From the NCBI GenBank assembly GCA_036516895.1, contig DATDZD010000002.1, positions 13,769 through 77,768 on the forward strand: 64,000 bases of DNA. Reading direction: 5' to 3'. The position numbers were made by a program, and so were the translations under genes. Of the stretch, positions 1 to 64,000 are shown piece after piece; within the stretch, counting starts at the first letter, position 1; each line of letters begins with the position of its first letter. The stretch is from Minisyncoccota bacterium. Its GTDB lineage: Bacteria > Patescibacteriota > Minisyncoccia > Phycocordibacterales > PALSA-1337. The notes under the pieces are model-generated. The model saw only the letters and a program-made list of their open reading frames with translations. It made no database searches and was not told the origin of the DNA.

Positions 1-611
1 CGGGGAATGGGAGAACGGTCTGGGTCTGCGTCAATGAGCAGATTTATTTTGACCAAGCGAACATTTGGAATATTTACCGGTTGTGAAAGAGGTGATGATG
101 TGCCAGCGTATGTATTGTCAAAATATTCAAAAAGAGCGGAGGATGTGGCATTTTTTATATTAGAAGCGAGGGTGATAAATGTTTCTTGCGATGGAATATA
201 AGATGGAGGAGAACCGGTTGATTTTATAATTCCTTTCTTGAGAATTGTCGCTATCAAATAATATCTGACTCTTTCTTGCAAACCATCTGCGTCAATATCG
301 CTAAAAAAAGTGATACTGCTTGTGGCCGCTTGGACAATAGGATAAGAGCCGTCACTTCCCGACTTTGCCGGACGAAGCTCCTTTACCATAGTTCTCAAAA
401 TAGCTCTAGCATCTTCCGCGCCTTGAAGAGAATCGCTTGAATATTTATTAAACTGAAATATATTCACTTGAAAAGAAGAGACGGCTATCATTATCAATCC
501 CAATATGGCTACAGCTAAAAGTATTTCAATCAAAGTAAATCCTCTGTCATTATGGGCAGATTTATCCTGATTTATTCTATTTGAATTCTTTCTCACGGCT
601 TCTATTGTCAT
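1..611 (-). CDS. Prepilin-type N-terminal cleavage/methylation domain protein (pseudopilin). The C-terminus lies beyond the window start
   Basis: Reverse-strand ORF starting at ATG 611-609. The translation MTIEAVRKNSNRINQDKSAHNDRGFTLIEILLAVAILGLIMIAV carries the canonical G|FTLIE class-III signal followed by a hydrophobic helix. It is not in the ORF track because it runs off the window edge. Confidence 0.6.
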   Translation of the reverse strand, partial: MTIEAVRKNSNRINQDKSAHNDRGFTLIEILLAVAILGLIMIAVSSFQVNIFQFNKYSSDSLQGAEDARAILRTMVKELRPAKSGSDGSYPIVQAATSSITFFSDIDADGLQERVRYYLIATILKKGIIKSTGSPPSYIPSQETFITLASNIKNATSSALFEYFDNTYAGTSSPLSQPVNIPNVRLVKINLLIDADPDRSPIP

Positions 612-619
612 AATGTTTT

Positions 620-2416
620 TTATGGAGAAAGTATTATGATTTCTTCTTTCCAATCTGATGAAATGGAGACCTCTGTGTCAGATGTAGTATATCCTTCTTT
701 TGAGACCGAGACGGTATATATTCCGTCTGATAACCCGGAGAAAATCACCTGCCCGGGAGGAGTGCAGGAAGAAGTGTAAGTAAAAGCAATGTCGGAAATA
801 TTGGGAGTTGATGTAGAAGATTCTGTCGAGAGAAAAACTTTGTATCTAACAAAACGGTCATTGTCATGTATAGAGTTAATATTAGAATTCACCAAAGTGT
901 AATATGTGCTCACAGTACCGTCTGGACCTTTATAATCCCATGTGGTAGTTGCTGTGATTTCTCTGTTCGTAGCGACCTGAAATTTGACGCTATTTTCTCC
1001 TGAAGCTATGGGCTGGTCTGTGGGAGACCATATTATATTGTGAAAATTGCTATCTGAACCAGTATCTATTGTGGAAGATTCAAGATATCCGACGGGATTG
1101 TACTCGCCAAAAACATTTCGCAATTTAATTTCTCCTTCCTGGCTACTTGTATCAATATTTCCATCATCATAAAAATATTTTACAATGTCTGTGAAAACAA
1201 CTTGACCTGAACCGCCAGACCAGTCCGTTTGATTTATATATCCCCTATCTGTCTTTTTTGACGAAAAATATTCACCAGTGTCAGTAAGATTCACAGTAGC
1301 GTCCGCAATAGGCAAGCCCGTACTGCTGTCTTTGACAGTGACCGAAAGCCCTTTTGGATTTTTAGAAGTCACCACCAGTTGAACATTCTGTGAGCTATTT
1401 GGATTCAAAGCTATGAAATTTGGAGGATTGACCCCTATAATATCGTAAGAGTCATCAAGACTTTTAACAATGTAACTATCCCATTCCACAGAACTATTGG
1501 AATAGGAACCACTGCCATTTGTAATCAGATTTTGGGAATATTTCGGAAGATTGACGCCAATAAGCTTTGAGCCGACAAGCTTAAAATCAATACCGCCTAC
1601 TGGAGCGCATATTGAATTTATGCTTGAGAAATATAGCACGCTTAATTGGTCAATAGAGAAACTTATTTGGGTGACTTGTTGGATAACAACAGTGGCGTTC
1701 GGCTGAATTGGGTTTGGATTTTCCATATCCTCGGGTGGATATGTCCTGGCTGTAGAGTATCCAGATTTAGAGATAGTGATAGCGTAAGCATTGACGCCAG
1801 TAGGAGCGTCTACGATTTGGAGCATTCCATTTACATCAGTAACATCATCTATAATAATATCGGGGTCTGCGAGAGTATTCACTATATGCACATCGGCATT
1901 TTGGACTGGTTGCCCGCTCCCGTCAAAAACTTTTATAAACAACGCGCCATTATTGGAAGCTGTTTCCAAATTTTTTGGAGCAATAGTCGTCGTCAAAATA
2001 ATGGGGATGAAATTCTTGCAAGCGGGACAGTTCACTTGCACTTCTATGAGTTTATTATCGGCAGGAGAAAGGTCATTTGGAGCACCTCCAATAGTCCCAT
2101 CAAAAGGCAGGTCAATATTTCTGACAGTAAAAATGACAATAAAAGGAATTCCTCCTCTAGTAAAGTTCTGAACATGCGGAATTTTTCCATTGGGAATACC
2201 GGAGATTTCTCCAACATCGGAATATGAAAGATTGCGAGCAATTTCAAATTGCTCATTTGCAAGATTGAGACCTAAAATTTTATATTGATTCAAGTTGATG
2301 AGAGTAAATAAACTGGTATAAGCCTGGTATACAGCAGTAGCGATGACAAGAAAGACCGCTACCCCCACAAGAGTTTCAATGAGAGTAAAAGATTTTGAGT
2401 GTGTTCTATATCGCAT
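620..2416 (-). CDS. Large pilin-like protein (598 aa) with a prepilin-type N-terminus, possibly a tip adhesin or minor pilin
   Basis: N-terminus MRYRTHSKSFTLIETLVGVAVFLVIATAVYQ is a prepilin-like methylation motif with Ser rather than Gly at position -1. It sits in an operon with PilC/PilB and the long C-terminal region is Thr/Ser/Asn-rich and beta-rich. Confidence 0.6.
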   Translation of the reverse strand: MRYRTHSKSFTLIETLVGVAVFLVIATAVYQAYTSLFTLINLNQYKILGLNLANEQFEIARNLSYSDVGEISGIPNGKIPHVQNFTRGGIPFIVIFTVRNIDLPFDGTIGGAPNDLSPADNKLIEVQVNCPACKNFIPIILTTTIAPKNLETASNNGALFIKVFDGSGQPVQNADVHIVNTLADPDIIIDDVTDVNGMLQIVDAPTGVNAYAITISKSGYSTARTYPPEDMENPNPIQPNATVVIQQVTQISFSIDQLSVLYFSSINSICAPVGGIDFKLVGSKLIGVNLPKYSQNLITNGSGSYSNSSVEWDSYIVKSLDDSYDIIGVNPPNFIALNPNSSQNVQLVVTSKNPKGLSVTVKDSSTGLPIADATVNLTDTGEYFSSKKTDRGYINQTDWSGGSGQVVFTDIVKYFYDDGNIDTSSQEGEIKLRNVFGEYNPVGYLESSTIDTGSDSNFHNIIWSPTDQPIASGENSVKFQVATNREITATTTWDYKGPDGTVSTYYTLVNSNINSIHDNDRFVRYKVFLSTESSTSTPNISDIAFTYTSSCTPPGQVIFSGLSDGIYTVSVSKEGYTTSDTEVSISSDWKEEIIILSP

Positions 2417-2422
2417 CTATTT

Positions 2423-3637
2423 TTATATTGCATCTACAAGAGAGTACATTGGAGTAATCATGGCCACAGCAAAGAACCCCACCGCGACTGCTATAACAAT
2501 CATGAGAAACGGCTCAATGACAGTAGACATATCTTTTGTCTTCTGGTCAACATCTTCTTCGTAGTATACAGCCACTCCGATAAGCATTTCTCCTATTTTT
2601 CCAGTTTCTTCTCCCACATTTATCATCTCGCTCATAAAGATGGGATAAATATCTGGATTTTCGGAAAAAACTTTTGAGAGAGGGTCGCCTTTCTCTACAG
2701 CTGTAGCAGATTTCTCAAGCACTTTTCTGTAGTGTACATTTTGCACAATATCAGAAGTAATTCTCAATGATTCCAAAATATCAACATCAGATTCTATAAG
2801 AGAAGAGAGGGTTCTCGCAGTGCGAGCAACATTGACTTCTTTTATTAGATTGCCAATAAGAGGTATCTTCAGAATAATTTTGTGGATAATATTTTTGCCA
2901 CGCGCGCTTTTTGACCATAAATAAAAAGCGAAGTAAAGAATAATAAAGCCAGTAAAAATAATAATGCCGTCATTTTGCAGTGCATTGCTTATAAATAACA
3001 CAATTCTTGTTGAAATTGGTAGAGAAAGATGTAATTCTGTAAAAGTCTTTGTTAAAGTAGGAACAACATATGTCAAAAGAATAATAGTTATTATAATCAT
3101 GGCCAATAAAATAACAGCCGGATACAACAAAGCGCCACGAATCCTTCTCTGTAGAGTATAATTTTTCTCCATTTGCAGAGTAACTATGCGCAATGACTCG
3201 CTCATAGTTCCGCTTTGTTCTCCAGAATGGACCATGGCTATCATGAGAGATGAGAACATATTCTTAAATGAACCCATAGCGTCGCTCAACGGCTTGCCTT
3301 TTCGCACATCTTCATTGAGAGTTGAGATAATGCTTTTGACTTTCTTGTTAGTTCCCTGCCTTTCCATAACAGAGAGAGCTTGGGACATGGAAAGTCCAGC
3401 TTTTATCATAGCGCCAAGACTTCTGGAGAAATTTATTTTCTCTTGAGTCCTTATGGAATTGATAAACGGAATCGATATGCTATTTAAAGTCAGCATTTTT
3501 TTATTTTCTTCTACCGATATCACTTCTTCTCCTGATGTTTTAATCATTTTGTACAACTCAAAGCGGTCTTTGGCGTCTTGCTCGCCTTTATGAGTTTCTC
3601 CACTTGGCTTTTTTGCTTTGAAAATGAAATGTGGCAT
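2423..3637 (-). CDS. pilC: Type IV pilus assembly platform protein PilC (GspF family)
   Basis: 404 aa with a polytopic membrane architecture and duplicated GspF-like regions. It lies adjacent to the PilB ATPase and the pilins. Confidence 0.8.
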   Translation of the reverse strand: MPHFIFKAKKPSGETHKGEQDAKDRFELYKMIKTSGEEVISVEENKKMLTLNSISIPFINSIRTQEKINFSRSLGAMIKAGLSMSQALSVMERQGTNKKVKSIISTLNEDVRKGKPLSDAMGSFKNMFSSLMIAMVHSGEQSGTMSESLRIVTLQMEKNYTLQRRIRGALLYPAVILLAMIIITIILLTYVVPTLTKTFTELHLSLPISTRIVLFISNALQNDGIIIFTGFIILYFAFYLWSKSARGKNIIHKIILKIPLIGNLIKEVNVARTARTLSSLIESDVDILESLRITSDIVQNVHYRKVLEKSATAVEKGDPLSKVFSENPDIYPIFMSEMINVGEETGKIGEMLIGVAVYYEEDVDQKTKDMSTVIEPFLMIVIAVAVGFFAVAMITPMYSLVDAI

Positions 3638-3696
3638 ATTTTATATGAAATCTTTGTGTAAAATTTTTTATGACAGCATTAACATGTTTCTTCTGT

Positions 3697-5457
3697 CTAT
3701 TCAGATATGACACGAAGAACTTCTTCTATGGTAGTAAACCCTTGCACCGCTTTGAAAATACCATCTTCAATCATGGTCATCATTCCCTCTTCCTTTGCTT
3801 GCACTTCTATATCTTCTGATGTTCCTCCTTTTATAATGATATCTTTTATTGTCTGATTTACTTTTAGAACTTCATGAATTCCTATGCGACCCTTATAGCC
3901 ATCATCGTCTTTTCCGGCAACTGCTTTCCAAAAAGGAATTTTCTCCCAAGATTCTGTATTTTTGATGATTTTCTCTACTTTAAGCACTTGAAGGACACGA
4001 TCCAAATTAACAGACTTTGATAAAGACGCTATTTCCGGCTTTGACAGAAAATATTTTTCTTTATTTTCAGAGAGACGACGCACAAGCCGTTGGGCAATAA
4101 TGACATTTATAGTGGAAACTAGAAGGAATGGCTCTATTTTCATATCAATAAGTCGCGGTATGGCTCCAGCAGCGCTATTGGTATGTAGAGTAGAGAGAAC
4201 AAGATGACCCGTCAAAGATGCATTAACCGCTAATCCAGCAGTTTCATTATCACGAATCTCGCCAACCATGATAATATCAGGGTCTTGGCGAACCAATGTA
4301 CGCAAGCCGGAGGCAAATGTAAAGCCGATTTCGGGATTGACTTGCGTCTGATTTATACGCTTCATTTGATATTCTACAGGGTCCTCAATAGTGGAAATAT
4401 TAACATCTGGCTGGTTCAAAATATCAAGAATGGTATAGAGAGTTGTGGTTTTTCCAGAGCCAGTCGGGCCTGTGGTCAGTATCATTCCTGTAGTCTGTAT
4501 GACGGCGTTATGTATTCTTTCAAGTCCTTCTCCATGAAAAGCCAGATATTCCAGAGTGAACCCCGAAACATTTTCCCTAAGAAGACGCATGACTGTTTTT
4601 TCTCCATAATATGTGGGAAGAATAGAAACGCGAAAAGAAACTTTCTCATTATTCATATCCACCTTGAAACGACCATCCTGTGGGAGGCGTTTCTCATCAA
4701 GCTTAAGATTTGAAAGGACTTTTATGCGAGCGGTAATAGATGGTTCGGCATTTTTTGGCAAAATCATAGCATCATGTAGAAGACCATCTATGCGATAGCG
4801 AACCAAAAGTTCTTCTTCCATTGGTTCAATATGTATATCTGAAGCATTCTGCAAAATGGCGTGTTTAAGCAAAGTATCCACAATACGCACCACAGGCAAA
4901 TCTTCGGCTATTTTTTTTAAATCTTTCTCTGTTGTAGGATTTCCATTCTTTATGCCCGCTTCTTCCGCTATAGTCTTTAGCGTGGCTGATTCTTTTTGAA
5001 TCAAATCTCCAAATTCCGCCTTTAGACTCTTTTGATATTGAACAATTACATTTTTTATTGATTCTGTGTCGGTCAGACGAGGCAATATCTTCAGATTAAC
5101 TTTTTTTTTGACAAAATCAATAGCAGAGAGGTCATTGACTTCAAGCATTGCCACCTCCAAAGTATCATCTGTTTTCTTGAATGCTATAATATTGTGATTC
5201 CTAGCCACCGGTTCTGGAATCATAGACAATGTTTCAAAAGGAATCTTTCTTGACTTCAAATCAACAAAAGGAATGCCAAGAACATATGCCTGCATGCGAC
5301 GGAGATTGTCTTCTGTGATTTTTCCCGAGTTTACGAGAATCTCTCCCACCCCTGTCCCTTTTTTCTCGGCTTCTTTGAGAGCGTAATCAAAGTCAGTTCT
5401 AGAAACAAGATTAGAGTCAATAATAAATTTATTAAGTTGCGAGTCAAGGATGAGCAT
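3697..5457 (-). CDS. pilB: Type IV pilus assembly ATPase PilB (GspE family)
   Basis: Walker A TGPTGSGKTTTLY, Walker B and Asp/His boxes (DPDIIMVGEIRD, TGHLVLSTLHTNSA) are present. The N-terminal GSPII_E-like domain is also present. The likely start is the internal Met (MLILDSQ...) rather than the track start at 5547. Confidence 0.85.
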   Translation of the reverse strand: MLILDSQLNKFIIDSNLVSRTDFDYALKEAEKKGTGVGEILVNSGKITEDNLRRMQAYVLGIPFVDLKSRKIPFETLSMIPEPVARNHNIIAFKKTDDTLEVAMLEVNDLSAIDFVKKKVNLKILPRLTDTESIKNVIVQYQKSLKAEFGDLIQKESATLKTIAEEAGIKNGNPTTEKDLKKIAEDLPVVRIVDTLLKHAILQNASDIHIEPMEEELLVRYRIDGLLHDAMILPKNAEPSITARIKVLSNLKLDEKRLPQDGRFKVDMNNEKVSFRVSILPTYYGEKTVMRLLRENVSGFTLEYLAFHGEGLERIHNAVIQTTGMILTTGPTGSGKTTTLYTILDILNQPDVNISTIEDPVEYQMKRINQTQVNPEIGFTFASGLRTLVRQDPDIIMVGEIRDNETAGLAVNASLTGHLVLSTLHTNSAAGAIPRLIDMKIEPFLLVSTINVIIAQRLVRRLSENKEKYFLSKPEIASLSKSVNLDRVLQVLKVEKIIKNTESWEKIPFWKAVAGKDDDGYKGRIGIHEVLKVNQTIKDIIIKGGTSEDIEVQAKEEGMMTMIEDGIFKAVQGFTTIEEVLRVISE

Positions 5458-5696
5458 TGATATTATTATATCATGAGTATAAAAATAACCCCCAATTCGC
5501 CAAAGCTTTCGCCGAGACAAATCGAGGGTCAAACACTGACCATCCACTGTATCTTAAACACCAAGATTTTCTCTGGCGTGTTTATGCAGTTTTGTCAAGT
5601 CTAGCATTTTTGCTCCTCTCTGCTATACTTTCTACATCTGAAGTTCGCCTGCCGGCGAACATTTTTTATAAGAAATTACAAACTAAACACAAAACC

Positions 5697-6830
5697 ATGT
5701 TTGACTTAAAGATAATGCATTCCGTTCTTCAGCAATTAGAAGAAGAGCGAGGTATACCAAAAGAGAAAATGCTTGAGGCGATTGAGCTGGCTTTGGCTAC
5801 TGCCTACAAAAAAGAATACGGCAAAAAAGGTCAGATTATCAGGGCTATATTTGATTCTAATAGCGGAAAAGTGGAGTTCTATCAGGTCAAGATAGTAGTA
5901 GATGAATCAAAGGTCATTATGGAAGATGAGGAGGAGCAAGAAATGGACCTAAAAACTATTGACCAAGAAAATATAAAGGTCAGATTCAATCCCGAACATC
6001 ATATTCTCCTAGCCGATGCAAAAAAGATAAAAAGAGATGCAAAAATAGATGATGATATCGTCTTTCCTCTGGAATTGAAAGAAAACTATGGTCGTATTGC
6101 CGCTCAAACAGCAAAGCAGGTCATCATTCAAAAGATAAGAGAAGCGGAAAAAATATCTGTTTTGAGCGAATATGGACAAAAAGAAGGAGAAATAGTGTCT
6201 GGAACAGTCCAACGACTAGAAAGAGGAGCATTATTCATTGATATGGGACGAGCAGTGGGAGTAATACCATACGAAGAACAAATACCAAACGAACATTACA
6301 AACAAGGAGAGCGCGTAAGAGCTTATTTATACGCAGTTGAAGAAACTCCAAAGGGTATTATGCTGAAGCTTTCCAGAGCACACCCGAAATTTTTATCAAA
6401 ACTTTTTGAAATAGAAGCTCCTGAAATAGCGCAAAGAGTAGTGGAGGTCAAAGCCATAGCTCGCGAGGCGGGTGCTCGTTCAAAGATAGCTGTTCATTCC
6501 ACTGACAGTCATATAGACCCTATCGGCTCTCTTGTCGGACAACGCGGGGTGAGAGTTTCCACAGTTATGAGCGAATTAGGTGGAGAAAAGATTGATATTA
6601 TTGAGTGGAACGAGGATATGTCAAAATTCATAGCCGAGGCACTCTCTCCGGCAAATATAGCAAGCATTGAACTTATTAAAGAAGAAAATCGCGCCATAGT
6701 AAAAGTCTCTGAAGACCAACAATCTCTAGCTATAGGAAAAGGCGGTCAAAATGTGCGTTTAGCCGCAAAACTCACTGGATGGAAAATAGATATTCAGCCA
6801 GTAGCTATAGGTAGTATAAAAAGCGAATAA
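5697..6830 (+). CDS. nusA: Transcription termination/antitermination factor NusA
   Basis: N-terminus MFDLKIMHSVLQQLEEERGIPKEKMLEAIELALATAYKK is the NusA N-domain signature, followed by S1 and KH domains (GSLVGQRGVRV..., IGKGGQNVRLAAKLTGWKIDI). The track start at 5457 overlaps the divergent pilB, so the ATG at 5697 is preferred. Confidence 0.85.
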   Translation: MFDLKIMHSVLQQLEEERGIPKEKMLEAIELALATAYKKEYGKKGQIIRAIFDSNSGKVEFYQVKIVVDESKVIMEDEEEQEMDLKTIDQENIKVRFNPEHHILLADAKKIKRDAKIDDDIVFPLELKENYGRIAAQTAKQVIIQKIREAEKISVLSEYGQKEGEIVSGTVQRLERGALFIDMGRAVGVIPYEEQIPNEHYKQGERVRAYLYAVEETPKGIMLKLSRAHPKFLSKLFEIEAPEIAQRVVEVKAIAREAGARSKIAVHSTDSHIDPIGSLVGQRGVRVSTVMSELGGEKIDIIEWNEDMSKFIAEALSPANIASIELIKEENRAIVKVSEDQQSLAIGKGGQNVRLAAKLTGWKIDIQPVAIGSIKSE

Positions 6831-6937
6831 TTTATTCATTAATTGGCAGGTATGCTATAATATGTATCGCAGGTATCATTAAATATTATTTATCAATCAT
6901 TAATTATAAAAAATTAGCAAAATAACGACAACTATTT

Positions 6938-7726
6938 ATGAAATCATCAATATCTAAAAAAATAACCTTATTATTCTCCGTATTCTCACTCTGTATATTC
7001 TTTGGCATTTCTACTGTTCAAGCCAATACAGACACGCAAATAGAAGCAATAAACCCAAAACCTGTTGCCACACGACCTCCTTTAGGTGAAAAAATAAAAG
7101 CCGATATAGAAAACCGTATTGAAAAAAATAAAGAAATGCGCAACGACGAATTGGGGCAGAGACAAGAAATAAAGAATATCAAACAAACCGCTAAGCAAGA
7201 GATAAAGGATTTGCGCTTAGAAAAGCGTGAGGAAATAAAACTAATTCGCGCGTCTAGCACAGATATGTTCAAGAGAACAGCTGAAATTCGCAAAGAAATC
7301 GCAAAGAAGATGGAAGTGAACAAATTTGAAATTCGCAAAAACGCTCTTGTGAGAGAGCTTAAAGTAGCCATAAGCAACCTTAATAATATCAATATCCGCA
7401 TTGAATCTAGAATCATCAAAGCTGAAAGCGAGGGTCGTAATATGATAGATGCAAAAGAGCTTCTGGTCACAGCCAATAATAAATTAGAAACAGCAAAAGC
7501 TGAAGTGCAAAGATTTGAAAATATCAGTATAGATTTAAACATCAATAATACAAACAACACAGTCGCCTCTACATCAGAAATTGACCTTGTAAAACCAAGA
7601 CAATTGGGAGATACAGCGATAAAAAGCGTCAGGGAAGCCAAAAGCGCATTCCAAAAAGTCGTGAATGCCATCGCTCGCGCTATGGGACTTGGAAACACAG
7701 CAAGCACAACAACTGTGACAAATTAA
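6938..7726 (+). CDS. Hypothetical secreted coiled-coil protein with signal peptide, Lys/Glu-rich
   Basis: Signal-like N-terminus ITLLFSVFSLCIFFGISTVQA followed by highly charged repetitive helix-forming sequence. Confidence 0.5.
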   Translation: MKSSISKKITLLFSVFSLCIFFGISTVQANTDTQIEAINPKPVATRPPLGEKIKADIENRIEKNKEMRNDELGQRQEIKNIKQTAKQEIKDLRLEKREEIKLIRASSTDMFKRTAEIRKEIAKKMEVNKFEIRKNALVRELKVAISNLNNINIRIESRIIKAESEGRNMIDAKELLVTANNKLETAKAEVQRFENISIDLNINNTNNTVASTSEIDLVKPRQLGDTAIKSVREAKSAFQKVVNAIARAMGLGNTASTTTVTN

Positions 7727-7744
7727 TAATATAAATAAAAAGAT

Positions 7745-8074
7745 ATGGATATAAATACTCAAAATTCAAGCGGTATGATGAATGGGATGTCCCCCACCCC
7801 AAACAATGAGAAAAAAGTGGGGCCTATTGTTGGAGCACTTATTATTGTTCTTATACTCATAATAGCGGCTCTTTATTTCTTTGGACAAAAACTCAATACA
7901 AATATTCCTTCTGAAACTCCATCTGCAAACGAAAACACCGAGATTTCATCGGAACAGACATCTCTCAATGTTCCACCTAATTCCATGACTGCCACAGCCA
8001 CAGAACCAGACAACATTCAATCCCTCCAATCAGACCTTGACATTCAGCTCAAAGATGTAGATTATAGCTTCTAG
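7745..8074 (+). CDS. Hypothetical small membrane protein
   Basis: 109 aa with one predicted TM segment (VGPIVGALIIVLILIIAALYFF). No recognisable family. Confidence 0.35.
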   Translation: MDINTQNSSGMMNGMSPTPNNEKKVGPIVGALIIVLILIIAALYFFGQKLNTNIPSETPSANENTEISSEQTSLNVPPNSMTATATEPDNIQSLQSDLDIQLKDVDYSF

Positions 8075-8149
8075 TCGTTGAAAGTGAATTTATAACAGCT
8101 TGAGAAAGTTATAAAAAATTAATAGTTTTAATAAAATATTCAATAAAAT

Positions 8150-10135
8150 ATGAATGCGTATGTTATTTTTGCCTTGATAAGTTCCATAATCGCCCTTTTA
8201 TACGGCTCTTTCCTCATTTCTTCCATTATGAAGAAGCCGACTGGAAATGACAAAATGAGAGAAATCGCCACCGCTATACAGCAAGGTGCAAAAGCGTATC
8301 TAAATCGTCAATATCAAACAATTGCTATTATTGCGCTTGTTCTTTTTATTGTATTATGGCCAACTTTAGGTATAAAAATCGCTCTTGGTTTCTTGATTGG
8401 CGCTATTTTTTCCGCTCTTGCTGGTTATATCGGCATGAATGTATCGGTCAGAGCAAATATTCGCACAACAGAAGCCGCTAGAAATGGTCTTGGTTCAGCT
8501 CTTTCAATCGCATTCAAAGGTGGTGCTGTAACAGGACTTTTTGTTGTTGGTCTAGCTCTTTTGGTTGTAACCGTATTTTATTCTATAACTGGTGATATAA
8601 ATTCACTTATCGGTCTTGCCTTTGGAGCTAGCCTTATTTCTGTCTTTGCTCGTCTTGGTGGAGGTATTTTCACAAAGGCCGCTGATGTAGGCACTGACCT
8701 AGTGGGCAAATTAGAAGCTGGAATTCCAGAAGATGACCCTAGAAATCCTGGCGTTATCGCTGACAATGTCGGTGACCATGTTGGAGACTGCGCTGGTATG
8801 GCTGCTGACCTATTTGAAACATACGCTGTCACCACTATTGCAACCATGATGCTTGGAGCTACTCTTTTTAAAGGGTTTGACGGAGCGCTTATTTATCCTC
8901 TGGCTCTTGGAGGAGTAGCTATTATCGCTTCTATCATCGGCACTTGGTTTGTTCATCTTGGAAAAAAACAGGACATCATGGGAGCAATGTATAAAGGGCT
9001 TATAGTTTCTGGAGTTCTTTCTGCTATTGTATTTTATCCTATTACAAATGGAATAATGGGCGCAAATGGCTTATATTCAGTAGCCAATTTATTTTTCTGC
9101 TCTATAATCGGACTTATAGTAACCGCTCTTCTTGTATTCATCACCGAATACTATACTTCTACAAAATATAGACCAGTTCAGTCTATAGCCGAAGCTAGTA
9201 TCTCCGGTCATGGAACAAATATCATACAAGGTTTAGCTATTTCCATGAAATCAACAGCTTGGCCTCTTATTGTCATAGTCATGGGAATCTTTTTTAGTTA
9301 TTATTTTGCTGGTCTCTATGGTATTGCTATAGCCGCAATGAGCATGCTTTCTATGGCGGGAATAATCATAGCCATAGACGCTTATGGACCTATTACAGAT
9401 AATGCCGGAGGTATTGCCGAAATGGCAAATCTTCCAAAAGAAATTCGTGATGTAACCGACCCTCTAGACGCCGTTGGGAATACAACAAAAGCTGTTACTA
9501 AAGGATATGCTATTGGCTCTGCTGGTTTAGCGGCTCTTGTATTATTCGCTTCATACACAGAAGCCACTCATGGAGCATTCACTTTTAGTCTAAGTGACCC
9601 TAAAGTCATCATCGGTCTCTTTATCGGTGGTCTCCTTCCTTATTACTTTGCCGCTCTTTGTATGGAATCTGTAGGTCTTACCGCCGCCAAAGTTGTTGAA
9701 GAAGTTCGCAGACAATTCCGAGAAATAGAAGGCATCATGGAAGGTATAACAAAGCCCGACTACGCTCGTTGTGTGGACATAGTGACAAAAGCCGCTATAA
9801 AACAAATGATAGTTCCAGCCCTTATTCCAGTCCTAGCACCTATTGTTGTCGGCTTTATCTTGGGTCCAGTAGCTCTTGGAGGACTTCTTGTTGGAAGCAT
9901 TGTCACAGGTCTCTTTGTAGCAATATCAATGACATCAGGAGGTGGAGCTTGGGACAATGCAAAGAAGCATATTGAACAAGGCAATCATGGCGGAAAAGGA
10001 AGCGACGCGCATAAAGCGGCTGTTACTGGAGATACTGTGGGAGACCCTTACAAAGACACCGCTGGACCAGCTATCAATCCTATGATAAAAATCCTAAATA
10101 TCGTAGCGCTTCTTATTGTGGTCTTTCTCATTTAA
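8150..10135 (+). CDS. hppA: Membrane-bound H+-translocating pyrophosphatase (V-type PPase)
   Basis: 661 aa polytopic protein with the hallmark motifs [50 protein letters not shown] and [16 protein letters not shown]. Confidence 0.9.
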
Positions 10136-10204
10136 TTTTGGTCAGTTTATTTTTTACTAATATCATTAAATCTATACATCTTATTTCTGAAATAATTAAA
10201 TGCA

Positions 10205-11284
10205 ATGACTGAAATAAAGAAGATAGAAAAATCTAGAGTAGAAATTACGGGTGTTATCTCAATTGAAGAATTTGAGAAATTCAGAAACCAAGCTCTCAAA
10301 AACATAAATGAAGAAGTAACCATAGATGGTTTCCGCAAAGGCAAAGTCCCAGAAAATATCCTTATTTCAAAAGTTGGAGAAATGACTATTCTAGAAGAGA
10401 TGGCTCAGCTTGCCATAAAAGAAGCTTATCCAAAAATAATTATCGATGAAAAAATTGACGCCATAGGTCAACCAGAAGTACATATTACAAAAATTGCCAA
10501 AGATAATCCTCTTGAATTCAAGATTGTCACGGCTATAGTGCCAGAAGTTAAACTTGGAGATTATAAGAAAATTATAGAGAAAGAAACAGGTAATGAGAAA
10601 AAAATAAAAGAAGACACAAAATCCGAGATAGAGAAAATTAGTGAACAAGAGATAGATGAAGCCATACTTCGTATTCGTCGTTCGCGAGCCGACCATAGTG
10701 GACATGACCATGAAAAGATGTCTGCCGAAGAACATGAGAAAGCTATTGACTCTTCCCTTCCAGAATTTACGGATGATTTTGTCAAGACTCTTGGCAGTTT
10801 CAAAGATATTAGAGACTTCAAAGAAAAATTGAGAATCATGCTTGTTGAGGAGAAAAAAGAAAAACAGAAAGAGAAAACAAGAATTACTATTTCAGATAAA
10901 CTCATAGAAAGCTCTACTATTGACCTCCCCGAAATACTTATTGAAAGTGAGTTGAGAAGAATGGAATCACAATTCTCTGACGATATTTCTAGAATGGGAG
11001 TAAAGATGGAAGATTATATTAAGCATGCAAAAAAATCCATGGAGGAGCTTTATAAAGATTGGAGACCTCATGCTGAGAAAAAAGCAAAGCTTCAGCTCAT
11101 ATTAAATAAAATCGCTAAAATTGAAAAAATAATAGTTGAACCAAAAGAAATAGAAGAACAAGTAGACGAGATAATGAAAAACCACAAAGACACTGACCAA
11201 GAACGCGCTACTGTATATATAGAAACCGTGCTCATGAATGAAAAAGTATTTCAGTTTTTAGAAAAGATTTCAAAGAGTAATTGA
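10205..11284 (+). CDS. tig: Trigger factor (short form)
   Basis: N-terminal ribosome-binding domain with the GFRKGKVP signature (IDGFRKGKVPENIL). 359 aa, shorter than the E. coli protein. Confidence 0.75.
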   Translation: MTEIKKIEKSRVEITGVISIEEFEKFRNQALKNINEEVTIDGFRKGKVPENILISKVGEMTILEEMAQLAIKEAYPKIIIDEKIDAIGQPEVHITKIAKDNPLEFKIVTAIVPEVKLGDYKKIIEKETGNEKKIKEDTKSEIEKISEQEIDEAILRIRRSRADHSGHDHEKMSAEEHEKAIDSSLPEFTDDFVKTLGSFKDIRDFKEKLRIMLVEEKKEKQKEKTRITISDKLIESSTIDLPEILIESELRRMESQFSDDISRMGVKMEDYIKHAKKSMEELYKDWRPHAEKKAKLQLILNKIAKIEKIIVEPKEIEEQVDEIMKNHKDTDQERATVYIETVLMNEKVFQFLEKISKSN

Positions 11285-11511
11285 AATGGGACAGCAGTAT
11301 GTGTGTGTATATCACCTATTAAGTATTAAGATCCAAAAAGCTCGTCTCAATGAGTAATTATTTACAAAGAGCTATGGTTGATACCATATCAAACTTGTTG
11401 TGTTTGTCAAGGGAGTGGGTAGGTAATATGTGTATGTATGGGGACAATTCTGTTTCAGTTATCTTATGAGATTTTTTTATAGAGACACTTAATATTGTTT
11501 TTAATATCTTG

Positions 11512-12252
11512 TCAAAAAACCATCCTAGAAATTACCGCTACCACAGCTGTCTCTGCTCGCAATATTTGTGGTCCGAGAGAATATATAGGTACATTATTTT
11601 TCTTAAAGAGTTCTAGTTCTTGTTCTGTCCATCCCCCTTCTGGTCCTATATACGCTCCGATAATATTATTGACTACCCCACTATCTGACAAATTTTCCTT
11701 GGGCTCATTGTCTATACACACATCTTTTTCAGAAAATCTTGGGGCTTTGGGGTCCCAAGCAATTGATTTTACATTAGAATAATTTGATATGGCTTTTTTC
11801 AAATCCATCATTTCGTGAAGCTCAGGCAAAATTCCCCTTCCAGATTGCTCTGACGCTTCAATAATGATTTTTTGTAGACGATTTTTATTAAGACCCTTCT
11901 TTTCACTTCTATCAGAAATGATAGGAACAATATGCAATACTCCTAGTTCTGTAGCTTTTTCTACCACCCAGTCAAAATTGCTTTTCTTTAGAATTGAGGA
12001 AAAAAGGTAGGTTTCACGGCTTGTCTTTACATTATTTTCAATCTTTTCTATTATCTTCAGATAGACAATATCCTTCTCATACTTATCCACAGTAGCTATA
12101 AAATCAAACCCTGAATTATCAAAAATGACCACCTTATCCCCAATACTAAAGTGTAGAACATTCCTCATTTGATTGAAAAGCATGGGAGAGGAAATCATTA
12201 TATTCTTATTGTTATTTATAGGTATATCGTTATAAAATCTATGTAATTTCAT
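11512..12252 (-). CDS. rsmE: 16S rRNA (uracil1498-N3)-methyltransferase RsmE
   Basis: C-terminal motifs GAYIGPEGGWTEQE and LGPQILRAETAVVAVIS are typical of RsmE (SPOUT family). The start is taken at MKLHRF, the internal Met of the track ORF. Confidence 0.75.
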   Translation of the reverse strand: MKLHRFYNDIPINNNKNIMISSPMLFNQMRNVLHFSIGDKVVIFDNSGFDFIATVDKYEKDIVYLKIIEKIENNVKTSRETYLFSSILKKSNFDWVVEKATELGVLHIVPIISDRSEKKGLNKNRLQKIIIEASEQSGRGILPELHEMMDLKKAISNYSNVKSIAWDPKAPRFSEKDVCIDNEPKENLSDSGVVNNIIGAYIGPEGGWTEQELELFKKNNVPIYSLGPQILRAETAVVAVISRMVF

Positions 12253-12308
12253 ATATTTAGCATATACTACATTTGCCAAATGTAAAAGATTGTGTATTAT
12301 TTATAGAG

Positions 12309-12414
12309 TTATACACAGGTTTATCCACCGAGTTATAAACAGGTTACACACAGTTTATCCACTTATCCACATAAAGTTATCCACTTTTTGCAATATTATC
12401 CACAGTTATCCACA
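12309..12414 (+). promoter_or_regulatory. Array of about nine same-orientation DnaA-box-like 9-mers, three of them perfect TTATCCACA, spaced about 11 bp apart and followed by an AT-rich stretch immediately upstream of clpP
   Basis: Boxes start at about 12309, 12321, 12333, 12344, 12355, 12363, 12378, 12396 and 12406. The perfect copies are at 12363, 12396 and 12406. Confidence 0.5.
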
Positions 12415-12443
12415 GTTTTAATTAAAATTAAACCAAAAATACC

Positions 12444-13016
12444 ATGCTTATCCCCACAGTTATAGAGAAAACCAATTTTGGAGAACGCGCTTATGACATA
12501 TACTCACGACTTCTAAAAGAGAATGTGATATTTCTTGGAGGACCAATAGATGACCATATAGCTAATATTATCATCGCTCAACTTCTTTTTCTCCAATATG
12601 AAGACCCAAAGAAAGATATAAACCTTTATATAAACTCCCCTGGCGGTTCTGTCACTGCAACCCTTGCCATTGTAGACACGATGAACCATGTAAAAAATAA
12701 TGTCTCCACTACATGCGTGGGTATTGCGGCATCAGGAGCGGCACTTGTTCTTTCTGCTGGAACAAAAGGCAAACGTTTTGCTCTTCCAAATTCCGAAGTT
12801 ATGATTCATCAACCATTGGGAGGAGTGGAGGGACAAGCGTCAGATATAGAAATAAGCGCGAAACATATATTAAGAATAAGAGAGAATTTAAATAAAATAC
12901 TAGCCAAAAATACAGGGCAATCGCTTTCAAAGATAGAAAAAGATGTAGACCGTGACTTCTTTATGGATGCTGAAGAAGCGAAAAAATACGGATTGATTGA
13001 CAAGGTTGTGGCATAG
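12444..13016 (+). CDS. clpP: ATP-dependent Clp protease proteolytic subunit
   Basis: 190 aa with [32 protein letters not shown]...NSPGGSVTA...MIHQPLGG, the catalytic Ser and His context. Confidence 0.9.
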
Positions 13017-13182
13017 TTATACGATAGATATATTACTGGAATAATTTACTGTAATTTCGCTTTTTCGAAAACGTCTTAATGAATCATATTCTTATATCCA
13101 AATGAACATCTCACTTCAGTCAACTATACCGTATAAAGATACATTATTTTTGTAATCAAGAAAGGCGAATTTATATTCGCAT

Positions 13183-14712
13183 ATGTCATTAAAATTAGTA
13201 GCATTGCTTCTAGGGCTAGCCGGAACGGCAGGGCTTGGAATAGGATATTATCTTCGTCTCATAATCTCTTTAGGAAAAAAGGGTTCAATGGAGCTTGAAA
13301 TAAAAGAGATGATACTCACAGCAAGGGAAGAAACAAAGAAAATAATCACAGAGGCCGAATCAAAAGCAAATAAAATCTTGGAGGAAGCGCGTCAGGATAT
13401 AAAAGAGAAAGAGGAAAAAATACAACAATCCGAAACACGCCTTATTAAAAAAGAGGACATCCTTGACAATCGTCAAACAGACATTGACAAAGAGATTGAG
13501 CTTATAAAGACACGCGTAGCAGAAATAAAAACCATACGCGAAAAAACAGATAAAATACAAATAGAAAAAATAGAGACTCTGCAAAAAGTCGCCAATATGA
13601 GTATGGATGAAGCCAAAGACGAACTCATAAAAACTGTAGAAAAAAATGCAGAAAAAGACATCTTGACCAGGATTGCCAAATTAGAACAATCTGGTGAAGA
13701 AATTCTTGAAAACAAAGCCAAAGATATTTTGGCTATGTCCATTCAACGCCTTTCAAATTCAGTGGCGTCAGATATTATGTCCACTTCCATCACTATTCCA
13801 AATGATGAAATAAAAGGCAAAATCATAGGAAAAGAAGGCAGAAACATCAAAGCATTTGAAAGAATGACTGGGGTGGAAGTAATTGTAGACGATACCCCCG
13901 GAAATATTACAATATCATCATTTGACCCTATCAGACGCCATATAGCTAAAACAGCATTAGAAGAACTCATAAAAGACGGTCGTATTCAACCAGCAAAAAT
14001 AGAAAAGATGGTTCAAGAAGCCCAAGAAAGTATAAATAAAACAATAAAAGAAAAAGGTGAGCAAGCCGCTTATGAATGTGGCGTTATTGGCCTCGACCCT
14101 CGTATTTTGCTTATACTAGGACGGCTTCATTTTCGTACTAGTTATGGACAAAATGTTCTTCAGCATTCAATAGAGATGTCTCATATTGCTGGCATGATAG
14201 CCGAAGAGATAGGAGCCAATACAGCTGTAGCGAAAACCGGCGCTCTTCTCCATGATATTGGTAAAGCCCTTGACCATGAAGTAGTTGGGACTCATGTAGA
14301 AATAGGACGGAGGATATTACAGAAATTTGGAGCAAGTGAGGATATAGTAAAAGCAATGCAAGCGCATCATGAAGAATATCCTTATGAAACTGTTGAATCA
14401 CGCATAGTTCAATCTGCTGATGCTATTTCAGGAGCTAGACCAGGAGCTAGACGAGACAGTATAGAGAACTATTTAAGACGCTTGGGAGACCTTGAAGCGA
14501 TTGCAAATGGTTTTGAGGGTGTGGAAAAATCTTATGCCCTCCAAGCAGGACGAGAAATACGCATTTTTGTAACTCCAGAAGCTATTACCGACCTAGAAGC
14601 CAAAAATCTAGCTAGAGATATAGCCATAAAAATAGAAAAAGACCTAAAATATCCTGGCGAAATAAAAGTTACTGTTATACGAGAGACAAGGGCTATTGAA
14701 TTTGCCAGGTAA
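13183..14712 (+). CDS. rny: Ribonuclease Y
   Basis: N-terminal TM anchor, coiled coil, KH domain (GKIIGKEGRNIKAFERMTGVEVIVDD) and HD domain (LLHDIGKA...HHEE). Confidence 0.85.
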   Translation: MSLKLVALLLGLAGTAGLGIGYYLRLIISLGKKGSMELEIKEMILTAREETKKIITEAESKANKILEEARQDIKEKEEKIQQSETRLIKKEDILDNRQTDIDKEIELIKTRVAEIKTIREKTDKIQIEKIETLQKVANMSMDEAKDELIKTVEKNAEKDILTRIAKLEQSGEEILENKAKDILAMSIQRLSNSVASDIMSTSITIPNDEIKGKIIGKEGRNIKAFERMTGVEVIVDDTPGNITISSFDPIRRHIAKTALEELIKDGRIQPAKIEKMVQEAQESINKTIKEKGEQAAYECGVIGLDPRILLILGRLHFRTSYGQNVLQHSIEMSHIAGMIAEEIGANTAVAKTGALLHDIGKALDHEVVGTHVEIGRRILQKFGASEDIVKAMQAHHEEYPYETVESRIVQSADAISGARPGARRDSIENYLRRLGDLEAIANGFEGVEKSYALQAGREIRIFVTPEAITDLEAKNLARDIAIKIEKDLKYPGEIKVTVIRETRAIEFAR

Positions 14713-14728
14713 ACTATAATCATGTCTA

Positions 14729-14827
14729 GGTAAAATGGCTCGCCTGCTTGCGGTCGGAAGCACTTATTTTTGTCTCGCAAGCTCGAAAAAATAAGTCTTC
14801 CTCTCCGCAGCTCGCACGATTTTACTG
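14729..14827 (+). repeat. Intergenic imperfect-palindromic repeat, family copy A (about 99 bp) with conserved termini GGTAAAATGGCTCGC...GCTCGCACGATTTTAC
   Basis: Directly seen. It lies immediately downstream of the rny stop. There are nested inverted repeats (GCTTGCG/CGCAAGC and GGAAGCACTTATTTTT/AAAAAATAAGTCTTCC). It is homologous to the copies at 23562, 26795, 39388 and 43510. Confidence 0.6.
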
Positions 14828-14960
14828 GAAACTAAATATCTTGCATTATTTTGACTTATATGTTCCTATTTTTACCCCATTGCGTATAAAATGGCTTGTT
14901 ATATAATGATGTGGAGGTTATATACTGTTTCAGTTGATATTATTAATAATAACAATAAAT

Positions 14961-15233
14961 ATGAATAAAGTAGGAATTATAGACGCAGTCCACACAATAT
15001 TGGGTGGAACAAAGGTTCAAGCAGAGCAAGCTGTAGACACAATGTTAAATTCAATCATTGATTCTCTCAAAAGAGGAGAGGAGGTTTCTATAGCTGGACT
15101 TGGTATTTTCTCTGTAAAACAGAGAGCGGCGCGAGATGCTAGAAATCCTCGCACGGGAGAAGCTATAAAGGTAGCAGCTATGAAAGTGCCGAAGTTCCGA
15201 GCAGCAAAAGCTCTGAAGGATGCAGTAAAATAG
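14961..15233 (+). CDS. hup: DNA-binding protein HU
   Basis: 90 aa with the HU/IHF signature: MNKVGIIDAVHTILG..., GLGIFSVKQRAARDARNPRTGEAIKVAAMKVPKFRAAKALK. Confidence 0.85.
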   Translation: MNKVGIIDAVHTILGGTKVQAEQAVDTMLNSIIDSLKRGEEVSIAGLGIFSVKQRAARDARNPRTGEAIKVAAMKVPKFRAAKALKDAVK

Positions 15234-15405
15234 GGTCAAAAGTCAAAAATAAGGAGAATCAAATAGAAAATAAAAATCTTCAAGAAAATAATTCGCTCAA
15301 AAGAATTTTTATTAACAAAAAACCACCATAGTTGAAAAACTGGTGGTTTTTGCTTTAAGCAATGTATAATTATTAATACTGATTACTGAGATTAAAGAAT
15401 TGATA

Positions 15406-16086
15406 CTACCATGGGAACTTCTCTCTTTTGTACCAAAACTGTCCTGTCTCTATATTTTTATCTATTGCTGTATCAAAAATATATTTGGCTGATTCATCTG
15501 TGGTCATATCCCCTTTCCAAGCTCCCATATCTGTCTTAACTCTTCCTGGATGTATTGAAGAAACAGTGATTTTGTTTTTTAATCTGAAAGCTAGATATGT
15601 TGTGAACATGTTTAATGCGCATTTAGATATTTTATATGCTGGGTAATCTGCATGGTGGACTTTTTCAAGAGAGCCAGCCGATGAAGAAATGTTTACAATA
15701 TGCCCCCCATTATTTATTAAAGGCAATATTCTTTCAGTAAAATCAATTGGACCTATTAGATTGACTTCCAAAGTTTTCCTAAGCTTATCAATAACTACTG
15801 TATTTTCTCCTTCGTCAAAAAGTGCACCGGCATTATTTATATGAATATCAATCTTTTTGCTATTATCATTACTATCCATAGATAGAAGTTTTTCTATACC
15901 TGAAGCACACTCTTTTATACTTTTCGGTTCAAGTAAATCTAGCTTAAAAAGCTTTAAATTATCACGACCAAAATCAACATCTCCCGTAATAGAAGTACCT
16001 ATAACAAAATACCCTTCATTTATAAACTTATGAGCAAGTGCTTTTCCTATTCCTCTACTTATTCCTGTTATACATACTATTTTCAT
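15406..16086 (-). CDS. Short-chain dehydrogenase/reductase (SDR) family oxidoreductase
   Basis: TGISRGIGKALA Rossmann motif, an NNAG motif, and a YxxxK active site (YKISKCALN). Confidence 0.75.
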   Translation of the reverse strand: MKIVCITGISRGIGKALAHKFINEGYFVIGTSITGDVDFGRDNLKLFKLDLLEPKSIKECASGIEKLLSMDSNDNSKKIDIHINNAGALFDEGENTVVIDKLRKTLEVNLIGPIDFTERILPLINNGGHIVNISSSAGSLEKVHHADYPAYKISKCALNMFTTYLAFRLKNKITVSSIHPGRVKTDMGAWKGDMTTDESAKYIFDTAIDKNIETGQFWYKREKFPW

Positions 16087-16087
16087 T

Positions 16088-16161
16088 TGGTGCGGGATGG
16101 GAGAGTCGAACTCCCCACCACAGTTTGGAAAACTGTTATTTTACCGATAAACTAATCCCGC
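16088..16161 (-). tRNA. tRNA-Gly (anticodon UCC), CCA encoded
   Basis: Reverse complement GCGGGATTAGTTTATCGGTAAAATAACAGTTTTCCAAACTGTGGTGGGGAGTTCGACTCTCCCATCCCGCACCA. The acceptor stem is GCGGGAT/ATCCCGC. The anticodon stem ACAGT/ACTGT encloses the loop UUUCCAA, giving UCC. The T-loop is TTCGACT. An initial read as Trp was rejected after folding. Confidence 0.7.
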
Positions 16162-16270
16162 TTTCGTTTATTCATACTTTATAATTATTTACTTTTCCTT
16201 AATTCACCCATGAACAAAACTTATACTACCAGAAATATTTTTTTTTACTACTTCCCCACTTTCATGTCCT

Positions 16271-16702
16271 TTACATATTCCCAGTATGCTCATTCTCAAC
16301 AATCTTTTTTATCTCATCAACTTCTTCTTTCATCTCTTTTACTGTCTCACTCAACTCTTCTATTTGTCTTTCTTCTACTCCAACTTCTTTCTCTGTTCTT
16401 TCAGTTGCTTTTTTTTGATGTTTCAATCCAGATATAAGAATAGTGTCTCCAATAAAATAAGAGACGAACAGCCCTGTAGCCAAAAGGATGGCGGTAACGA
16501 TTAACATATTAATTGGTTCATAAAAGATGAAACCGAGAATACCGCCTTTTGCTTGTAAAATATCTGCTGTATGCCACACTCCTCTCCAAAATAATACAAT
16601 AGCTATACCACCAATGATTGTGTATATAATAGGATAATGGCTCAAATGACCTCGTACTTTATCTTCAAATTTATCAAAAAAGATTATGATTGATTTCCAC
16701 AT
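16271..16702 (-). CDS. Hypothetical membrane protein (3-4 TM) with an acidic coiled-coil C-terminus
   Basis: 143 aa. Hydrophobic segments IIGGIAIVLFW, GFIFYEPINMLIVTAILLATGLFVSYFIG. Confidence 0.45.
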   Translation of the reverse strand: MWKSIIIFFDKFEDKVRGHLSHYPIIYTIIGGIAIVLFWRGVWHTADILQAKGGILGFIFYEPINMLIVTAILLATGLFVSYFIGDTILISGLKHQKKATERTEKEVGVEERQIEELSETVKEMKEEVDEIKKIVENEHTGNM

Positions 16703-16759
16703 GTAAGTATTTAAATACCATCATAACATTATTTAATTCATAATACTGTAATCTATATA

Positions 16760-16835
16760 TGGTCGGAGCGCCGGGATTCGAACCCGGAGTCGCCTGTTCC
16801 CAAAACAGGAATGTTAACCGTTACACCACGCTCCG
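16760..16835 (-). tRNA. tRNA-Pro (anticodon UGG), CCA encoded
   Basis: Reverse complement CGGAGCGTGGTGTAACGGTTAACATTCCTGTTTTGGGAACAGGCGACTCCGGGTTCGAATCCCGGCGCTCCGACCA. The anticodon stem CCTGT/ACAGG encloses the loop UUUGGGA. The T-loop is TTCGAAT. Confidence 0.8.
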
Positions 16836-17009
16836 ATGATTTTCTTTAACTTTCTTTCTTTAACTTTTTTAACTTTTTATTACTAAGAACTTTCACATAC
16901 TAGCACAATAACCAATAAAACTCCATATTTTTAGCTCTGATTTGATAAAAACCTTATGTAAATATGAATTTATATAATATCTGCAAAATAATGTTTGTTG
17001 TGATGAGAT

Positions 17010-17396
17010 TTATAGAATAACATTTTCCATAAAAGTAACCTTTGCTCTTCTCGTTTTTTGGTCCATACGAACAACAATGACATGGAATTGAAATTCGGTA
17101 TCCAGCTTATACTTTCTCTCGAGCAAATAAGTCTGAACAGCTCTTTTAAGGCGTTTGCATTTAAGTTCATGGACATTTTCTTCTGGTCTATATTCATCTT
17201 TTGACCTATTATTTGTCTTTTTTACTATTATGCTTTTGACCTCAATGAAGTGGATTATGCCATCTTTTGCAACGATAATATCAATTTCACCCCACTTTTT
17301 GCTATAGTTTCTCTCAATAATAAGAAAATTATGCTTCTTTAGCCACTTACAAGCAATTTCCTCACCAATATCTCCTATAAGACGGTTATAAGCCAT
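17010..17396 (-). CDS. yraN: YraN/UPF0102 family endonuclease
   Basis: 128 aa. N-terminus [55 protein letters not shown] fits the UPF0102 signature (GE.D.I). Confidence 0.7.
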
Positions 17397-17408
17397 ATTA
17401 TTTGTCCT

Positions 17409-17448
17409 TTATACACATTGTCCACAGACTTATCCACAGTTATACACA
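17409..17448 (+). promoter_or_regulatory. Second phased array of DnaA-box-like 9-mers (TTATACACA, TTGTCCACA, TTATCCACA perfect, TTATACACA) at about 10-11 bp spacing
   Basis: Directly seen between the yraN start (17396, minus strand) and the tRNA-Gly(GCC) 3' end (17491). All four boxes share one orientation. Confidence 0.45.
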
Positions 17449-17490
17449 TCCATACACAGTATGACCCCCAATAATCTACAACTTTCCTAA

Positions 17491-17564
17491 TGGTGCGGGC
17501 ACCGGGAATCGAACCCGAATCTCGTCCTTGGCAAGGACGTGTTCTACCACTAAACCATGCCCGC
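17491..17564 (-). tRNA. tRNA-Gly (anticodon GCC), CCA encoded
   Basis: Reverse complement GCGGGCATGGTTTAGTGGTAGAACACGTCCTTGCCAAGGACGAGATTCGGGTTCGATTCCCGGTGCCCGCACCA. The anticodon stem CGTCC/GGACG encloses the loop UUGCCAA. Confidence 0.8.
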
Positions 17565-17748
17565 ATTTTGTTATTTTTACATATTATATTATGCAAGTGT
17601 AAATCACTTTCAATTCAGTATAAGATAATTCGTCTTTTTTTACCAGATTTTTTGCTATATAATACCACTTTCCTACCCCCCCCCACCAATACTTTTATCC
17701 CATTTATTTCTCTCTATTCTCTCCACTTTATGGGGTACAGATCACTTG

Positions 17749-17821
17749 TGCGCTCGGAGGGACTCGAACCCCCAACCCCCTGGTCCGAAGCCAGGTGCTC
17801 TATCCATTGAGCCACGAGCGC
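17749..17821 (-). tRNA. tRNA-Arg (anticodon UCG), CCA not encoded
   Basis: Reverse complement GCGCTCGTGGCTCAATGGATAGAGCACCTGGCTTCGGACCAGGGGGTTGGGGGTTCGAGTCCCTCCGAGCGCA. The anticodon stem CCTGG/CCAGG encloses the loop CUUCGGA. Confidence 0.75.
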
Positions 17822-17883
17822 GTATTATTGACTATATATAGTTTTATTACTCTCAATCACTCTAAACTTATGAACACCTTACA

Positions 17884-18576
17884 TCAACTATAATACCTCA
17901 TCAAGAGCTTTTGCCAAGCAATCACCTTTCTTAAAACCTCAACCTTTATAACCAAAATTTCCAAAGAACCCTTGTATTCCCTATCTCTTTCATTATTTCT
18001 AGACCTAATATACACAGTTTTTTGAAATAAATCATGAGGAATTCCGACTATTCTAGACCAAATTTCTTCACAATTTCGGTCTTTGTGAGATATATCCAGA
18101 AAAACCCTATATTTAGCCATTTTACAAGATAAATTGAGATATTTTTCCATCCAGACAAGAATTATCTTGATTATATTAACATCGGCACTTGTAAACTGAA
18201 AAGCACTACCTTGCTTTAGACCATGGGACAAATAAAGTCCCATTCCCAACATAAAAAATGAATCTCTTTGCAATTTTGGGAAATCTTTCTCAATATTCTC
18301 ATACATTATCTTTTCTTTGAAAATCTTTTTTGTTCGTATTGATATGGAAGCGTTGAGTCTTCCCTTTTCCATTTTAGCTTTTAGATTTTTTTGTAAAGCA
18401 ATTTTTTCAATTTCAGTTAGTCGTACATTTTTTACCCAATTTGAAACAGATGTTTTTGATATATTTAGCTTACTAGCGATATCATTGTATGAATAACCCA
18501 ACCTTCTCAATTCAATAGCTTTTTTGGCTATTTGTACAGTATCTCTCATGGTATATAGTATTATACCACTATTCAT
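17884..18576 (-). CDS. Hypothetical protein with an N-terminal helix-turn-helix
   Basis: 230 aa. An HTH-like segment (LGYSYNDIASKLNISKTSVSNWVKN) lies near the N-terminus. It is adjacent to the tRNA cluster and no catalytic family was recognised. Confidence 0.45.
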   Translation of the reverse strand: MNSGIILYTMRDTVQIAKKAIELRRLGYSYNDIASKLNISKTSVSNWVKNVRLTEIEKIALQKNLKAKMEKGRLNASISIRTKKIFKEKIMYENIEKDFPKLQRDSFFMLGMGLYLSHGLKQGSAFQFTSADVNIIKIILVWMEKYLNLSCKMAKYRVFLDISHKDRNCEEIWSRIVGIPHDLFQKTVYIRSRNNERDREYKGSLEILVIKVEVLRKVIAWQKLLMRYYS

Positions 18577-18646
18577 AACTATGCAAAATATAGTCTAAAT
18601 GTTAGAATTGCTATGGTCGTAATACCGATTTAATTTTAATCCAAAA

Positions 18647-20137
18647 ATGATAGAAACCGCAAAAAACTTCATTATTCCTACCGAAATCACATCAATCATT
18701 TACACTCTAGAAAAGAGTGGCTATGAAGCATACCTTATTGGGGGATGTGTGCGGGACCTTCTGCTTGGCAGGGTTCCAAAGGATTGGGATATTACTACAA
18801 ATGCCATTCCAGAAAAAATCATTCCCCTTTTTCAAAAGACTTTTTATGAAAACACTTTTGGAACTGTGGCAATAGTAAATGAATCCGCTATAGACAACAC
18901 ATTAAGGATTGTGGAAGTTACTCCATATCGTCTTGAAAGTGTTTATAGTGACTTCAGACACCCCAATGAAGTCAAGTTCAGTACCAAACTCGAAGATGAC
19001 CTGAAGCGTCGTGATTTCACTATTAACGCCATTGCAATGAGTTTATCCAAAGGCGCAATAAAAGACATAGTTGATCTTTATGGTGGTATAAAGGACATAA
19101 AGGACAGGAATATAGGGACTGTTGGTAATCCTATAGACCGTTTCAATGAAGATGCATTGCGTATGATAAGAGCTGTAAGATTAGCTACTGAACTAGGTTT
19201 CACGATTAACATAGATACAAAAATGGCTATACAGAGCCATAGAAAACTTTTAAACAAAATATCAATTGAGAGAATAAGAGAAGAATTGATAAAGATTATC
19301 ATGTCAAAAGAGCCGAAAAAAGGGCTAGAACTTTTGGAAGAAACGAGACTTTTACAAATAATCGTACCGGAATTACCAAAAGCAAAAGGAATAGAGCAAA
19401 ATCAAGCTCATGCTTATGATGTTTGGGAACATCTATTGAGAACACTTCAACACTCTGCCGACAAAGAATGGCCAGTAGAGATTCGTTTATCTGCTCTATT
19501 CCATGATATTTCAAAGCCAGAAACCCGTCGCTTTTCACGTGAAACTAACCAATATACTTTCTATGGACATGAAGTCGTTGGTTCACATGTAACAAGAACC
19601 ATACTAGAGAGACTCAAATTTCCAAGTAAGACCATAGAAAAAGTAACAAAATTAGTGCGTTGGCATATGTTTTTCTCTGATACAGAAACAATTACACTTT
19701 CAGCAGTAAGAAGAATGGTGAGTAATGTTGGTGTAGATAATATATGGGACCTTATGAACATACGTATTTGTGACCGTATAGGAACAGGTAGACCAAAAGC
19801 AAATCCTTATAGATTACGCAAATACAAAGCCATGATAGAAGAAGCCCTAAGAGACCCTGTGTCTGTATCAATGCTAAAAACTGACGGAAAACATCTTATG
19901 GAGGTTACACATGAAACTCCTGGACCCAAGATAGGATTTATACTACATGCTTTGTTGGAGGAAGTATTAGACAACCCAAATCTTAATACTTCTGAATATT
20001 TAGACAAAAAAGCTATGGAATTAGCCAAATTACCAATAAAAGAACTTGAAACTCTTGGAAAAATAGCAAAAGAAAAAAAAGAAGAAAAGGATATAGAAAA
20101 TATAAGTGAAATAAGAAAAAAGTACCATGTTTCATAA
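18647..20137 (+). CDS. cca: CCA-adding tRNA nucleotidyltransferase / poly(A) polymerase family with a C-terminal HD domain
   Basis: GGCVRDLLLGRVPKDWDITT is the nucleotidyltransferase head motif, the RRDFTINA motif follows, and the HD region is LFHDISKP...YGHEVVGSHV. Confidence 0.8.
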   Translation: MIETAKNFIIPTEITSIIYTLEKSGYEAYLIGGCVRDLLLGRVPKDWDITTNAIPEKIIPLFQKTFYENTFGTVAIVNESAIDNTLRIVEVTPYRLESVYSDFRHPNEVKFSTKLEDDLKRRDFTINAIAMSLSKGAIKDIVDLYGGIKDIKDRNIGTVGNPIDRFNEDALRMIRAVRLATELGFTINIDTKMAIQSHRKLLNKISIERIREELIKIIMSKEPKKGLELLEETRLLQIIVPELPKAKGIEQNQAHAYDVWEHLLRTLQHSADKEWPVEIRLSALFHDISKPETRRFSRETNQYTFYGHEVVGSHVTRTILERLKFPSKTIEKVTKLVRWHMFFSDTETITLSAVRRMVSNVGVDNIWDLMNIRICDRIGTGRPKANPYRLRKYKAMIEEALRDPVSVSMLKTDGKHLMEVTHETPGPKIGFILHALLEEVLDNPNLNTSEYLDKKAMELAKLPIKELETLGKIAKEKKEEKDIENISEIRKKYHVS

Positions 20138-20663
20138 GAAACCGTTTCACATGAAATCACTATAAATCAGTATCTATCTTAAAAAATTGATGGAATAAAC
20201 TAGAACATAGATTTTTGTATATTTTACACAGTATTAGTAAACAAATAAACCGCGTAATTAACGCGGGCATCAGAGGTTACATGATTGATTCCTGCGTATT
20301 TACGCGGTTCTTGTGAAATCATTAAATAGATCTAGAAGGATCATAGAAAAACTGACCTCGGGGTCAACTAAGGGAACAAGCGTATTATCTTGCTAAAAAG
20401 TTAAAAATTTCCCAGAGGGGAATTAATGATTTATGTTTGAGAAGAAATACGCTATAGACCAAAGCTGACAAAGGGTTGTTTTTTCTTTTATGATTTCAAA
20501 AAGCCTACTACCATTGATGACGAAGAACTATGTGTATATCTTTTCTCGGTCGGATATACAATCTGAAGATATTTTATCATTAATAAAAGACATGTAAAGG
20601 ACAGATAATAAAAAATCTGTGGATAACTCTTAGAACAGTTTGATTTTATTTTAAAGATGTCCT

Positions 20664-21467
20664 TTATAAAGAACACTTGAGTATAATTTCAATAGGACAA
20701 TGGTCTGAACCGAAAACATTATCTAAAATCTTGGTGCTACTTACATACTTCAATAGTGGAGAAGTGACAAAGAAATAATCAATTCTCCAACCAACATTTC
20801 TCTCTCTTGAGAAAGTTTTCATATCCCAATAAGTATATTTGTCCTTAAGATTTGGATATAAATGACGAAATACATCAATATAACCATTATTCAAAACTTG
20901 ATCAATCCACGCTCTTTCTATAGGCAAAAATCCTGTATTATCTTTATTTTCTTTTGGTCTAGCTAGGTCTATTTCGTTATGAGCAGTATTTGTATCTCCA
21001 CAAAATATTATTTCGTAGCCATTTCTCTTGTGTCTATTTATATATTTTAAAAATTCATCATAAAAATTTAACTTATATTCGAGTCGTTCTGGACACCCAC
21101 CACCATTTGGGAAATAGGTATTTATGATTAAGATTTTATTTGAACCAGAGAGCAAAGAACCCTTTTTGAAGAATAGACCTAGAAATCGTCCTTCTTGGTC
21201 ATATTCTTCAATTCCAAAACCATATTCAACTCTTTCCGGCTTAACTTTTGTATATACAGCTACTCCACTATATCCTTTTCTACCCTTTGAATGGTCAAAA
21301 TATCCATAATATCCGTAGGGATTACATATGCCTTCTTCTAACTGTTCTGGGTGAGCTTTTGTTTCTTGAATACAATAAACATCTGGTGACTCTTGTAAAA
21401 ACCAATCAAATCCGCCCTTTTTAACATTTGCTCGCAAACCATTTACATTCCAAGAGATAATTTTCAT
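20664..21467 (-). CDS. xth: Exodeoxyribonuclease III (AP endonuclease, EEP family)
   Basis: MKIISWNVNGLRANVKKG...YCIQETKAHPEQL and a C-terminal SDHCPIE are the Xth/APE1 family signatures. Confidence 0.85.
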   Translation of the reverse strand: MKIISWNVNGLRANVKKGGFDWFLQESPDVYCIQETKAHPEQLEEGICNPYGYYGYFDHSKGRKGYSGVAVYTKVKPERVEYGFGIEEYDQEGRFLGLFFKKGSLLSGSNKILIINTYFPNGGGCPERLEYKLNFYDEFLKYINRHKRNGYEIIFCGDTNTAHNEIDLARPKENKDNTGFLPIERAWIDQVLNNGYIDVFRHLYPNLKDKYTYWDMKTFSRERNVGWRIDYFFVTSPLLKYVSSTKILDNVFGSDHCPIEIILKCSL

Positions 21468-21609
21468 GAAATCATTGTAACAAATCTAGAGATATTAAGG
21501 TAATTCAGAAACACCGAGTTCAACAATCAATCGCAACACTTGTAGTAGAATCCAAGTATCATGCAAAAAATCAAATATAGAAGATTGGTAGCGACGAGAT
21601 TGTCTTGAC

Positions 21610-22536
21610 CTACTTTCTTTTATTATGAAACTCCTTATGAATCTTCTTGAGTTGGCTATCGGTCACATGTGTATAAATTTGTGTCGTTCCTATATTTGCA
21701 TGTCCCAAAAGCATTTGGACAGAGCGGAGGTCTGCTCCATTTGATAATAAATCTGTCGCAAAAAGATGACGTAAAACATGAGGAGTCACTTTTTTTGAAA
21801 TACCAGCTTTTATGGCATGCTGTTTGACTATTCTCTCAATGGAACGACGAGAAAGAGCTGGCTCATTTCTCTCTGTGTTATTTTCCCTATCTCCCGTTTT
21901 TACGAAAAGAGCATCATTGATATCAGTTCTTCTATCTAAATATTTTTTTATTGCACTTTTAGCTTCTGTAGAAAGAAAAACTACTCTTATTTTTTCACCT
22001 TTACCTCTAATAGAGAGCTCGTCTAATTTCAAATCAATATCTCTAGACAGAGAACAAAGTTCCGAAACGCGCAAGCCAGTAGAAAATAGTAGCTCTAAAA
22101 TAGCTTTATCTCGCAATGCCTTCAAATCATTGCCATCTGAAGTATTGAGAAGTCGCTTCAGTTCATCAGAAGAAATAAGATCCAGGGCGCGCTCTCCTAC
22201 CTTTGCCAACTCTATATATTCTGGAGAAAGTGTTTTTATGCCTCTTTTTGCGATGTATTTGAGAAAAGCACGCAAGGCAATAAGATGATAATTCTGCGTT
22301 TTTTTCTTGAGAGTCTCTCCTGTAGCTCTATTGTTTCCTCCTGATTGTCTATTTAGCCATAGACGATAGTTGCGCACTATATTTTCAGTAATATCATTGG
22401 TATCTTTTATACAAGCATGGTCAATAAAACGGGTGAGATAGTGGTCATAATTTTCAACAGTTTTGACGGCTCGTCCTTTTTCTATTTCAATATATTCAAG
22501 AAATTCTTGCTTCAAGTCTTTAATATTGTGCGACAT
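21610..22536 (-). CDS. Tyrosine site-specific recombinase (XerC/XerD-like)
   Basis: The C-terminal catalytic region HVLRHLFATDLLSNGADLRSVQMLLGHANIGTTQIYTHV carries the R..HxxR..Y pattern. The start is chosen at the internal Met MSHNIKDL. Confidence 0.8.
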   Translation of the reverse strand: MSHNIKDLKQEFLEYIEIEKGRAVKTVENYDHYLTRFIDHACIKDTNDITENIVRNYRLWLNRQSGGNNRATGETLKKKTQNYHLIALRAFLKYIAKRGIKTLSPEYIELAKVGERALDLISSDELKRLLNTSDGNDLKALRDKAILELLFSTGLRVSELCSLSRDIDLKLDELSIRGKGEKIRVVFLSTEAKSAIKKYLDRRTDINDALFVKTGDRENNTERNEPALSRRSIERIVKQHAIKAGISKKVTPHVLRHLFATDLLSNGADLRSVQMLLGHANIGTTQIYTHVTDSQLKKIHKEFHNKRK

Positions 22537-22591
22537 GCTATTATTGTAACAAACTTGCAATATAAAGCTATTCGTGCTATTATCCTTCATC

Positions 22592-22858
22592 ATGCTGACA
22601 ACAAGACAGAAAGCGAATGTCATAAAAACATCTGCAATTCATGATAAAGACACGGGGTCTCCCGAGGTTCAAATTTCTATTTTGACAAGAAGGATTGAAG
22701 AATTGGCAGGACATTTGAAGAAACACAAGAAAGACAACCATTCAAGACGCGGACTTCTAGCTATGGTAGCAGATCGCCAAACCCACATGAATTATTTGAA
22801 GAAAAAGCATCCAAAACGCTATTCGTCTATTGCAAAAAAGCTTGACCTTAAAAAATAG
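22592..22858 (+). CDS. rpsO: 30S ribosomal protein S15
   Basis: MLTTRQKANVIKTSAIHDKDTGSPEVQISILTRRIEELAGHLKKHKKDNHSRRGLLAMVADR. The GSPEVQ and HSRRGLL motifs are diagnostic. Confidence 0.85.
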   Translation: MLTTRQKANVIKTSAIHDKDTGSPEVQISILTRRIEELAGHLKKHKKDNHSRRGLLAMVADRQTHMNYLKKKHPKRYSSIAKKLDLKK

Positions 22859-22981
22859 GAGTGGAGATGAATAGAAAATCATTAAGTGGTGCGGATTAGT
22901 AGAATTATTAAGGAATTTAATAATAGTAAATGCTATACTTAACATGTAGCATGTATTTTTAATAAGTAATAATATTTACAT

Positions 22982-23557
22982 ATGTCAGTTATCAAACATA
23001 AAGAACAAAGAGTTGGAGTTTTTATAGATACGCAAAACATTTATCATAGTGGAAAAAATCTCTATCATTCAAAAGTCAACTTTGGACAGATAGTCAAAGA
23101 CGCTCTGGATGGCAGGTCTCTTATTCGCGCTGTGGCGTATGTCATAACAACGGAAGCAGGAGACGAGAAAGGATTTTTTGATGCTCTTACTAAAATGGGT
23201 ATTGAAACAAAGACAAAAGACCTTCAGATTTTTGGAAGTGGAGCGAAAAAAGCCGATTGGGATGTGGGACTTGCCATAGACGCTGTGAAATTGGCGCCGA
23301 AACTTGACGCAGTCATACTTGTTACGGGGGACGGAGACTTCATACCGCTCGTGGAGTATCTTCAGATGAATCAAGGTTGCCAGGTGGAAGTAGTTTCTTT
23401 TGGAAAATCAACTTCAGCCAAACTTATTGAGGTAGCGGATGACTTTATTGACCTTGACCAAAACGCCAGGAAATATCTCATAGGAAGTCAGACTACATTC
23501 AGAGGAAAGGGAAGAAATGGAGTAAAGCAGGAAAAAATTGAAGAAAAAACTGTGTAG
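22982..23557 (+). CDS. NYN/LabA-like (PIN-like nuclease fold) domain protein
   Basis: VGVFIDTQNIYHS...LVTGDGDFIPLVEYLQ pattern typical of LabA/NYN (DUF88). Confidence 0.65.
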   Translation: MSVIKHKEQRVGVFIDTQNIYHSGKNLYHSKVNFGQIVKDALDGRSLIRAVAYVITTEAGDEKGFFDALTKMGIETKTKDLQIFGSGAKKADWDVGLAIDAVKLAPKLDAVILVTGDGDFIPLVEYLQMNQGCQVEVVSFGKSTSAKLIEVADDFIDLDQNARKYLIGSQTTFRGKGRNGVKQEKIEEKTV

Positions 23558-23561
23558 TAAA

Positions 23562-23659
23562 TAAAATCATGCGAGCATGCGGGGAGGAAACCCTATTTTT
23601 TCGAACCTGAGAGACAAAAATAAGTGCTTCCGACCGAAAGTAGGCGAGCTGATTTTACC
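23562..23659 (-). repeat. Intergenic palindromic repeat, family copy D in reverse orientation
   Basis: The reverse complement reads GGTAAAATCAGCTCGCCTACTTTCGGTCGGAAGCACTTATTTTTGTCTC...CCCCGCATGCTCGCATGATTTTAT. It lies between the NYN gene stop and the next gene start. Confidence 0.55.
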
Positions 23660-23670
23660 AAGATAAAAAA

Positions 23671-24705
23671 ATGAATGAAGATATATTTAATAAACAAAAT
23701 ATACCAAATATCCCATTACAAACTCCTCCGGAGATTCCTGCAAAGACTATTCCTACCCAAGAATCAATACGCACATATGAAAGCGATATGGCTAAAGTCT
23801 TGATGCAGAAAAAAGCTTCTGCTGTCACGATAGCTATAGCTGAAAATAAAAAAAAAGAGGGCGGAGAAAGCATATCAAACGCTCCAGAAAAAAATCGCGC
23901 GAAACAAGTCTTGATGATACTTATGAGCATAATATTCATAAGTGGGGGAGTTGTGGGAGCATATTATCTTTATCTTCAGAGTCCTTTTGCAAAACCTACT
24001 CCAATACCAAAACCACTTTCTGCTGTGAGTATTATCCCTTCTGATAAACAAGTAGATTTTAATATAAGCAACATTCCTGATAAAGGAATACTTGCGCAGA
24101 TATATCCGCAATTTAGTAGAAATATTTTACCCGCGGGACAAATATTGGAATTAATTATCAAAGAAAAAAGTGCTATACAAACACAAAATGGGGCGCAAGA
24201 CACGGATTCAGAAAAATCTCTGAATAAAATAACTGGGTCATCTTTCATAAAAAAGAGTGGCATAGACATGCCAGATATTTTACTTAGGTCAATAACAGAT
24301 AGATGGATGATAGGAGCATATGCGGAAGAGAGCGGGAGTAAAACTCCATTTGTAGTTTTCACAACAGATTTTTTTCAAAATGCTTTTGCGGGAATGCTAG
24401 CGTGGGAAGATTCCATGGCTGATGATTTATCCGTCATGCTAAATTATAAAGAAAAAGCGAGAAATATGGAAAGGATATTGGAGATAGACGCTTCTTCAAC
24501 ACCGATTTCATCGTATTTTAATATACAAGGGCAATTTATTGATAAACAAATACATAATCGAGATGTGAGAGAATTCATAAGCAGTGGAGGTGAGTTGTTG
24601 TTTCTATATTCTTTTATTGATAAAGAAACCTTCATAATGACTACAACGGAAACCTCTTTATCTGCAAGTATTGACCGTATTGAAAAGCAAACCTATGTAA
24701 GGTAG
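23671..24705 (+). CDS. Hypothetical membrane-anchored protein (single TM after a Pro-rich N-terminus)
   Basis: 344 aa with a TM segment LMILMSIIFISGGVVGAYYLYL. No recognisable family. Confidence 0.45.
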   Translation: MNEDIFNKQNIPNIPLQTPPEIPAKTIPTQESIRTYESDMAKVLMQKKASAVTIAIAENKKKEGGESISNAPEKNRAKQVLMILMSIIFISGGVVGAYYLYLQSPFAKPTPIPKPLSAVSIIPSDKQVDFNISNIPDKGILAQIYPQFSRNILPAGQILELIIKEKSAIQTQNGAQDTDSEKSLNKITGSSFIKKSGIDMPDILLRSITDRWMIGAYAEESGSKTPFVVFTTDFFQNAFAGMLAWEDSMADDLSVMLNYKEKARNMERILEIDASSTPISSYFNIQGQFIDKQIHNRDVREFISSGGELLFLYSFIDKETFIMTTTETSLSASIDRIEKQTYVR

Positions 24706-24714
24706 AATAAGTTT

Positions 24715-25077
24715 ATGAATAAAAAAGACATTCAATATTTCAAAAACAAACTAGAAAAAGAAAAACGGCTTCTTGAAGACGAACTTGGCACTATTGGCAA
24801 GGCAAATTCTGAAAGTCCAAGCGGTTGGGAAGTAACCGCAGGCAAAATAGAAGTTGACAGCGCTGATGAAAACGAAACCGCCGACAAAATGGAAGAAATG
24901 GAAGAAAATGAACTTATCTTTGGTCAACTAGAGAAACAATTGAGTGAAATAAAGTACGCTTTAGAACGCATTGAGAAAGGTGCTTACGGCATATGTGAAA
25001 TATCAGGTAAACCGATTGAGAAAGACCGTTTAGAGGCAAATCCTTCGGCCAGAACTTGCAAGCAACATATGAAGTAG
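24715..25077 (+). CDS. DksA/TraR family C4-type zinc-finger protein
   Basis: Coiled-coil N-terminus with a C-terminal CEISGKPIEKDRLEANPSARTCKQH four-Cys zinc finger. Confidence 0.6.
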   Translation: MNKKDIQYFKNKLEKEKRLLEDELGTIGKANSESPSGWEVTAGKIEVDSADENETADKMEEMEENELIFGQLEKQLSEIKYALERIEKGAYGICEISGKPIEKDRLEANPSARTCKQHMK

Positions 25078-25145
25078 TAAGGATTATAATATAAATACTT
25101 CTGTCGCCTTATTTACAAAATACAATTTCTGTCTTCTAAAGTAAG

Positions 25146-25200
25146 ATTTTATCAAAATTTTAAAACTTTTTTATCAGAATTTTATCTCGGTCTGCTAGAG
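25146..25200 (+). promoter_or_regulatory. Conserved roughly 55 bp motif (ATTTTATCAAAATTTTA...TTTATCTCGGTYTG.TA) upstream of comM, shared with the region upstream of the gene at 53580
   Basis: Two copies, at 25146-25200 and 53481-53535, align with about 40 of 52 identities. This includes an identical 17-mer and a 15/17 match over TTTATCTCGGT. Confidence 0.35.
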
Positions 25201-25207
25201 TGGGAGA

Positions 25208-26770
25208 ATGAGCGTATCAAAAACATATAGTGCACAACTTTCTGGTCTTAAGACTCATATAGTAACTATAGAAGTGGACCTTTCAAATGGTCTTCATGCT
25301 TTTGTCATAGTCGGACTTGGAGATAAAGCAGTTGAAGAAGCGAAAGACCGTATTTCAGCGGGAATAAAAAATAGTGGATATATTTCACCAAAACAAAAAA
25401 ATCAAAAGGTTGTAATATCTCTTGCTCCTGCCGACCTTAGAAAAGAAGGACCTTCTTTTGACCTTGGCATGGCTCTTTGTTATCTCAAAGCAAGTGGAGA
25501 TATTAATTTTGATGCTGAAAAGAAACTTTTTCTTGGAGAGCTTTCTCTTGAAGGTCAGTTGAGAAAAATAAGCGGAGTGCTTCCTCTAGTCAAAGGAGCT
25601 TATGAAAAAGGATTTAGAGAAATATTTCTTCCTAAAGAAAATGCAATGGAAGCTGGGTTAGTGAAGGGTGTGACCATATATGCTGTTTGTAGTCTAGATG
25701 AAACAATAGGACATCTTATAAATCGGAAAAATGGTTTTATCAAAGCGTATCCGCCAACAAAAATCCTATACGAAAAACAGTCTTTTGATACTGATTTCTC
25801 TTTTATCCAAGGACAAGAAACTGCCAAACGAGGTTTAGAGATAGCAGCGGCGGGCGGACACAATATCGCCATGTATGGACCGCCGGGAACTGGAAAAACA
25901 ATGCTTGCCAGAGCATTTCAGACCATATTGCCTCCATTGAACCATGAAGAAATCCTAGAGGTTACAAGCATACATTCACTGGCGCGTATCTTGGACAAGC
26001 CGTTTATAACTTATCCGCCGTTTAGGTCTCCACATCACACATCCTCATATGCATCTCTAGTGGGAGGAGGACCATTCCCCAAGCCAGGAGAAATAACTCT
26101 GGCTCACCGCGGAGTGCTTTTTCTTGATGAATTTCCAGAATTTGACAGAAACGCCATTGATGCTCTGCGCCAACCACTTGAAGACCATTTCATTACAATT
26201 TCTAGAATAAAAGGCGTCATAGCCTTTCCCGCTCAATGTATTCTAATAGCCAGTATGAATCCCTGTCCTTGCGGGTATGGAAAAGAAAAGGGATGTTTGT
26301 GTACAGACAAAGACATAACTCGTTATAGAAGAAAAATATCAGGACCTATTATTGACCGTATAGACTTATGGGTTTCTGTATCAAAGGTGGAATATCAAAA
26401 ACTTGCAGGTCCCTACAAAGATTCTTCAATTAGTCCTTCCAAAAATTCCACAGAATTAAGCCGTGATTCCGAATCAATAAGAAAAAGAGTTTTAATAGCT
26501 CGCAAATCTCAAAAAAGAAGATTCGTAAGTAAAAAAATAACTAACAAGAGAATAAATGGCGAAATGAGTGTTTCCGATATTGAAAAATGTATCACTTTGT
26601 CTATTGATATAAGAAATCTTCTTACCACTTCTGCAGAAAAATTGTCCTTATCGGGCAGAGCATTTCATCGTGTCATAAAAGTGTCTCGGACAATAGCGGA
26701 TTTGGAAGGTGATAAAGAAATTAAAAAAGAGCATATTTTAGAAGCACTTCAATACAGGCAGAAGTTCTAG
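25208..26770 (+). CDS. comM: YifB/ComM family Mg-chelatase-like AAA+ ATPase
   Basis: N-terminal Lon-like domain (THIVTIEVDLSNGLHAFVIVGLGD), Walker A GPPGTGKTMLA, Walker B LFLDEFPEF, and the C-terminal ChlI-like domain. Confidence 0.85.
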   Translation: MSVSKTYSAQLSGLKTHIVTIEVDLSNGLHAFVIVGLGDKAVEEAKDRISAGIKNSGYISPKQKNQKVVISLAPADLRKEGPSFDLGMALCYLKASGDINFDAEKKLFLGELSLEGQLRKISGVLPLVKGAYEKGFREIFLPKENAMEAGLVKGVTIYAVCSLDETIGHLINRKNGFIKAYPPTKILYEKQSFDTDFSFIQGQETAKRGLEIAAAGGHNIAMYGPPGTGKTMLARAFQTILPPLNHEEILEVTSIHSLARILDKPFITYPPFRSPHHTSSYASLVGGGPFPKPGEITLAHRGVLFLDEFPEFDRNAIDALRQPLEDHFITISRIKGVIAFPAQCILIASMNPCPCGYGKEKGCLCTDKDITRYRRKISGPIIDRIDLWVSVSKVEYQKLAGPYKDSSISPSKNSTELSRDSESIRKRVLIARKSQKRRFVSKKITNKRINGEMSVSDIEKCITLSIDIRNLLTTSAEKLSLSGRAFHRVIKVSRTIADLEGDKEIKKEHILEALQYRQKF

Positions 26771-26794
26771 TAAAATCGTAAAAAATATCATCTA

Positions 26795-26966
26795 GGTAAA
26801 ATCGGCTCGCTTACTTGCGGTCGGAAGCACTTATTTTTGTCTCGCAAGCTCAAAAAAATAAATCTTCCTCCTTACAGGAGCGGTACACCTTTCGCATTTG
26901 ATTACAAATGCTCAAGGTCTTGCGAAAGCTTCGCTTTCTCACCCCGCAAGCTCGCACGATTTTACT
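26795..26966 (+). repeat. Intergenic palindromic repeat, family copy B (about 172 bp, carries an internal insertion)
   Basis: GGTAAAATCGGCTCGCTTACTTGCGGTCGGAAGCACTTATTTTTGTCTCGCAAGCTC...CCCGCAAGCTCGCACGATTTTACTT. It lies between the convergent comM and M23 peptidase genes. Confidence 0.6.
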
Positions 26967-26977
26967 TAATTTAGATT

Positions 26978-28054
26978 CTAGAACGGATTCTTGGCTCCGC
27001 GGATTTCAAAGTGCACATGAGGACCAGTAGTCTTGCCGGTTATACCTAACTTTGCAATCATATCTCCTTTTTCCACTCTTTGACCTACAGAGACTAGATT
27101 TGTAGAGTTATGTGCATAGAGAGTCTGTGTGCCATTTGGGTGTGAAATAACAACATAGTTTCCATAACCACCGTGCCAAGAACCATCTGATGTGCTAACA
27201 ATTACTACACCACCAGCTGAAGCGTATATAGGAGTTCCAACAGGAGCGGCGAGGTCAACACCATTATATCCATGAATACTCTGTGATTTCCTTCCAACAT
27301 AAACAGGACGCATATAATACCCAACATATGAAGGAACTTTTGAAGAGACATTTACAGACGAAGATTTGGTATCGTAAGTCGGTTCAGCATCTGGAACAAT
27401 GATTACATCTCCTTCTGCTATGACTGAATTGATAGACAGATTATTGTATTCTAAGATTTCATCAATGTCCGCTTTATATTTTGCCACAATACCCTTTATC
27501 GTATCTCCCTTCTTAACAATATGTTTTATGCCTGAAATAGGAAGAATAACCAAGGTTTGACCTTCTTTTATAGTCTTGTTTTTTCCTAGGTCGTTGGCCC
27601 AAACAATAGTATTGACTGAAACATCAAACATATTGGCTATTTCAGAAAGAGTATCTCCGGAACGCACAATATAAATGCTAATCTGCGTATTTATTGGATT
27701 TTCTATATCAGAAATAGTGCCAGAGGGACCAATTTCGGCTAAAAATATGTTCTCTGAAGCTGAAATGCGTTGTTCGTTTGGAATATTTGGATGAGGATTG
27801 CTATTTAAAGCGGCTTTGAGAACAGTCATGTTTTGAGAATTTGGAGCATCTTGAATGTCAAAAGTCTTAGCTGACGCTTTATCTGTAGCCATATCAGAAA
27901 TAAAAGAAAAAAGACTGGCATTTGCAGTCTGTGGATAAAAAAGTGGCAAAATTATTATAAAAAAAGCAATAAACAGCTCTTTGGAGAGATTTATGGACGA
28001 ATATGTATTTTGGGAAAATGTATAACGAAAAAATTTCATAACAAAAATAGCCAT
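26978..28054 (-). CDS. LysM-domain M23 family metallopeptidase
   Basis: Two LysM repeats (YIVRSGDTLSEIANMF..., HIVKKGDTIKGIVAKY...) plus the M23 catalytic region HGYNGVDLAAP...GPHVHFEIR. Confidence 0.85.
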   Translation of the reverse strand: MAIFVMKFFRYTFSQNTYSSINLSKELFIAFFIIILPLFYPQTANASLFSFISDMATDKASAKTFDIQDAPNSQNMTVLKAALNSNPHPNIPNEQRISASENIFLAEIGPSGTISDIENPINTQISIYIVRSGDTLSEIANMFDVSVNTIVWANDLGKNKTIKEGQTLVILPISGIKHIVKKGDTIKGIVAKYKADIDEILEYNNLSINSVIAEGDVIIVPDAEPTYDTKSSSVNVSSKVPSYVGYYMRPVYVGRKSQSIHGYNGVDLAAPVGTPIYASAGGVVIVSTSDGSWHGGYGNYVVISHPNGTQTLYAHNSTNLVSVGQRVEKGDMIAKLGITGKTTGPHVHFEIRGAKNPF

Positions 28055-28232
28055 TCGGCAATATCTGAAGGTCGTTTATTAAACGAAAAGGAAATGCGGA
28101 AATTTCTGTGTATGGCTCTATTGAGCCATATTTGTATCTCTATTTAATGAGATACACAATCAGGTTACTGGAAGATGACAATAAAGTCAATGAGGGTGGT
28201 GGATAGACAAAACTGTGCTATAGTGTTCTTGC

Positions 28233-30197
28233 ATGACTTCCAAAGAATTGAATACTAGACAGAGACAAGCTGTGGAAACACTAGCGGGACCTCTTCTTGT
28301 CTTGGCGGGAGCAGGAGCAGGAAAAACCAAGACAATAGGTCATAGAATCATAAATCTCATAAGAAGTGGTGTTGAACCATCAAAGATTTTAGCTATTACT
28401 TTTACAAATAAAGCCGCAGGGGAGATGCGTAATAGAATCTTTGACCTACTGGAAACTGATAAAAATCTCAATATTCCAATTTCTATATCAAAAATAAAAG
28501 AAGAGAAGCCCTTTATTAGCACATTTCATGCTCTTGGAGTGCATATTATTAAAGAAAATAGCTCTTTAATAGGGCTTCCTAGACATTTCAGCATATTTGA
28601 CAGAGGAGATTCAAAACAAGCCATAAAAAAATCTCTAGAATCTCTCAATATTGACCCAAAAAAATTTGAACCGGGAGCAATTCTTAATACAATTTCAAAA
28701 GAAAAAGGGAATGGGATAACACATGAAAAATATTCTAGCAATTTGAAAGGTGAACCACAGGAATTTTATCAAAAGATAGTTGCCGATACTTGGAGAGAAT
28801 ATGAAAAAATCTTAATGCAAGAAAAAGCGTTGGATTTTGATGATTTATTATTAAAAACAGCAATATTACTAAAGAACTATCCTGAAATAAGAGCCAAATA
28901 CAACTCTGTATGGGAACACATTCATATAGACGAATATCAAGACACAAACAAAGTGCAATACGATATAGCTACCATGTTGACTGGAGACAATAAGAATATC
29001 TGTGTTGTGGGCGATATTGACCAGATGATATATTCTTGGCGAGGCGCTGATTTGCAAAATATTTTGGACTTCGAAAAGACTTACCCTGAAGCAAAGGTTA
29101 TTCTTTTGGAAGAGAATTATCGTTCAACTCAAACCATCCTTTCCGCCGCCAATAATGTCATACGCAAAAATATTATGCGCCGTGAAAAAAATCTCTTTAC
29201 AAAAAATTCAGAAGGAGAAAAAATAGAGCTCATAATTTCCGTTAATGAAAAAGAAGAAGCTCGCATGATTGCTGACAATGCCAGAACCCTTATTGAAAAT
29301 GGCACTCGCCCTAGAGAGATCGCTGTCCTTTATAGAGCCAATTTCCAATCGCGAGTACTTGAAGAAGCATTCTTGAACAAAAATATTCCATATCAAATAC
29401 TCGGCGTTAGATTTTTTGAAAGAAAAGAAATAAAGGATACGCTTTCATTTATAAAATCCGCTCTAAATAGAGAAAGTGCGAGCGATATGGCGCGAATAGT
29501 AAATATTCCTCCGCGAGGTATAGGGAAATCGACTATTTTGAAGGTTATAATGAAACAAGAACATGCTTTGGGGCCATCTCTCAAGATAAAAGTCTCACAA
29601 TTTTTGCATTTATTGGACAGTATAAAACATATTGCCATGACCAAGAAACCTTCTGTATTGATTAAATATATCTTAAAAGAAACTGGTATGGAAATGACAT
29701 ATAAAAATGGTTCGGCAGAAGAACAAGAAAAGCTTGAAAACCTTAGAGAATTGACCTCCGTTGCAACACAATATGACTTTCTACCACCGGAAGAAGGGGT
29801 TGAGGCTCTTCTCTCAAATTCCGCTCTAGCTACAGACCAAGACGAGCTTGAAAAAAACAATAATGCGGTTAAACTTATGACTGTCCATGCGTCAAAAGGA
29901 TTGGAATTTGATGGCGTATTTATTTCCGGATTAGAGCAAGATTTATTTCCTCACCAAAGAATTGGAAAAGATGAAATAAGCCAATCCGAAGCGGAAGAAG
30001 AAAGAAGATTGTTTTATGTGGCTCTTACTAGGGCTAGAAAAAAAATCTTTTTGAGCTATTCCCAAACACGCACGATATATGGAACAACAAAAGTAAATAT
30101 ACCCTCCGAATTTATATCGGATATTGGGGACGAACACATAACGCAAAATAGTTATGAAAAACCGCGCGGGGTAAAATCTATTTTTATTGATTTTTAA
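28233..30197 (+). CDS. pcrA: ATP-dependent DNA helicase, UvrD/PcrA family
   Basis: LNTRQRQAVETLAGPLLVLAGAGAGKTKTIGHRIINLI (motif I). Also DEYQDTN, VVGDIDQMIYSWRGA, and C-terminal TVHASKGLEF and RRLFYVALTRARKK motifs. Confidence 0.85.
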   Translation: MTSKELNTRQRQAVETLAGPLLVLAGAGAGKTKTIGHRIINLIRSGVEPSKILAITFTNKAAGEMRNRIFDLLETDKNLNIPISISKIKEEKPFISTFHALGVHIIKENSSLIGLPRHFSIFDRGDSKQAIKKSLESLNIDPKKFEPGAILNTISKEKGNGITHEKYSSNLKGEPQEFYQKIVADTWREYEKILMQEKALDFDDLLLKTAILLKNYPEIRAKYNSVWEHIHIDEYQDTNKVQYDIATMLTGDNKNICVVGDIDQMIYSWRGADLQNILDFEKTYPEAKVILLEENYRSTQTILSAANNVIRKNIMRREKNLFTKNSEGEKIELIISVNEKEEARMIADNARTLIENGTRPREIAVLYRANFQSRVLEEAFLNKNIPYQILGVRFFERKEIKDTLSFIKSALNRESASDMARIVNIPPRGIGKSTILKVIMKQEHALGPSLKIKVSQFLHLLDSIKHIAMTKKPSVLIKYILKETGMEMTYKNGSAEEQEKLENLRELTSVATQYDFLPPEEGVEALLSNSALATDQDELEKNNNAVKLMTVHASKGLEFDGVFISGLEQDLFPHQRIGKDEISQSEAEEERRLFYVALTRARKKIFLSYSQTRTIYGTTKVNIPSEFISDIGDEHITQNSYEKPRGVKSIFIDF

Positions 30198-31089
30198 TAT
30201 GGACTTTATAGCAAAAAAATCCCTTGGACAAAACTTTCTTCACGCTCCGCAGGTGATTTCAAAGATGATTCACACGACAAATATTACTCCGGATGATATT
30301 GTCCTTGAAGTTGGTCCAGGTAAAGGAGCTCTGACAGAAAAACTTCTGGAAATTGGAGCTAAAGTCATAGCTGTAGAAAAAGATGATAGACTTATATCTT
30401 TTCTATCAGACAAATTTTCAAAAGAAATAGAGAGCGGACAATTAAAAATAATTCACCAAGATATTTTAGATTTCAATCCATCATTATATGGTTTATCTTC
30501 TAGTAATTATTCCATAATAGCCAATATTCCTTATTACATCAGCGGAGAATTTTTAAGAAAGTTCCTAGAGTCAGATATCCAGCCGTCAAGAATGGTCATA
30601 ATGCTCCAAAAAGAGCTTGCAAAAAGAATCGTGGATAAAAAGGGAAGTATACTTTCCATATCAGTCAAAGCTTATGGGAATCCAAAATACATAACCTCTG
30701 TGCCAAGAAAATTCTTTAGACCAATGCCAAATGTTGATTCAGCAATGCTTTTAATTGAAAATATATCAAAAAAATTCTTCCTTAGGGAAAACAGAATAGA
30801 AGATGAAAGAAAAAAACAAGAAAGAGAAAAGAAAGAAGATATTGAAATGAGCCCAGGAAAAGAAAAAATAAACAACAGAGAGACAAGAATGAGTGAAAAA
30901 AGGTTTTTTGAGCTAGTAAAAGCTGGTTTTGCTCATAAAAGAAAGGTTCTTATAAAAAATATTGAAGAAATAATGACTAAAGACGACATAAAAGAGATTT
31001 GGGAAAGCCAAAAATGGTCTCTTACTCTGCGTGCTGAAGAGCTAACCATTGAGGATTGGATGAAAATAGCTTGTTTTCCACAGAAATAG
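30187..31089 (+). CDS. rsmA: 16S rRNA (adenine1518/1519-N6)-dimethyltransferase RsmA/KsgA, with a Lys/Glu-rich insertion
   Basis: KSLGQNFLHAPQVISKMI...LEVGPGKGALTEKLL is the SAM motif, and ANIPYYIS matches the NLPY motif. Confidence 0.8.
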   Translation: MIFNMDFIAKKSLGQNFLHAPQVISKMIHTTNITPDDIVLEVGPGKGALTEKLLEIGAKVIAVEKDDRLISFLSDKFSKEIESGQLKIIHQDILDFNPSLYGLSSSNYSIIANIPYYISGEFLRKFLESDIQPSRMVIMLQKELAKRIVDKKGSILSISVKAYGNPKYITSVPRKFFRPMPNVDSAMLLIENISKKFFLRENRIEDERKKQEREKKEDIEMSPGKEKINNRETRMSEKRFFELVKAGFAHKRKVLIKNIEEIMTKDDIKEIWESQKWSLTLRAEELTIEDWMKIACFPQK

Positions 31090-31182
31090 CATAAAAATCT
31101 TAGAGAATAATTTACTTTCTTGTTATAATCAACGATAGTGCCCTTGTACTACCCATGAAATAAAGGGCTACCCAGTTTAATT

Positions 31183-32151
31183 ATGGGCAAAAGAAATATC
31201 ATTTTGATTTTCTTGTCTCTACTTATTGTAGTTACGGCTTTTTTCTTTGCAGAATATAGAAATATCAAAACAAAAAAAGCGTCTTATAATGCTATACTTT
31301 CTGCTAATACAGAAACTTTGTCTCCGGAGCTTCAAAACGAAGACAGCGACAATGATGGACTAAAGGACTGGGAAGAGATTTTGCTTGGTACAGACCCTCG
31401 CAATTCGGATACTGATGGTGATGAAACAACTGATGGTAAAGAAGCGGATTTGGGTAGGAATCCTCTTGTCAAAGGACCGAAAGATAGCACAAAGATAACA
31501 TCATCAAATTCAACTGCGATAGAAAATGATTTGACTCCGACAGACAAATTAGCTAGAGACTTTTTTGCTCGCTATATGGAACTTCGTCAAGTTGGACTTT
31601 CACAAGACAAGCAAAGCCAACAAGAACTAGTAGGGCAAGTCTTGAAAAGCGGTATTGTTCTAGCTGTTCCAAAAACATACGAATTGAAAGATATTCTGGT
31701 GATTCCAGATGATAGCAAAGAAGCGGTAAAAAAATATGGGAATGATGTGGGGGCGGTATTTAAAAAATATATTAATTCCAATACTAAAAATGAAATGGTA
31801 ATCGCTAAAGAAAGTGTTGATAAAGAAGATCCAAATCTTTTAAAAGAAATTGACCCAATTATTTCTATATACAAAAATATCCTAACAGAACTACTTAAAA
31901 TAAAGACACCGAAATCTTTAAATGAAAACCATATAGATATGATAAATAGCATAAGTACTCTCAAGTTTTCTGCCGAATCATTGAGAAAAATAGATACAGA
32001 TGCTCTCGCTGGTGTTCAGGGGACAAGTATATGGCTCGGAGCGGCAACTATCCTTAATAAAACTTTCAATACCATCAAGAATAGCTTTTCAACAAACGGG
32101 ATTACTTATACAACAAATGAATCTGGCAGTTTTTTTATGCTACAACAATAA
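31183..32151 (+). CDS. Hypothetical membrane-anchored protein with Asp-rich calcium-binding-like repeats
   Basis: N-terminal TM segment, then DSDNDGLKDWEE..DPRNSDTDGDETTDGKEAD resembling DxDxDG repeats. Confidence 0.4.
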   Translation: MGKRNIILIFLSLLIVVTAFFFAEYRNIKTKKASYNAILSANTETLSPELQNEDSDNDGLKDWEEILLGTDPRNSDTDGDETTDGKEADLGRNPLVKGPKDSTKITSSNSTAIENDLTPTDKLARDFFARYMELRQVGLSQDKQSQQELVGQVLKSGIVLAVPKTYELKDILVIPDDSKEAVKKYGNDVGAVFKKYINSNTKNEMVIAKESVDKEDPNLLKEIDPIISIYKNILTELLKIKTPKSLNENHIDMINSISTLKFSAESLRKIDTDALAGVQGTSIWLGAATILNKTFNTIKNSFSTNGITYTTNESGSFFMLQQ

Positions 32152-32153
32152 TC

Positions 32154-33794
32154 ATGAAAAATATTTTGTCTAAAAGAATAATTTCAGGAATACTCATTAT
32201 AACAATGATATCCTCTGTAATAGGATTATCTTTTCCAAAAAAATCACAAGCCATATTTGGTATTGGGGATATTACTTTTGACCCAACATCTTTTGCTCAA
32301 CATGTAATAAATACAGCAAACACTACCGCCACTTCCTTTTCATCTTATTCCATGCAATTCAAAGAATATGTCCTAGACGGACTTGCAACCGCTCTCGTAA
32401 AACAAATCATACGACAAATGACAGCCAGCGTAGTCAACTGGATAAACTCCGGTTTTGAAGGAAGTCCTTCTTTTGTTACAAATCCAGGTTCATTTTTCCT
32501 TGATGTGGCAGACCAAATCACTGGAGATTTTCTGGCGAAAGCTGGTGGACCACTTACAGCACTTTGTTCTCCATTCAGCATAGACATTCGTATCGCTCTA
32601 GCTTTCAAATATCATCCAAATGTTCTCAAAAAATATGAATGTACTTTGGGAAAAATAATTACAAATAGTAAAAATGCTGTAAAAGGTGCGAGTATAAATG
32701 GATTCACAGCTGGAGATTTCAGCCAAGGGGGATGGCCAGCTTTTGTTTCCCTGACTACAGAACCACAGAATAATTATATTGGAGCGTATCTCATAGCGGA
32801 GGATGAGCTTTCTATAAGGGTGGCGAATGCTCAACTTCAGCAAAAAGATGAAATAAGTCAGGGAAGAGGGTTCTTATCTTGGAGAAAGTGTAGAAAAACT
32901 GGGGAGACAGCGACCGTTCAAGGTTCCGAATCAGCATATGTTGACCATGAACTTGGAGATAATAGTGATCCAAGTAGAACAGAGAGCAACGCTCCTGTAG
33001 TTCATACAAACCAAACCGGAAAAGATTGTGAAATCCAAACCCCAGGCTCTATTATCGTAAGCTCTCTTGAGGCAAATATAAATGGTCCTTTGCATGAACT
33101 CCAGCTTGCAGATGAAATAAATGAAATCGTTAATGCTCTCTTTGCTCAACTCGTCACTCAAGTGTTAACAAAAGGATTGGGATCACTTAGCGGAAGCGGT
33201 CCTAGCGATTCTTCTTCATACATCTATCAGATTCAACAAGAAGCAAAAAATGACACATCCCAAGTCGCTCCAATAAAAGCTGAGATATTAAAAAACATGA
33301 CGACATATTTGGACAACACTTTGCAATACAAGAACAATAAAAACCAGTCTCTAAATCTAATGCTTGATGTCAAAAATTCATACGAATTAGCAAAATCATG
33401 TTATGCTGGAAAAATATCTTCTTCCAACCCTCCACTATCTTCATCACAAGCAAGTTTCGCTCAAAGCAAAATAACTGAAATAGATTCCATCATAAATACT
33501 AAGGTAGCACCTCCTGCTACAAAACTTCTCACGGAAGCACAGGAAGCTGATGCTCGTTATGCAACTCTCAAAAAGATAGAAACTGATGTCAATGCAGCAA
33601 AGACTACCAATGACCTCAACATCCAAAGTCAACAATACAGTCAGATGATTCAAAACAGAACACTTACATCAGCGTCAGACATAGCCAATTCTCAACAAGA
33701 GCTAGACGACACCAAAATTGTGATTGATCCAATGAAAACAGACGCTGGAAGAAAACTTCAAGAATGTCAGTTATTTCCATCGGGAAGCATATAA
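32154..33794 (+). CDS. Hypothetical secreted protein (signal peptide)
   Basis: 546 aa. N-terminal hydrophobic signal ending KSQA. No recognisable catalytic motif. Confidence 0.45.
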   Translation: MKNILSKRIISGILIITMISSVIGLSFPKKSQAIFGIGDITFDPTSFAQHVINTANTTATSFSSYSMQFKEYVLDGLATALVKQIIRQMTASVVNWINSGFEGSPSFVTNPGSFFLDVADQITGDFLAKAGGPLTALCSPFSIDIRIALAFKYHPNVLKKYECTLGKIITNSKNAVKGASINGFTAGDFSQGGWPAFVSLTTEPQNNYIGAYLIAEDELSIRVANAQLQQKDEISQGRGFLSWRKCRKTGETATVQGSESAYVDHELGDNSDPSRTESNAPVVHTNQTGKDCEIQTPGSIIVSSLEANINGPLHELQLADEINEIVNALFAQLVTQVLTKGLGSLSGSGPSDSSSYIYQIQQEAKNDTSQVAPIKAEILKNMTTYLDNTLQYKNNKNQSLNLMLDVKNSYELAKSCYAGKISSSNPPLSSSQASFAQSKITEIDSIINTKVAPPATKLLTEAQEADARYATLKKIETDVNAAKTTNDLNIQSQQYSQMIQNRTLTSASDIANSQQELDDTKIVIDPMKTDAGRKLQECQLFPSGSI

Positions 33795-33802
33795 AATAAC
33801 CC

Positions 33803-35707
33803 ATGAAAAAACACCTGCCTACAATTCTCACTTTGATGATAATCCTAGCAATAGGAGTAGCGATTTTGACTCCAAATATAGCCATGGCAACAGTTTCAGG
33901 AACCAGTATAGTTACAGGAGTCGGTGTAAGCGTGATAAATACAACCCTCGCAAACATTGGAAACGCCATTCTCGGCTGGACAGCCGTTCTTGTTACAGCA
34001 GGCGGAGCTTTCTTGAGTATGGCCATAAACCTCACTACCCATATAGACAAAATATATGAAACTGTATCAGGTATAAAATCCGTATGGGTTACGATAAGAG
34101 ATATATCTAGCATATTTATAATATTTGCTCTCTTATATTTCTCCATAAGGACAATATTGGGTTTTGGCGGTTATAGCACCACAGGCAATCTCAAGGGTCT
34201 TATAGTAAATATATTTATAGCCGGTCTTCTTATAAACTTCAGTCTTTTCTTCGTCAGAGTGGCTATTGACGCTTCAAATCTAGTCTCTTTGCAGTTCTAT
34301 AATGCTATTGCTCCCGATACTTCTAAAAACTGGAGCGTTGGAGATGTATTCAATAATGGCGGTCTCTCAAATGTGTTCATGCAGAGTCTCAAGATTCCGA
34401 CAATATACCAACAATCAAAGAGTTCACAAGGTTTTGATATAGCGGCTGGAATCGGTTTTGCTATCCTTGGAGGAATCATCATGATGGTTACTGCGGCTAT
34501 AAGCTTCTTCGCCGCTGCCATTGCTTTTACTGCTCGCACCGCTATTTTACTTTTTGTTATGGCTATGTCTCCTATATTCTTCGTGGGAATGATATTTCCG
34601 GAAGTAAAAAAGAAAGTGTCCGATAAAATTTCTGGTTTGCTTTATAGTCAATGTGTATTTATGCCTGTATACCTTTTTCTCATGTACATTGCTCTCAAAA
34701 TAATAAGTGATGAAAATTTCATGAAAATATTCAACCCAAATACTTCTGGAGTAGCCGATACAAATGGTTTTGGTCCTGTTTGGATAGGTATTATCATTCA
34801 ATATGCCATCGCCCTTATATTTATAAATATTCCACTAGTAGCGGCAATAGAAATGGGAGCAATCGGTATGAAATGGGCGCCCGGATCATCCGGAGCAAAT
34901 GCTGTAAATAAATGGCTTGGGGGAAAGATTGGGGGATTTGCTGGTAGGAATATTGCTGGTAGAGCTGGGCAGTTGTCTGGTGTGGGCTTTGATAGAATGG
35001 CAGCTTCAGCTCAAGGTTCTTCTCTTGGCAAAGGTACATCAACTGTTCTTCGCGCTCTTGGTATTAGTCAGGGAATTCGTGGCGGATTAACTGCTACAGA
35101 GAAAGGAAAATATGGTGGAACACAAAGTCTTGGTGATATTCAGAAGGAAAATAAGGAGAGGGCAAGAACTATTTCTGGGGTACAGAGAATGAAAGAACAA
35201 CATTTAGCTCTTGCAGCAGTCATTGGTTCAAAGAATACTTCAATAACACCAGCGCAAATGGATAAATTTAGAGAAACTGTGGATAAAATGGGTAATAAAG
35301 ATTTTGAAAATATGAATTTTGAAACCATTAAAGACCCTGTTCTTGCTTCTAACCTATCATCTAAACAAGCTGAATCATTATTGGAAGGAGATATACTTAC
35401 CTCGCAACAGAAAGACGAGTTCAAAAAAATACGAAAAGATAAGATTGTCACAATCATTAATTCTGGAACAGCAACAGATGCCGAAATACATATGAAAAAA
35501 TTATCAGGAAAAGAATTGTCTAAAATGGACAAGACTGTTATTAAGAATCCGAATGTCTTAAAATACTTAACCCCAACTCAACTATTAGAAATGAGAGATA
35601 TTGATGGAGATACTAAAAAATTCATTGGTGACTATATAGAAAATACTGCACTAGGAGACCATAAAGCAAAAGGTTATATAAGAAAAAATCGTACGGAGTG
35701 GAGCTAA
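33803..35707 (+). CDS. Polytopic membrane protein with a hydrophilic C-terminal domain, a VirB6/TrbL-like candidate
   Basis: 634 aa with at least 7 hydrophobic helices in the first 360 aa, then a soluble C-terminal half. The architecture and position upstream of VirB3-like and VirB4 genes resemble Gram-positive VirB6 analogues. This is architecture-based inference only. Confidence 0.4.
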   Translation: MKKHLPTILTLMIILAIGVAILTPNIAMATVSGTSIVTGVGVSVINTTLANIGNAILGWTAVLVTAGGAFLSMAINLTTHIDKIYETVSGIKSVWVTIRDISSIFIIFALLYFSIRTILGFGGYSTTGNLKGLIVNIFIAGLLINFSLFFVRVAIDASNLVSLQFYNAIAPDTSKNWSVGDVFNNGGLSNVFMQSLKIPTIYQQSKSSQGFDIAAGIGFAILGGIIMMVTAAISFFAAAIAFTARTAILLFVMAMSPIFFVGMIFPEVKKKVSDKISGLLYSQCVFMPVYLFLMYIALKIISDENFMKIFNPNTSGVADTNGFGPVWIGIIIQYAIALIFINIPLVAAIEMGAIGMKWAPGSSGANAVNKWLGGKIGGFAGRNIAGRAGQLSGVGFDRMAASAQGSSLGKGTSTVLRALGISQGIRGGLTATEKGKYGGTQSLGDIQKENKERARTISGVQRMKEQHLALAAVIGSKNTSITPAQMDKFRETVDKMGNKDFENMNFETIKDPVLASNLSSKQAESLLEGDILTSQQKDEFKKIRKDKIVTIINSGTATDAEIHMKKLSGKELSKMDKTVIKNPNVLKYLTPTQLLEMRDIDGDTKKFIGDYIENTALGDHKAKGYIRKNRTEWS

Positions 35708-36417
35708 AATATTTTAAAATTATGGATAATCAAAATACACAAAACTTACCTGCAGATATTCTCAAAGCGATTGAGTCTTCTGATGTCTATACTCATCTTG
35801 AAAGTATAGGGGATAGATACAATCTTCTTATTGATCAAATTGGTCAATTAAATGCTGATACAGAAAAATTAATGGTTGGGAAATTAAAATCAGAGATATT
35901 TGTAATCACCATCGCAAAAGATTTGGAAATATCACAAGAAATAGCACAAAAAATATCTGACGATATCAATAATGAGATATTTACTGGTCTTCGTGAATCT
36001 CTTCGTAAAATGCAGGAACAGAGTGAAAAAAAATTCACAAACCCGCTCACACCTCCACCTCCTCCTACTTTCCAAATCCCTAAACCAGTACCACTAACAC
36101 CAACCACTCCTATACCCAAACCGCCGATTACTCAACCTCCTCAAAAAATAAACATCTCTTCAATAGAAAAAGTCGGCAACTTTACCATTGAAAAACGCCC
36201 ATTATCAAATTCCCCCCAATATAAAGATACAAACTTAAAAAGAGAAGATGTTTTGAGGGATATGGAAAACCCAACAACAAAGAGTGGTGTATCTTTTGTA
36301 GACCATCTCCTCTCCAAGCCATTATCAAATGAAATGCAAACAGAAACAAAAAATAAAACCGCTCCTCCACAAGGTTTGCCAGAATATACAGCCGACCCAT
36401 ATAGAGAGCCCATATAG
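35698..36417 (+). CDS. Hypothetical proline-rich protein
   Basis: PPPPTFQIPKPVPLTPTTPIPKPPITQPPQK low-complexity linker. No TM segment. Confidence 0.35.
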   Translation: MELKYFKIMDNQNTQNLPADILKAIESSDVYTHLESIGDRYNLLIDQIGQLNADTEKLMVGKLKSEIFVITIAKDLEISQEIAQKISDDINNEIFTGLRESLRKMQEQSEKKFTNPLTPPPPPTFQIPKPVPLTPTTPIPKPPITQPPQKINISSIEKVGNFTIEKRPLSNSPQYKDTNLKREDVLRDMENPTTKSGVSFVDHLLSKPLSNEMQTETKNKTAPPQGLPEYTADPYREPI

Positions 36418-36435
36418 TAATGCTATAATAAACCC

Positions 36436-36864
36436 ATGCGTTTTCAAGTCCCACAGTTCATTGAAGTAGAAGATAAAATTTTCGGGCCATTAACCCTGAA
36501 ACAATTCATATATCTTGCCGGGGGAGCGGGACTTTCTTTTGTCATATATCAATCCCTCGGCTCTCTTGTATTGGCATTCTTGCCTATCACCATCATCATG
36601 TCTTTTTCTTCAGCATTGGCCTTTTATAAAATAAACAATAAGCCCTTCATTTTCGTCGTTGAAGCGGCATTCAAATACTTTTTCTCAAGCAAATTGTATA
36701 TATGGAAAAAAGGGGAGAACAGCAAAGCGTTGTCAAAATCAGATTCGGAAGCAAAACAATACGCCTCTGTCATGGTTCCAAAAATTTCAGATAGCAAACT
36801 AAAGGATTTGACATGGAGCTTGGATATAAAAGAGAGCATGTACACAGATAGAAATCAAAAATAA
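36436..36864 (+). CDS. Small two-TM membrane protein, VirB3-like candidate
   Basis: 142 aa with a hydrophobic hairpin LAGGAGLSFVIYQSLGSLVLAFLPITIIMSF. It lies directly upstream of the VirB4-like ORFs. Confidence 0.35.
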   Translation: MRFQVPQFIEVEDKIFGPLTLKQFIYLAGGAGLSFVIYQSLGSLVLAFLPITIIMSFSSALAFYKINNKPFIFVVEAAFKYFFSSKLYIWKKGENSKALSKSDSEAKQYASVMVPKISDSKLKDLTWSLDIKESMYTDRNQK

Positions 36865-36865
36865 T

Positions 36866-37498
36866 ATGGCTACGAGTCAAAAAACAACTCAAGATTTTGT
36901 ACCGATACGAGAAATACGCGACGGTGTTGTCATATTGAAAGATGGTTCAATGCGCGCTTTGGTATTGGCTTCGTCTCTCAATTTCGCCTTGAAATCAACC
37001 GATGAACAAAACGCCATAATTCTTCAATTTCAAAATTTCCTCAACTCTCTTGACTTCTCTGTGCAGATTTTCGTCCAGTCAAAAAAGCTTGATATAAGGC
37101 CGTATATTGCTCTACTTGAAGAACGATACAAGGAGCAAGTGACTGAACTTATGAAAATACAAACCAGAGAATACATAGAGTTTATAAAGACTTTCGTGGA
37201 AAATTCCAATATTATGACAAAAAGTTTCTTTTTGATAGTGCCTTACATGCCCCCAACGCTTACTGCAAGCAAAAATCCGGTCAGCAATCTCTTTAATAAA
37301 AAAACTGAAGATAAAACAGTTATAAACGCAGAATTTGAAGAATACAGAAGCCAGCTGGAACAGAGGGTGGGGGTAGTAGAGCAGGGTTTGGTCAGATGCG
37401 GAATAAGGGTGGCGGAACTTGGAACAGAGGAGGTGGTAGAATTGTATTATAAAATATTCAACCCCGGAGAAACAGAGAAACCGATACAGATAAACTGA
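36866..37498 (+). CDS. VirB4 N-terminal-domain-like protein (first part of a split VirB4)
   Basis: DFVPIREIRDGVVILKDGSMRALVLASSLNFALKSTDEQNAIILQFQNFLNSLDFSVQIFVQS resembles the N-terminal region of Gram-positive VirB4/ConE ATPases. The 210 aa here plus the 613 aa of the next ORF approximate full-length VirB4. Confidence 0.4.
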   Translation: MATSQKTTQDFVPIREIRDGVVILKDGSMRALVLASSLNFALKSTDEQNAIILQFQNFLNSLDFSVQIFVQSKKLDIRPYIALLEERYKEQVTELMKIQTREYIEFIKTFVENSNIMTKSFFLIVPYMPPTLTASKNPVSNLFNKKTEDKTVINAEFEEYRSQLEQRVGVVEQGLVRCGIRVAELGTEEVVELYYKIFNPGETEKPIQIN

Positions 37499-37545
37499 TT
37501 ATTCACCAGAAAATCTCCACATAAACAAATAAAAACAATAAAAAA

Positions 37546-39387
37546 ATGAGTATATTTAGCAAATTATTAGGAAAAAAAGAACAAGAAAAGCCAATCGTTT
37601 CTCTTATGCCACAAGAGATATATGAAGCTGGCATCTTGGAACTCAAAGATGTCATTGCCCCTTCGGCTCTCAAAATAAGCCCTAAAGAAATAAACCTTGG
37701 AGAAAAGGTGGCTAGAACATTTTTTGTTATATCCTATCCACGCTTTCTTTCTGAAAGCTGGTTTGCTCCTATTATAAATCTTGATAAAGTCTTCAATATT
37801 TCTATTTTCATCCATCCAGTAGACACCGCAAAAATACTTCGTCATTTCCAAAAGAAAGTAGCGGAGGTCCAAAGCCAAATATCACAAAGAGAAGATAAGG
37901 GTTTAGTGCGGGACCCTATGCTTGATACCGCCTACCAAGACCTTGAGGTGCTCCGAGACAGCTTGATGCAAGCACAAGAAAAGATATTTGATGTTGGCGT
38001 ATACATCACTCTATATGGAGACTCTAGTGCAGAGCTTGATAAAACAGAGTCAGAAATAAAATCCATCCTGGAATCAAAGCTCGTATACATAAAGCCCGCT
38101 CTCTTTCAACAGGAAAGTGGGTACAGAAGCGTTCTTCCTATTGCCAATGATGAGCTAGCGGTGCACTCAAAGCTCAATTCTTCTCCTCTTTCTTCTCTCT
38201 TTCCTTTCGTTTCTTTTGACCTAACATCAGACAAAGGAATTCTCTACGGAATCAATCGCCACAACTCGTCTCTTGTACTTTTTGATAGATTTCTCTTGGA
38301 AAATTACAATTCTGTAACATTTGCAAAAGCTGGAGCGGGAAAATCATACTGCACAAAGCTGGAAATACTCCGTACTCTTATGTTTGACACAGATGTCATT
38401 GTTATAGACCCGGAAAAAGAATACGAGTACATGGCAGAAGCCACTGGAGGAAAATATTTTAATATTTCTCTAAATTCAGAACATCATATCAACCCTTTTG
38501 ACCTTCCTATTCCTAGAGAAGACGAGTCGGCTATAGATGTCCTTCGTTCAAACATTATCAATCTTGTCGGACTCTTTCGCATAATGCTCGGAGGTCTATC
38601 CCAAGAAGAAGACGCTATTATAGACCGAGCTATTACAGAGACATACGCTCTCAAAGATATTACAGCAGAATCAAACTTCAGAAATGTTGAACCGCCACTT
38701 CTATCCGACTTTGAGCTTGTTTTGGCGGGTATGGAAGGAGCCGAATCGCTTGTAGAACGACTGACAAAGTATACAAAAGGCACATGGTCGGGCTTTATAA
38801 ACCGTCCTTCAAATGTTGATATAAACAAAAAATTCGTGGTTTTTTCACTTCGCGATATGGAAGACGAACTCAAACCAGTAGCAATGTATATTGTTACTCA
38901 CTATATCTGGAACGCTATACGCAAACAGCTTAAAAAACGCCTTTTGGTCATAGATGAAGCATGGTGGATGATGAAATCAGAAGATACGGCTTCATTTCTA
39001 CTCGGTCTGGCAAAAAGAGGTCGCAAATACTATCTAGGTCTAGCCACAATCACCCAAGATGTTGATGATTTTCTCAAATCTCCGTATGGTTTGCCTATTA
39101 TTACAAATTCTTCAATTCAAATACTCCTCAAACAATCTCCTTCATCAATAGACAATATCCAAAGAACTTTCAACTTAACAGACGAAGAAAAATATCTTCT
39201 CATTGAATCGGATGTGGGGGAGGGAATATTCTTTGTCGGGCTAAAGCATGTAGCCATAAAAGTCGTAGCCTCATATACAGAAGACCAGATTATTACCACA
39301 AACCCCGCCCAGGTCATGGCAATTCAGCAAGCAAAGAAAGATTTGGAAATGAGTCATGCGATGACGGAGAAAGAAGTGTCAGTATAA
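37546..39387 (+). CDS. VirB4/TraC/TrbE-family conjugation-type ATPase (C-terminal part)
   Basis: Walker A TFAKAGAGKSYCTKLE, Walker B RLLVIDEAWWMM, and a conserved ITQDVDDF region typical of VirB4. Confidence 0.7.
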   Translation: MSIFSKLLGKKEQEKPIVSLMPQEIYEAGILELKDVIAPSALKISPKEINLGEKVARTFFVISYPRFLSESWFAPIINLDKVFNISIFIHPVDTAKILRHFQKKVAEVQSQISQREDKGLVRDPMLDTAYQDLEVLRDSLMQAQEKIFDVGVYITLYGDSSAELDKTESEIKSILESKLVYIKPALFQQESGYRSVLPIANDELAVHSKLNSSPLSSLFPFVSFDLTSDKGILYGINRHNSSLVLFDRFLLENYNSVTFAKAGAGKSYCTKLEILRTLMFDTDVIVIDPEKEYEYMAEATGGKYFNISLNSEHHINPFDLPIPREDESAIDVLRSNIINLVGLFRIMLGGLSQEEDAIIDRAITETYALKDITAESNFRNVEPPLLSDFELVLAGMEGAESLVERLTKYTKGTWSGFINRPSNVDINKKFVVFSLRDMEDELKPVAMYIVTHYIWNAIRKQLKKRLLVIDEAWWMMKSEDTASFLLGLAKRGRKYYLGLATITQDVDDFLKSPYGLPIITNSSIQILLKQSPSSIDNIQRTFNLTDEEKYLLIESDVGEGIFFVGLKHVAIKVVASYTEDQIITTNPAQVMAIQQAKKDLEMSHAMTEKEVSV

Positions 39388-39567
39388 GTAAAATCGTGCG
39401 AACATCCGTATATATCAGGTGTGGAGAGAATACTTTCTTTTTCCGGGTACGAGAATTTTTTACTAAAAATTCTCTCAAGTCCTCGCGCCGACGCGCTCGG
39501 AAGCCCCTCCAAAAGAAGTATTCTCTCCACACCTAGCATACAATAAAGAATGCGAGTCAATTTTACC
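39388..39567 (-). repeat. Intergenic palindromic repeat, divergent family copy E (about 180 bp, reverse orientation)
   Basis: It starts GTAAAATCGTGCGA and ends GCGAGTCAATTTTACC. The internal part is itself a long palindrome (GGTGTGGAGAGAATACTTCTTTT ... AAAAGAAGTATTCTCTCCACACC). It lies directly after the VirB4 stop. Confidence 0.5.
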
Positions 39568-39572
39568 AAAAC

Positions 39573-39989
39573 ATGAACATGGATGAACAAAACAAAGAAA
39601 ACAGAATAGGAACAATAGCTATATTAGTCCTTATTTTCGTATCCGGTCTAGCTGACGCAGGAACATTAATCCCTTTTGTGGGCGACTTCGTAAGCCCTTT
39701 GTTTTGGACATGTATGACATACTATCTTTACAAGATAAAACATGGGCTTCTAAATTGGAAAATATTTGCTCCGAGTATTGTCTCTTTTGTATCGGAATTT
39801 ATCCCTGTAGTGCAAGCATTCCCAACAATTATAGGCGCTACTATAGCCATAATATTTGTATCCCGACTTGAAGATAAGACTGGAATATCTCTAATGAAAC
39901 CCTTATCGCAAGGTCAGAAAGTTCACTTACCCAGCAGAACACCACCTCTTAATCAAGGCGGAATAAGGCAACCAAGAAATATATTATAA
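39573..39989 (+). CDS. Hypothetical small membrane protein
   Basis: 138 aa with 2-3 hydrophobic helices. Confidence 0.4.
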   Translation: MNMDEQNKENRIGTIAILVLIFVSGLADAGTLIPFVGDFVSPLFWTCMTYYLYKIKHGLLNWKIFAPSIVSFVSEFIPVVQAFPTIIGATIAIIFVSRLEDKTGISLMKPLSQGQKVHLPSRTPPLNQGGIRQPRNIL

Positions 39990-40018
39990 TAGTCAGAATT
40001 TATGATAAAATATAGCAA

Positions 40019-41068
40019 ATGAAATCTCGCACAAAAATACTATTGAAAACTACACTGAATATCTTCTATGTTACATTTTTTACAATAATTTTTTCTTTTA
40101 TATTTGTCATATCTATTCACGCCCAAATTCCCAACTCTATTGATGGTGTAGAGATTGGCTCTGACCCAGAAAATCCCAATCCGGGACAAAATGTAACCGT
40201 GAGTGTAGAGAGTTATAATACAGACTTGAATTCTGCTTCTGTTGTTTGGCTTGTAAATGGCAAGAATTATGCTCAAGGTACTGGTTTGAAATCTGTGAGT
40301 GTTTCTGCGCCGTCTTTGGGTAAAAATACAAGTATTGTGACAATTATTATGACCGCCGAAGGAAAGGAGGTCAGAAAATCAATAACAATAAAATCAGGGT
40401 CAGTAGATTTAGTATGGGAAAGTGAAGGTTATATTCCACCTTTTTACAAAGGCAAAGCGGTTTTCGCCTATGAAAATCTTGTCAAAATAACTGCCATGCC
40501 ACACCTTTCTAATAATGAAAGTGCAGAATTGGACTCTCGCACTCTAATATATAAATGGAAAAAGAATGACAAGGTAGTCCTAGATCAGTCTGGCTATGGA
40601 AAACAAACTCTGATTATAAAAGAAGATATTCCTAGACCTATTGATATAGAATTGGAAGTAACAACAAAGAATGGCAGTCAAAAGGGTGTGGCGTTTATAA
40701 CTCTTCAGCCGGGAGAGCCATCAATCTCTTTCTATGAAGAAGACCCTCTCTATGGAGTGTTATACAATAAAGCTATTATTAACAGAATCAGTCTTTCAAA
40801 TCAAGAAATAAATATCCGTGCTGTGCCATATAATTTTACTTCATACGCCAAAAACTCTCCTTTGACCTATTCTTGGAGTATAAATAATCTTCTTCAGCCA
40901 GAACTTTCCACAAACCAGAGTATTATCTTGAGAACAAGAGGGGATACAGAAGGAAGTTCGGCTATTTCTCTTGAAGTTAGAAATACAGATGACATACTTC
41001 AAGGAGCACGCAATACCATAGATGTATTATTTAATAAAAGACCAATAGAAAGCAGTGTGGCCTTTTGA
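40019..41068 (+). CDS. Hypothetical secreted or membrane-anchored beta-rich protein
   Basis: 349 aa with an N-terminal TM/signal (IFYVTFFTIIFSFIFVISIHA) and repetitive beta-strand-like sequence. Confidence 0.45.
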   Translation: MKSRTKILLKTTLNIFYVTFFTIIFSFIFVISIHAQIPNSIDGVEIGSDPENPNPGQNVTVSVESYNTDLNSASVVWLVNGKNYAQGTGLKSVSVSAPSLGKNTSIVTIIMTAEGKEVRKSITIKSGSVDLVWESEGYIPPFYKGKAVFAYENLVKITAMPHLSNNESAELDSRTLIYKWKKNDKVVLDQSGYGKQTLIIKEDIPRPIDIELEVTTKNGSQKGVAFITLQPGEPSISFYEEDPLYGVLYNKAIINRISLSNQEINIRAVPYNFTSYAKNSPLTYSWSINNLLQPELSTNQSIILRTRGDTEGSSAISLEVRNTDDILQGARNTIDVLFNKRPIESSVAF

Positions 41069-41077
41069 TAAAAAGAA

Positions 41078-42226
41078 ATGAAAAAAATAATTTCTTACAA
41101 TTTCATAATGCTCATATATCTCGCTATAATCTTTGGTTCTAGCATAAATATTTCTCATGCTCAAAATACATACAAACTTCTTGAGCCGTTGCCCAATATA
41201 ATGGGCACTGGGCAAAAAGGTGAGTGTGTTGATGAAAAAAATAAAACTATAACTTGTATAAACCTTGAAACTTATGTGGGCTATGTCTTCAAACTAGCTA
41301 TAGCTCTTGCTGTATTTTTGGCAGTGGTAGTCCTCATATATGGCGGTTTTGAATACATGCTAGGCGAAGCCATAGGTACCAAAGCTGCCGCAAAATCAAG
41401 AATGACAAATGCCATTTATGGGCTTCTTGGAGCGTTGGTTTCATATTTGATATTGGTCACAATAGACCCAAGATTGGTGCAGATAAATACGAATATTCCG
41501 GAGATAAATATTAAAATAGATAGAGAAACTGCGAATTTTCAGAAGCAGTTAAGTAATGATTTGAACAATATGTCAGGAGAATCAAGATTGAAGGTAATAG
41601 AAGCTACAAATAAGATAAAGGAGCTTGAAAAAGAAAGAGGTGGTGTTATGCAAAAACTTGGTTCAGGTACCAGTATTGAAAACGAAAATTATGTAAAAGA
41701 ATTGGCTAGAATTGACCAGGAAATCAAAGAGAATAAATCTACAGTAATAACAGAGTCGGCCAAATCATTAGGGTCAAGCCAGTTTGGTAAGATTTTTGAT
41801 GTAATTCGTACTCCTCAAAACTATAATGCGACTTCCTTAAAGATTACAGACGAAGCTCAAGGAGTTATAGATAGTAACAGAAATACTATTGTTAAAAACT
41901 ATGATGATTATGCAAAACAGCTTGATGAGATTCAAGAGTATGAAAAAGCTAGAGAAGTTAGAACGACAAAAGAATTTCTTTTAGATCAAATAAAACAGGA
42001 ACAGGAATTGCGTGGGATGATTAATCACTATAATCACGAAGACCCTATCAAAAAACCTTATTGGGAAAAACAAATGAGAGATCTACTTGCAAAATATGCC
42101 AGTCCACCAAAAGACGAGATGGTTAATAAATATAGAAATTATCCTGATATATTAACTCAATATAATGAATATAAGACTGTCCGAGCAAACATAATTAGTC
42201 AAACCCTAAAACCCCCAGGAAAATAA
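41078..42226 (+). CDS. Hypothetical protein with a signal peptide, a hydrophobic helical hairpin, and a long coiled coil
   Basis: Signal MKKIISYNFIMLIYLAIIFGSSINISHA, then Cys-containing segment, then two TM helices (VFKLAIALAVFLAVVVLIY...LLGALVSYLILVTI). This is a VirB2/TrbC-like topology at the N-terminus. Confidence 0.4.
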   Translation: MKKIISYNFIMLIYLAIIFGSSINISHAQNTYKLLEPLPNIMGTGQKGECVDEKNKTITCINLETYVGYVFKLAIALAVFLAVVVLIYGGFEYMLGEAIGTKAAAKSRMTNAIYGLLGALVSYLILVTIDPRLVQINTNIPEINIKIDRETANFQKQLSNDLNNMSGESRLKVIEATNKIKELEKERGGVMQKLGSGTSIENENYVKELARIDQEIKENKSTVITESAKSLGSSQFGKIFDVIRTPQNYNATSLKITDEAQGVIDSNRNTIVKNYDDYAKQLDEIQEYEKAREVRTTKEFLLDQIKQEQELRGMINHYNHEDPIKKPYWEKQMRDLLAKYASPPKDEMVNKYRNYPDILTQYNEYKTVRANIISQTLKPPGK

Positions 42227-42227
42227 T

Positions 42228-43487
42228 ATGACCAAAAAAATAATTTTCATCTTCATGCTCATTATTCTCCTCGCCGGAGGCGTGTATTACTTTTTTTTCT
42301 ATCAGAGCAAGCCCATGTCACTTACCGATACAGCAGAAGCTCCTCCAACAGGATTCAGTCCTATAAACCGCTCTAGTGTTGCTACACCAAAAAATACAAC
42401 ACCATCAGCAACAAGCACCCCCAGACAGAATACAGTAACGGAGCAAGCAAGAATACCAGCCCTACGCCACTTGAGCACAACCCCTGTAGGTGGCTTCATG
42501 GCAAGCTCTACAGCCAGTTCTACAGTGGTTCGTTATGTGGATAGGGGAGTAGGTCATATATACGAATCTTTAAGTACAAAGAACGAAATAAAAAAGATAT
42601 CAAATACCACAATTCCTCGTATATATGAAAGTTATTGGAATAAAAACCTAAATACTGCCATTTTTAGATACATGAAAGACGAGACAGATACAATAGCAAA
42701 TTTCTATGCTGAAATAAGACCAATCAAAACATCAACCAGCACTTTAGAAACAATAAATGAAGTAAATAGCGAAATAAAAGGAAAATTCATATCTTCGGAT
42801 ATAAAAGAAATAGCTGTCTCTCCAAAAAAAGACCGTGTTTTCACTTTCAATATAGAAAATGGAAGAGGGATAGGGTATATCTCTGGTTTTGATGAAAGTA
42901 AAAAGACAAAAATCATTGACATACCTATTACTCAAGTCAATATAGAGTGGCCAGAAGAAAATACTCTTGCAATTACAACAAAATCATCCGGTGTATCATC
43001 TGGATATTTATATCTAATAGACATAAAAAAACCATCTCTCAAAAAAATACTGGGCGGGATTACAGGTTTGAATGCAAAGGTAAGTCATGACGCAAAGAAA
43101 ATACTTTTCTCATCTAGCAATTCAAAGGGATTTGCGATGAGTATATACAATATAAAAGATTCTTCTACACAAGAAATGGTCTTTAGAACTACCGCTGACA
43201 AATGCGTATGGAGCAAAATTCGCCCAAACGAACTTTATTGCTCCGTCCCAGTAGAATTCCCAGCAGGAATGTATCCTGATGATTGGTACAAGGGGGTAAT
43301 ATCATTTGCAGACCAGATATGGCAATTAGACACAACGACAGGAGAAGTGCATCTTATGGCAAATCTTTTGAAAATTTCTGATGAACTTATTGATGCTGTA
43401 GACCTGACTCTAGACCCGAAAGAAGACTATTTATTCTTTGTAAATAAAAGAGATTTGACTCTTTGGTCGCTGGATTTGAATAGATAA
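42228..43487 (+). CDS. Hypothetical membrane-anchored protein with a Ser/Thr-rich linker and a beta-propeller-like C-terminal region
   Basis: 419 aa with an N-terminal TM helix. No catalytic motif recognised. Confidence 0.4.
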   Translation: MTKKIIFIFMLIILLAGGVYYFFFYQSKPMSLTDTAEAPPTGFSPINRSSVATPKNTTPSATSTPRQNTVTEQARIPALRHLSTTPVGGFMASSTASSTVVRYVDRGVGHIYESLSTKNEIKKISNTTIPRIYESYWNKNLNTAIFRYMKDETDTIANFYAEIRPIKTSTSTLETINEVNSEIKGKFISSDIKEIAVSPKKDRVFTFNIENGRGIGYISGFDESKKTKIIDIPITQVNIEWPEENTLAITTKSSGVSSGYLYLIDIKKPSLKKILGGITGLNAKVSHDAKKILFSSSNSKGFAMSIYNIKDSSTQEMVFRTTADKCVWSKIRPNELYCSVPVEFPAGMYPDDWYKGVISFADQIWQLDTTTGEVHLMANLLKISDELIDAVDLTLDPKEDYLFFVNKRDLTLWSLDLNR

Positions 43488-43509
43488 AATTATGCAAAAT
43501 TATTGTTTA

Positions 43510-43617
43510 GGTAAAATCAGCTCGCCTACTTGCGCTCGGAAGCTCTTTTATTTGTTCTCCGCCTGCTGGCGGATAAAAATAAAAGACTTCCTCACCGCAG
43601 GCTCGCACGATTTTACT
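43510..43617 (+). repeat. Intergenic palindromic repeat, family copy C
   Basis: GGTAAAATCAGCTCGCCTACTTGCGCTCGGAAGCTC...CACCGCAGGCTCGCACGATTTTACT. It lies between convergent genes (the 42228 gene and yidC). Confidence 0.6.
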
Positions 43618-43623
43618 AAATAA

Positions 43624-44370
43624 TTACAATGGCTGATGCTTTTTTAAGTGCCTTCTCACAACAATCTCTTGTCCTAAAGTAAAAATACTCGTAACCGTCC
43701 AATAAAGAGCCACCACAGCCGCTATATTGTAAGAAATAAAGAAAACCATTATAGGAAAGACATATTTCATGCTTTTTGTCATATTTTGAGCCATGTCCAT
43801 CTGAATATTTGAACTTGTGTCAGTATTTACACCAGTCCCTGTAGATTTCATTGAAGCAAGAGAGAAGTGGAGCTGTAGAAATTGAGCAATTGCCGCAATA
43901 ATAGCCATAATTGTATTTTTTGCACCTATATCCACAAGACCAAGAAAATTCATATCTACCGTGGGAACATTTACGAAACCGTAAAGCAATTCCGTATTTA
44001 CAACAGGCAAACCAGAACGAAAGAAAATAGAATAAAGAGCCCAGATAATAGGCAATTGAACTAAAAGAACTAGAAAACTAGAAAAAGGACTAATTTTCTT
44101 TTCTTTATACAAAGCCATCATCTTAAGAGCTTGACCCTGACGGTCGTCTTTCATCATCTGCTTCAAACGATTTATTTCCGGCTCTAATTCTTTCATGCGA
44201 ACCTGCGTAACTATGGCTTTCTTTGATAATGGAAAAAGGATGAGGCGTATAATGATAGTAAATATAATAACTACAATTCCAGCGTCTACCCAAGGAAGAA
44301 TATCCATCAAGTATATAAGCCCATTGTAAAGTGGATTAAATATAATGGTGTTATAGAAAGAAGAGAACAT
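43624..44370 (-). CDS. yidC: Membrane protein insertase YidC (short form)
   Basis: 248 aa polytopic protein. It sits in the conserved rpmH-rnpA-yidC arrangement and has YidC-like TM helices with a conserved Arg-containing first helix. Confidence 0.75.
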   Translation of the reverse strand: MFSSFYNTIIFNPLYNGLIYLMDILPWVDAGIVVIIFTIIIRLILFPLSKKAIVTQVRMKELEPEINRLKQMMKDDRQGQALKMMALYKEKKISPFSSFLVLLVQLPIIWALYSIFFRSGLPVVNTELLYGFVNVPTVDMNFLGLVDIGAKNTIMAIIAAIAQFLQLHFSLASMKSTGTGVNTDTSSNIQMDMAQNMTKSMKYVFPIMVFFISYNIAAVVALYWTVTSIFTLGQEIVVRRHLKKHQPL

Positions 44371-44379
44371 GTGTGTATT

Positions 44380-44715
44380 TTACTTCAAAAGACCCAATTT
44401 AACAAAAGATTGCTCTAAAATAGATGATATTTCAATAAAAGACGCCTTTTTTATAGAGTCTTTAGATATAAAGACGCCATAAAATCCTTCTTTAATTTTC
44501 GGATACAATATTCTTATCGCCGAATACACTCTTCTACGAATTTTATTCCTCTCTACAGCGCTTTTTGCTACTTTTTTTGGAACTGATACAGAAAAACGAC
44601 TTGGACCAATAGTTTTTAATAATTTTAAAATAAACAAGGAAGAATGATAAGTCATCCCACCATCAATAGTATCCTTAAAGAGAGTTGTGGTCAGTCTTTT
44701 TTGGTTTGGAAGCAT
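44380..44715 (-). CDS. rnpA: Ribonuclease P protein component
   Basis: 111 aa basic protein with the RNR motif region AVERNKIRRRVYSAIR. It lies immediately downstream of rpmH. Confidence 0.8.
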   Translation of the reverse strand: MLPNQKRLTTTLFKDTIDGGMTYHSSLFILKLLKTIGPSRFSVSVPKKVAKSAVERNKIRRRVYSAIRILYPKIKEGFYGVFISKDSIKKASFIEISSILEQSFVKLGLLK

Positions 44716-44716
44716 A

Positions 44717-44851
44717 TTACACAGCTATTTTCTTTCTGCCTTTTGCCCTGCGACGCTTTATAACATTTCTTCCATTGCTAGTCTTGCTTCTAACAAGAAA
44801 ACCGTGTGTTTTTGCACGCTTTCTTTTCTTTGGTTTATAGGTAAATGACAT
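44717..44851 (-). CDS. rpmH: 50S ribosomal protein L34
   Basis: [44 protein letters not shown] is the L34 signature. The track ORF is longer but the conserved L34 starts at this Met. Confidence 0.85.
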
Positions 44852-44992
44852 ATTTAGCAAGAATACATTATGATAGAAGAAAAGGCAAGGAGTACGAGTA
44901 AAATTTAGGCGAAATCCGTTCCGCAGAAGTCTTTTTTTCTGACGCTTGCCGGAAGAAAAAAAGAGCTTGTGCGGAAGCAAGGATTTCACCAA

Positions 44993-45152
44993 ATTTTACC
45001 TAGACATTATTTTAATTTATCTTGTAGTTTTATTTTTCCACAGGTTATCAACATACTTATAAACTTTCCACAAGTTCTTTACTTTTTAAAGAAGTATATA
45101 CTACTAATACTATTTTATTTATTTTTATCATCATCATAAAAATCTCATAAAA
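44993..45152 (+). promoter_or_regulatory. AT-rich dnaA upstream region with degenerate DnaA boxes (TTTTCCACA, TTATCAACA, TTTCCACAA), an oriC candidate part
   Basis: Directly seen. It lies between the divergent rpmH and dnaA genes and ends in a very AT-rich stretch before the dnaA ATG. Confidence 0.4.
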
Positions 45153-46499
45153 ATGAATGAACATGCACAACTTTGGGAAAATGCCTTGGTAGAAATAGAA
45201 CTTGCTGTTTCTGAAGCTAATTTTTCCACATGGTTTAAAGGCAGTTTTATCTTAAAGCAAGAAGAGGGAACTATATACCTCGGAGTTCCCAACTCGTTTA
45301 CTCGCGACTGGCTTTATAAGAAATTTCATCCTGTAATATTGAGAACTCTTAGAAAAATGAATGAGCAAGTCCGCTCTCTTGAGTATGTTATAACAAAAGA
45401 CGCTGAAAAGAAGAAAGCTGAGGAAAAAAAGAAAGCTTTGCCAGCGCCTACCACATCTATGCCTCTTCAAGATTTCTATATAAACAAAGAAGATAATCTA
45501 AATCCAAGATATATCTTTGAAAACTTTGTTGTGGGACCTTTCAATGAGCTTGCCAATGCCGCCTCAAGAACTGTGGTAAAAAATCCGGGTACTTCTTATA
45601 ATCCTTTGTTCATATATGGAAATACAGGTCATGGCAAAACTCATCTTATCCAAGCGATAGGAAATCATATAAAGCAGGACCATCCTCAGAAAAAGGTCTT
45701 TTATTTGACTTCTGAAAGATTTGGTTCAGAGTATTTCAGTGCTCTTCAGGGAAATAAAGCTCAACAATTTAAAGAAAAATACAGAAAGTATGATGTTATT
45801 ATTATGGACGATGTTCAATTTTTCTCGGGAAAAGATAAATTCCAAGAAGAATTTTTTTATCTTTTTAATACTTTCCACGAAAGCAATCGTCAACTCGTCT
45901 TTTCTTGCGACAAACACCCAAACTTCATTCCAGGACTTGAAGACCGCATTAAATCAAGATTTAATGCGGGCATGATTATTGAATTGCCCGCTCCAGACCA
46001 TGAATCTCGCATAGCTATCCTCAAAGCCAAAAGTTTGGCAAATAATGTAATGTTAGAAAATAACATTCTTGAATTTTTAGCTTCAAATATTGAAAGTAAT
46101 GTCAGGGAACTTGAAGGAGTAATAAATACTCTTGTTTGTCAGACACAGTTGAAAGGTCGTCCTCTTTCCTTGATTGAAATTAAAAATTTAGTAAAAAATA
46201 GCACAAAGCCAAAGAAAAACATATCAATAAAGGATGTTATAAAGCTTGTTTCAGATTTTTATAATATAAACGAGGAAAGTGTATATGATAAAACAAGAAA
46301 AAAAGAGGTGGTAAAGCCAAGACAAGTGATTATGTATCTTCTTAGAGAGGACTTAAATGTGTCATTTCCTTCAATAGGAGATAAAATGGGCGGAAGAGAC
46401 CATACAACAGTTATTCACTCTTATGAAAAAGTTAGAGAAGAAATCAAAACTGATTCAATTTTAATGGAGGAAATATCCCAAATACGGTCCATGTTATAA
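45153..46499 (+). CDS. dnaA: Chromosomal replication initiator protein DnaA
   Basis: 448 aa. The AAA+ region has NPLFIYGNTGHGKTHLIQAIGN and IIMDDVQFFSGKD. The C-terminal domain IV has a DnaA signature-like IGDKMGGRDHTTVIHSYEKV. Confidence 0.9.
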   Translation: MNEHAQLWENALVEIELAVSEANFSTWFKGSFILKQEEGTIYLGVPNSFTRDWLYKKFHPVILRTLRKMNEQVRSLEYVITKDAEKKKAEEKKKALPAPTTSMPLQDFYINKEDNLNPRYIFENFVVGPFNELANAASRTVVKNPGTSYNPLFIYGNTGHGKTHLIQAIGNHIKQDHPQKKVFYLTSERFGSEYFSALQGNKAQQFKEKYRKYDVIIMDDVQFFSGKDKFQEEFFYLFNTFHESNRQLVFSCDKHPNFIPGLEDRIKSRFNAGMIIELPAPDHESRIAILKAKSLANNVMLENNILEFLASNIESNVRELEGVINTLVCQTQLKGRPLSLIEIKNLVKNSTKPKKNISIKDVIKLVSDFYNINEESVYDKTRKKEVVKPRQVIMYLLREDLNVSFPSIGDKMGGRDHTTVIHSYEKVREEIKTDSILMEEISQIRSML

Positions 46500-46716
46500 A
46501 TTGTGGATATTGTGTGGAAAGATACTGTATTTATGTGTATAACTTTAGATAAAAATATGATAAATAAAAAACTTATAGAAGATATTAGAAGTAATTCAAA
46601 AATTATCAACAATTTAATTATTAAAATATATTTAAAAATATCGGTTTAAAAAAGTTATCCACATATCCACAGGACTAATAATAGTAATAAGTATTAATAT
46701 AAATTAAATTAAAAAT
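46500..46716 (+). promoter_or_regulatory. dnaA-dnaN intergenic AT-rich region with tandem DnaA boxes (TTATCCACA perfect, ATATCCACA), an oriC candidate part
   Basis: The sequence aaaaGTTATCCACATATCCACAGGact sits within a 217 bp spacer of more than 80% A+T. Confidence 0.45.
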
Positions 46717-47823
46717 ATGAGAATAGAATGTGCACAAGATAAATTAAAAGAAGCAATAACTCTAGCCGACCATATTTCAGGAAAACATATGACTCTTCCT
46801 GTTTTATCTTGTATTCTTCTTGAAACAAATAAAAACAATACTTTAACTATAAAAGCTACAAATCTTGATTTAGGTATAGAGATTACAATCCCCGCCAAAA
46901 TCACAGAACAAGGAGTGGTCGCTATACCAAGTGGAATATTTTCTTCTTTTATAAATAATATATCTGAAGGAGAAAAAAGTGTTAAATTTGAGACCCAAGA
47001 TAATAATATAAAAATAAACACCCCAAAAAGCTCTGGAACCATAAAAACCTTACCACATGAAGATTTCCCCAGTATTCCTCGTATAACAAGCAAAAATACC
47101 TTTTTATTAAATTCTTCAGATTTTATAAAAGGATTAAAATCAGTATGGTACAGCTCATCTATTTCAAGTATAAAGCCAGAATTATCAAGTGTTTATATTT
47201 ATTGTGAGGATGAATTTGTTATATTTGTAGCCACGGACTCATTTCGTTTGGCTGAAAAAAAGGTAAAAATAAAGAAAAGTAAGGATTTTGGTCAAATACT
47301 CATACCTCATAAAAATATTCCTGAAATATTAAGAACTTTAGAGAATATACAAGGAGAAATAGATATTGAACTTGAAAAAAATCAAATATCTTTTAGTCGC
47401 GATGGTTTGTATCTTGTCTCCCGTGTTATTGATGGTATATTTCCAGATTACAAACAGATTATTCCAAAACAAAATGAAACTGAAGTTACAATACTTAAGC
47501 AGGATCTCATAAATGCTCTTAAATTATCAAATATTTTTTCAGATAAATTTAATCAAATAAATATAAAAGTCGCTCCATCCTCCAAAAAATGCGAAATTAG
47601 GACAAAAAATAATGATATTGGAGAAAATGTAACTATTTTTGATGCTGTTGTTACTGGGGAGTCAGTAGATATAAATTTTAATTATAAATATATTATTGAT
47701 AGTTTTCAATCCATTGATTCTGATAGCTTAACTCTCACTTTTAATGGATTACACAAACCAATGATTATTACTCCAGTATCGGATAATACCTTTAGATATA
47801 TAGTAATGCCTATGAATAGATAG
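46717..47823 (+). CDS. dnaN: DNA polymerase III beta sliding clamp
   Basis: 368 aa. MRIECAQDKLKEAITLADHISGKHMTLPVLSCILLET... has the three-domain beta-clamp pattern and lies directly after dnaA. Confidence 0.9.
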   Translation: MRIECAQDKLKEAITLADHISGKHMTLPVLSCILLETNKNNTLTIKATNLDLGIEITIPAKITEQGVVAIPSGIFSSFINNISEGEKSVKFETQDNNIKINTPKSSGTIKTLPHEDFPSIPRITSKNTFLLNSSDFIKGLKSVWYSSSISSIKPELSSVYIYCEDEFVIFVATDSFRLAEKKVKIKKSKDFGQILIPHKNIPEILRTLENIQGEIDIELEKNQISFSRDGLYLVSRVIDGIFPDYKQIIPKQNETEVTILKQDLINALKLSNIFSDKFNQINIKVAPSSKKCEIRTKNNDIGENVTIFDAVVTGESVDINFNYKYIIDSFQSIDSDSLTLTFNGLHKPMIITPVSDNTFRYIVMPMNR

Positions 47824-47830
47824 GGAATTT

Positions 47831-48118
47831 GTGAATAATAGGAATATTATAAGTAATATAATGAAAAGTATATCGGGATTTTTTGATAGACATAGAAATA
47901 GAGCTATAGCCGAAATACAAAACCGTATTCTAATTGCAGAAATAATAAAAAAACACATAGGAGTAGATTTGAAAATAGAAGAAATTGTCATTTCGTCAGG
48001 AATATTAAGAATAAAGTCGTCACTTATTATAAAAAATGAAATTTTTATAAAAAAAACACAAATTCTAAAAGAAATAAATCAAAAAATAAATAATCTAAAG
48101 ATAATTGATATTGCGTAG
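47831..48118 (+). CDS. DUF721-like small protein (DciA-like candidate) downstream of dnaN
   Basis: 95 aa. GILRIKSSLIIKNEIFIKKTQILKEINQKINNLKIIDI matches the DUF721 core pattern (G.L.v...s..w..el......ll.kl). Being next to dnaN is typical for this family. Confidence 0.45.
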   Translation: MNNRNIISNIMKSISGFFDRHRNRAIAEIQNRILIAEIIKKHIGVDLKIEEIVISSGILRIKSSLIIKNEIFIKKTQILKEINQKINNLKIIDIA

Positions 48119-48180
48119 GTAGTATGTAATCTCTCCTGTGCACAATTTAATTTTATTAAATTGTTTTACTCTTGTGTGTT

Positions 48181-50709
48181 TTATTCTTGGACAATAATAT
48201 CAACAACCGCTTCTCCAGTATTAAGCATATTGTCATAAACTATCACTCTTATGGTATTTTTTCCTTGGCTAGCTCCAATATTTTGTGGTATAAAATTAAG
48301 TATTTTAGGGTCTTGTTCGCTCAATGAAAGATATCGGTCATTTAGATATAGTTCCGTTTTTTTGATTGGATATTTTCCTGTTATAAGTAATTCTATTTGT
48401 ACTTTTGATTTTTGATTAAAAGTTGTATTGGGTATTGGCGAATTTATTTTTACTTTTGGAGAATTGGCTTGGGTATGAATATCATCTATATCTATTGGGA
48501 TGTCTGCTAATATAGCTTCCACAAAGCCTGGATTGTTCTTTTTCCAATTCTCAAACCAGTTTCTAACCCCATATTCCCAGTATTCGTATTGAGAATCGGA
48601 CTTAGGGTCTTTTGGTATATCTCCATTAGGATTATCTTTATCTACCCAGTGAAGAATGGAGTGAACGCTATTTATTATCATCTGTTGTTGTGTTTCTAGG
48701 GGGGTGTCTTTTGTAGCTACCTTTTTTGAAATTGAATCTATGTTATATGAAATACCACCTTTCCATATTCCACTTAATACTGGCTTAAGGTCTATGGGTA
48801 GCGGTTCTGGTTTTTTGAAATATTCTTTTGGGATATAATCATTTATTTCTGACATAAAAGCTCCCCAGACGGGAGAAATGACAAGTCCAGCCACTTTTTT
48901 ACCCATAGAAGTATTGTCATTTTTTCCCGCCCAAGCTCCCACCACTATGTTTGGAGTATATCCTTCTATCCAGACATCGCGATAATCATTTGTAGTACCT
49001 GTTTTTATGGCTACCTGTTTGCCACCCAGAGCGTCACCTATAGGTATAAGACTAGACATGCGGACTTTGGTATCAGAAAGAATATCGGATATTTGGCGGG
49101 CAATCTGGGCGGGTATAACCTGATTTGGATAATCTCTCGCTTCTTCAATAATATTTCCAGAGCTATCTTCTACTTTTAATATTGACCTGTACGGATTTCT
49201 TATCCCATCATTTGCAAATACTCCATAAGCGCTAGTTAGCTCCAAAAGAGAAACCTCTCCACCTCCAAGAACCAGAGTTAATCCATAACGGTCAGGGTCG
49301 TTCAAGCTAGTTATACCCATAGCTTTTGCTGTTACTAGCGATTCTTTTATACCTGCTAAATAAAGGGCTTTTACCGCTGGAATATTACGAGAATGAGCTA
49401 ATGCTTCTCTTATGGTAAGAGGACCTTCATAAAGTCCATCATATTCTTCAGGAGTGTAGCATTTTTTAAGGTCAGTTTTTTCATTTTTTGGTTTTCCTTC
49501 TATTGTACATTCTGTAGAAAATTCTGTTTGAACATCAAAAAGAACTGTATCTGGAGTATACCCTTTCATAAAAGCAGTAGCGTAAACGAATGGTTTAAAT
49601 GTAGAACCTGGCTGGCGGTATGCTGTAGTAACATTGAAATTACCATCTATTTTTGTATCAAAATAATCTCTTGAGCCAACCATAGTCAAAATGTCCCCGT
49701 TCTTAGGATTTATGGCTATCATTGCTGTATTGCTGGCATTGAACTGAGATTCAAGATTTGGAGAGAATTTTTTTATAACTTTCTCTGCTTTTTCCTGTAT
49801 ACTATAGTCAAGAGTGGTTATGACTTTTAATCCACCTTCGTCCACCATATCCTGACCGTACTTTTGAATCAAATAATCTCTTACATAAAGAGAAAAATGA
49901 GGAGCTCTAATGCCAGAAGTATTTTTTTCCAAAAACTGCACTTTTTCCTTTATGGCAGAATCATATTCTTTGTTTGTAATATAGCCATATTCTTTCATTT
50001 TATTTAATACAAGTTTTTGTCTAACATCTAGACGGTCTTTGTTTTTGCCATAAGGAGAATAGAAAGTGGGGGCTTGAGGTATGGCCGCAATATATGCTGA
50101 TTCGGCTATAGTCACATCTTTTGCTGATTTTCCAAAAAATGTTTTGCTAGCTTCTTCAACTCCATAAATATTTCCACCATAAGGACTTTCATTCAAATAA
50201 GTTTCAAATATCTGGTCTTTTGTCAGTATTTTTTCTATTTTTAGGGCTAGAATCCACTCTTTTAATTTTCTGGTGATAGTTTTATCTTGAGTCAACACAG
50301 AATTCTTTATGACTTGTTGGGTTATAGTAGAGCCACCCTGAACAAGACCTCCTCCTGTAATATTGGCGATGATAGCTCTAAGTATAGAAGCTGGTTGTAT
50401 GCCATGATGCCTGTAGAACTCAACATCTTCTACTGAAATGGTGGCATCTTTTATATATTTAGAAATGTCTTCAAATGGAATAATAGTGCGCTTAGCATCA
50501 CTATGAATATCATATAGCAATATTTCCCCAGTCCTATCATATATTTTTGTTGATTGAGCCACTTTACGAGCTTCAAAAGCGCTTAAGTCTGGTATCTGTA
50601 GAGTAGAAAACCAAATAGCTCCTAATCCAATTAAAATAAGAGCCACGGATAAACAAAATAATATGAGTGACTTTATGTGTTTTAGCCACCATGGACGGCG
50701 TCGCGACAT
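48181..50709 (-). CDS. Penicillin-binding protein 1A (bifunctional glycosyltransferase/transpeptidase) with a long C-terminal extension
   Basis: N-terminal TM. The GT51 motifs are EDVEFYRHHGI and GGSTITQQVIKN. The transpeptidase motifs are SxxK (PGSTFKP), SRN and KTGT (VAIKTGTTND). Confidence 0.85.
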   Translation of the reverse strand: MSRRRPWWLKHIKSLILFCLSVALILIGLGAIWFSTLQIPDLSAFEARKVAQSTKIYDRTGEILLYDIHSDAKRTIIPFEDISKYIKDATISVEDVEFYRHHGIQPASILRAIIANITGGGLVQGGSTITQQVIKNSVLTQDKTITRKLKEWILALKIEKILTKDQIFETYLNESPYGGNIYGVEEASKTFFGKSAKDVTIAESAYIAAIPQAPTFYSPYGKNKDRLDVRQKLVLNKMKEYGYITNKEYDSAIKEKVQFLEKNTSGIRAPHFSLYVRDYLIQKYGQDMVDEGGLKVITTLDYSIQEKAEKVIKKFSPNLESQFNASNTAMIAINPKNGDILTMVGSRDYFDTKIDGNFNVTTAYRQPGSTFKPFVYATAFMKGYTPDTVLFDVQTEFSTECTIEGKPKNEKTDLKKCYTPEEYDGLYEGPLTIREALAHSRNIPAVKALYLAGIKESLVTAKAMGITSLNDPDRYGLTLVLGGGEVSLLELTSAYGVFANDGIRNPYRSILKVEDSSGNIIEEARDYPNQVIPAQIARQISDILSDTKVRMSSLIPIGDALGGKQVAIKTGTTNDYRDVWIEGYTPNIVVGAWAGKNDNTSMGKKVAGLVISPVWGAFMSEINDYIPKEYFKKPEPLPIDLKPVLSGIWKGGISYNIDSISKKVATKDTPLETQQQMIINSVHSILHWVDKDNPNGDIPKDPKSDSQYEYWEYGVRNWFENWKKNNPGFVEAILADIPIDIDDIHTQANSPKVKINSPIPNTTFNQKSKVQIELLITGKYPIKKTELYLNDRYLSLSEQDPKILNFIPQNIGASQGKNTIRVIVYDNMLNTGEAVVDIIVQE

Positions 50710-50737
50710 GGCAAAATTGTACCATACATGTTAGATT

Positions 50738-51958
50738 ATGTGCATGTTTGGAGTAAAAAAGACGGAAATAATAACTGATGAAAAAAAGATAGACGAGCTT
50801 CTTTCTCGTGGGGTAGAGGAAGTGATAGAGAAAGATAAGCTCTTATCTAAATTGAAAAGCGGTAAACAATTGCGTATAAAGTTGGGGATTGACCCAACAA
50901 GTTCAAATATTCATATTGGGCGTACTATTCCATTACTCAAGCTTCGCGATTTCCAAGAGCTTGGTCATAAAATAGTTTTGATAATTGGAGACTTTACAGC
51001 AGTGATAGGGGATACTTCCGATAAAGAAAGCGAAAGACCAATGCTTACAGAGGTACAGGTAAAAAAGAATTTAGAAAATTATATAGACCAAGTTGGAAAA
51101 GTTATAGACATTACTAAATGTGAAATACATTACAATAGTAAATGGCTTAGCAATCTTAGTTATAATGAAATATGCAAACAAGCCGATGTATTTTCTTTGA
51201 GCGATTTCATCTCCAGAGAGAATATAAAGAAACGACTAGATACAGGAAAAAGAATTTCATTGCGAGAATTGATGTACCCCTTGATGCAAGGATATGATTC
51301 GGTTGCTATAAAATCCGATGTGGAGATTGGCGGTACTGACCAGAGATTCAATCTTCTTGCCGGAAGAGAATTGCAGAGATATTACAAACAAGAACCACAG
51401 GATATTATTACAAACCCACTAGTTGAAGGTCTGGATGGCAGGAAAATGAGTTCAAGTTGGGGAAATACAATCAATTTATTAGATTTTGCAAATGATATGT
51501 ATGGAAAAGTCATGTCTTTGCACGACAATTTTATTATCAAATATTTCACCCTGACCACCAGAGTAGGTCTTGATATTATAGAAAATTACAAAACAGCTCT
51601 GGTTTCAGGCACAAATCCAAAAGATATAAAAATGAAACTGGCTTATGAGCTTGTAAGATTGTATTTTTCTGATAATGAAGCGAAAAAAGCCGAAAAATAT
51701 TTTACAAACACTTTTAGCAGAAAAGAAGTTCCAGAAGATGTTATGGAAATAGTCACTTCAAAAGGAGCAGATATAAAAGACCTTCTTGTAGAATCAAAAA
51801 TAGTTTCTTCAAATGCAGAGTGGCGACGGCTGGTGGAAGGGAATGCTGTGTCTATTGTCGGCACAGAAGAAGTAATAAAAGATTCATTTATAAAAGCAGA
51901 AAATACTCAAGTTTTTCGTATTGGTAAAAAGAGGTTTGTGAAGGTGGTGGTGAGGTAG
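50738..51958 (+). CDS. tyrS: Tyrosyl-tRNA synthetase
   Basis: Class I HIGH motif (GIDPTSSNIHIGR), a KMSSS variant of KMSKS, and a C-terminal S4-like domain (GNAVSIVGTEEV...RIGKKRFVKVVV). Confidence 0.8.
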   Translation: MCMFGVKKTEIITDEKKIDELLSRGVEEVIEKDKLLSKLKSGKQLRIKLGIDPTSSNIHIGRTIPLLKLRDFQELGHKIVLIIGDFTAVIGDTSDKESERPMLTEVQVKKNLENYIDQVGKVIDITKCEIHYNSKWLSNLSYNEICKQADVFSLSDFISRENIKKRLDTGKRISLRELMYPLMQGYDSVAIKSDVEIGGTDQRFNLLAGRELQRYYKQEPQDIITNPLVEGLDGRKMSSSWGNTINLLDFANDMYGKVMSLHDNFIIKYFTLTTRVGLDIIENYKTALVSGTNPKDIKMKLAYELVRLYFSDNEAKKAEKYFTNTFSRKEVPEDVMEIVTSKGADIKDLLVESKIVSSNAEWRRLVEGNAVSIVGTEEVIKDSFIKAENTQVFRIGKKRFVKVVVR

Positions 51959-52207
51959 GCGTATTATTATAAGGAGACTGACTTATTAATTAAATTAATT
52001 GTATGGATTTTAATATCATCGCTACGATTCTGAGTATTATTGCAAGTATTGTATTTATGATTGCTGCATATATGACACGAAAAGATCGAAATGAAATTCG
52101 TAAAGTTGTAACTAAAATAAATACTACTAATTTTGGAAATTTTTCAGGAAACATATCTCATTTAAATGCTGGGGCTGGTTTTGATTTTTCACATAAATAA
52201 ACACAAA

Positions 52208-52672
52208 ATGTTAGAAAGAAAACAAAAATTGCTTGAATTGGAAAAGACTAATAAATATTTTTTCCACGGCTCAGAAAAAGAAATAGATATATTTAAACCA
52301 CATCAAGCATATAACTGGCGGAATGGGGTAAAAGAAAAGGATGGCGAACCAGCGACCTTTGCATCCCCATCAGTTAACTACGCTATCTTTATGGCTATTT
52401 TTAACAAAAAGAATTGCCCAAATGAATTAAAGTCTGGAGTAAAAGTTTCTGCAGAAAATATAGAGAGTAATAAGTTTGAAATTACTTTTGAAACTAGTAG
52501 AGGAACTTTAGCGAATCTCGTCACTAATGCAACTGGATATGTCTATGTTTTTGATAGGAAAGATTTCCCAAAAAGAAATAGCCCAGCAGAATATATGTCA
52601 CACTCGGAAGTAACTCCTTTAGAAAAAATTCTGGTTACAAAAGAAGATTTATCTAAATTGGCCATATTATGA
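52208..52672 (+). CDS. Hypothetical protein
   Basis: Start taken at MLERKQKLL inside the track ORF 52166..52672. No family recognised. Its stop overlaps the ATG of the next gene (ATGA). Confidence 0.4.
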   Translation: MLERKQKLLELEKTNKYFFHGSEKEIDIFKPHQAYNWRNGVKEKDGEPATFASPSVNYAIFMAIFNKKNCPNELKSGVKVSAENIESNKFEITFETSRGTLANLVTNATGYVYVFDRKDFPKRNSPAEYMSHSEVTPLEKILVTKEDLSKLAIL

Positions 52673-53317
52673 AAATAGAATTTACATACGACATAAACAA
52701 AGACATCGAGAACTTTATCAATGGAACGAGAGCGGTAAACAGCAAAAAACCGACAAAAGTTTCAGACCTCATTTTCTGAAAAGTATGGTGATACTTTTAA
52801 AGTAGAAAAGGTCAAAGCGTTCATAGAGGAACAAGATAAAACAAACAACTTTGATGCGAATAAAGAAATTGTTGCTGTTGAAGAAAGGTGGAAAATTGCC
52901 GAACCTGTTTTCATTGAGCGAGTAGAAAAGATATTTGGCATTTCCTACCCCGTGCCGATTATTACCGTTTATTTGACCCATAATGAGCGTTGCACCTACA
53001 ACATCGAGCAGGACTACTTTTTCGTCAGAATTGGCTCGGAATTTTCCAATAACACGATAATGCACGAACTTTTGCATTTCTACACTTGGCACGCTTTCGG
53101 TAAAAAGTTATTGGACGAAGGGCTTTCAAAATTGACATACAACAATATTAAAGAATCTTTAACTGAAATTTTGAATCTTGAGTTTTTCGATTTGCTGAAA
53201 GGGAAGCCCGATAGTGGCTATCCACAACATCAGGAAATGCGTACTAAAGTCAAAAAAATATGGCTGGAGAAGAAAGATGTGAAACCGGTTATTGATGGTA
53301 TTCTTGGAGATGAATAA
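52669..53317 (+). pseudogene. HExxH-motif (putative zinc metallopeptidase-like) protein gene interrupted by a frameshift in an A6 homopolymer
   Basis: Frame A (MKIEFTYDINKDIENFINGTRAVNSKKPTKVSDLIF*) stops at 52777. Frame +1 reads through from just after the A6 run at 52744-52749 (NRQKFQTSFSEKYGD...TIMHELLHFYTWH...ILGDE) to 53317. Deleting one A would fuse them into about 215 aa. Confidence 0.45.
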
Positions 53318-53480
53318 TTTAAGAAATAAAATTTTTAAAATAGAAGATATTCAAGAATTATTCGCATCGGTAAAAGACAATTTGTAAAAATTATGACGAA
53401 ATAGAAGTATTACTATAAAAATAATCATCTGACAACAAAATCTCCACTTCCCGCAAGGGGATTTTTTGTTGTGTAAACTA

Positions 53481-53535
53481 AATTTTATCAAAATTTTATT
53501 ATTTTTTCATTAAAACTTTATCTCGGTTTGATATG
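53481..53535 (+). promoter_or_regulatory. Second copy of the conserved upstream motif ATTTTATCAAAATTTTA...TTTATCTCGGTTTGATA, 45 bp before the gene at 53580
   Basis: See the alignment with 25146-25200. Confidence 0.35.
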
Positions 53536-53579
53536 GTTTCTAAGTAATTTACATTATTAGCTTAAAAACACATATTATT

Positions 53580-53948
53580 ATGGAAACACAAACAGGTATA
53601 GGAGAATTTGGACCAATTTATGAAGGAATAAAAGGAAAATATGCTATAGATTTTTTATTGAAAAAGAAATCTGGGGAAGTTCCTGGTGCAATGAAAAGAA
53701 AAGAATTGGGAAATATTGATTTTATTTATGGAAAGCAGGGTGAGCAAGGTTACGGATTAGCTCATATTGAAGAATATCATCCAGATGTTCTTCCTTATCT
53801 TGTGTCAATTATTCAACATGGAGAAATATTCAAGCAAGCTAAAGATCGCATTATTATTGTTCATAAAGTTCCTTTAGAAAAAGGGGTGGCCGTGATAAGA
53901 CTGGATTGGAATGGTATACGGAAACAGTGGCTTGTTAGTGCTTTTTAA
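53580..53948 (+). CDS. Hypothetical protein
   Basis: 122 aa with no recognised family. It is preceded by the conserved motif shared with comM. Confidence 0.45.
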   Translation: METQTGIGEFGPIYEGIKGKYAIDFLLKKKSGEVPGAMKRKELGNIDFIYGKQGEQGYGLAHIEEYHPDVLPYLVSIIQHGEIFKQAKDRIIIVHKVPLEKGVAVIRLDWNGIRKQWLVSAF

Positions 53949-54374
53949 ACGAAATCAACCCACATCCTTAGGGGATATGGGTCGCTTGCGAATTTCAGCC
54001 CCTCAAGCGATTTACATTGATTTGAGAGTAATATTATAATAACACACCGTTCTTAATAAAATCAATCAAAAATAACAATCCTACTCCTCCCATCTATCTT
54101 TGAAAGGATTTACTTCTTCTTCGTCCAATATTGCATCTTCCTCCAATTCTTCATCAACCTCTTCTCCCACGGCAGTTTCTGGGTCAATGATTTTTTCTTC
54201 AGCGTCAATTTCTATTATTTTTTCTTCTTCAGTGGGTCTTGTATTATTTTGTTCTTTTGTTTTAGGCATATCTTTTTGCTATTTTACTACTTTATTTAAT
54301 TTAATTTTTCCAATTGATAACTGGTTAATTATTTTATTTCCATAGTTGTAACAAAATGTCGCTTTTTTTGCAAA

Positions 54375-54950
54375 CTACCCTACCTGTGGAAAACTTTTTC
54401 CTTGGTGGGCTATGCAGGTCAGAGCCACTGCTATGGCGTCATATTCATCATCTTGTATTTTCTCATGATTTTTTCTATTGTCCACACTATTGTTTTTCTT
54501 TCTGTCCTTTTCAGTATCTTTTTTATTGTCTTTCTTATCGGTTTTCCTACTCATTTCCACCAAAAGAGGCAACATTTTTATAATCTGACTTTTATCGCTT
54601 GTACCATGTCCTGTCACAGCTATTTTTACTTGCAAGGGGGTGTATTCAAATATTGGAATATTGTTTTTAATAGCTTCATAAGATATAACCCCTTTAGCTT
54701 CAGCTACTCTCATGGCGGTTTTTTGGTTCTTTGTTATAAAGAGAGATTCAATAGCCATGGCGTCTGGACAGTGCTTCTCTATAATGTCGGCGATTTTGTT
54801 TCCAACTTTTCCCAGTCTTGTATAAAAAGGGTCTTTTGAGGAAGTTTGCAAACATTCCGAATAAAGCAGAGTTTCTTTTTGTTTAATATTTTTCTCAACT
54901 ATAGATATCCCAACTCGGTCATATCCAGGGTCAATTCCAAGTATTTTCAT
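54375..54950 (-). CDS. ruvC: Crossover junction endodeoxyribonuclease RuvC with a Lys-rich C-terminal tail
   Basis: MKILGIDPGYDRVGISIV...AMAIESLFITKNQKTAMRVAEAKG...VTGHGTSDKSQI gives the RuvC catalytic D/E/D pattern. Confidence 0.85.
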   Translation of the reverse strand: MKILGIDPGYDRVGISIVEKNIKQKETLLYSECLQTSSKDPFYTRLGKVGNKIADIIEKHCPDAMAIESLFITKNQKTAMRVAEAKGVISYEAIKNNIPIFEYTPLQVKIAVTGHGTSDKSQIIKMLPLLVEMSRKTDKKDNKKDTEKDRKKNNSVDNRKNHEKIQDDEYDAIAVALTCIAHQGKSFPQVG

Positions 54951-55031
54951 ATTATTTCATTTAATTATTTTTTTCTATCCTAATTAAATCTATAATTTCT
55001 AGTTATTTTTAAGTATTTATTATCAGTATAA

Positions 55032-55562
55032 CTACTCAGCATTTGTAAATACATTTTGAACTTCATCATTTTCTTCAATTTCTTCTACTAGGGCATGAAG
55101 TTTGGAAATATCTGCTTCTTCAAGAGGTATTTCATTGTTTGCTTTCCAGCCATCGTGTGTTTTTGTAAATGCCCAAACGGCACTTCCTTGCGCTGCAAGT
55201 TCACAACCATGTTTTGAGAGTATATGTTTAATTTCTTGTGCCGCCTTATTTCTATTATCAGTTAGTGCTTCAATAAGAATGGCTGTTCCTCCCGGACCAT
55301 AAGATTCATACATCACTGTTTCCATAGCTATGCTATTATCCGTCACGGCTTTCTTGATAGCTCGTTCTATAGTGTCATTTGGCATATTTTCTTTCCTCGC
55401 TTTTTCTATAGCCATTGCCAATCCCGGGGATTTCATATTTCCACCTGCTTTCTTGGCTTCTACTGTTATCAATCTGACATATTTACCAAAAGATTTGCTC
55501 CTCTGAGCATCGTTTTTGGCTTTCTGATGTTTTATCTTTGAAAATTTATTATGTCCGGACAT
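55032..55562 (-). CDS. yebC: YebC/PmpR family probable transcriptional regulator (short form)
   Basis: MSGHNKFSKIKHQKAKNDAQRSKSFGKYVRLITVEAKKAGGNMKSPGLAMAIEKARKENMPNDTIERAIKK matches the YebC N-terminal signature. It lies upstream of ruvC as in many bacteria. Confidence 0.75.
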   Translation of the reverse strand: MSGHNKFSKIKHQKAKNDAQRSKSFGKYVRLITVEAKKAGGNMKSPGLAMAIEKARKENMPNDTIERAIKKAVTDNSIAMETVMYESYGPGGTAILIEALTDNRNKAAQEIKHILSKHGCELAAQGSAVWAFTKTHDGWKANNEIPLEEADISKLHALVEEIEENDEVQNVFTNAE

Positions 55563-55570
55563 GGGGGTAT

Positions 55571-56434
55571 TTATGGTTTTAATTTTTTTAGCACCTCTTT
55601 TATTTCTTCTTTTTGTTTTTTCTGTAGCTCTTTCATTTCTCTCTTGTGTCTCGCCGTCATCTTTTTTATATCCTCTGCAGATGGCAATGATTCTGGATAA
55701 ATGTTTGACTTAATCAACACCCCTCTGATGTTCCTATTATTTGTTACATGCTCATTAAGTATACTACCTTTTCCTTGTAGGTCTTTTCTTTTTGTATTTT
55801 CGGTAGTTATAGCTGTTGCAAATTCTTTTGCTGAGATTGTTACCTCTGGTAAAATGTCTGCAAGCGGTGCATTTTTCTTTGCACCAAGTCTCCTTTTCAT
55901 ATCTTCTGTTGTTTTTCCACCAAATAGTGCCTTGTCACCAAAGCTTCGTATTTCAGATATACCACGACCATCTACACCTCTACCGAATACTAATACGGCG
56001 AAAGCCTTTTCAGTAATGGTTAGCTTTTCTCTAGCGCTAATTCTCTTGAGTTCTGCTATTCTTTGTTCAATCATTTCCATCTTTCTGGTTTGTGTTACAA
56101 AATATGCTTGTGCAAAGGCAATTTCTGTTTTTCGAGGATCTCCATTAAGAGTAATTAGATAACAAGCGTATCTAGTCAGCTTAATATCTGGTATTTCTTG
56201 CTTCGTGTTTTTTCCAACAATTATTAGCTTCGTGACGTCACGAAAGTGATCCGCAACAGAACCCCTGGCATTTTTACAAGCTTCTTTTGCTCTCACGATA
56301 GCCGTCTCAAAGTTTTCCCAACGCAAATAACCCAATAAAGGATACAAATCTCGTGCATACCAATACTCTACGCCATTTTCACGACGGACATTATCAAAAG
56401 TTTTGTATAGAATTTGTAATTGAGTATTTTCCAT
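55571..56434 (-). CDS. DinD / Bro-N (KilA-N-like) domain protein
   Basis: The N-terminus NGVEYWYARDLYPLLGYLRWENFETAIVRAKEACK resembles Bro-N/DinD antirepressor-like domains, and a Lys-rich coiled-coil tail follows. The family call is from memory. Confidence 0.45.
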   Translation of the reverse strand: MENTQLQILYKTFDNVRRENGVEYWYARDLYPLLGYLRWENFETAIVRAKEACKNARGSVADHFRDVTKLIIVGKNTKQEIPDIKLTRYACYLITLNGDPRKTEIAFAQAYFVTQTRKMEMIEQRIAELKRISAREKLTITEKAFAVLVFGRGVDGRGISEIRSFGDKALFGGKTTEDMKRRLGAKKNAPLADILPEVTISAKEFATAITTENTKRKDLQGKGSILNEHVTNNRNIRGVLIKSNIYPESLPSAEDIKKMTARHKREMKELQKKQKEEIKEVLKKLKP

Positions 56435-56537
56435 TACTCAATTTTATCACTAGAAAATATTCTGTAAACTTATCAGAGAGAATTAGTTGTTCTGTAATTT
56501 TTTCTTAGGGTAATATAATGAATATATTTTTGTATTT

Positions 56538-57296
56538 TTACTTATTATTTTCCCAAATATAATCAAACATAATACGAAATGTCTCAGTGATGTATTTACT
56601 TTCAATTACCACAGTAACAATTGATTCTTTGAAGTTGGTAATAGCTACTTTATCTCCATAAATAATGATTTGAGCGGGAATGTTTAGTTTTTCTGTAGAG
56701 ACTTTCTTTCGAGTAATGAGGTATTTCTCATCTTCTCCAACTGGCATCACGGTTAGTTGTCCTTCGACATATGGAGTAATGGCTTTTGTTCGTATATTCT
56801 TTGCTGTTTGTTTTTCTATATGCTCTTTTGTCAGATTAAGAATCTCTGGTATGGCTTTATATATAGGAGCACTTATGATTAAAATATCTTGCCCAATATC
56901 GAGAATATCCCCATGTACTCTTTCAATGCCCTCCACTCCTTCATAAAATTGGATGTTCGGTTTACCTGAAAGAGCGTTAAACTCTGATGATAATATGCCG
57001 AATATGGTACTGAAGTCTGAAAAAGCGTGGTTAAGGTTCTGTCTATTTTTCTCAACCATTTCCTTAATATTCCTAGGATGTTTTGGCAAGAAAAGTGCGA
57101 TCTTGCCTATGTCATCTCGCTTCTCAACAAGATTTAGAGCTATGAGCTGGTCAATAATTTTATATGTAAGTGCTCTACCCACAGCTGTTTTTGAAGCTAT
57201 TGTTTTTGCCGAAGAGAAGCCATTGCTTAAAAGATAGGTATATATTTTTGCTTGTTCAAGACTAAGTCCGCATTCCACTAATATTTTTTCATTCAT
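56538..57296 (-). CDS. TrmB-like winged-helix transcriptional regulator
   Basis: The N-terminal HTH LSLEQAKIYTYLLSNGFSSAKTIASKTAVGRALTYKIIDQLIALNLVEK is typical of the TrmB family, and the C-terminal region is TrmB_C-like. Confidence 0.5.
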   Translation of the reverse strand: MNEKILVECGLSLEQAKIYTYLLSNGFSSAKTIASKTAVGRALTYKIIDQLIALNLVEKRDDIGKIALFLPKHPRNIKEMVEKNRQNLNHAFSDFSTIFGILSSEFNALSGKPNIQFYEGVEGIERVHGDILDIGQDILIISAPIYKAIPEILNLTKEHIEKQTAKNIRTKAITPYVEGQLTVMPVGEDEKYLITRKKVSTEKLNIPAQIIIYGDKVAITNFKESIVTVVIESKYITETFRIMFDYIWENNK

Positions 57297-57395
57297 TTTG
57301 TTATATTGTTATGACAATAATATGCTTATTTATCAAGGATACTATAGAAATCGTTATAATACAAGGATTAAAGTGTGGATAAGTGTTGTTATGTA

Positions 57396-57424
57396 TTGAC
57401 AAATCTGTTCAGTATGCTATGATT
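57396..57424 (+). promoter_or_regulatory. Candidate sigma-70-like promoter (TTGACA, 17 bp spacer, ATGATT) driving the GC-rich islet operon
   Basis: TTGACA is at 57396-57401 and ATGATT at 57419-57424, with the first islet ATG at 57434. A perfect DnaA box TGTGGATAA at 57374-57382 lies just upstream. Confidence 0.3.
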
Positions 57425-57433
57425 GTTTCAGAT

Positions 57434-57781
57434 ATGAAAACAACATACTTCGGTTTCGGGATCGCTCCCAGCATGTTTCCCTCGAATTGCACCATTCGTA
57501 AGCAGGAGCTTACGGTGGAGCAGGCAAAGGAAACCATCGCCGGGGGCGTGACCTCCTGCCTCAACCCTAGCCACAAGGCGAGCATTGAGGTGATGGAGAC
57601 GAGGTTCGGCATGAAGGTGGAGATACCGGCGAAAGCGCCGAGCGTCTCCCTCCAAGCTGGAGACCGCTTGGTGGTGATGGGGGTCAGGGGACTCCCCCGG
57701 TTGGAAAACCGGCACGAGTACACCCCCGAGGAGGTGGCAGGTGCGAAGTTCGACTTCGCGCTCTTCACGGTCGGGGAGTAA
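57434..57781 (+). CDS. DUF1874-like (STIV B116 / AcrIII-1 / Crn2 ring nuclease family) candidate; GC-rich foreign gene
   Basis: 115 aa from MKTTYFGFGIAPSMFPSN.... The pattern aromatic-xxx-S-x-M-F, a His at residue 47 (NPSHKAS), GDRLVVMGVRG and RLEN resemble the DUF1874 fold family as recalled from memory. Local GC is about 60% against about 33% for the host. The start follows the promoter at 57396. Confidence 0.4.
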   Translation: MKTTYFGFGIAPSMFPSNCTIRKQELTVEQAKETIAGGVTSCLNPSHKASIEVMETRFGMKVEIPAKAPSVSLQAGDRLVVMGVRGLPRLENRHEYTPEEVAGAKFDFALFTVGE

Positions 57782-57959
57782 TCTCGTAGGGTTGAAGATG
57801 AACCTAAAAACTTTCCTCTCCTGCAGAGTGTGCAGAGAACATGTGATGGTACAGCATATAAATGTATCCATAATGTGATTTGGGCAACCAAGTCCGACTC
57901 TGGGGAAGCTCCAGGGCGCCTGACAAGCGGAAACTGTTGGGATGATTCATTTCATCTCT

Positions 57960-58010
57960 TGCCTCTCGGAATGTATATTCCGACTGATGAGTCCGAAAGG
58001 ACGAAAGGCA
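57960..58010 (+). ncRNA. Hammerhead ribozyme, type III (HHR-1)
   Basis: UGCCU-C^-UCGGAAU-GUAU-AUUCCGA-CUGAUGA-GUCC-GAAA-GGAC-GAA-AGGCA. Stem III is UGCCU/AGGCA with A15.1-U16.1. The cleavage site is C17, after 57965. Stem I is a 7 bp hairpin. The CUGAUGA core is at 57984-57990. Stem II is GUCC/GGAC with a GAAA loop (G10.1-C11.1), followed by G12 A13 A14. All invariant core nucleotides are present. Confidence 0.75.
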
Positions 58011-58233
58011 GAATATCTTTGAATTTCCTTGTGAAAGCAAGTTTGTAAGATTAGAGAATTGAGTCTTGCAGTAAAAATAAAGGTGTCATACCAAATCATG
58101 CAAGTGAGGTGAGTATGAAAAAGAAAAGCTGAAAGTGCTTTCGACCTAACTTGGCCGAGATGAACAGCCCGGCCCATCATCCAGAGAGTGACCCTGCTAC
58201 GGTACGACAGTTCATTTTGACTGTCATACCGAA

Positions 58234-58446
58234 ATGGGATGGGTGCTTGCACCCATGTTCAAAATTTTCAGACCGATTCCTGCTAGTAAGGAATCGGTAA
58301 AGGATTTGCTCCGTAGCGTGATTGGTAACAATCAGCGTAAGGAGTGGTATAAATCCCGCTCAAGGACCACCATCCTTGAGCACTTCATTGAGTCCTTGAT
58401 TGAAAGATTATTGAGGATTCATAGAGTTTCAGTTTCAGTTTTTTAA
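58234..58446 (+). CDS. Small hypothetical ORF within the HHR-flanked unit
   Basis: 70 aa with no strong RBS and no recognisable family. It may be non-coding. Confidence 0.2.
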   Translation: MGWVLAPMFKIFRPIPASKESVKDLLRSVIGNNQRKEWYKSRSRTTILEHFIESLIERLLRIHRVSVSVF

Positions 58447-58474
58447 AAATTAAATAAAGAAAGGAGGTGAAAGG

Positions 58475-58834
58475 ATGCGAAGTTCGTGTCGGGAAGACGG
58501 GAGGCGCAATACCCTTGGTTATTTCAGAGGTGCTCGGGAATTTTTTCCTCAAGGCACCTTTAAGGAAATCGAGTTAGTTGTGGCTCTCGATCCAGTCTGG
58601 CATTCATCGGATGGAATCAGCGAGGTAGTCATGGCGATTGGGGCTGCAGAGCGTAAGCTCAATAGTCTCAAAGACCGAAAGGATTACCTGGTAAGATCCA
58701 TTGCCGATGATCAGAATTGGTGGCGTCCTTCCCCAGAAATGAAACAGCTATATAGACAAGAGCTTAAAACTCTTCGTCAAGAAGCTGTGAAATTTCAGAG
58801 GGAACTGGATGAACTCCAAGCCATTATTGGATGA
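58475..58834 (+). CDS. Hypothetical protein (islet ORF) with a strong Shine-Dalgarno sequence
   Basis: AAAGGAGGTGAAAGG sits immediately before the ATG, a context absent from host genes. 119 aa with a C-terminal coiled-coil-like region. Confidence 0.5.
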   Translation: MRSSCREDGRRNTLGYFRGAREFFPQGTFKEIELVVALDPVWHSSDGISEVVMAIGAAERKLNSLKDRKDYLVRSIADDQNWWRPSPEMKQLYRQELKTLRQEAVKFQRELDELQAIIG

Positions 58835-58972
58835 CCGCAGGAAAGACTGCCAAAGGATCACTCCAACCTTTGTAATAGAAGAGTGAAAAGTTCACCTGAA
58901 CAAGGATGAAACTTTTGTCACCGTCATAAAATGGTGAGTTGGGGTTGCAGACCCTGGGGATCGTAAGATTCT

Positions 58973-59027
58973 CTTCTGTCTCGGAATATGTATTCCGACT
59001 GATGAGCTCAAAAGAGCGAAACAGAAG
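58973..59027 (+). ncRNA. Hammerhead ribozyme, type III (HHR-2)
   Basis: CUUCUGU-C^-UCGGAAU-AUGU-AUUCCGA-CUGAUGA-GCUC-AAAA-GAGC-GAA-ACAGAAG. Stem III is 7 bp (CUUCUGU/ACAGAAG). The cleavage site is C17, after 58980. Stem I is identical to that of HHR-1. The CUGAUGA core is at 58999-59005 and stem II is GCUC/GAGC. Confidence 0.75.
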
Positions 59028-59073
59028 TTTTTATAAATATTTTTTAAATCAAAAAAAGAAAGGAGGTGAAAAA

Positions 59074-59406
59074 ATGAAAATCGTGCGTTTGGAGCCAGAG
59101 AAGATTCTCGAAGCGATTCGTATCGCAAGTGAGAGTTTTGGAACATTCCACTTTACTCATCTGCCGGAGAGGATCAGGGATGGTGTAGATGAGCTTGCAG
59201 AGGATTTTAGGCTATACTCGTTTTGGGAAAGTAGCGACTTTTGTTGCTGTTTTTCTCCAAAGTGGGCTGCTGAAGATGCCTCTGATAGGGGAATGGCGGT
59301 GGATTCCAAGGATCTCGCGAAAAGGAAGAAGGGATTCGCAAAAGTCTGCCAAATTTTTGGCTGTTCAGCTAAGGATGAGGTGGTTGGGATCCGTCCAATT
59401 CTTTGA
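59074..59406 (+). CDS. Hypothetical protein (islet ORF) with a strong Shine-Dalgarno sequence
   Basis: AAAGGAGGTGAAAAA sits before the ATG at 59074. 110 aa, MKIVRLEPEKILEAIRIASESFGTF.... No family recognised. Confidence 0.5.
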   Translation: MKIVRLEPEKILEAIRIASESFGTFHFTHLPERIRDGVDELAEDFRLYSFWESSDFCCCFSPKWAAEDASDRGMAVDSKDLAKRKKGFAKVCQIFGCSAKDEVVGIRPIL

Positions 59407-59471
59407 GCTTCTAAAACTGCGACCTACGGCACGCGGGGAAGAGTAACTTCCTGGCAACAGAATTGTTACAG

Positions 59472-59490
59472 GAGAATCCATGATTCTCCA
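59472..59490 (+). terminator. Hairpin GGAGAATC-CAT-GATTCTCC followed by an A/T-rich tract, a candidate islet terminator
   Basis: Perfect 8 bp stem. A weak T-tract (aatttattaatttcg) follows. Confidence 0.25.
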
Positions 59491-59539
59491 ATTTATTAAT
59501 TTCGTAACTCGCGTTGTGAATTTATAGATTAAAAAATAG

Positions 59540-60589
59540 TTACAACAATTTTCCAGACCCCTTTATCTCCAAATGCGCGTACGCCTTCTCTGTCGGAGCT
59601 CGCCCGCGAGGTGTGCGCTCGAGAAGGCCGAGCTGGATTAAATACGGTTCGTACACTTCCTCTATCGTCGCTTGTTCTTCGGAAAGGGCGGCGGCTATGG
59701 TATTTAAGCCAACGGGCTTGCCACCGAATTTGTTTATCATTGTCTTCAATATATCTCTATCTGCACCGTTCAATCCCAAATGGTCCACACCCAACATTTT
59801 TAACGCTTTCTCAACTATATCTTGAGAGAGAGATGTTTTCTCAATCTGGGCGTAATCTCTGCATCTTTTTAGAAAATAGTTTGCTGTTCTTGGAGTAAAT
59901 CTGCTTCTTGACGCTATGGCTTTTATGGCGTCTGGGTGAATATCAATATCAAGTATCTTTGCTGACCTTTTTATAATTTCTCCTATTTCGCTTTCAGTAT
60001 AAAATTCAAGCTTGAAAACTCCACCAGAAAAACGAGAACGCAGGGGAGAAGAAATCATAGCTATGCGAGTAGTAGCGGCAATAAGTGTAAAAGAGGGAAG
60101 TTCAAGCTGAATAGTTCTAGCCGAAGGTCCTTTTCCAATGATAATATCAAGCGTCCCAGTTTCCATAGCTGGGTAAAGCACTTCTTCAATAGCTTTGTTT
60201 AGCCGATGTATTTCGTCTATAAAAAGAATATCTCCGTGAGATAGATTTGTAAGAATTGAAGCCAAATCTCCTATCTTTAATATAGCAGGTCCAGAAGTGA
60301 CTTTCATTTGAGCTTCTGTTTCTTTTGAAATGAGATGAGCTAGTGTTGTTTTTCCCAAGCCGGGCGGTCCATAGAAAAGAATATGCTCTGGAGGGTGATT
60401 GCGCTCTTTTGCCGCAGTTAAAAGTATATGCAGATTATCCTTTATTCCTTTTTGTCCTATATATTCTGCCCAACGGCCTGGACGCAAGGTCTGGTCAAGG
60501 TAACCGGACTCGCTATTTCTGTCAGTCACCCTATCTCTCGTCGCGTTTTTTTTCTTGCCATTTTCTGTTTTGGGTGATATTTTTTTCAT
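59540..60589 (-). CDS. ruvB: Holliday junction branch migration ATPase RuvB
   Basis: LDQTLRPGRWAEYIGQKGIKDNL..HILFYGPPGLGKTTLAHLIS (Walker A), Walker B ILFIDEIHRL, and a winged-helix C-terminal domain. Confidence 0.9.
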   Translation of the reverse strand: MKKISPKTENGKKKNATRDRVTDRNSESGYLDQTLRPGRWAEYIGQKGIKDNLHILLTAAKERNHPPEHILFYGPPGLGKTTLAHLISKETEAQMKVTSGPAILKIGDLASILTNLSHGDILFIDEIHRLNKAIEEVLYPAMETGTLDIIIGKGPSARTIQLELPSFTLIAATTRIAMISSPLRSRFSGGVFKLEFYTESEIGEIIKRSAKILDIDIHPDAIKAIASRSRFTPRTANYFLKRCRDYAQIEKTSLSQDIVEKALKMLGVDHLGLNGADRDILKTMINKFGGKPVGLNTIAAALSEEQATIEEVYEPYLIQLGLLERTPRGRAPTEKAYAHLEIKGSGKLL

Positions 60590-61027
60590 ATAGGTTGAGA
60601 AGATGTCTATATATTTATCATTGACATATCAATCAAACTGTGCTAGTCTTTCCATATTGATTGATTAAGATTGATATTAAATGGTAATGGGAAAGTAGTT
60701 TATAGTATAGCACTTTGTATGAAAGCTTCGGATTCATGAATCTCTAAGCAATATAGCTAGTTTACTAGTTATCTGACATAGTGTCGTGGACATTCTGGTT
60801 ACCATCTTGTATGTGTTTACTGGGGTCATCCTTGGCCCTATGTTTATCTTTTAATGATCGCATTGAAAGCATTGCTTAGAGATTCTTGCACCCGACTCGC
60901 ATTTAATAATCAAATACCTATAATTTTTCATAAAACCTCATATTAACTTTCTAAACTTATAGTACTACTATTTTTTCCAATTTCAATTGACACTGTAAAA
61001 TTTATAGTTCGTAACTATTCGTAATGA

Positions 61028-61363
61028 TTATAAATTCTTCGGAGGAAGTTTAATACCATGCCCTTCCAGTCGCTCTCTATCACTTGCTGTGACTCTAGAA
61101 AGTTCAAGGTGTTGCGTTCTATGTTTATCCTCCAATTTTCTTATTTCTCTTTCCAATTCTCTTATTTTTGCCTCATCTTGAGGAATTTTTCTCTTTCTTT
61201 CATCAATTTCACGCATTTCCTTCTCGTTTTGTTGTTTGAAGTTTGTTATTTCTTCTTGCAATTTCTGTTTTTCTGATTTCTTTTCATTTAGAATACTAGC
61301 GTCATGTTCCATCTCCTGTTTTAGTCGTTTGAAAGTCAGTTCAAAATTATCAATTGAGCTCAT
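61028..61363 (-). CDS. Hypothetical coiled-coil protein downstream of the second PilB-like ATPase
   Basis: 111 aa with a highly charged heptad-like sequence. Confidence 0.4.
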   Translation of the reverse strand: MSSIDNFELTFKRLKQEMEHDASILNEKKSEKQKLQEEITNFKQQNEKEMREIDERKRKIPQDEAKIRELEREIRKLEDKHRTQHLELSRVTASDRERLEGHGIKLPPKNL

Positions 61364-61419
61364 TTTTTTATTAATTAGTTAGTATTATTTTCTATTTATT
61401 TTCTTACCCATTCAGCCAA

Positions 61420-63090
61420 TTATTCCTCTATAGTAATAACTCTTTCAAGTTCATCTAGCGATGTAATTCCTTGTAAGACTTTTATTATACCATCTTGCGT
61501 CATAGTGAGAATTCCTTGAGCAGCTGCAGCTTTTGCTATTTCCGTATCACTTGAATTGTATTCAATCACTTTATTTACTTCTTCATTTAATTTCATTCCC
61601 TCATAAATACCTATACGACCTTTGTATCCTGTATTATTGCATTTTTCGCATCCTACATGACCGAAAACTGAAGGAGGCATGACCGGAATCTCTTTTTTAT
61701 CAACAATGGTAGCTAGTATCTCGTCTATTTTTCTTTTTATTTCTCCTTCTATTGCTATGGCTTTCTTGCAGAAAGGACATAGTTTGCGGATAAGTCGTTG
61801 GGCTAGGGCGATGTTTATTGCAGAACTCATGATTTTTGGATTGATACCGAGGTCAATCAGGCGAGGGAATGACCCAGCAGAGCTATTTGTATGTAATGTG
61901 GAGAAGACGAGATGTCCAGTAAGAGAAGAATTGATGGCTATAGAGGCAGTTTCTCCATCGCGTATTTCACCAACCATGATTATGTCTGGGTCTTGGCGCA
62001 ATGCGGAGCGCAGTCCCTCTAGAAAAGTATATCCTTTGTCATTGACTTGTGTTTGCACAATGCCAGGCAAATGATATTCAATAGGGTCTTCAATCGTAAT
62101 TATTTTCACACCGGGATTATGGACTTTTTTTAGAAAGGCGTACAATGTGGTGGTTTTTCCAGAACCAGTCGGACCTGTGGTGAGCAACATGCCATTTGGT
62201 TTTGTAATTTCTTTCTCCAGAATTGATAAAAGTTTTTTTGGAATACCCAGTTCTTCCATGGATATGGAAATAGTTTTTGGATTTAGAAGGCGCATGACTA
62301 TGGATTCATCATAAGCTCCAGGGAGAACAGATGTTCTTATTTCAATATTATCTTTGCCTATATGCACACTGAAACGACCGTCTTGGGCGTCTTTTTTGAT
62401 ATTTATCTTTAGTCCAGAAAGAAGTTTTATGCGTGAGAGTAGAAGATTATAAGTATCATGGTCAAAATTTAAGACATTCACAAGGACACCATCAAGACGA
62501 TATCTCAAACGGATATAATCTTCTTCTGGTTCTATATGGATATCAGAGGCCTCCACCGCCATTGCTCCAGCCAGTATTGTCTCCAAGATACGAGAAACTC
62601 TATAGCTTTTTTTCATAGCCAGAGTATTTTCCAGAATAGAGACTATTGCGGGCAATCCTTTTGCCTTTTCTATAATAGTGGCAATTTCCTCGCTTGATAT
62701 TTCAAGAGAACCGGCTTTTGTCTCATAAGCGAAAGATAAATCTTTGTACATTGACCATGCCTTTTCAAGGCTGGCTGTTGAAGATATGGCAAGAGTTATT
62801 TCGTATCCCTTTTTCTTTATATCTAAAAGAGTTTCTTGAATTTTTTGGTCTTCAGGATTTCTAACTGCAATTTTAAGTCTTTTGTCTGCCAGAGCATAGC
62901 CCGCCATTTTCATTTCTCGGGCATTTTTTTCATCAATCAATCGCAAAGCGTCGGCACTGATGGATACAACAGTCAGGTCAACATATTCTATGCCATATTT
63001 TGCTGATAAGAATTGCACTAGCTCCTCCTCTTCTTGTTTGAGAAGGTCTCCTATTTTTCTATTTTGTTTATCTTCATCAAACTGAATCAT
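61420..63090 (-). CDS. Second GspE/PilB-family secretion ATPase with a tetracysteine zinc finger
   Basis: Walker A LTTGPTGSGKTTTLY, the box MVGEIRDGETA, TGHLVFSTLHTNS, and a C-terminal CPFCKK...CEKCNNTGYKGR motif. The start is taken at MIQFDED (ATG 63090), not the track start. Confidence 0.8.
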   Translation of the reverse strand: MIQFDEDKQNRKIGDLLKQEEEELVQFLSAKYGIEYVDLTVVSISADALRLIDEKNAREMKMAGYALADKRLKIAVRNPEDQKIQETLLDIKKKGYEITLAISSTASLEKAWSMYKDLSFAYETKAGSLEISSEEIATIIEKAKGLPAIVSILENTLAMKKSYRVSRILETILAGAMAVEASDIHIEPEEDYIRLRYRLDGVLVNVLNFDHDTYNLLLSRIKLLSGLKINIKKDAQDGRFSVHIGKDNIEIRTSVLPGAYDESIVMRLLNPKTISISMEELGIPKKLLSILEKEITKPNGMLLTTGPTGSGKTTTLYAFLKKVHNPGVKIITIEDPIEYHLPGIVQTQVNDKGYTFLEGLRSALRQDPDIIMVGEIRDGETASIAINSSLTGHLVFSTLHTNSSAGSFPRLIDLGINPKIMSSAINIALAQRLIRKLCPFCKKAIAIEGEIKRKIDEILATIVDKKEIPVMPPSVFGHVGCEKCNNTGYKGRIGIYEGMKLNEEVNKVIEYNSSDTEIAKAAAAQGILTMTQDGIIKVLQGITSLDELERVITIEE

Positions 63091-63157
63091 TATGCTATAA
63101 GTATACCTTATATTGTTTTTCTGTTGTAATCTATGGTGGGTGGTGTAAGATTTCATA

Positions 63158-63238
63158 TAAATGGCTCGGAAGTACTTTTTCTGAACCTGAACGCATTCGT
63201 CAGGGAAGGTGAAGGAAAAGTACTTCCGAGCCATTTAG
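63158..63238 (+). repeat. Perfect 21 bp-arm palindrome AAATGGCTCGGAAGTACTTTT...AAAAGTACTTCCGAGCCATTT, possibly a minimal member of the intergenic repeat family
   Basis: Directly seen. It shares AAATGGCTCG and GCTCGGAAG with repeat copies A and C. It lies between the divergent PilB-like gene and tRNA-Thr. Confidence 0.45.
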
Positions 63239-63240
63239 AC

Positions 63241-63316
63241 GCCGATGTAGCTCAGTTAGCAGAGCACCACTTTCGTAAAGTGGTTGTCGTCAGTGCAATT
63301 CTGGCCATCGGCTCCA
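63241..63316 (+). tRNA. tRNA-Thr (anticodon CGU), CCA encoded
   Basis: GCCGATGTAGCTCAGTTAGCAGAGCACCACTTTCGTAAAGTGGTTGTCGTCAGTGCAATTCTGGCCATCGGCTCCA. The anticodon stem CCACT/AGTGG encloses the loop UUCGUAA. The acceptor stem is GCCGATG/CATCGGC. Confidence 0.8.
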
Positions 63317-63327
63317 AAATTTTTTGC

Positions 63328-64000
63328 CTAGATATCTTTCTCCGCTTCCAGAAACTCGTCCAGATTACCCTCAAAAACTTTATCTATTTGTGAAGTCTCA
63401 ATATTTGTCCTGTGATCTTTAACCATCTTATATGGATGTGTGACATATGAACGAATCTGATTTCCCCACTCAATAGAAGTAGTCTTGCTTATATACATAC
63501 CTTTCTCTTTTGCCACTCTTTCATCTTCTTTCGTTTTAAATATCTTGCCTCGCAGAATATCCAATGCTTTTTCTTTATTCTGTGCTTGTGAGCGTTCGGA
63601 GGTGACATGAACAGATAGGTTTGTGGGTTTATGAACAATACGCACAGCCGTTTCTCTTTTATTTACATTTTGTCCTCCCGGACCACCAGATTTTGCAATA
63701 GAAATTTCTAAATCTTTATCGTTAATATCAATATCGGTAGAATGTATTTTTTCAAATTTTGGTATGACTTCTACCATAGAAAAAGAAGTGTGGCGAAGTT
63801 GTTTTGCATTGAAAGGAGAAATGCGAACTAAACGATGAACGCCGGATTCATTTTTCAAAATACCATAGACACCTGCAGTTGACACACCAGTTGTTTTGTC
63901 ATTTCGCAAACTTCCGTTTATTTCAACTGTAATATTCCTATAGCCCCCATGATTATTTTCATTAGCATGAATAATCTGCATTCCCCAACCTTTTTTCTCC
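63328..64000 (-). CDS. prfB: Peptide chain release factor 2, C-terminal part (the N-terminus lies beyond the window end)
   Basis: An SPF tripeptide (RISPFNAKQ) and the GGQ motif (SGGPGGQNVNKRETAVRIVH). The reading frame is open to the window edge. Confidence 0.75.
   Translation of the reverse strand, partial: EKKGWGMQIIHANENNHGGYRNITVEINGSLRNDKTTGVSTAGVYGILKNESGVHRLVRISPFNAKQLRHTSFSMVEVIPKFEKIHSTDIDINDKDLEISIAKSGGPGGQNVNKRETAVRIVHKPTNLSVHVTSERSQAQNKEKALDILRGKIFKTKEDERVAKEKGMYISKTTSIEWGNQIRSYVTHPYKMVKDHRTNIETSQIDKVFEGNLDEFLEAEKDI

Follow-up and report, generated by a model that had tools for sequence, protein, structure and literature searches.

Organization of the locus

Eleven co-oriented genes on the + strand occupy positions 31183-43487 of the window, by which we mean the whole 64-kb stretch of DNA analysed here. 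The parts of a type IV secretion system (T4SS) that can be recognised among them are a polytopic protein with a VirB6 fold, a PrgI/VirB3 protein, a TrsD-like gene for the VirB4 N-terminal domain, the VirB4 ATPase and a VirB2-like pilin, and six secreted or membrane accessory proteins accompany these. Nothing resembling VirB8 or VirB1 was recognised among the genes of the cluster, whose G+C content is unremarkable. The initial annotation of this DNA called the region T4SS-like, which the component matches support, and the open reading frames it listed are all present where it placed them, on the + strand. It began the cluster at 33803, however, and the co-oriented, tightly spaced, syntenic block begins two genes earlier at 31183 with the genes for the 322-aa and 546-aa secreted proteins.

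The 634-aa protein (33803-35707) has about eight hydrophobic segments and a soluble C-terminal domain, as had been annotated. Its layout is a transmembrane (TM) bundle at about 40-352, a disordered linker and a helical C-terminal domain at 443-634, an "extended VirB6" or TcpH-like architecture; TcpH is a VirB6-like protein with a long C-terminal domain. A structural check for VirB6 likeness found similarity to TrwI/VirB6 (R388/pKM101) at the level of the fold only, with just 9% sequence identity and no Pfam match. An hhalign comparison with PrgH gave a probability of 1.9% and a Foldseek search with the protein found nothing. A proline-rich soluble protein of 239 aa follows (35698-36417), again as annotated, with 10.9% proline, a PPPPP tract and no TM segment. 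Its GTG start overlaps the 634-aa gene and there is an alternative ATG at 35722. It evolves fast, being detectable in 33 of 80 related loci at a median identity of 29%, and neither it nor its orthologues match any Pfam or NCBIfam family.

The two-TM, VirB3-like protein of the initial annotation is a PrgI family protein of 142 aa (36436-36864), PrgI being the VirB3 equivalent of monoderm T4SSs. It matches Pfam PF12666 above the gathering score (E 8.9e-9; 36.2 bits versus 27), has a hydrophobic hairpin at 31-62 and was found in all 80 loci with a median identity of 59%. The protein is predicted to be the membrane hairpin that docks VirB4, and a gap of 1 nt separates its gene from the TrsD-like gene.

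A conserved split in VirB4

VirB4, the putative motor of the system, is encoded by two genes. The TrsD-like protein (210 aa, 36866-37498) is the VirB4 N-terminal domain as a gene of its own; it matches the NCBIfam models VirB4_plasma (1.2e-10), TrsD/TraD (8.7e-7) and CD1110 (positions 2-121), and BLASTP aligns it (E 2e-6) with residues 21-193 of a 783-aa C. perfringens VirB4 that is not split. The 613-aa ATPase (37546-39387) corresponds to the C-terminal two-thirds of a canonical VirB4. It scores 366.9 bits against NCBIfam conju_CD1110 (2e-109, cut-off 325) and 2.9e-26 against the Pfam TraG P-loop domain, carries Walker A (AGAGKS) and Walker B (LLVIDEAW) motifs, and is 32% identical to residues 210-754 of the same C. 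perfringens protein, with which the two products are collinear.

The initial annotation was right about an ATPase with a Walker A motif but wrong to join the two reading frames. They are separate in 80 of 80 related genomes, with a stop codon between them in each, and the gap between them ranges from -4 to 486 nt, with all three frame offsets represented. Intact reading frames with such variable spacers rule out a single virB4 gene broken by a frameshift. The TrsD-like protein has a median identity of 67% among related loci, and VirB4 is 78-94% identical across the 80 Patescibacteria genomes.

The pilin-domain protein and the accessory proteins

The initial annotation listed three proteins with signal or anchor segments downstream of VirB4, one of them with a VirB2-like hydrophobic hairpin, and all three do have N-terminal segments. 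The hairpin is in the 382-aa product of 41078-42226, which consists of a signal peptide, a YxLLxPLP motif, a two-TM pilin hairpin at about 63-129 and a K/E-rich helical extension of about 250 aa. Its own match to Pfam T4SS_pilin (PF18895) falls just under the gathering score (23.5 versus 26.6 bits), and 23 of 25 orthologues match this family (best E 1.1e-8) while one matches TrbC/VirB2. The C-terminal extension is hypervariable between species. Across 53 orthologues the pilin part forms one BLAST cluster, and the C-terminal parts form 25 unrelated clusters. Some orthologues carry peptidoglycan hydrolase domains at the C-terminus (3D, NlpC/P60 or CHAP). An extension of 250 aa is atypical for a polymerising VirB2 and counts against reading the protein as a pilus subunit.

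The protein of 349 aa (40019-41068), anchored or secreted by its N-terminal hydrophobic segment, is likely to be a core extracytoplasmic component because among the accessory proteins it shows the strongest conservation (77 of 80 loci). Weak BiPBP_C (Ig-like) matches in it and in three orthologues suggest that it is probably made of Ig-like beta-sandwich modules. Its family has 2781 representatives at 50% clustering, nearly all of about 340 aa, and no sequence relative in the PDB. The last gene of the block (42228-43487, present in 58 loci) encodes an extracytoplasmic protein of 419 aa with one N-terminal TM anchor. It is possibly a beta-propeller of the TolB/DPP-IV type: a profile comparison with the PDB gives TolB at an E of only 0.043, and one orthologue matches DPPIV_N (E 0.003). 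All of its 664 homologues are unnamed and without Pfam domains.

At the other end, the first gene (31183-32151, upstream of the cluster in 47 loci) encodes a 322-aa anchored or secreted protein with one N-terminal hydrophobic segment and a match to bacterial thrombospondin type-3 repeats (Pfam TSP3_bac, E 9.8e-6, above the gathering score), which eight orthologues share; it is probably an accessory or adhesin-like component. A promoter-like TAGAGA-17-TGnTATAAT lies before it at 31101-31129, although such sites are not enriched over shuffled sequence. The secreted 546-aa protein (32154-33794) has a highly conserved, Cys-containing N-terminal domain and a C-terminal bundle of long helices. The small membrane protein annotated after VirB4 (39573-39989, 138 aa) has 2-3 TM segments, with hydrophobic stretches at 15-33 and 69-97; it is restricted to the lineage (17 of 80 loci), and neither it nor its orthologues have a significant family in Pfam or NCBIfam. 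The assignment of the accessory genes to the T4SS rests on operon-like spacing and synteny, and the housekeeping neighbours share the same synteny. Calling most components candidate novel T4SS subunits, as was done before, is fair for the six accessory proteins only.

Repeats within and beside the cluster

Two intergenic repeats punctuate the region. The first is a near-perfect hairpin of 148 nt between virB4 and the distal genes (39388-39535; fold -62.7 kcal/mol, z -11), without an Rfam match, which is possibly a terminator, a processing site or a MITE-like insertion. It carries one terminus of a repeat family of the window, GTTCGCACGATTTTAC, on the - strand at 39388-39403. The second (43500-43621), in the gap where the end of the cluster and yidC converge, is a palindromic copy of a family of about 120 nt and has a fold of -49.7 kcal/mol (z -7.1). 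Further copies lie at 14732-14830, 23578-23669 (inverted) and 26790-26970, and the copies of families D1, D4 and I1-I3 were aligned. The initial annotation was right about the repeats: the window contains 5 copies of the terminus GCTCGCACGATTTTAC, two of them at 39388 and 43601, where 0.02 would be expected. None of 82 fetched loci, among them the 80 related T4SS loci, has the motif.

Vertical inheritance and monoderm ancestry

The block is flanked by uvrD-ksgA and yidC-rnpA-rpmH-dnaA-dnaN, and about 50 species-level Paceibacteria/Parcubacteria genomes share the order uvrD-ksgA-[cluster]-yidC-rnpA-dnaA-dnaN, so relatives have the cluster in the same chromosomal place. Median identity at these conserved loci is 82% for VirB4 versus 60% for DnaA, and VirB4 exceeds DnaA by 14-26 points in all 50. 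We take this to show that the T4SS was inherited vertically with its housekeeping neighbours, under stronger constraint than DnaA.

The best plasmid homologues of VirB4 are on Firmicutes and Actinobacteria elements (about 28-35% identity, 35% at most), and the order VirB6-like, PrgI, VirB4 is shared with pCF10 and a C. perfringens plasmid. The system descends from monoderm conjugation machinery (MPF-FATA, CD1110/Prg/Tcp/Trs-like). It shares with these systems (pCF10 Prg/Pcf, pCW3 Tcp, CD1110/CTn-type, pGO1/pSK41 Trs) a VirB4 of the CD1110 family by NCBIfam and the same gene order, and with pGO1 a separate TrsD gene (PMC12102498). It differs in that the relaxase, MobC, VirD4/TcpA, a VirB8-like protein (PrgL/TcpC) and a dedicated SLT/CHAP hydrolase do not adjoin VirB4, and in being chromosomal, origin-proximal and vertically inherited rather than carried on a plasmid or ICE. 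It also has a VirB2-like pilin, which to our knowledge Gram-positive T4SSs lack.

The likeness to the MPF-T VirB/Trw systems (R388, pKM101) is of another kind. The 634-aa protein resembles TrwI/VirB6 in fold, the pilin has a two-helix hairpin, and directly upstream of the VirB6-like gene lies that of a secreted helical-bundle protein of 546 aa with a weak likeness to the TraC/VirB5 fold. The pair recalls the virB5-virB6 gene order of MPF-T systems and makes the 546-aa protein a weak candidate for the VirB5-like role beside VirB6, although it has over twice the length of VirB5, and nothing in VirB5 corresponds to its conserved N-terminal domain. Sequence similarity of the VirB6-like proteins is essentially nil, and the outer-membrane core (VirB7, 9, 10) and VirB11 are absent from our cluster.

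We conclude that 31183-43487 is a chromosomal, origin-proximal T4SS characteristic of Patescibacteria (CPR), in a genome of the Paceibacteria/Parcubacteria type. It is a typical copy of a system that Quinonero-Coronel et al. 2025 (PMC12102498) described feature for feature. VirB4, a separate TrsD, PrgI/VirB3, VirB6 and a VirB2-like pilin, monoderm (MPF-FATA) ancestry and the lack of a nearby relaxase or T4CP are all found in the Patescibacteria clade (PMC12102498; Southlakia epibionticum SEML1_0006-0019, PMC10633639), and Paceibacteria loci also have dnaA, dnaN, rnpA, ksgA and rpmH as neighbours (PMC12102498). The differences are few. Our locus has one pilin-domain gene with a long hypervariable C-terminus instead of 2-11 short pilins, and, unlike Southlakia, it lacks peptidase or lysozyme genes immediately after virB4; in some orthologues hydrolase domains are instead joined to the pilin-domain protein. 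The accessory set of 322, 546, 349 and 419 aa is not named in the available portions of PMC12102498 and PMC10633639.

What the system may carry

As the initial annotation stated, the window holds no relaxase and no VirD4 (T4CP): no such domain was matched in roughly 50 open reading frames, each 120 aa or longer and judged likely to be a gene, across the 64 kb. Either could lie outside the window, and many Patescibacteria genomes encode VirD4 homologues well away from virB4 (PMC12102498). The further statement that there is no integrase was literally wrong, since a tyrosine recombinase lies at 21610-22623 (-), though it is of the XerC/XerD type. It is the only recombinase in the window, and no mobile-element integrase flanks the cluster.

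A mechanism can be proposed. In the single membrane VirB6 would form a platform to which PrgI and TrsD anchor hexamers of VirB4, and VirB4 would pull the Sec-inserted pilin-domain protein out of the membrane and polymerise a pilus or tube. The tube would cross the wall with the help of the extracytoplasmic proteins of 322, 546, 349 and 419 aa, and the species-specific extension of the pilin, displayed outward, may engage or open the host envelope. The conduit would then serve non-conjugative exchange with the host, taking up host macromolecules such as nucleic acids. Import of this kind is in our opinion its most likely use, by analogy with the T4CP-less importers Helicobacter pylori ComB and Sulfolobales Ced, whose loci likewise have one VirB4-type ATPase, lack both a coupling protein and a relaxase, and have import as the proposed direction. 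Our VirB4 is not a member of these families: its NCBIfam match to CedB (E 2e-8) is weak at 33 bits, far short of the cut-off of 700. ComB is a diderm MPF-T system with VirB7-10, and import by the Patescibacteria T4SS is a hypothesis only (put forward in PMC12102498). A non-conjugative role in host interaction or uptake has been published for CPR T4SSs (PMC12102498, PMC10633639, PMC12857230). Wang et al. 2023 (PMC10633639) found the Saccharibacteria T4SS essential for epibiotic growth; in Southlakia the T4SS and pilin genes are essential and comEC is dispensable (PMC10633639; PMC12857230). Tubular structures at a Minisyncoccota parasite-host interface are perhaps T4SS pili according to their authors, who report host-RNA acquisition in the same study (bioRxiv 10.64898/2026.06.21.733656).

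The main alternative to uptake, less probable but to be taken seriously, is a machine that exports proteins (toxins, hydrolases or effectors that manipulate the host), by injection into the host cell or by release onto it. Protein export is usual for non-conjugative T4SSs, but a coupling protein normally recruits cytoplasmic substrates and none is present in the cluster or among the scanned frames. Wang et al. (PMC10633639) suggest export as an option and PNAS 2024 notes speculation on effector delivery, yet the distant t4cp is not essential in Southlakia (PMC12102498). The 3D, NlpC/P60 and CHAP domains of pilin-domain orthologues could act on a host wall but could equally remodel the cell's own wall in a VirB1-like role, and the cluster contains no gene that can be recognised as a candidate effector.

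We consider it improbable that the cluster is an adhesion organelle only, displaying a surface filament for host attachment with no other transport. VirB4 alone is enough for pilus biogenesis in several T4SSs (summarised in PMC12857230), the variable surface-exposed extension resembles a host-specificity determinant, and a TSP3-repeat protein is in the operon. Against this, the window has type IV pilus genes (PilB, PilC and pilin at 620-5547; PilB at 61420-63234), type IV pili give adhesion and motility in Saccharibacteria (PMC12857230), and the retained VirB6-type channel protein and extreme conservation of VirB4 suggest more than adhesion.

Slightly more doubtful still is a working system for conjugation or DNA export that relies on a relaxase, oriT and coupling protein at other sites of the genome. 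Homology of the machinery to monoderm conjugative T4SSs speaks for this, as do the many genomes of the phylum in which VirD4 is distant from virB4 and the fact that the analysis covered only 64 kb of the genome. But the scanned frames contain no relaxase, just 103 of 3,035 Patescibacteria genomes were found to have relaxases, seldom close to virB4 (PMC12102498), the T4SS is essential for growth in Southlakia (PMC10633639), and strict vertical inheritance beside oriC under constraint above that on DnaA is unexpected for a transfer module.

A decaying ICE remnant with a frameshifted virB4 pseudogene, which two reading frames in different frames, the repeats at 39388 and 43500 and the tyrosine recombinase might suggest, is very unlikely and effectively refuted because relaxase and coupling protein are missing from the scanned frames of the window, the recombinase belongs to the Xer type and is separated from the block by about 9 kb that includes housekeeping genes, about 50 genomes keep the entire block in synteny with housekeeping genes, and VirB4 is highly conserved across species; the universal split also matches the known TrsD and VirB4 arrangement (PMC12102498), the repeats are genome-wide intergenic elements absent from related loci, and there is no G+C anomaly.

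The novelty implied by the initial annotation was overstated, because both the system and its origin-proximal position were already published. What we add to the published picture is small: fold-level support for VirB6, a weak hint of a VirB5-like protein in the 546-aa product, and the hypervariable C-terminal extension of the pilin. Taken as a whole, the locus is very probably best explained as a Patescibacteria T4SS of monoderm descent that serves non-conjugative exchange with the host, most likely uptake.

The locus and its chromosomal setting

The cluster is type IV secretion-like, as the initial annotation had it, and the component families and the synteny agree on this. Eleven tightly packed, co-oriented ORFs run from 31183 to 43487 (+). 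We name their proteins by length, which in order along the block are 322, 546, 634, 239, 142, 210, 613, 138, 349, 382 and 419 aa; the gaps between the genes, in the same order, are 2, 8, -10, 18, 1, 47, 185, 29, 9 and 1 nt. The span first proposed, 33803-43487, takes in the last nine genes and leaves out two upstream genes for secreted proteins that belong to the same packed block. The cluster has a G+C content of 0.35-0.39, the same as its surroundings. Scans of the cluster for promoters and terminators gave counts not above those in shuffled sequence, and an Rfam scan of it returned no families.

Upstream of the cluster are uvrD/pcrA (28233) and ksgA/rsmA (30187). Downstream are yidC (43624), rnpA (44380) and rpmH, convergent to it, and then dnaA (45153-46499) and dnaN (46717). 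With uvrD-ksgA on one side and yidC-rnpA-rpmH-dnaA-dnaN on the other, the cluster therefore lies directly against the region of the replication origin. A context of ksgA, rnpA, rpmH, dnaA and dnaN is the origin-proximal setting reported for Paceibacteria (PMC12102498).

VirB4 and its separate N-terminal partner

The 613-aa protein (37546-39387) matches the NCBIfam model NF045971 (VirB4-like conjugal transfer ATPase, CD1110 family) over model positions 178-733 with an E-value of 2e-109 and 366.9 bits, where the cut-off is 325. It also contains the Pfam TraG P-loop (E 2.9e-26, 92.5 bits). Walker A (AKAGAGKS) and Walker B (LLVIDEAW) are both intact in the translation and align with the matching motifs of an unsplit, 783-aa VirB4 from Clostridium perfringens; the alignment covers residues 210-754 of that protein at 32% identity (E 5e-84). 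Judged by these matches, the 613-aa protein is a VirB4 ATPase.

The 210-aa protein (36866-37498) corresponds to the first ~120-230 residues of VirB4 models and also matches the NCBIfam TrsD/TraD model, the latter with an E-value of 8.7e-7 that is under the model's cut-off. BLASTP places it on residues 21-193 of the same C. perfringens VirB4 (E 2e-6). The initial annotation considered the two ORFs as one VirB4 if joined, and this does not hold. They lie in different frames with a TGA and a 47-nt A-rich spacer between them. A stop codon separates them in all 80 related genomes that were fetched, with spacers between -4 and 486 nt long and each of the three relative frames represented, and we reject a single frameshifted gene on these grounds. 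The split is a conserved two-gene arrangement of TrsD and VirB4, not a frameshift.

PrgI and the VirB6-like protein

The proposed two-TM VirB3-like protein proves to be a member of the PrgI family, the VirB3 equivalent. This 142-aa protein (36436-36864) scores 36.2 bits against Pfam PrgI PF12666, over the gathering threshold of 27, and has a hydrophobic hairpin at residues 31-62.

The case for VirB6 is more difficult to make. The 634-aa protein (33803-35707) was described as polytopic with a C-terminal domain, and it does have about eight hydrophobic segments, a disordered linker and then a C-terminal helical domain, which AlphaFold2 predicts confidently (mean pLDDT 76). Pfam TrbL/VirB6 PF04610 does not match the window protein. 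Sub-threshold matches to it occur in 3 of 25 orthologues (best E 2.6e-4), and one homologue matches model positions 5-210 of 215 with an E-value of 0.18. A profile of the family found nothing among PDB sequences, hhalign to PrgH gave a probability of 1.9%, and a Foldseek search with the predicted structure found nothing. PF19590, a precomputed Pfam tag on some homologues, had no match in a permissive scan. In the model the protein is nonetheless a polytopic bundle of helices that can be superposed on a VirB6 of known structure, and the gene lies upstream of PrgI-VirB4, the same position that prgH has in pCF10. We believe that the predicted fold supports a VirB6-like protein that sequence methods barely detect.

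A pilin domain with an exchangeable extension

In the 382-aa protein (41078-42226) a signal peptide is accompanied by a conserved YxLLxPLP motif and a hydrophobic hairpin of two helices. Its hairpin had been called VirB2-like, and the orthologues bear this out. Pfam T4SS_pilin PF18895 gives the window copy 23.5 bits, just below the gathering score of 26.6, and of 25 syntenic orthologues it matches 23 with E-values under 0.01 (best 1.1e-8). One of the 25 matches TrbC/VirB2.

Beyond the hairpin the window protein carries an extra C-terminal domain of ~250 aa. Across 53 orthologues (cited as examples, from among related loci L001-L080: L032:13862-14797, L055:13859-14836, L039:13074-13976 and L053:12286-13128) the pilin domain is homologous in every one and forms a single BLAST cluster; the extensions, typically 150-290 aa, fall into 25 mutually unrelated BLAST clusters. 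In some species the extension is a peptidoglycan hydrolase domain (3D, NlpC/P60 or CHAP) or has a LAS-like HxnD...HxH motif. The extension of the window protein is K/E-rich and helical, and only the four closest relatives share it. Such a modular, fast-swapping pilin exterior would fit a role in host-specific contact or in opening the wall. VirB1 homologues are associated with virB4 in Paceibacteria (PMC12102498), and an exterior of this kind may partly explain that association.

Accessory proteins and missing components

Six proteins have no robust family: those of 322 (31183-32151), 546 (32154-33794), 239 (35698-36417), 138 (39573-39989), 349 (40019-41068) and 419 aa (42228-43487). The 322-aa protein contains a bacterial TSP3 repeat. 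The 239-aa protein is the proline-rich one noticed at the outset after the 634-aa gene; it is soluble and evolves fast. Of the 80 loci, only 17 have a detectable copy of the 138-aa membrane protein. The 349-aa protein has weak BiPBP_C (Ig-like) matches and belongs to a large family of ~340-aa proteins that has 2,781 representatives when clustered at 50%, and the 419-aa protein has faint TolB and DPP-IV propeller hints only and 664 homologues, all unnamed. Pooling 128 accessory orthologues in a Pfam scan gave TSP3 and weak Ig-like matches and nothing else. PDB sequences searched with profiles of the 546-, 349-, 419- and 382-aa families yielded no significant match.

Neither a VirB8-like protein (PrgL/TcpC, NTF2-like) nor a VirB1-like hydrolase (SLT, CHAP, M23) gives a Pfam, NCBIfam or PDB-sequence signal among the cluster proteins of the window. 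An M23 peptidase with two LysM domains is encoded at 26978-28054 (-), divergent from uvrD and 3 kb upstream of the cluster. Its best NCBIfam matches are cell-division endopeptidases such as DipM, all far under cut-off, and it is kept at the same place in the 9 related loci with flanks long enough. It may be a hydrolase of cell division, or else the stand-in for VirB1, associated with the T4SS, that PMC12102498 discusses.

Conservation, and why this is not a mobile element

We sought VirB4 relatives in one genome per species and found at least 582. The best 80 of these are all from Patescibacteria MAGs, at 78-94% identity, with labels that include Paceibacterota, Parcubacteria, Taylorbacteria and Zambryskibacteria as well as many a generic 'Saccharibacteria' from automated submissions. 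Where contigs are long enough, in about 50 loci, the gene order is uvrD-ksgA-322-546-634-(239)-PrgI-TrsD-VirB4-(138)-349-382-419-yidC-rnpA-dnaA-dnaN. The comparison of synteny that the initial annotation proposed thus finds the cluster at the same chromosomal place in some 50 related genomes, and the system belongs to the chromosomal core.

The ATPase module is under strong constraint. Median identity to the window protein is 82% for VirB4, a value somewhat inflated because the loci were ranked by VirB4 similarity, and 67% for TrsD, compared with 60% for DnaA, 59% for PrgI, 56% for UvrD, 54% for DnaN and 29-41% for the accessory and VirB6-like proteins. VirB4 exceeds DnaA by 14-26 identity points in all 50 loci compared. 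For a secretion ATPase, constraint of this order is unusually strong.

The closest plasmid-borne VirB4s are at most 35% identical and come from elements of Firmicutes and Actinobacteria; the ancestry of the system is monoderm. That the nearest 80 genome matches are all Patescibacteria while plasmid matches stay at or below 35% is consistent with a Patescibacteria VirB4 clade, this being a similarity ranking and not a tree. In those plasmid elements a relaxase, MobC, VirD4 and an SLT hydrolase adjoin PrgI-VirB4, and none of these partners is found within the 64-kb window. Some 50 ORFs of 120 aa or longer, those judged likely genes across the window, were scanned with Pfam, and none has a domain of a relaxase (MOB) or type IV coupling protein, as had been noticed at first reading; DNA-processing genes are lacking near the cluster.

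An integrase had also been thought absent, and here the window does hold a tyrosine recombinase, at 21610-22623 (-). Its best scores are to XerD/XerC (XerD model 246 bits), and it scores 227.6 bits against the archaeal-type XerA model (cut-off 220). This Xer-type enzyme, the window's sole recombinase, lies ~9 kb from the cluster with housekeeping genes between. No direct repeats bound the T4SS block and are specific to it. The initial annotation had considered that the cluster might be an ICE remnant; we reject this on the synteny in about 50 genomes, the Xer-type recombinase and the lack of a relaxase or T4CP in the window.

The family repeats reported at the cluster are real. Palindromic intergenic elements of ~120 nt lie at 14732-14830, 23578-23669, 26790-26970 and 43500-43621, with termini GGTAAAATC.GCTCGCC ... 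GCTCGCACGATTTTAC. A different, 148-nt hairpin at 39388-39535 shares a 16-nt terminus with them (39388-39403). The terminus motif occurs 5 times in the window against 0.02 expected, and none of the 82 fetched loci, among them the 80 related T4SS loci, contains it. The repeats at 39388 and 43500 are rejected as cluster boundaries or att sites, since they belong to a genome-wide family of intergenic palindromes that is absent in related loci. They look like genome-specific REP/MITE-like elements or structured terminators.

Other features of the window

A type III hammerhead ribozyme (Rfam RF00008) is found at 58973-59027 (+) with 49.4 bits (gathering score 48.5), and a second at 57958-58012 (+) with 42.2 bits (E 3e-7). 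The two are ~1 kb apart within a direct repeat, strong RBS+ATG modules recur near them at 58441-58477 and 59040-59076, and the ORFs around them (57.3-59.5 kb) have no family matches. Adjoining the hammerhead repeats is a small gene group typical of mobile or phage-derived DNA (53580-57296), interspersed with ruvC and yebC. The genes of this group encode a protein with a PBECR1 nuclease domain (53580-53948), one with a BRO-N domain (55571-56434) and a TrmB-like regulator (56538-57296). Type IV pilus genes occur at both ends of the window, all on the - strand. Those at 620-5547 encode a pilin-like protein whose N-terminus has a methylation motif (620-2416), PilC/T2SSF (2423-3637) and PilB/T2SSE (3697-5547); the one at 61420-63234 encodes another PilB-like ATPase. 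A loose cluster at 16088-17821 (-) contains four tRNA genes (Gly-TCC, Pro-TGG, Gly-GCC, Arg-TCG) with small ORFs between them, and a tRNA-Thr-CGT is at 63241-63316.

Comparison with published systems

The survey of Quinonero-Coronel et al. 2025 (PMC12102498) covered 3,035 genomes of Patescibacteria, and its catalogue of the system extends over 2,400 genomes. In their account the VirB4 proteins of Patescibacteria form a monophyletic clade within MPF-FATA, TrsD is the most abundant associated component, and PrgI/VirB3, VirB6 and VirB2-like pilins are near virB4. Relaxases were present in 103 genomes only, T4CP homologues were mostly distant from virB4, and in Paceibacteria and Microgenomatia virB4 is near dnaA, dnaN, rnpA, ksgA and rpmH. 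The present locus likewise has a separate TrsD gene adjoining virB4, has PrgI/VirB3, VirB6 and VirB2-like genes and has no relaxase in the window; it matches the description feature for feature. The system is already known, the locus is a typical instance of it and its novelty is low. The initial annotation offered most of the components as candidates for novel subunits, and this stands for the six accessory proteins only; the system itself is published. The accessory proteins and the modular pilin are the sole parts of further interest.

Function has been addressed as well. In Southlakia the T4SS and pilins are essential for epibiotic growth, and comEC is by the authors' account dispensable (Wang et al. 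2023, PMC10633639). A 2025 review (PMC12857230) regards Patescibacteria T4SSs as unique among monoderms in their essentiality and putative pili. A 2026 preprint on the acquisition of host RNA (bioRxiv 10.64898/2026.06.21.733656) reports tubular structures, possibly T4SS pili, at the interface of parasite and host.

Mechanism and direction of transport

We picture the apparatus as follows. PrgI and TrsD would tether VirB4 to the VirB6 platform. The pilin-domain protein, inserted by Sec, would be extracted by VirB4 and built into a filament or tube through the wall, and the conserved extracytoplasmic proteins would assist this assembly. The result would be a non-conjugative exchange with the host cell. 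The initial annotation had likewise read the system as a possible DNA-uptake or effector-delivery apparatus and not a conjugative element, and the analysis supports this.

As to direction, we tentatively favour the uptake of host macromolecules, which by our subjective estimate falls a little short of an even chance. We do so because the T4CP-less relatives ComB and Ced are importers and because these organisms lack nucleotide synthesis. Patescibacteria are without amino-acid and lipid synthesis as well. Export of effectors is, again subjectively, possible if somewhat doubtful. That the apparatus serves for adhesion only we consider quite improbable, and conjugation with the help of remote partners highly improbable.

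The uptake reading can be carried further. In this version the conserved, unnamed genes of the cluster would encode lineage-specific subunits, and with these a T4SS of Gram-positive type would have become an uptake organelle that pierces the host. VirB6 would have a VirB5-like partner, as stalk or tip, in the 546-aa secreted protein, and the Ig-like 349-aa and propeller-like 419-aa proteins would form a sheath spanning the wall. The pilin-domain protein would polymerise and display its swappable C-terminal module on the filament. This module, a coiled coil here and a peptidoglycan hydrolase elsewhere, would recognise or breach a specific host envelope, and VirB4 would pull in host nucleic acids without a coupling protein. 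Taken jointly, we think it unlikely that all of this is correct.

Few envelope machines are conserved across the vast, mostly uncultivated Patescibacteria radiation, and the T4SS is among them. The one species tested cannot grow epibiotically without it, and it is a leading candidate for how these bacteria take host material. This locus adds little beyond a well-delimited example of the Paceibacteria type, with fold support for VirB6 and a constraint on VirB4 that exceeds that on DnaA. Its four widely conserved extracytoplasmic proteins without a family, together with the swapped pilin module, are targets for structural work, or for genetics as soon as a host-symbiont pair of Paceibacteria can be handled.

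What the first reader, a model, noticed from the sequence alone, without database searches (positions are those of the whole stretch)
36866..39387. VirB4 ATPase encoded as two separate ORFs (N-terminal domain of 210 aa plus ATPase of 613 aa)
The 210 aa ORF matches the N-terminal region of Gram-positive VirB4 and ConE proteins. The 613 aa ORF starts 47 bp later in another frame, and both frames carry stop codons in the spacer. Summed, the lengths are about 823 aa, and the Walker A position at about 470 matches full-length VirB4. This is either a genuine split, which is unusual and suggests the N-domain acts as a separate subunit as VirB3 does, or a disrupted gene.
Basis: partly seen in the sequence, partly recalled or inferred. 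Interest (0 to 1): 0.5.

Follow-up and report, generated by a model that had tools for sequence, protein, structure and literature searches.

The report
Conserved two-gene VirB4 (TrsD plus ATPase)

Summary
This is not a disrupted gene.

- **No simple repair.** No single indel can join A and B.
- **Reproducible.** Five independent assemblies carry the same spacer.
- **Conserved split.** In 79 of 79 testable species-level relatives, A ends at the homologous stop and B starts at its own ATG. Spacers run from -4 to 421 nt, and all three relative frames and all three stop codons occur.
- **A is under purifying selection.**
- **A is the start of VirB4.** Its sequence matches the first ~125-185 positions of VirB4/TrbE models. 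Its AlphaFold model (pLDDT 88.8) hits only R388 TrwK/VirB4 chains.
- **B is the rest.** It covers the remainder of the N-terminal domain plus the Walker A/B ATPase.
- **Same split in cultured bacteria.** The order VirB3-like, then TrsD, then ~620-670 aa ATPase occurs in Staphylococcus pSK41 (TrsC-TrsD-TrsE) and other Bacillota plasmids. A 797-aa natural fusion also exists.
- **Already published.** Quinonero-Coronel et al. 2025 describe TrsD as a remote homologue of the VirB4 N-terminus, found next to virB4 across Patescibacteria and essential in Southlakia.

Verdict: real, ordinary for this clade, already known. The proposed assembly of A with B and PrgI is inferred, not shown.

The parts
36436..36864 (+). 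PrgI-family (VirB3-like) small membrane protein, 142 aa. Its stop lies 1 nt before the ATG of ORF A.
   Evidence: Pfam PF12666 PrgI, E 8.9e-9, 36.2 bits against a cutoff of 27. It has hydrophobic segments. A homologue lies directly upstream of the ORF A homologue in 79/79 testable related loci, mostly -1 to 15 nt away.
36866..37498 (+). ORF A, 210 aa: a stand-alone TrsD-like / 'TraC-like' protein, equivalent to the first sub-domain of the VirB4 N-terminal domain. Soluble, with no predicted transmembrane segment.
   Evidence: NCBIfam hits to the N-termini of VirB4/TrbE families and to TrsD/TraD NF041427. Precomputed Pfam PF26593 'TraC-like'. AF2 model pLDDT 88.8. The top 14 Foldseek PDB hits are all TrwK/VirB4. 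hhalign against pSK41 TrsD gives E 1.9e-4 over 173 columns. dN/dS is about 0.04-0.13. 149 of the 150 best representative hits are stand-alone proteins.
37499..37545 (+). 47-nt A-rich intergenic spacer between ORF A and ORF B, with stops in both relevant frames.
   Evidence: The spacer is identical in five independent assemblies. No promoter-like or terminator-like site was found in it. Relatives have spacers of -4 to 421 nt with a median of 6.
37546..39387 (+). ORF B, 613 aa: a TrsE-like VirB4 ATPase lacking the first NTD sub-domain. It comprises the second half of the NTD plus the RecA-like ATPase domain.
   Evidence: NCBIfam CD1110-family VirB4, 366.9 bits against a cutoff of 325, profile positions 178-733/752. 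Pfam P-loop_TraG, AAA_10 and DUF87. PDB 4AG5 VirB4 C-terminal domain, E 6.9e-40; TrwK 438-735 aligns with B 245-551. B aligns from residue 7 with residue 5 of pSK41 TrsE, E 4e-35.
38323..38346 (+). Walker A motif AKAGAGKS (ORF B residues 260-267).
   Evidence: Read from the translation and from the alignment with the fusion protein P0359 (GKAGSGKS).
38941..38958 (+). Walker B motif LLVIDE (ORF B residues 466-471).
   Evidence: Motif scan.

Best explanation
This is the intact core of the chromosomal, monoderm-type (MPF-FATA-like) type IV secretion system of a Paceibacteria-type member of the Patescibacteria (CPR). In this lineage VirB4 is encoded as two genes as a matter of course. ORF A is a ~210-aa soluble TrsD-like protein corresponding to the first sub-domain of the VirB4 N-terminal domain. 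ORF B is a ~610-aa TrsE-like protein carrying the rest of the N-terminal domain and the Walker A/B ATPase. They are transcribed together with the upstream VirB3-like PrgI gene.

The likely mechanism is inferred by analogy with the R388 structure, where VirB3 wraps the VirB4 N-terminal domain and that domain mediates VirB4-VirB4 and VirB8-tail contacts. ORF A would dock non-covalently onto ORF B to complete the VirB4 N-terminal domain. It would also bind membrane-embedded PrgI, tethering the ATPase hexamer to the membrane translocon. The ATPase then powers assembly and secretion.

Shown here: both genes are intact, selected and conserved as separate genes; ORF A has the VirB4 N-terminal fold; the split point is the same as in pSK41 TrsD/TrsE; a natural fusion exists. 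Inferred: the physical A-B and A-PrgI contacts and the role in membrane anchoring.
For: Split conserved: in 79/79 species-level loci A ends at the homologous stop and B starts at its own ATG. Spacers are -4..421 nt (median 6), relative frames 0/1/2 occur 12/35/32 times, and stops are TAA 53, TAG 19, TGA 7.

Database relatives: the top 120 relatives of A are all 209-220 aa and the top 120 of B are all 585-616 aa.

Reproducibility: five independent assemblies have the same 47-nt spacer and differ by 1-5 SNPs across the stretches compared. No single indel can fuse the ORFs.

Selection: ORF A has 109-123 third-position differences against 9-18 second-position differences over 210 codons, and omega is 0.04-0.13 in the 8 pairs where dS is computable.

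Identity: A matches positions ~2-185 of VirB4/TrbE profiles and B matches the remainder. The AF2 model of A (pLDDT 88.8) hits only TrwK/VirB4 chains with probability >=0.99 (TMq 0.44-0.55); the next hits have probability <=0.33.

Rosetta-stone fusion: P0359 (797 aa) consists of an A-like part (residues 1-214, 43% id), a 10-aa linker, and a B-like part (225-796, 55% id).

Same layout in cultured bacteria: pSK41 trsC (135 aa) - trsD (227 aa) - 672-aa ATPase (TrsE). B aligns with that ATPase from its very N-terminus. Geobacillus, Halobacillus and C. botulinum plasmids have PrgI, then an N-domain gene, then a DUF87 ATPase.

PrgI sits directly upstream of A in 79/79 loci.

Literature: TrsD is a remote homologue of the VirB4 N-terminus, has 2,272 homologues in Patescibacteria (1,664 next to virB4), and is essential in Ca. 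Southlakia epibionticum. The T4SS lies near dnaA and ksgA, as it does here (PMC12102498; window context). In R388, VirB3 wraps the VirB4 NTD (residues 15-400) (PMC9259494).
Against: No direct evidence for an A-B or A-PrgI complex. My attempt to model the natural fusion failed (mean pLDDT 60, pTM 0.39, B part mostly below 50), so inter-domain packing could not be examined.

ORF A scores far below the curated cutoff of the NCBIfam TrsD/TraD model (29 against 200 bits), and hhalign probability against pSK41 TrsD is only 47.5%. The link to TrsD itself is therefore remote homology plus synteny.

Structural similarity to TrwK is moderate (TMq ~0.5, rmsd 6-8 A). Foldseek did not report which TrwK residues were aligned, so the mapping to TrwK ~1-190 rests on profile coordinates.

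The window's 47-nt spacer is longer than in most relatives and has no recognisable Shine-Dalgarno sequence. Most genes in this window lack one too.
Confidence: 0.85

Rival explanations
1. Disrupted gene or artefact: an originally fused ~820-aa virB4 was broken by a frameshift or nonsense mutation, or by a sequencing or assembly error, making it a pseudogene.
For: The two ORFs are adjacent, in different frames, and together cover a full-length VirB4 profile. Fused VirB4 is the textbook form, and one fused relative exists (P0359).
Against: The same stop and start positions occur in 79/79 related species at 67-90% aa identity for ORF A, with every relative frame and spacers from -4 to 421 nt. The best 120 listed relatives of each ORF are all stand-alone (209-220 aa and 585-616 aa), out of at least 8000 hits each. 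ORF A is under strong purifying selection. The spacer is identical in five independent assemblies. No single indel can join the frames. The same split exists in the functional conjugative plasmid pSK41.
Confidence: 0.01
2. Programmed recoding: ribosomal frameshifting or stop-codon readthrough across the spacer yields a fused full-length VirB4 alongside the separate products.
For: The genes are very close in most relatives (median spacer 6 nt), and a fused form is clearly viable (P0359).
Against: No conserved recoding geometry exists. Relative frames 0/1/2 occur in 12/35/32 loci, all three stop codons are used, and spacer length and sequence vary. In the window, the shift into B's frame would have to occur in the 21 nt between B's in-frame TAA (37522-37524) and its ATG, which lies beyond A's own stop (37496-37498). 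No slippery motif or structure was sought or noticed in the A-rich spacer.
Confidence: 0.02
3. ORF A has diverged into an independent accessory or regulatory factor. It might, for example, be a decoy or assembly chaperone that competes for PrgI/VirB3 or controls ATPase oligomerisation, rather than a structural part of the VirB4 protomer.
For: [quoted passage not shown] Many stand-alone homologues carry extra C-terminal extensions: 250-443 aa and 257-345 aa on Bacillota plasmids. In Gracilibacteria, TrsD homologues are reported as not associated with virB4. ORF A evolves faster than ORF B (67-90% against 78-96% identity).
Against: ORF B lacks exactly the segment that ORF A supplies, and the two are complementary on every VirB4 profile. 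The natural fusion joins them through a 10-aa linker in the canonical order. Tight, often overlapping PrgI-A-B spacing suggests co-translation in fixed ratios. The TrsD homologue is essential, like the other T4SS genes, in Southlakia.
Confidence: 0.1

Closest known systems
TrsD + VirB4 pair of the Patescibacteria T4SS (Quinonero-Coronel et al. 2025, Microb Genom, PMC12102498; essential cluster SEML1_0006-0019 of Ca. Southlakia epibionticum, Wang et al. 2023, PMC10633639)
   Same: Same lineage (the closest proteins are Paceibacterota/Patescibacteria MAGs). Same components (PrgI/VirB3, TrsD-like, VirB4, and a pilin-like gene downstream at 41078-42226 with a weak T4SS_pilin hit). Same chromosomal setting next to ksgA and ~6 kb from dnaA/dnaN. 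No relaxase or coupling protein was seen among the neighbours scanned.
   Different: Nothing substantive; this window is one more instance. The paper calls TrsD a remote homologue of the VirB4 N-terminus with no assigned function. In the passages I read, it does not say that the neighbouring VirB4 lacks that segment or that the break point matches pSK41 TrsE. Those points are added here.
TrsC-TrsD-TrsE of Staphylococcus aureus pSK41/pGO1 (and TraD/TraE-type pairs covered by NCBIfam NF041427 TrsD/TraD)
   Same: Same gene order: a small VirB3-like membrane protein, a ~210-230-aa soluble protein, then a ~610-670-aa DUF87/VirB4 ATPase. ORF B aligns with pSK41 TrsE from residue 7/5 onward, so the split point is homologous. 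The ORF A profile aligns with TrsD over its whole length.
   Different: The similarity is very remote: 17% identity for A against TrsD and 24% for B against TrsE. [quoted passage not shown] The window's system is chromosomal, near oriC, and no relaxase or coupling protein was seen among the neighbours scanned.
Full-length VirB4 / TrwK of R388 (PDB 7O41, 7O42, 7O43, 8RTB, 8RTD), TrbE, CD1110-family VirB4
   Same: A and B together cover the whole protein. A has the fold of the N-terminal part of TrwK. B has the ATPase domain with Walker A and B motifs.
   Different: It is a single ~800-aa polypeptide in those systems and two polypeptides here. The break lies inside the canonical N-terminal domain (TrwK 15-400), not at the NTD/CTD boundary.
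VirB3-VirB4 fusions (e.g. Campylobacter plasmids, cited in PMC12102498)
   Same: They show that the VirB3 / VirB4-NTD / ATPase modules can be joined or separated at the gene level without loss of function.
   Different: The direction is opposite (fusion rather than fission). No VirB3-VirB4 fusion was reported in Patescibacteria, and PrgI is a separate gene here.

Membership tests
VirB4-family T4SS ATPase (ORF B) | Match to a curated VirB4 model above its cutoff | tested here: met
   NCBIfam NF045971 (VirB4-like, CD1110 family): 366.9 bits against a cutoff of 325, E 2e-109, profile positions 178-733/752. Pfam P-loop_TraG: 92.5 bits against a cutoff of 25.8.
VirB4-family T4SS ATPase (ORF B) | Walker A and Walker B nucleotide-binding motifs | tested here: met
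   AKAGAGKS at residues 260-267 (alignment). LLVIDE at residues 466-471.
VirB4-family T4SS ATPase (ORF B) | Sequence homology to a solved VirB4 structure | tested here: met
   4AG5 (T. pseudethanolicus VirB4 C-terminal domain) E 6.9e-40. TrwK (7O41) E 9.5e-7, with B 245-551 aligned to TrwK 438-735.
Canonical full-length VirB4 (TIGR00929 type) | N-terminal domain and ATPase domain on one polypeptide of ~800 aa | tested here: not met
   There are two ORFs with separate stop and start codons, conserved in 79/79 relatives. TIGR00929 scores are 19.1 bits (A) and 119.8 bits (B) against a cutoff of 643.
TrsD/TraD family (NCBIfam NF041427) / Pfam PF26593 'TraC-like' (ORF A) | Match to the family model above the curated cutoff | tested here: not met
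   NF041427: E 8.7e-7 but 29 bits against a cutoff of 200, so this is remote homology only. PF26593 is recorded as a precomputed hit for the identical protein P0001 and all close relatives. The model is absent from the local Pfam copy, which returned no hit, so I could not rescore it.
TrsD/TraD family (ORF A) | Small soluble protein encoded between the VirB3-like gene and a short (~610-670 aa) VirB4 ATPase | tested here: met
   Window order is PrgI 36436-36864, A 36866-37498, B 37546-39387. The same order occurs in pSK41, in three other Bacillota plasmids and in 79/79 related loci. No transmembrane segment is predicted in A.
TrsD/TraD family (ORF A) | Homology to the N-terminal portion of VirB4 | tested here: met
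   NCBIfam hits to the N-termini of six VirB4/TrbE models (best E 1.2e-10). Foldseek top 14 hits are all TrwK/VirB4, probability >=0.99. The fusion protein P0359 carries the A-like part at its N-terminus.
Pseudogene / frameshifted gene | The break is lineage-specific, relatives are intact, and constraint is relaxed | tested here: not met
   The break is shared by all 79 testable species. Omega is about 0.04-0.13. The sequence is identical in independent assemblies.
Functional T4SS subunit complex (A + B + PrgI) | Physical association of the three proteins and ATPase activity | not testable with these tools
   Only inference from the R388 structure. The AF2 model of the natural fusion was too poor to use.

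The most novel reading that the evidence does not exclude
The fission of VirB4 inside its N-terminal domain is functionally exploited rather than neutral. As a free subunit, the TrsD-like module could be loaded onto only a subset of ATPase protomers, for instance the equivalents of 'central' versus 'outside' VirB4. Alternatively it could be exchanged dynamically, giving a regulated membrane-docking switch for the essential epibiotic T4SS of Patescibacteria and for pGO1-type conjugation systems. The literature I read assigns TrsD no function and does not state that the partner ATPase lacks exactly this module.
Probability: 0.15. Interest if true: 0.5.

Novelty: already known. Interest (0 to 1): 0.15.

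Why it matters
For genome annotation, ORF A and its thousands of relatives, mostly labelled 'hypothetical protein', should be named as the TrsD-like N-terminal module of VirB4. The pair should not be flagged as a frameshifted pseudogene.

Biologically, the Patescibacteria T4SS is essential for the epibiotic lifestyle in the one system tested, and TrsD has no assigned function. Recognising that TrsD plus the short ATPase reconstitute a complete VirB4, with a natural fusion as a control, gives a concrete hypothesis for structural work. None of this changes current understanding, because the arrangement is already published.

Tried and rejected
1. AF2 model of the natural fusion P0359, using an unpaired alignment of A and B homologues, to see how the A part packs on the B part. 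Mean pLDDT was 60, pTM 0.39, and the B part was mostly below 50. It was unusable and was not searched further.

2. Sequence searches of ORF A against PDB chains, as a single sequence and as a 55-sequence profile. Neither gave a meaningful hit. Only the fold comparison found TrwK.

3. The local Pfam copy gave no family for ORF A. The relevant model, PF26593, is newer than that copy.

4. The main text of Guglielmini et al. 2014 (PMC4027160) does not mention TrsD by name. The statement on TrsD-VirB4 homology is therefore cited from PMC12102498, which attributes it to that paper.

5. The PLoS Pathog 2026 pELF paper (PMC13492992) uses 'TraD' for a VirD4-like protein and is irrelevant here. A search for TrsD+TrsE+VirB4 found no paper.

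6. The promoter/terminator scan found nothing in the spacer, and overall counts did not exceed the shuffle expectation.

7. Pseudogene, assembly error and programmed recoding were considered and rejected (see rivals).
Full report
**Observation.** They are separated by a 47-nt A-rich spacer and lie in different frames. A's frame ends at TGA 37496-37498. B's frame carries a TAA at 37522-37524, downstream of A's stop, so no single insertion or deletion could join them.

**What the two proteins are.**
- ORF B passes the curated cutoff of the NCBIfam CD1110-family VirB4 model (366.9 against 325 bits), but only over profile positions 178-733 of 752.
- ORF B also hits Pfam P-loop_TraG, AAA_10 and DUF87 and the solved VirB4 C-terminal domain 4AG5 (E 6.9e-40). 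B 245-551 aligns with TrwK 438-735.
- ORF A gives weak but consistent hits to the first ~125-185 positions of six VirB4/TrbE models. The best is VirB4_plasma at E 1.2e-10; TIGR00929 positions 3-173 and TrbE 11-170 also match.
- ORF A also hits the stand-alone TrsD/TraD family NF041427 over positions 11-182 of 201 (E 8.7e-7, far below the curated cutoff).
- The two ORFs are therefore complementary pieces of one VirB4. The TrwK N-terminal domain spans residues 15-400 (PMC9259494), so the break lies inside that domain. A is roughly its first half, and B keeps ~245 NTD residues plus the ATPase.
- An AlphaFold2 model of A, built on 55 diverse homologues, is confident (mean pLDDT 88.8, pTM 0.77). 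In a Foldseek search of the PDB its top 14 hits are all TrwK/VirB4 chains of the R388 T4SS (probability 0.99-1.00, TMq 0.44-0.55). All other hits fall to probability 0.33 or less.

**Is the split real?** Yes, on six independent grounds.

1. Each ORF has at least 8000 relatives in the protein collection. The best 120 for A are all 209-220 aa, and the best 120 for B are all 585-616 aa. All are from Patescibacteria/Paceibacterota MAGs.
2. A scan of species-representative genomes returned 80 loci at 67-90% identity to A.
   - In all 79 where the downstream region is present, A ends at the homologous stop (…IQIN*) and B begins at its own ATG.
   - Spacers range from -4 (ATGA overlap) to 421 nt, with a median of 6.
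   - Relative frames 0/1/2 occur 12/35/32 times, and stop codons are TAA 53, TAG 19, TGA 7.
   - This variability excludes both a shared frameshift artefact and a conserved recoding signal.
3. ORF A is under purifying selection. Third-position differences number 109-123 against 9-18 at second positions over 210 codons. Omega is 0.04-0.13 in the 8 pairs where dS is not saturated.
4. Five independent assemblies from different samples carry the identical 210-aa gene, the identical 47-nt spacer and the 613-aa gene. They differ from the window by 1-5 SNPs across the stretches compared.
5. In an exhaustive search of 1.84 billion cluster representatives, 149 of the best 150 hits to A are stand-alone proteins of 146-443 aa.
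   - The one exception, P0359 (797 aa), is a natural fusion.
   - Its residues 1-214 match A (43% identity) and residues 225-796 match B residues 28-598 (55% identity), joined by ~10 residues.
   - This Rosetta-stone case shows that A and B act as one functional unit and that the gene boundary sits at a linker.
6. A PrgI-family (VirB3-like) gene (36436-36864; Pfam PF12666) ends 1 nt before A. A homologue lies immediately upstream of A in 79/79 testable loci.

**The arrangement is known.**
- Bacillota plasmids in the curated collection show the same order:
  - Geobacillus pGspE55-1 has PrgI, then a 318-aa hypothetical protein, then a 636-aa DUF87 protein.
  - A Halobacillus plasmid has an annotated TrsD followed by a DUF87 protein.
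  - C. botulinum pCBG has PrgI, then a 'TraC family protein' of 257 aa, then a 620-aa ATP-binding protein.
- The classical staphylococcal conjugative plasmid pSK41 has trsC (135 aa), trsD (227 aa, 'TrsD/TraD family') and a 672-aa DUF87 ATPase, TrsE.
- ORF B aligns with TrsE from residue 7 to residue 5 onward (E 4e-35), so the split point is homologous. The ORF A profile aligns with TrsD over 173 columns (hhalign E 1.9e-4, probability 47.5%).
- Quinonero-Coronel et al. 2025 (PMC12102498) report the following:
  - They found 2,272 homologues in 2,221 assemblies, 1,664 of them associated with virB4.
  - The TrsD homologue next to virB4 is essential in Ca. Southlakia epibionticum ML1.
  - These T4SS clusters tend to lie near dnaA, dnaN and ksgA and lack relaxases.
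- The window fits this description in full. UvrD is at 28233, KsgA at 30187, DnaA at 45153 and DnaN at 46717. A protein with a weak T4SS-pilin hit lies at 41078-42226. A polytopic membrane protein lies at 33803-35707.
- Wang et al. 2023 (PMC10633639) describe the essential Southlakia T4SS as resembling Gram-positive conjugative systems, but with pilins and without recognisable coupling or relaxase proteins.

**Mechanism (inferred).** In the R388 structure, VirB3 wraps the N-terminal domain of the central VirB4. NTD-NTD contacts form the VirB4 dimer, and VirB8 tails bind the NTD of the outer VirB4. By analogy, ORF A most likely docks onto ORF B to complete the VirB4 NTD and binds the membrane protein PrgI. 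That would anchor the ATPase hexamer beneath the translocon. Neither A nor B has a predicted transmembrane segment, whereas PrgI does. The tight spacing of PrgI-A-B in most relatives, often overlapping or only 1 nt apart, suggests co-translation. No promoter-like or terminator-like site lies in the window's spacer. The absence of a Shine-Dalgarno sequence before B is uninformative, because most genes in the window lack one. I could not test the A-B interface: the AF2 model of the fusion P0359 with an unpaired alignment was poor (pLDDT 60, pTM 0.39).

**Rivals.**
- Pseudogene or assembly error is refuted by the comparative data.
- Programmed frameshift or readthrough is refuted by the lack of any conserved geometry and by the stop arrangement in the window.
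- An independent regulatory role for A cannot be excluded. TrsD has no assigned function, some homologues carry C-terminal extensions, and Gracilibacteria TrsD genes are reportedly unlinked to virB4. This is less parsimonious given the exact complementarity with B and the natural fusion.

**Verdict.** The 'genuine split' reading is right, but the arrangement is the norm for this clade and for pGO1/pSK41-type systems, and it is already in the literature. The work here adds four small points. The partner ATPase lacks exactly the TrsD-equivalent segment. The break point is shared with pSK41 TrsE. A predicted structure supports the VirB4-NTD fold. A natural fusion exists. Novelty: already known. 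Interest: low.

Noticed in passing
window 28233-47823: The T4SS-like cluster (about 31183-43487, all on the + strand) sits between uvrD (28233-30197) and ksgA (30187-31089) on one side and dnaA (45153-46499) and dnaN (46717-47823) on the other. It is therefore chromosomal and next to the probable replication origin, matching the pattern published for Patescibacteria (PMC12102498).
   Followed up: partly
protein P0359 (797 aa, from the representative library; no locus available): A natural fusion of the TrsD-like module and the short VirB4 ATPase through a ~10-residue linker. It was the only fused protein among the 150 best hits to ORF A. Its genomic origin could not be looked up.
   Followed up: partly
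L070 4647-6444: In one relative (MAG MFD04780.bin.2.113), the ATPase gene matches ORF B in two different frames: B residues 1-266 in frame 3 and 249-599 in frame 1. This suggests a frameshift or assembly error inside that copy of the ATPase, unrelated to the A/B boundary.
   Followed up: no
L075 4640-5060; L065 4649-4861; L068, L059, L051: A few relatives have unusually long A-B spacers (421, 213, 115, 107 and 84 nt) against a median of 6 nt. Whether these hold a small inserted ORF or another element was not examined.
   Followed up: no
window, start regions of 15 genes (e.g. 36866, 37546, 45153, 46717): Almost no gene in the cluster or its neighbourhood has a recognisable Shine-Dalgarno sequence. 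Leaders are A/T-rich, and window GC is 36.2%.
   Followed up: no
window 31183-35707 and 39573-43487: Several large cluster genes have no Pfam or NCBIfam family. These are 32154-33794 (546 aa), 33803-35707 (634 aa, strongly hydrophobic, a possible VirB6 analogue), 35698-36417 (239 aa, proline-rich), 39573-39989 (138 aa, hydrophobic), 40019-41068 (349 aa) and 42228-43487 (419 aa). The protein at 41078-42226 has only a sub-threshold T4SS_pilin hit (23.5 against 26.6 bits).
   Followed up: partly
window 39388-39572: A 185-nt gap lies between the stop of the ATPase gene and the next gene. It holds only short overlapping ORFs on both strands and has no feature assigned. It was not searched for RNA families.
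   Followed up: no
representative hits P0276-P0390; plasmid loci L081-L083: Many stand-alone TrsD-like homologues are longer (250-443 aa) than the 210-aa form here, as are the Bacillota plasmid versions (257-345 aa). The module therefore often carries an extra C-terminal region of unknown nature.
   Followed up: no

Follow-up and report, generated by a model that had tools for sequence, protein, structure and literature searches.

The window, that is, the whole 64-kb stretch of DNA that was analyzed, carries on its plus strand a gene with the DUF1874/Csx16-like ring-nuclease fold (57434-57781), which encodes a protein of 115 amino acids and heads a predicted ribozyme-punctuated operon. Translation from the ATG at 57434 gives MKTTYFGFGIAPSMFPSNCTIRKQELTVEQAKETIAGGVTSCLNPSHKASIEVMETRFGMKVEIPAKAPSVSLQAGDRLVVMGVRGLPRLENRHEYTPEEVAGAKFDFALFTVGE; the position of this open reading frame (ORF) and the length of its product were the same as in the preliminary description of this DNA. 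The version reported by gene callers has 132 amino acids, and an alternative GTG start is present at 57383. As judged from the sequence, the ATG at 57434 is the correct start, since the promoter (57396-57423) lies downstream of the GTG and ends 10 nt before the ATG, and the mRNA is expected to be nearly leaderless. The homologues of the protein have lengths of 113-116 amino acids, in agreement with this start. Two long antisense ORFs on the minus strand (160 and 147 amino acids) were taken as by-products of the high GC content.

Divergently from this gene, on the minus strand (56538-57296), lies a gene for a TrmB-family regulator of 252 amino acids comprising a winged helix-turn-helix, a long coiled coil, and a PLD-like C-terminal domain. 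The regulator matched PF01978 (TrmB) with 34.6 bits against a cut-off of 25.6, and its AlphaFold (AF2) model (pLDDT 90.3) was matched by Foldseek to TrmBL2 (5bpd) over its full length with an E-value of 8e-14, the C-terminal domain resembling the NucT/Zucchini PLD folds. The full architecture of TrmB/TrmBL2 was found in this protein; TrmBL2 is an archaeal chromatin protein. The possibility that the regulator is a sensor of cyclic oligoadenylate (cOA) with a CARF-like domain was rejected, as no CARF domain was found in this TrmBL2-like protein with its PLD-like C-terminal domain. A TrmB-family homologue of about 255 amino acids was located upstream in 41 of 61 loci, mostly in divergent orientation at a distance of 140-360 bp, and was the only conserved neighbor across 60 genome loci. 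In the window, a Bro-N gene (phrog_8036, E-value 3e-74) is found beside the TrmB gene.

The promoter on the plus strand (57396-57423) is of the sigma-70 type with an extended -10 region (TTGACA, 16-nt spacer, TG-n-TATGAT) and shows 11 of 12 consensus matches in addition to the TG. The arrangement TTGAC(A/T)...TATGCTATGATT was found in six loci (the window, L004, L017, L018, L019, and L033). A palindrome read from the sequence beside the start of the regulator gene (57298-57317, TTGTTA-N8-TGACAA, not assigned to a strand) is a candidate TrmB operator, and the form TTGTYA-N8-TGACAA occurs at the same place in four loci (the window, L018, L019, and L033). In addition, a half-site, TTGACAA, overlaps the -35 box at 57396. 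The palindromes and the half-site at the -35 box fit repression by the TrmB-like protein.

Downstream of the ring-nuclease-fold gene, two type III hammerhead ribozymes were detected on the same strand (57958-58014 and 58973-59027), as the earlier mention of accompanying ribozymes had it. With RF00008, hammerhead 1 was matched over 57958-58012 and scored 42.2 bits (E-value 1.3e-6), which is below the gathering score of 48.5 bits; its core is intact, its stems are compensated, and it scored 69.6 bits with a custom covariance model built from 21 hammerhead copies. Hammerhead 2 exceeded the gathering score of RF00008 with 49.4 bits and scored 73.4 bits with the custom model. The core CUGAUGAG...CGAAA occurs twice in the 64 kb, against 0.02 occurrences expected. 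Self-cleavage is predicted after C57965, 184 nt past the stop codon of the ring-nuclease-fold gene, and after C58980, 1015 nt from the first site; cleavage at the former would define the 3' terminus of the ring-nuclease transcript. A rod-like fold of the 1015-nt unit between the two cleavage sites was discarded, since the unit was branched with 67-69% of it paired.

The segment between the two ribozymes begins with a structured spacer RNA on the plus strand (58015-58440), in which no convincing gene and, at E-values up to 1, no Rfam family was found; the minimum free energy of 58015-58474 corresponded to a z-score of -10.4 against dinucleotide shuffles. It is followed on the same strand by the cassette ORF119 (58475-58834), with the leader AAAGAAAGGAGGTGAAAGG-ATG and a coiled-coil-like product of 119 amino acids. 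The cassette ORF110 (59074-59406, plus strand, 110 amino acids) follows hammerhead 2; the start given by gene callers (59002) falls inside the ribozyme, and the ATG that follows the repeated GGAGG leader was taken as the start instead. The leader AAAGAAAGGAGGTGAAA is common to ORF119 and ORF110 (repeat D2). No match above the cut-offs of Pfam, PHROG, or NCBIfam was found for ORF119, and none to a family of these three collections for ORF110. A terminator-like hairpin, recognized by a consensus match only, is located on the plus strand before the convergent ruvB (59471-59489). The predicted order of the operon is thus promoter, ring-nuclease-fold gene, hammerhead, structured spacer with ORF119, hammerhead, ORF110, and terminator.

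The same arrangement was searched for around the homologues. With the custom model, the 655 kb from 61 sources gave 34 matches with E-values below 1e-3, spread over 19 of these sources. Every match is on the same strand as the gene, and most are 80-2500 nt downstream of it, frequently with two or three per locus. In these 19 loci, the type III hammerheads on the gene strand separate variable small cassettes. The gene is preceded by a hammerhead, at a distance of about 100 nt, in two loci (L024 and L037), which indicates that the gene is an internal cassette there. No hammerhead was found with the viral and plasmid relatives. Rfam at its gathering score reported no ribozymes in 14 related loci, because most copies score under that cut-off. 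From these arrangements, the hammerhead would free the ring-nuclease mRNA from the variable cassettes downstream, and the ribozymes would release each cassette as an RNA of its own with 5'-OH and 2',3'-cyclic phosphate ends.

The family membership of the 115-amino-acid protein was then examined, as a resemblance to the DUF1874 ring nucleases (AcrIII-1/Crn2/STIV B116) had been proposed. In the Pfam scan, PF08960 was matched with an E-value of 0.0015 over profile positions 13-100 of 101 (88/101), but the score of 19.1 bits does not reach the gathering cut-off of 26 bits; among the 64 family members, 21 matched PF08960 with E-values up to 0.01, the best being 1.5e-4. The Csx16 model of PADLOC (PDLC01147), which belongs to a library without a curated cut-off, was matched with an E-value of 2.9e-5 (22.8 bits, 77 of 105 profile positions) and by 29 of the 64 members. 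The match to the Csx16 model is no stronger than that to DUF1874, and both are weak. NCBIfam returned nothing meaningful for the protein, including no Csx16 model at E-values up to 1, and PHROGs returned only an unnamed family (E-value 1.3e-3). The sole match in the Protein Data Bank was AFV3-109 (phmmer E-value 6e-3; hmmsearch E-value 5e-4).

Structure comparison and profile-profile alignment gave stronger results. The AF2 monomer model built with alignment A1, which consists of 64 homologues, had a pLDDT of 92.9, and the best 17 places in the Foldseek comparison with solved structures were all taken by DUF1874 chains with TM-scores of 0.65-0.75, among them AFV3-109, the Crn2 domain of Csx1-Crn2, SIRV1 ORF114, STIV B116, and AcrIII-1 (6scf); the B116 fold that had been suggested as a check was thereby recovered. 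Comparison by hhalign of A1 with alignment A2, which consists of 18 sequences of the SIRV1 gp29/B116 family (gp29 being taken from its genome record), yielded a probability of 95.4% and an E-value of 1.9e-8 over 108 columns. The Foldseek and hhalign results settle the fold and the homology, whereas membership by the Pfam threshold was not reached. Consequently, the proposed resemblance to DUF1874 stands as regards fold and homology, but it does not extend to the Pfam cut-off or to several of the residues that contact cyclic tetra-adenylate (cA4). The matches of 21 members to PF08960 and of 29 to the Csx16 model place the proteins between two families, in both of which every member that was tested cleaves cA4. 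They are best described as a separate clade within the DUF1874/Csx16 ring-nuclease superfamily, found mostly in Patescibacteria and distinguished by a remodeled pocket.

The residues of the pocket were compared with those of AcrIII-1, in which the general acid is His47, an absolutely conserved residue whose exchange in H47A slows the enzyme more than 2500-fold, the closed dimer is locked by R85 of the mobile loop 82-94, and cA4 is contacted by N8, S11, N13, S49, T50, R66, Q81, and the main chain of I69 and L92 (10.1101/778746). Sixteen columns of A1 are invariant (M14, F15, N44, P45, H47, I64, P65, G86, L87, P88, R89, R93, H94, E95, Y96, and E100). His47, which had been noted before by counting from the promoter-proximal Met, is present at that residue and invariant in the 64 sequences; by hhalign it pairs with His47 of AcrIII-1/SIRV1 gp29, and in the phmmer and hmmsearch matches it aligns with the GH motif of AFV3-109. 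The invariant R89-L90-E91 pairs with R85-L86-E87 in the lid of gp29, M14 pairs with M14, T50 is kept as Ser or Thr, and S13 stands for N13. The C-terminal pattern GDxLVV...R...RLE was found in full as G76-D-R-L-V-V81, R85, and R89-L-E91. At the N-terminus, the aromatic residue and the Ser, Met, and Phe that had been pointed out are present, but not with the spacing S-x-M-F: the sequence reads Y5-F-G-F-G-I-A-P-S13-M14-F15, in which Ser13, Met14, and Phe15 are adjacent.

Other positions of the pocket differ from those of AcrIII-1/Crn2 (PF08960), whose members SIRV1 gp29, STIV B116, AFV3-109, Bacillus subtilis YddF, and Marinitoga Csx1-Crn2 share only 14-23% identity with the protein. In the hhalign pairs, N8, S11, N65, R66, Q81, and E88 of gp29 are replaced by F8, A11, K67, A68, G83, and N92, the counterpart of E88 being G in the hhalign family consensus. 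Of these, N8, S11, N65, R66, and E88 are invariant in the gp29 family, the first four being exchanged for other conserved residues; N8, S11, and R66 are cA4 contacts, as is the likewise replaced Q81. Within the clade, F8, A11, A68, and G83 are each conserved in at least 90% of the sequences. The lid is two residues longer than that of gp29 and contains a new invariant run, G86-L-P-R-L-E-x-R-H-E-Y96. The strongest conservation of the clade lies in the beta1 loop, the helix that starts at H47, the strand at about 64-71, and the lid, which are the elements of the cA4 pocket in gp29. The same four pocket elements are thus conserved, but their side chains differ. The machinery of catalysis appears preserved; the ligand specificity may not be. 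The exchange of canonical gp29 residues for other conserved ones means that the ligand could differ or its binding be lost.

Homologues were collected from large protein sets. A total of 314 were found with E-values up to 1e-3 in a set of 5.8 billion proteins, and the named ones come nearly all from Patescibacteria (Taylorbacteria, Uhrbacteria, Saccharibacteria, and others); many carry a precomputed PF08960 match, and one is labeled 'YddF family' by NCBI. When 1.84 billion representatives were scanned in full by HMMER with the A1 profile, 337 clusters were detected at E-values up to 1e-3, and 234 at up to 1e-10. With 314 homologues, 16 invariant columns, and a pLDDT of 92.9, the ORF at 57434-57781 is not a chance ORF. 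Longer members (228-355 amino acids) were considered as informative fusions and set aside, as they contained no extra Pfam domain and probably result from mis-called starts in GC-rich DNA. Eleven relatives with 43-59% identity are located on predicted viral contigs of 5-107 kb, next to genes for a RecE-like exonuclease, a Sak4-like annealing protein, SSB, DNA methyltransferases, an anti-restriction protein, ParA, and excisionases, and one relative with 34% identity is found on three Planktothrix plasmids. A tblastn search of 50,697 sequenced phage genomes (INPHARED) gave no relative.

The preliminary description had placed the gene on a mobile islet. In three Taylorbacteria (the window, L004, and L017), the pair of TrmB and ring-nuclease-fold genes lies between yebC and ruvB, and the TrmB proteins of the three are only about 60% identical; in L010, the pair is located elsewhere. 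The shared site despite this divergence argues that the pair is an old resident there and not a recent import, which speaks against the mobile islet. No integrase was found within 6 kb of the gene. AcrIII-1 genes are recognized by being carried on a virus or a mobile element, whereas the present copy is chromosomal and syntenic. Crn2 and Csx16 genes are located within or beside type III CRISPR-Cas loci; no such locus was seen around the present copy in the window.

The view that no type III CRISPR-Cas system is visible in the window was upheld: PADLOC and Pfam searches of 61 ORFs revealed no Cas10, CARF, or CRISPR array among the best 25 families listed, beyond which a weak match might have been missed, Pfam on the ten largest ORFs together with a tandem-repeat scan showed no type III CRISPR component and no CRISPR array, and SAVED was not found in the 64 kb. 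Near the 60 related loci, there was no recurrence of Cas10, CARF, SAVED, or a CRISPR array. As far as is known, type III CRISPR is rare in Patescibacteria. The genes downstream are hypervariable, with no family present in more than six loci and, among 149 downstream ORFs, no recurring defense or cOA family. As no link between the gene and type III CRISPR was found in the window or at the 60 loci, the anti-type-III-CRISPR role proposed earlier stays a hypothesis.

The GC content of the gene is 59.5% (GC3 79%), compared with 36.2% for the window, so that the value of about 60% first given was accurate. In nearly all loci, the gene exceeds its flanks by 10-25 GC points, and in 18 loci its GC3 is on average 0.29 higher than in the TrmB gene next to it, the GC3 of TrmB being like that of other host genes. 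As the excess is family-wide, it is a maintained trait and not the mark of a recent import.

The RNA of the gene is also more strongly folded than expected. The folding z-score of the coding sequence at 57434-57781 was -3.6 with dinucleotide shuffles and -4.0 with synonymous-codon shuffles. Synonymous-codon shuffles gave a mean of -2.6 for 57 chromosomal homologues, 36 of them below -2, a mean of -3.8 for homologues with an adjacent TrmB gene, and a mean of -4.5 for those with downstream hammerheads. With dinucleotide shuffles, host genes ranged from -2.0 to +0.7, SIRV1 gp29 was at +1.2, and ORF119 was at -6.6. A periodic GC3 was rejected as the cause of these z-scores, as the synonymous-codon shuffles agree and z-scores near 0 were obtained for the homologues whose GC3 is highest (0.96-0.97). 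RNAalifold detected no conserved structure in 57 codon-aligned genes and a weak signal in 18 close ones, which indicates that the excess of structure is generic and not one common fold. Selection seems to favor folding as such; possible explanations are protection from RNases, including cOA-activated ones, or the stability of RNAs released by the ribozymes.

On balance, the protein is probably a stand-alone ring nuclease that degrades a cyclic oligoadenylate. AcrIII-1/Crn2, YddF, and Csx16 have been found by experiment to cut cA4 (PMC12409355; 10.1101/778746), and a DUF1874 protein of the native virus SIRV2, gp37, has been reported to be without effect against CRISPR and to bind, instead, a lysine methyltransferase of its host (10.1101/2023.01.10.523387). 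The fold, the homology, His47 and R89, the conservation of the four pocket elements, the cA4-cleaving kin, and the relatives on viral contigs and plasmids were counted in favor of the ring-nuclease reading, and the Pfam score below the cut-off, the blank NCBIfam result, the exchanged residues, the absence of CRISPR nearby, the rarity of type III CRISPR in Patescibacteria, and the report on SIRV2 gp37 were counted against it; weighed together, they leave it somewhat better than an even chance.

The dimerization, ligand, catalysis, and biological role of the 115-amino-acid protein, all of which we infer from the analogy with AcrIII-1/Crn2, YddF, and Csx16, would then be as follows. Transcription from the strong promoter, probably under the divergent TrmBL2-like repressor, would yield a nearly leaderless mRNA, and the protein would form a homodimer whose subunits enclose, at their interface, a binding pocket for a cyclic oligoadenylate. 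The loop with the invariant G-L-P-R89-L-E-x-R-H94-E-Y would serve as a mobile lid that shuts over the ligand. The ring would be cleaved without metal by in-line attack of ribose 2'-OH groups, with His47 protonating the leaving group, to give linear products with 2',3'-cyclic phosphate ends. Cleavage of the ring would turn off cOA-activated effectors, and the role of the protein may be the quenching of a cOA signal that originates from a system elsewhere in the genome, or from a host or competitor.

The same fold and pocket might instead serve another ligand (cA3, cA6, a CBASS-type cyclic di- or trinucleotide, or SAM-AMP) or act as a non-cutting sponge, which we regard as unlikely but worth reckoning with. 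The replacement of the gp29 contacts N8, S11, R66, and Q81 by conserved F, A, A, and G, the new invariant lid motif R93-H94-E95-Y96 with its second His, and the lack of a link to cA4-using type III loci point in this direction, as does the case of Csx15, once predicted to be a ring nuclease, which was found to cleave hardly at all and is possibly a sponge (PMC12409355). However, an invariant catalytic His together with a lid Arg is hard to square with a pure sponge, and all tested members of the two nearest families are specific for cA4. A non-enzymatic role, in which the DUF1874 fold inhibits a cellular enzyme in the manner of SIRV2 gp37 and the lysine methyltransferase, is very improbable: although a second function has been reported for this canonical family member (10.1101/2023.01.10.523387) and no cOA system is nearby, the conservation is focused on the elements of the ligand pocket and the catalytic His is invariant, and no partner gene is conserved except TrmB.

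The genomic surroundings bear on two further readings. An anti-type-III-CRISPR gene on a recently acquired mobile islet would agree with the relatives on plasmids and on phage-like contigs near anti-restriction and early genes, with a neighboring helix-turn-helix regulator that recalls acr-aca pairs, with the hypervariable genes downstream, and with the Bro-N gene adjoining the TrmB gene. Such an origin is nevertheless improbable, given the TrmB pair at the same yebC...ruvB position in three Taylorbacteria with about 60% identity of TrmB, a GC3 excess that is family-wide beside a host-like TrmB gene and hence no marker of import, the lack of an integrase within 6 kb, and the lack of a relative in the 50,697 phage genomes. 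The least probable reading, to which we give very little credence, is that the protein acts on the 5'-OH and 2',3'-cyclic phosphate ends left by the hammerheads and binds, trims, or joins the cassette RNAs. Same-strand hammerheads occur with the gene in 19 of 61 loci and nowhere else in the 655 kb searched, the gene follows a hammerhead in L024 and L037, and ring nucleases and hammerheads share the same transesterification chemistry; yet about two thirds of the loci have no detected hammerhead, the viral and plasmid relatives have none, and we know of no DUF1874 protein that acts on linear RNA.

Compared with known systems, the gene shares features with several and coincides with none. It differs from AcrIII-1/Crn2 genes in being chromosomal and syntenic in Patescibacteria and paired with TrmB, with no type III locus nearby, and its product differs in the Pfam score below the cut-off, in the change of the invariant N8, S11, N65, and R66 to F, A, K, and A and of E88 to N92, and in the lid with its two additional residues and new motif. 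The clade resembles Csx16, a cA4-specific ring nuclease structurally like AFV3-109 (PMC12409355), in that the present protein is matched, weakly, by the PADLOC model (PDLC01147), but Csx16 is defined by its location at type III CRISPR loci, where the present gene is not placed, and the NCBIfam search for Csx16 was blank. As in acr-aca pairs, a small putative counter-defense gene stands beside a helix-turn-helix regulator and palindromic sites occur at the promoter, one of them over the -35 box; in contrast to Aca, which is small and encoded downstream in the same operon, the regulator here is a divergent, TrmBL2-like protein of 252 amino acids, and the pair resides stably on the chromosome.

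Ring nucleases are known as off-switches of type III CRISPR loci or as viral anti-CRISPRs, and Patescibacteria are ultra-small, mostly lack CRISPR, and live attached to other microbes. Here, a clade of about 340 clusters has kept the catalytic His, rebuilt much of the ligand pocket, and remained stable under a regulator of its own. If cA4 is cleaved, the question is whose signal is quenched, that of the cell itself, a phage-related one, or that of the host; if another ligand is preferred, the chemistry of the DUF1874 fold is widened. In the literature that could be searched, no paper was found linking hammerheads or ring nucleases to Patescibacteria. What is new here is the pairing with the regulator, the separation of the cassettes by hammerheads, and the excess of structure in the GC-rich mRNAs, and the hammerhead-punctuated operons with their over-structured mRNAs provide a concrete test case for the role of bacterial hammerheads.

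A broader and rather doubtful proposal is that the gene is the lead cassette of an undescribed accessory array of Patescibacteria, in which short GC-enriched cassettes share one TrmB-controlled promoter, their transcript is cut by type III hammerheads, and each resulting RNA is selected for very stable folding. The cassettes might persist, and perhaps spread, as self-cleaved and possibly circularized RNAs in a retrozyme-like manner, and the lead mRNA would be hardened for translation during cOA-activated RNase activity. Type III hammerheads in one orientation between short cassettes are likewise found in hammerhead-punctuated operons of phages and bacteria and in eukaryotic retrozyme units; unlike in these systems, the present cassettes lie on Patescibacterial chromosomes and contain small ORFs that are preceded by Shine-Dalgarno leaders. 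A perfect 229-nt direct repeat containing the ribozyme is present in L066 on both sides of a 1042-nt unit, which is similar to the hammerhead repeats flanking a unit of about 1 kb in retrozymes and points toward a retrozyme-like spread of the cassettes.

In L066, one of the genome loci carrying a relative of the DUF1874-like gene (window 57434-57781, plus strand), a perfect direct repeat of 229 nt (6796-7024 and 7838-8066), with one hammerhead in each copy, was found to bracket a 1042-nt unit immediately 3' of the DUF1874-like gene, and a diverged third copy of the repeat starts at 6356. The arrangement has the appearance of a ~1 kb hammerhead element copied at greater than unit length, and the hammerhead-bearing repeats around a unit of this size resemble a retrozyme. 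In two further loci, L024 (1912-1978) and L037 (2855-2921), a hammerhead variant with a long stem II insertion precedes the DUF1874-like gene by ~100 nt; here the gene is an internal array cassette and not the first gene.

In the window, both downstream cassette ORFs (119 aa, 58475-58834, and 110 aa, 59074-59406; plus strand) are preceded by copies of one AT-rich leader that includes a strong Shine-Dalgarno sequence (AAAGAAAGGAGGTGAAA; 58441-58477 and 59040-59076). The gene-caller start of the third ORF, 59002, falls within hammerhead 2 (58973-59027), and position 59074 is therefore the preferable start.

The islet transcript (window 57434-59406) showed folding well beyond chance expectation along its entire length, as judged by z-scores against shuffled sequences, with z = -10.4 for the spacer at 58015-58474 and -6.6 for the cassette ORF at 58475-58834 (dinucleotide shuffles). 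When synonymous shuffles were used for the CDSs homologous to the DUF1874-like gene in loci L004-L069, z was below -2 for 36 of 57. Despite this strong individual folding, no consensus structure common to the homologous CDSs was found using RNAalifold on the codon-aligned genes. The GC3 of the DUF1874-like gene exceeds that of the adjacent TrmB gene by ~0.29 (18 loci). Two minus-strand ORFs overlapping the DUF1874-like gene (160 aa, 57409-57891, and 147 aa, 57428-57871) were taken as non-coding, their recurrence in other loci being only a by-product of high GC.

Between yebC and the TrmB-like gene, a gene for a protein with a Bro-N domain (phrog_8036, E 3e-74) has been inserted (window 55571-56434, minus strand). 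The Bro-N gene is missing from the corresponding site in loci L004 and L017; thus, the site acquires phage-type genes.

Among the more distant features, a DUF3800-IX RNA (Rfam 42.1 bits, above the gathering score) was detected in locus L028 (6482-6550), where it lies ~3 kb 3' of the DUF1874-like gene and beyond three hammerheads. A small window ORF directly upstream of ruvC (53580-53948, plus strand) carries PF18809 (PBECR1), a toxin-type nuclease domain, according to the annotation of the identical contig L001. A phage-integrase family protein was identified elsewhere in the window by Pfam match, at a distance of over 6 kb from the islet. Two large plus-strand ORFs (546 and 634 aa), both with zero Pfam matches, are followed by a TraG-like P-loop ATPase (37546-39384), and the genes of this region (32154-39384) may be part of the type IV secretion or conjugation-like apparatus of Patescibacteria.
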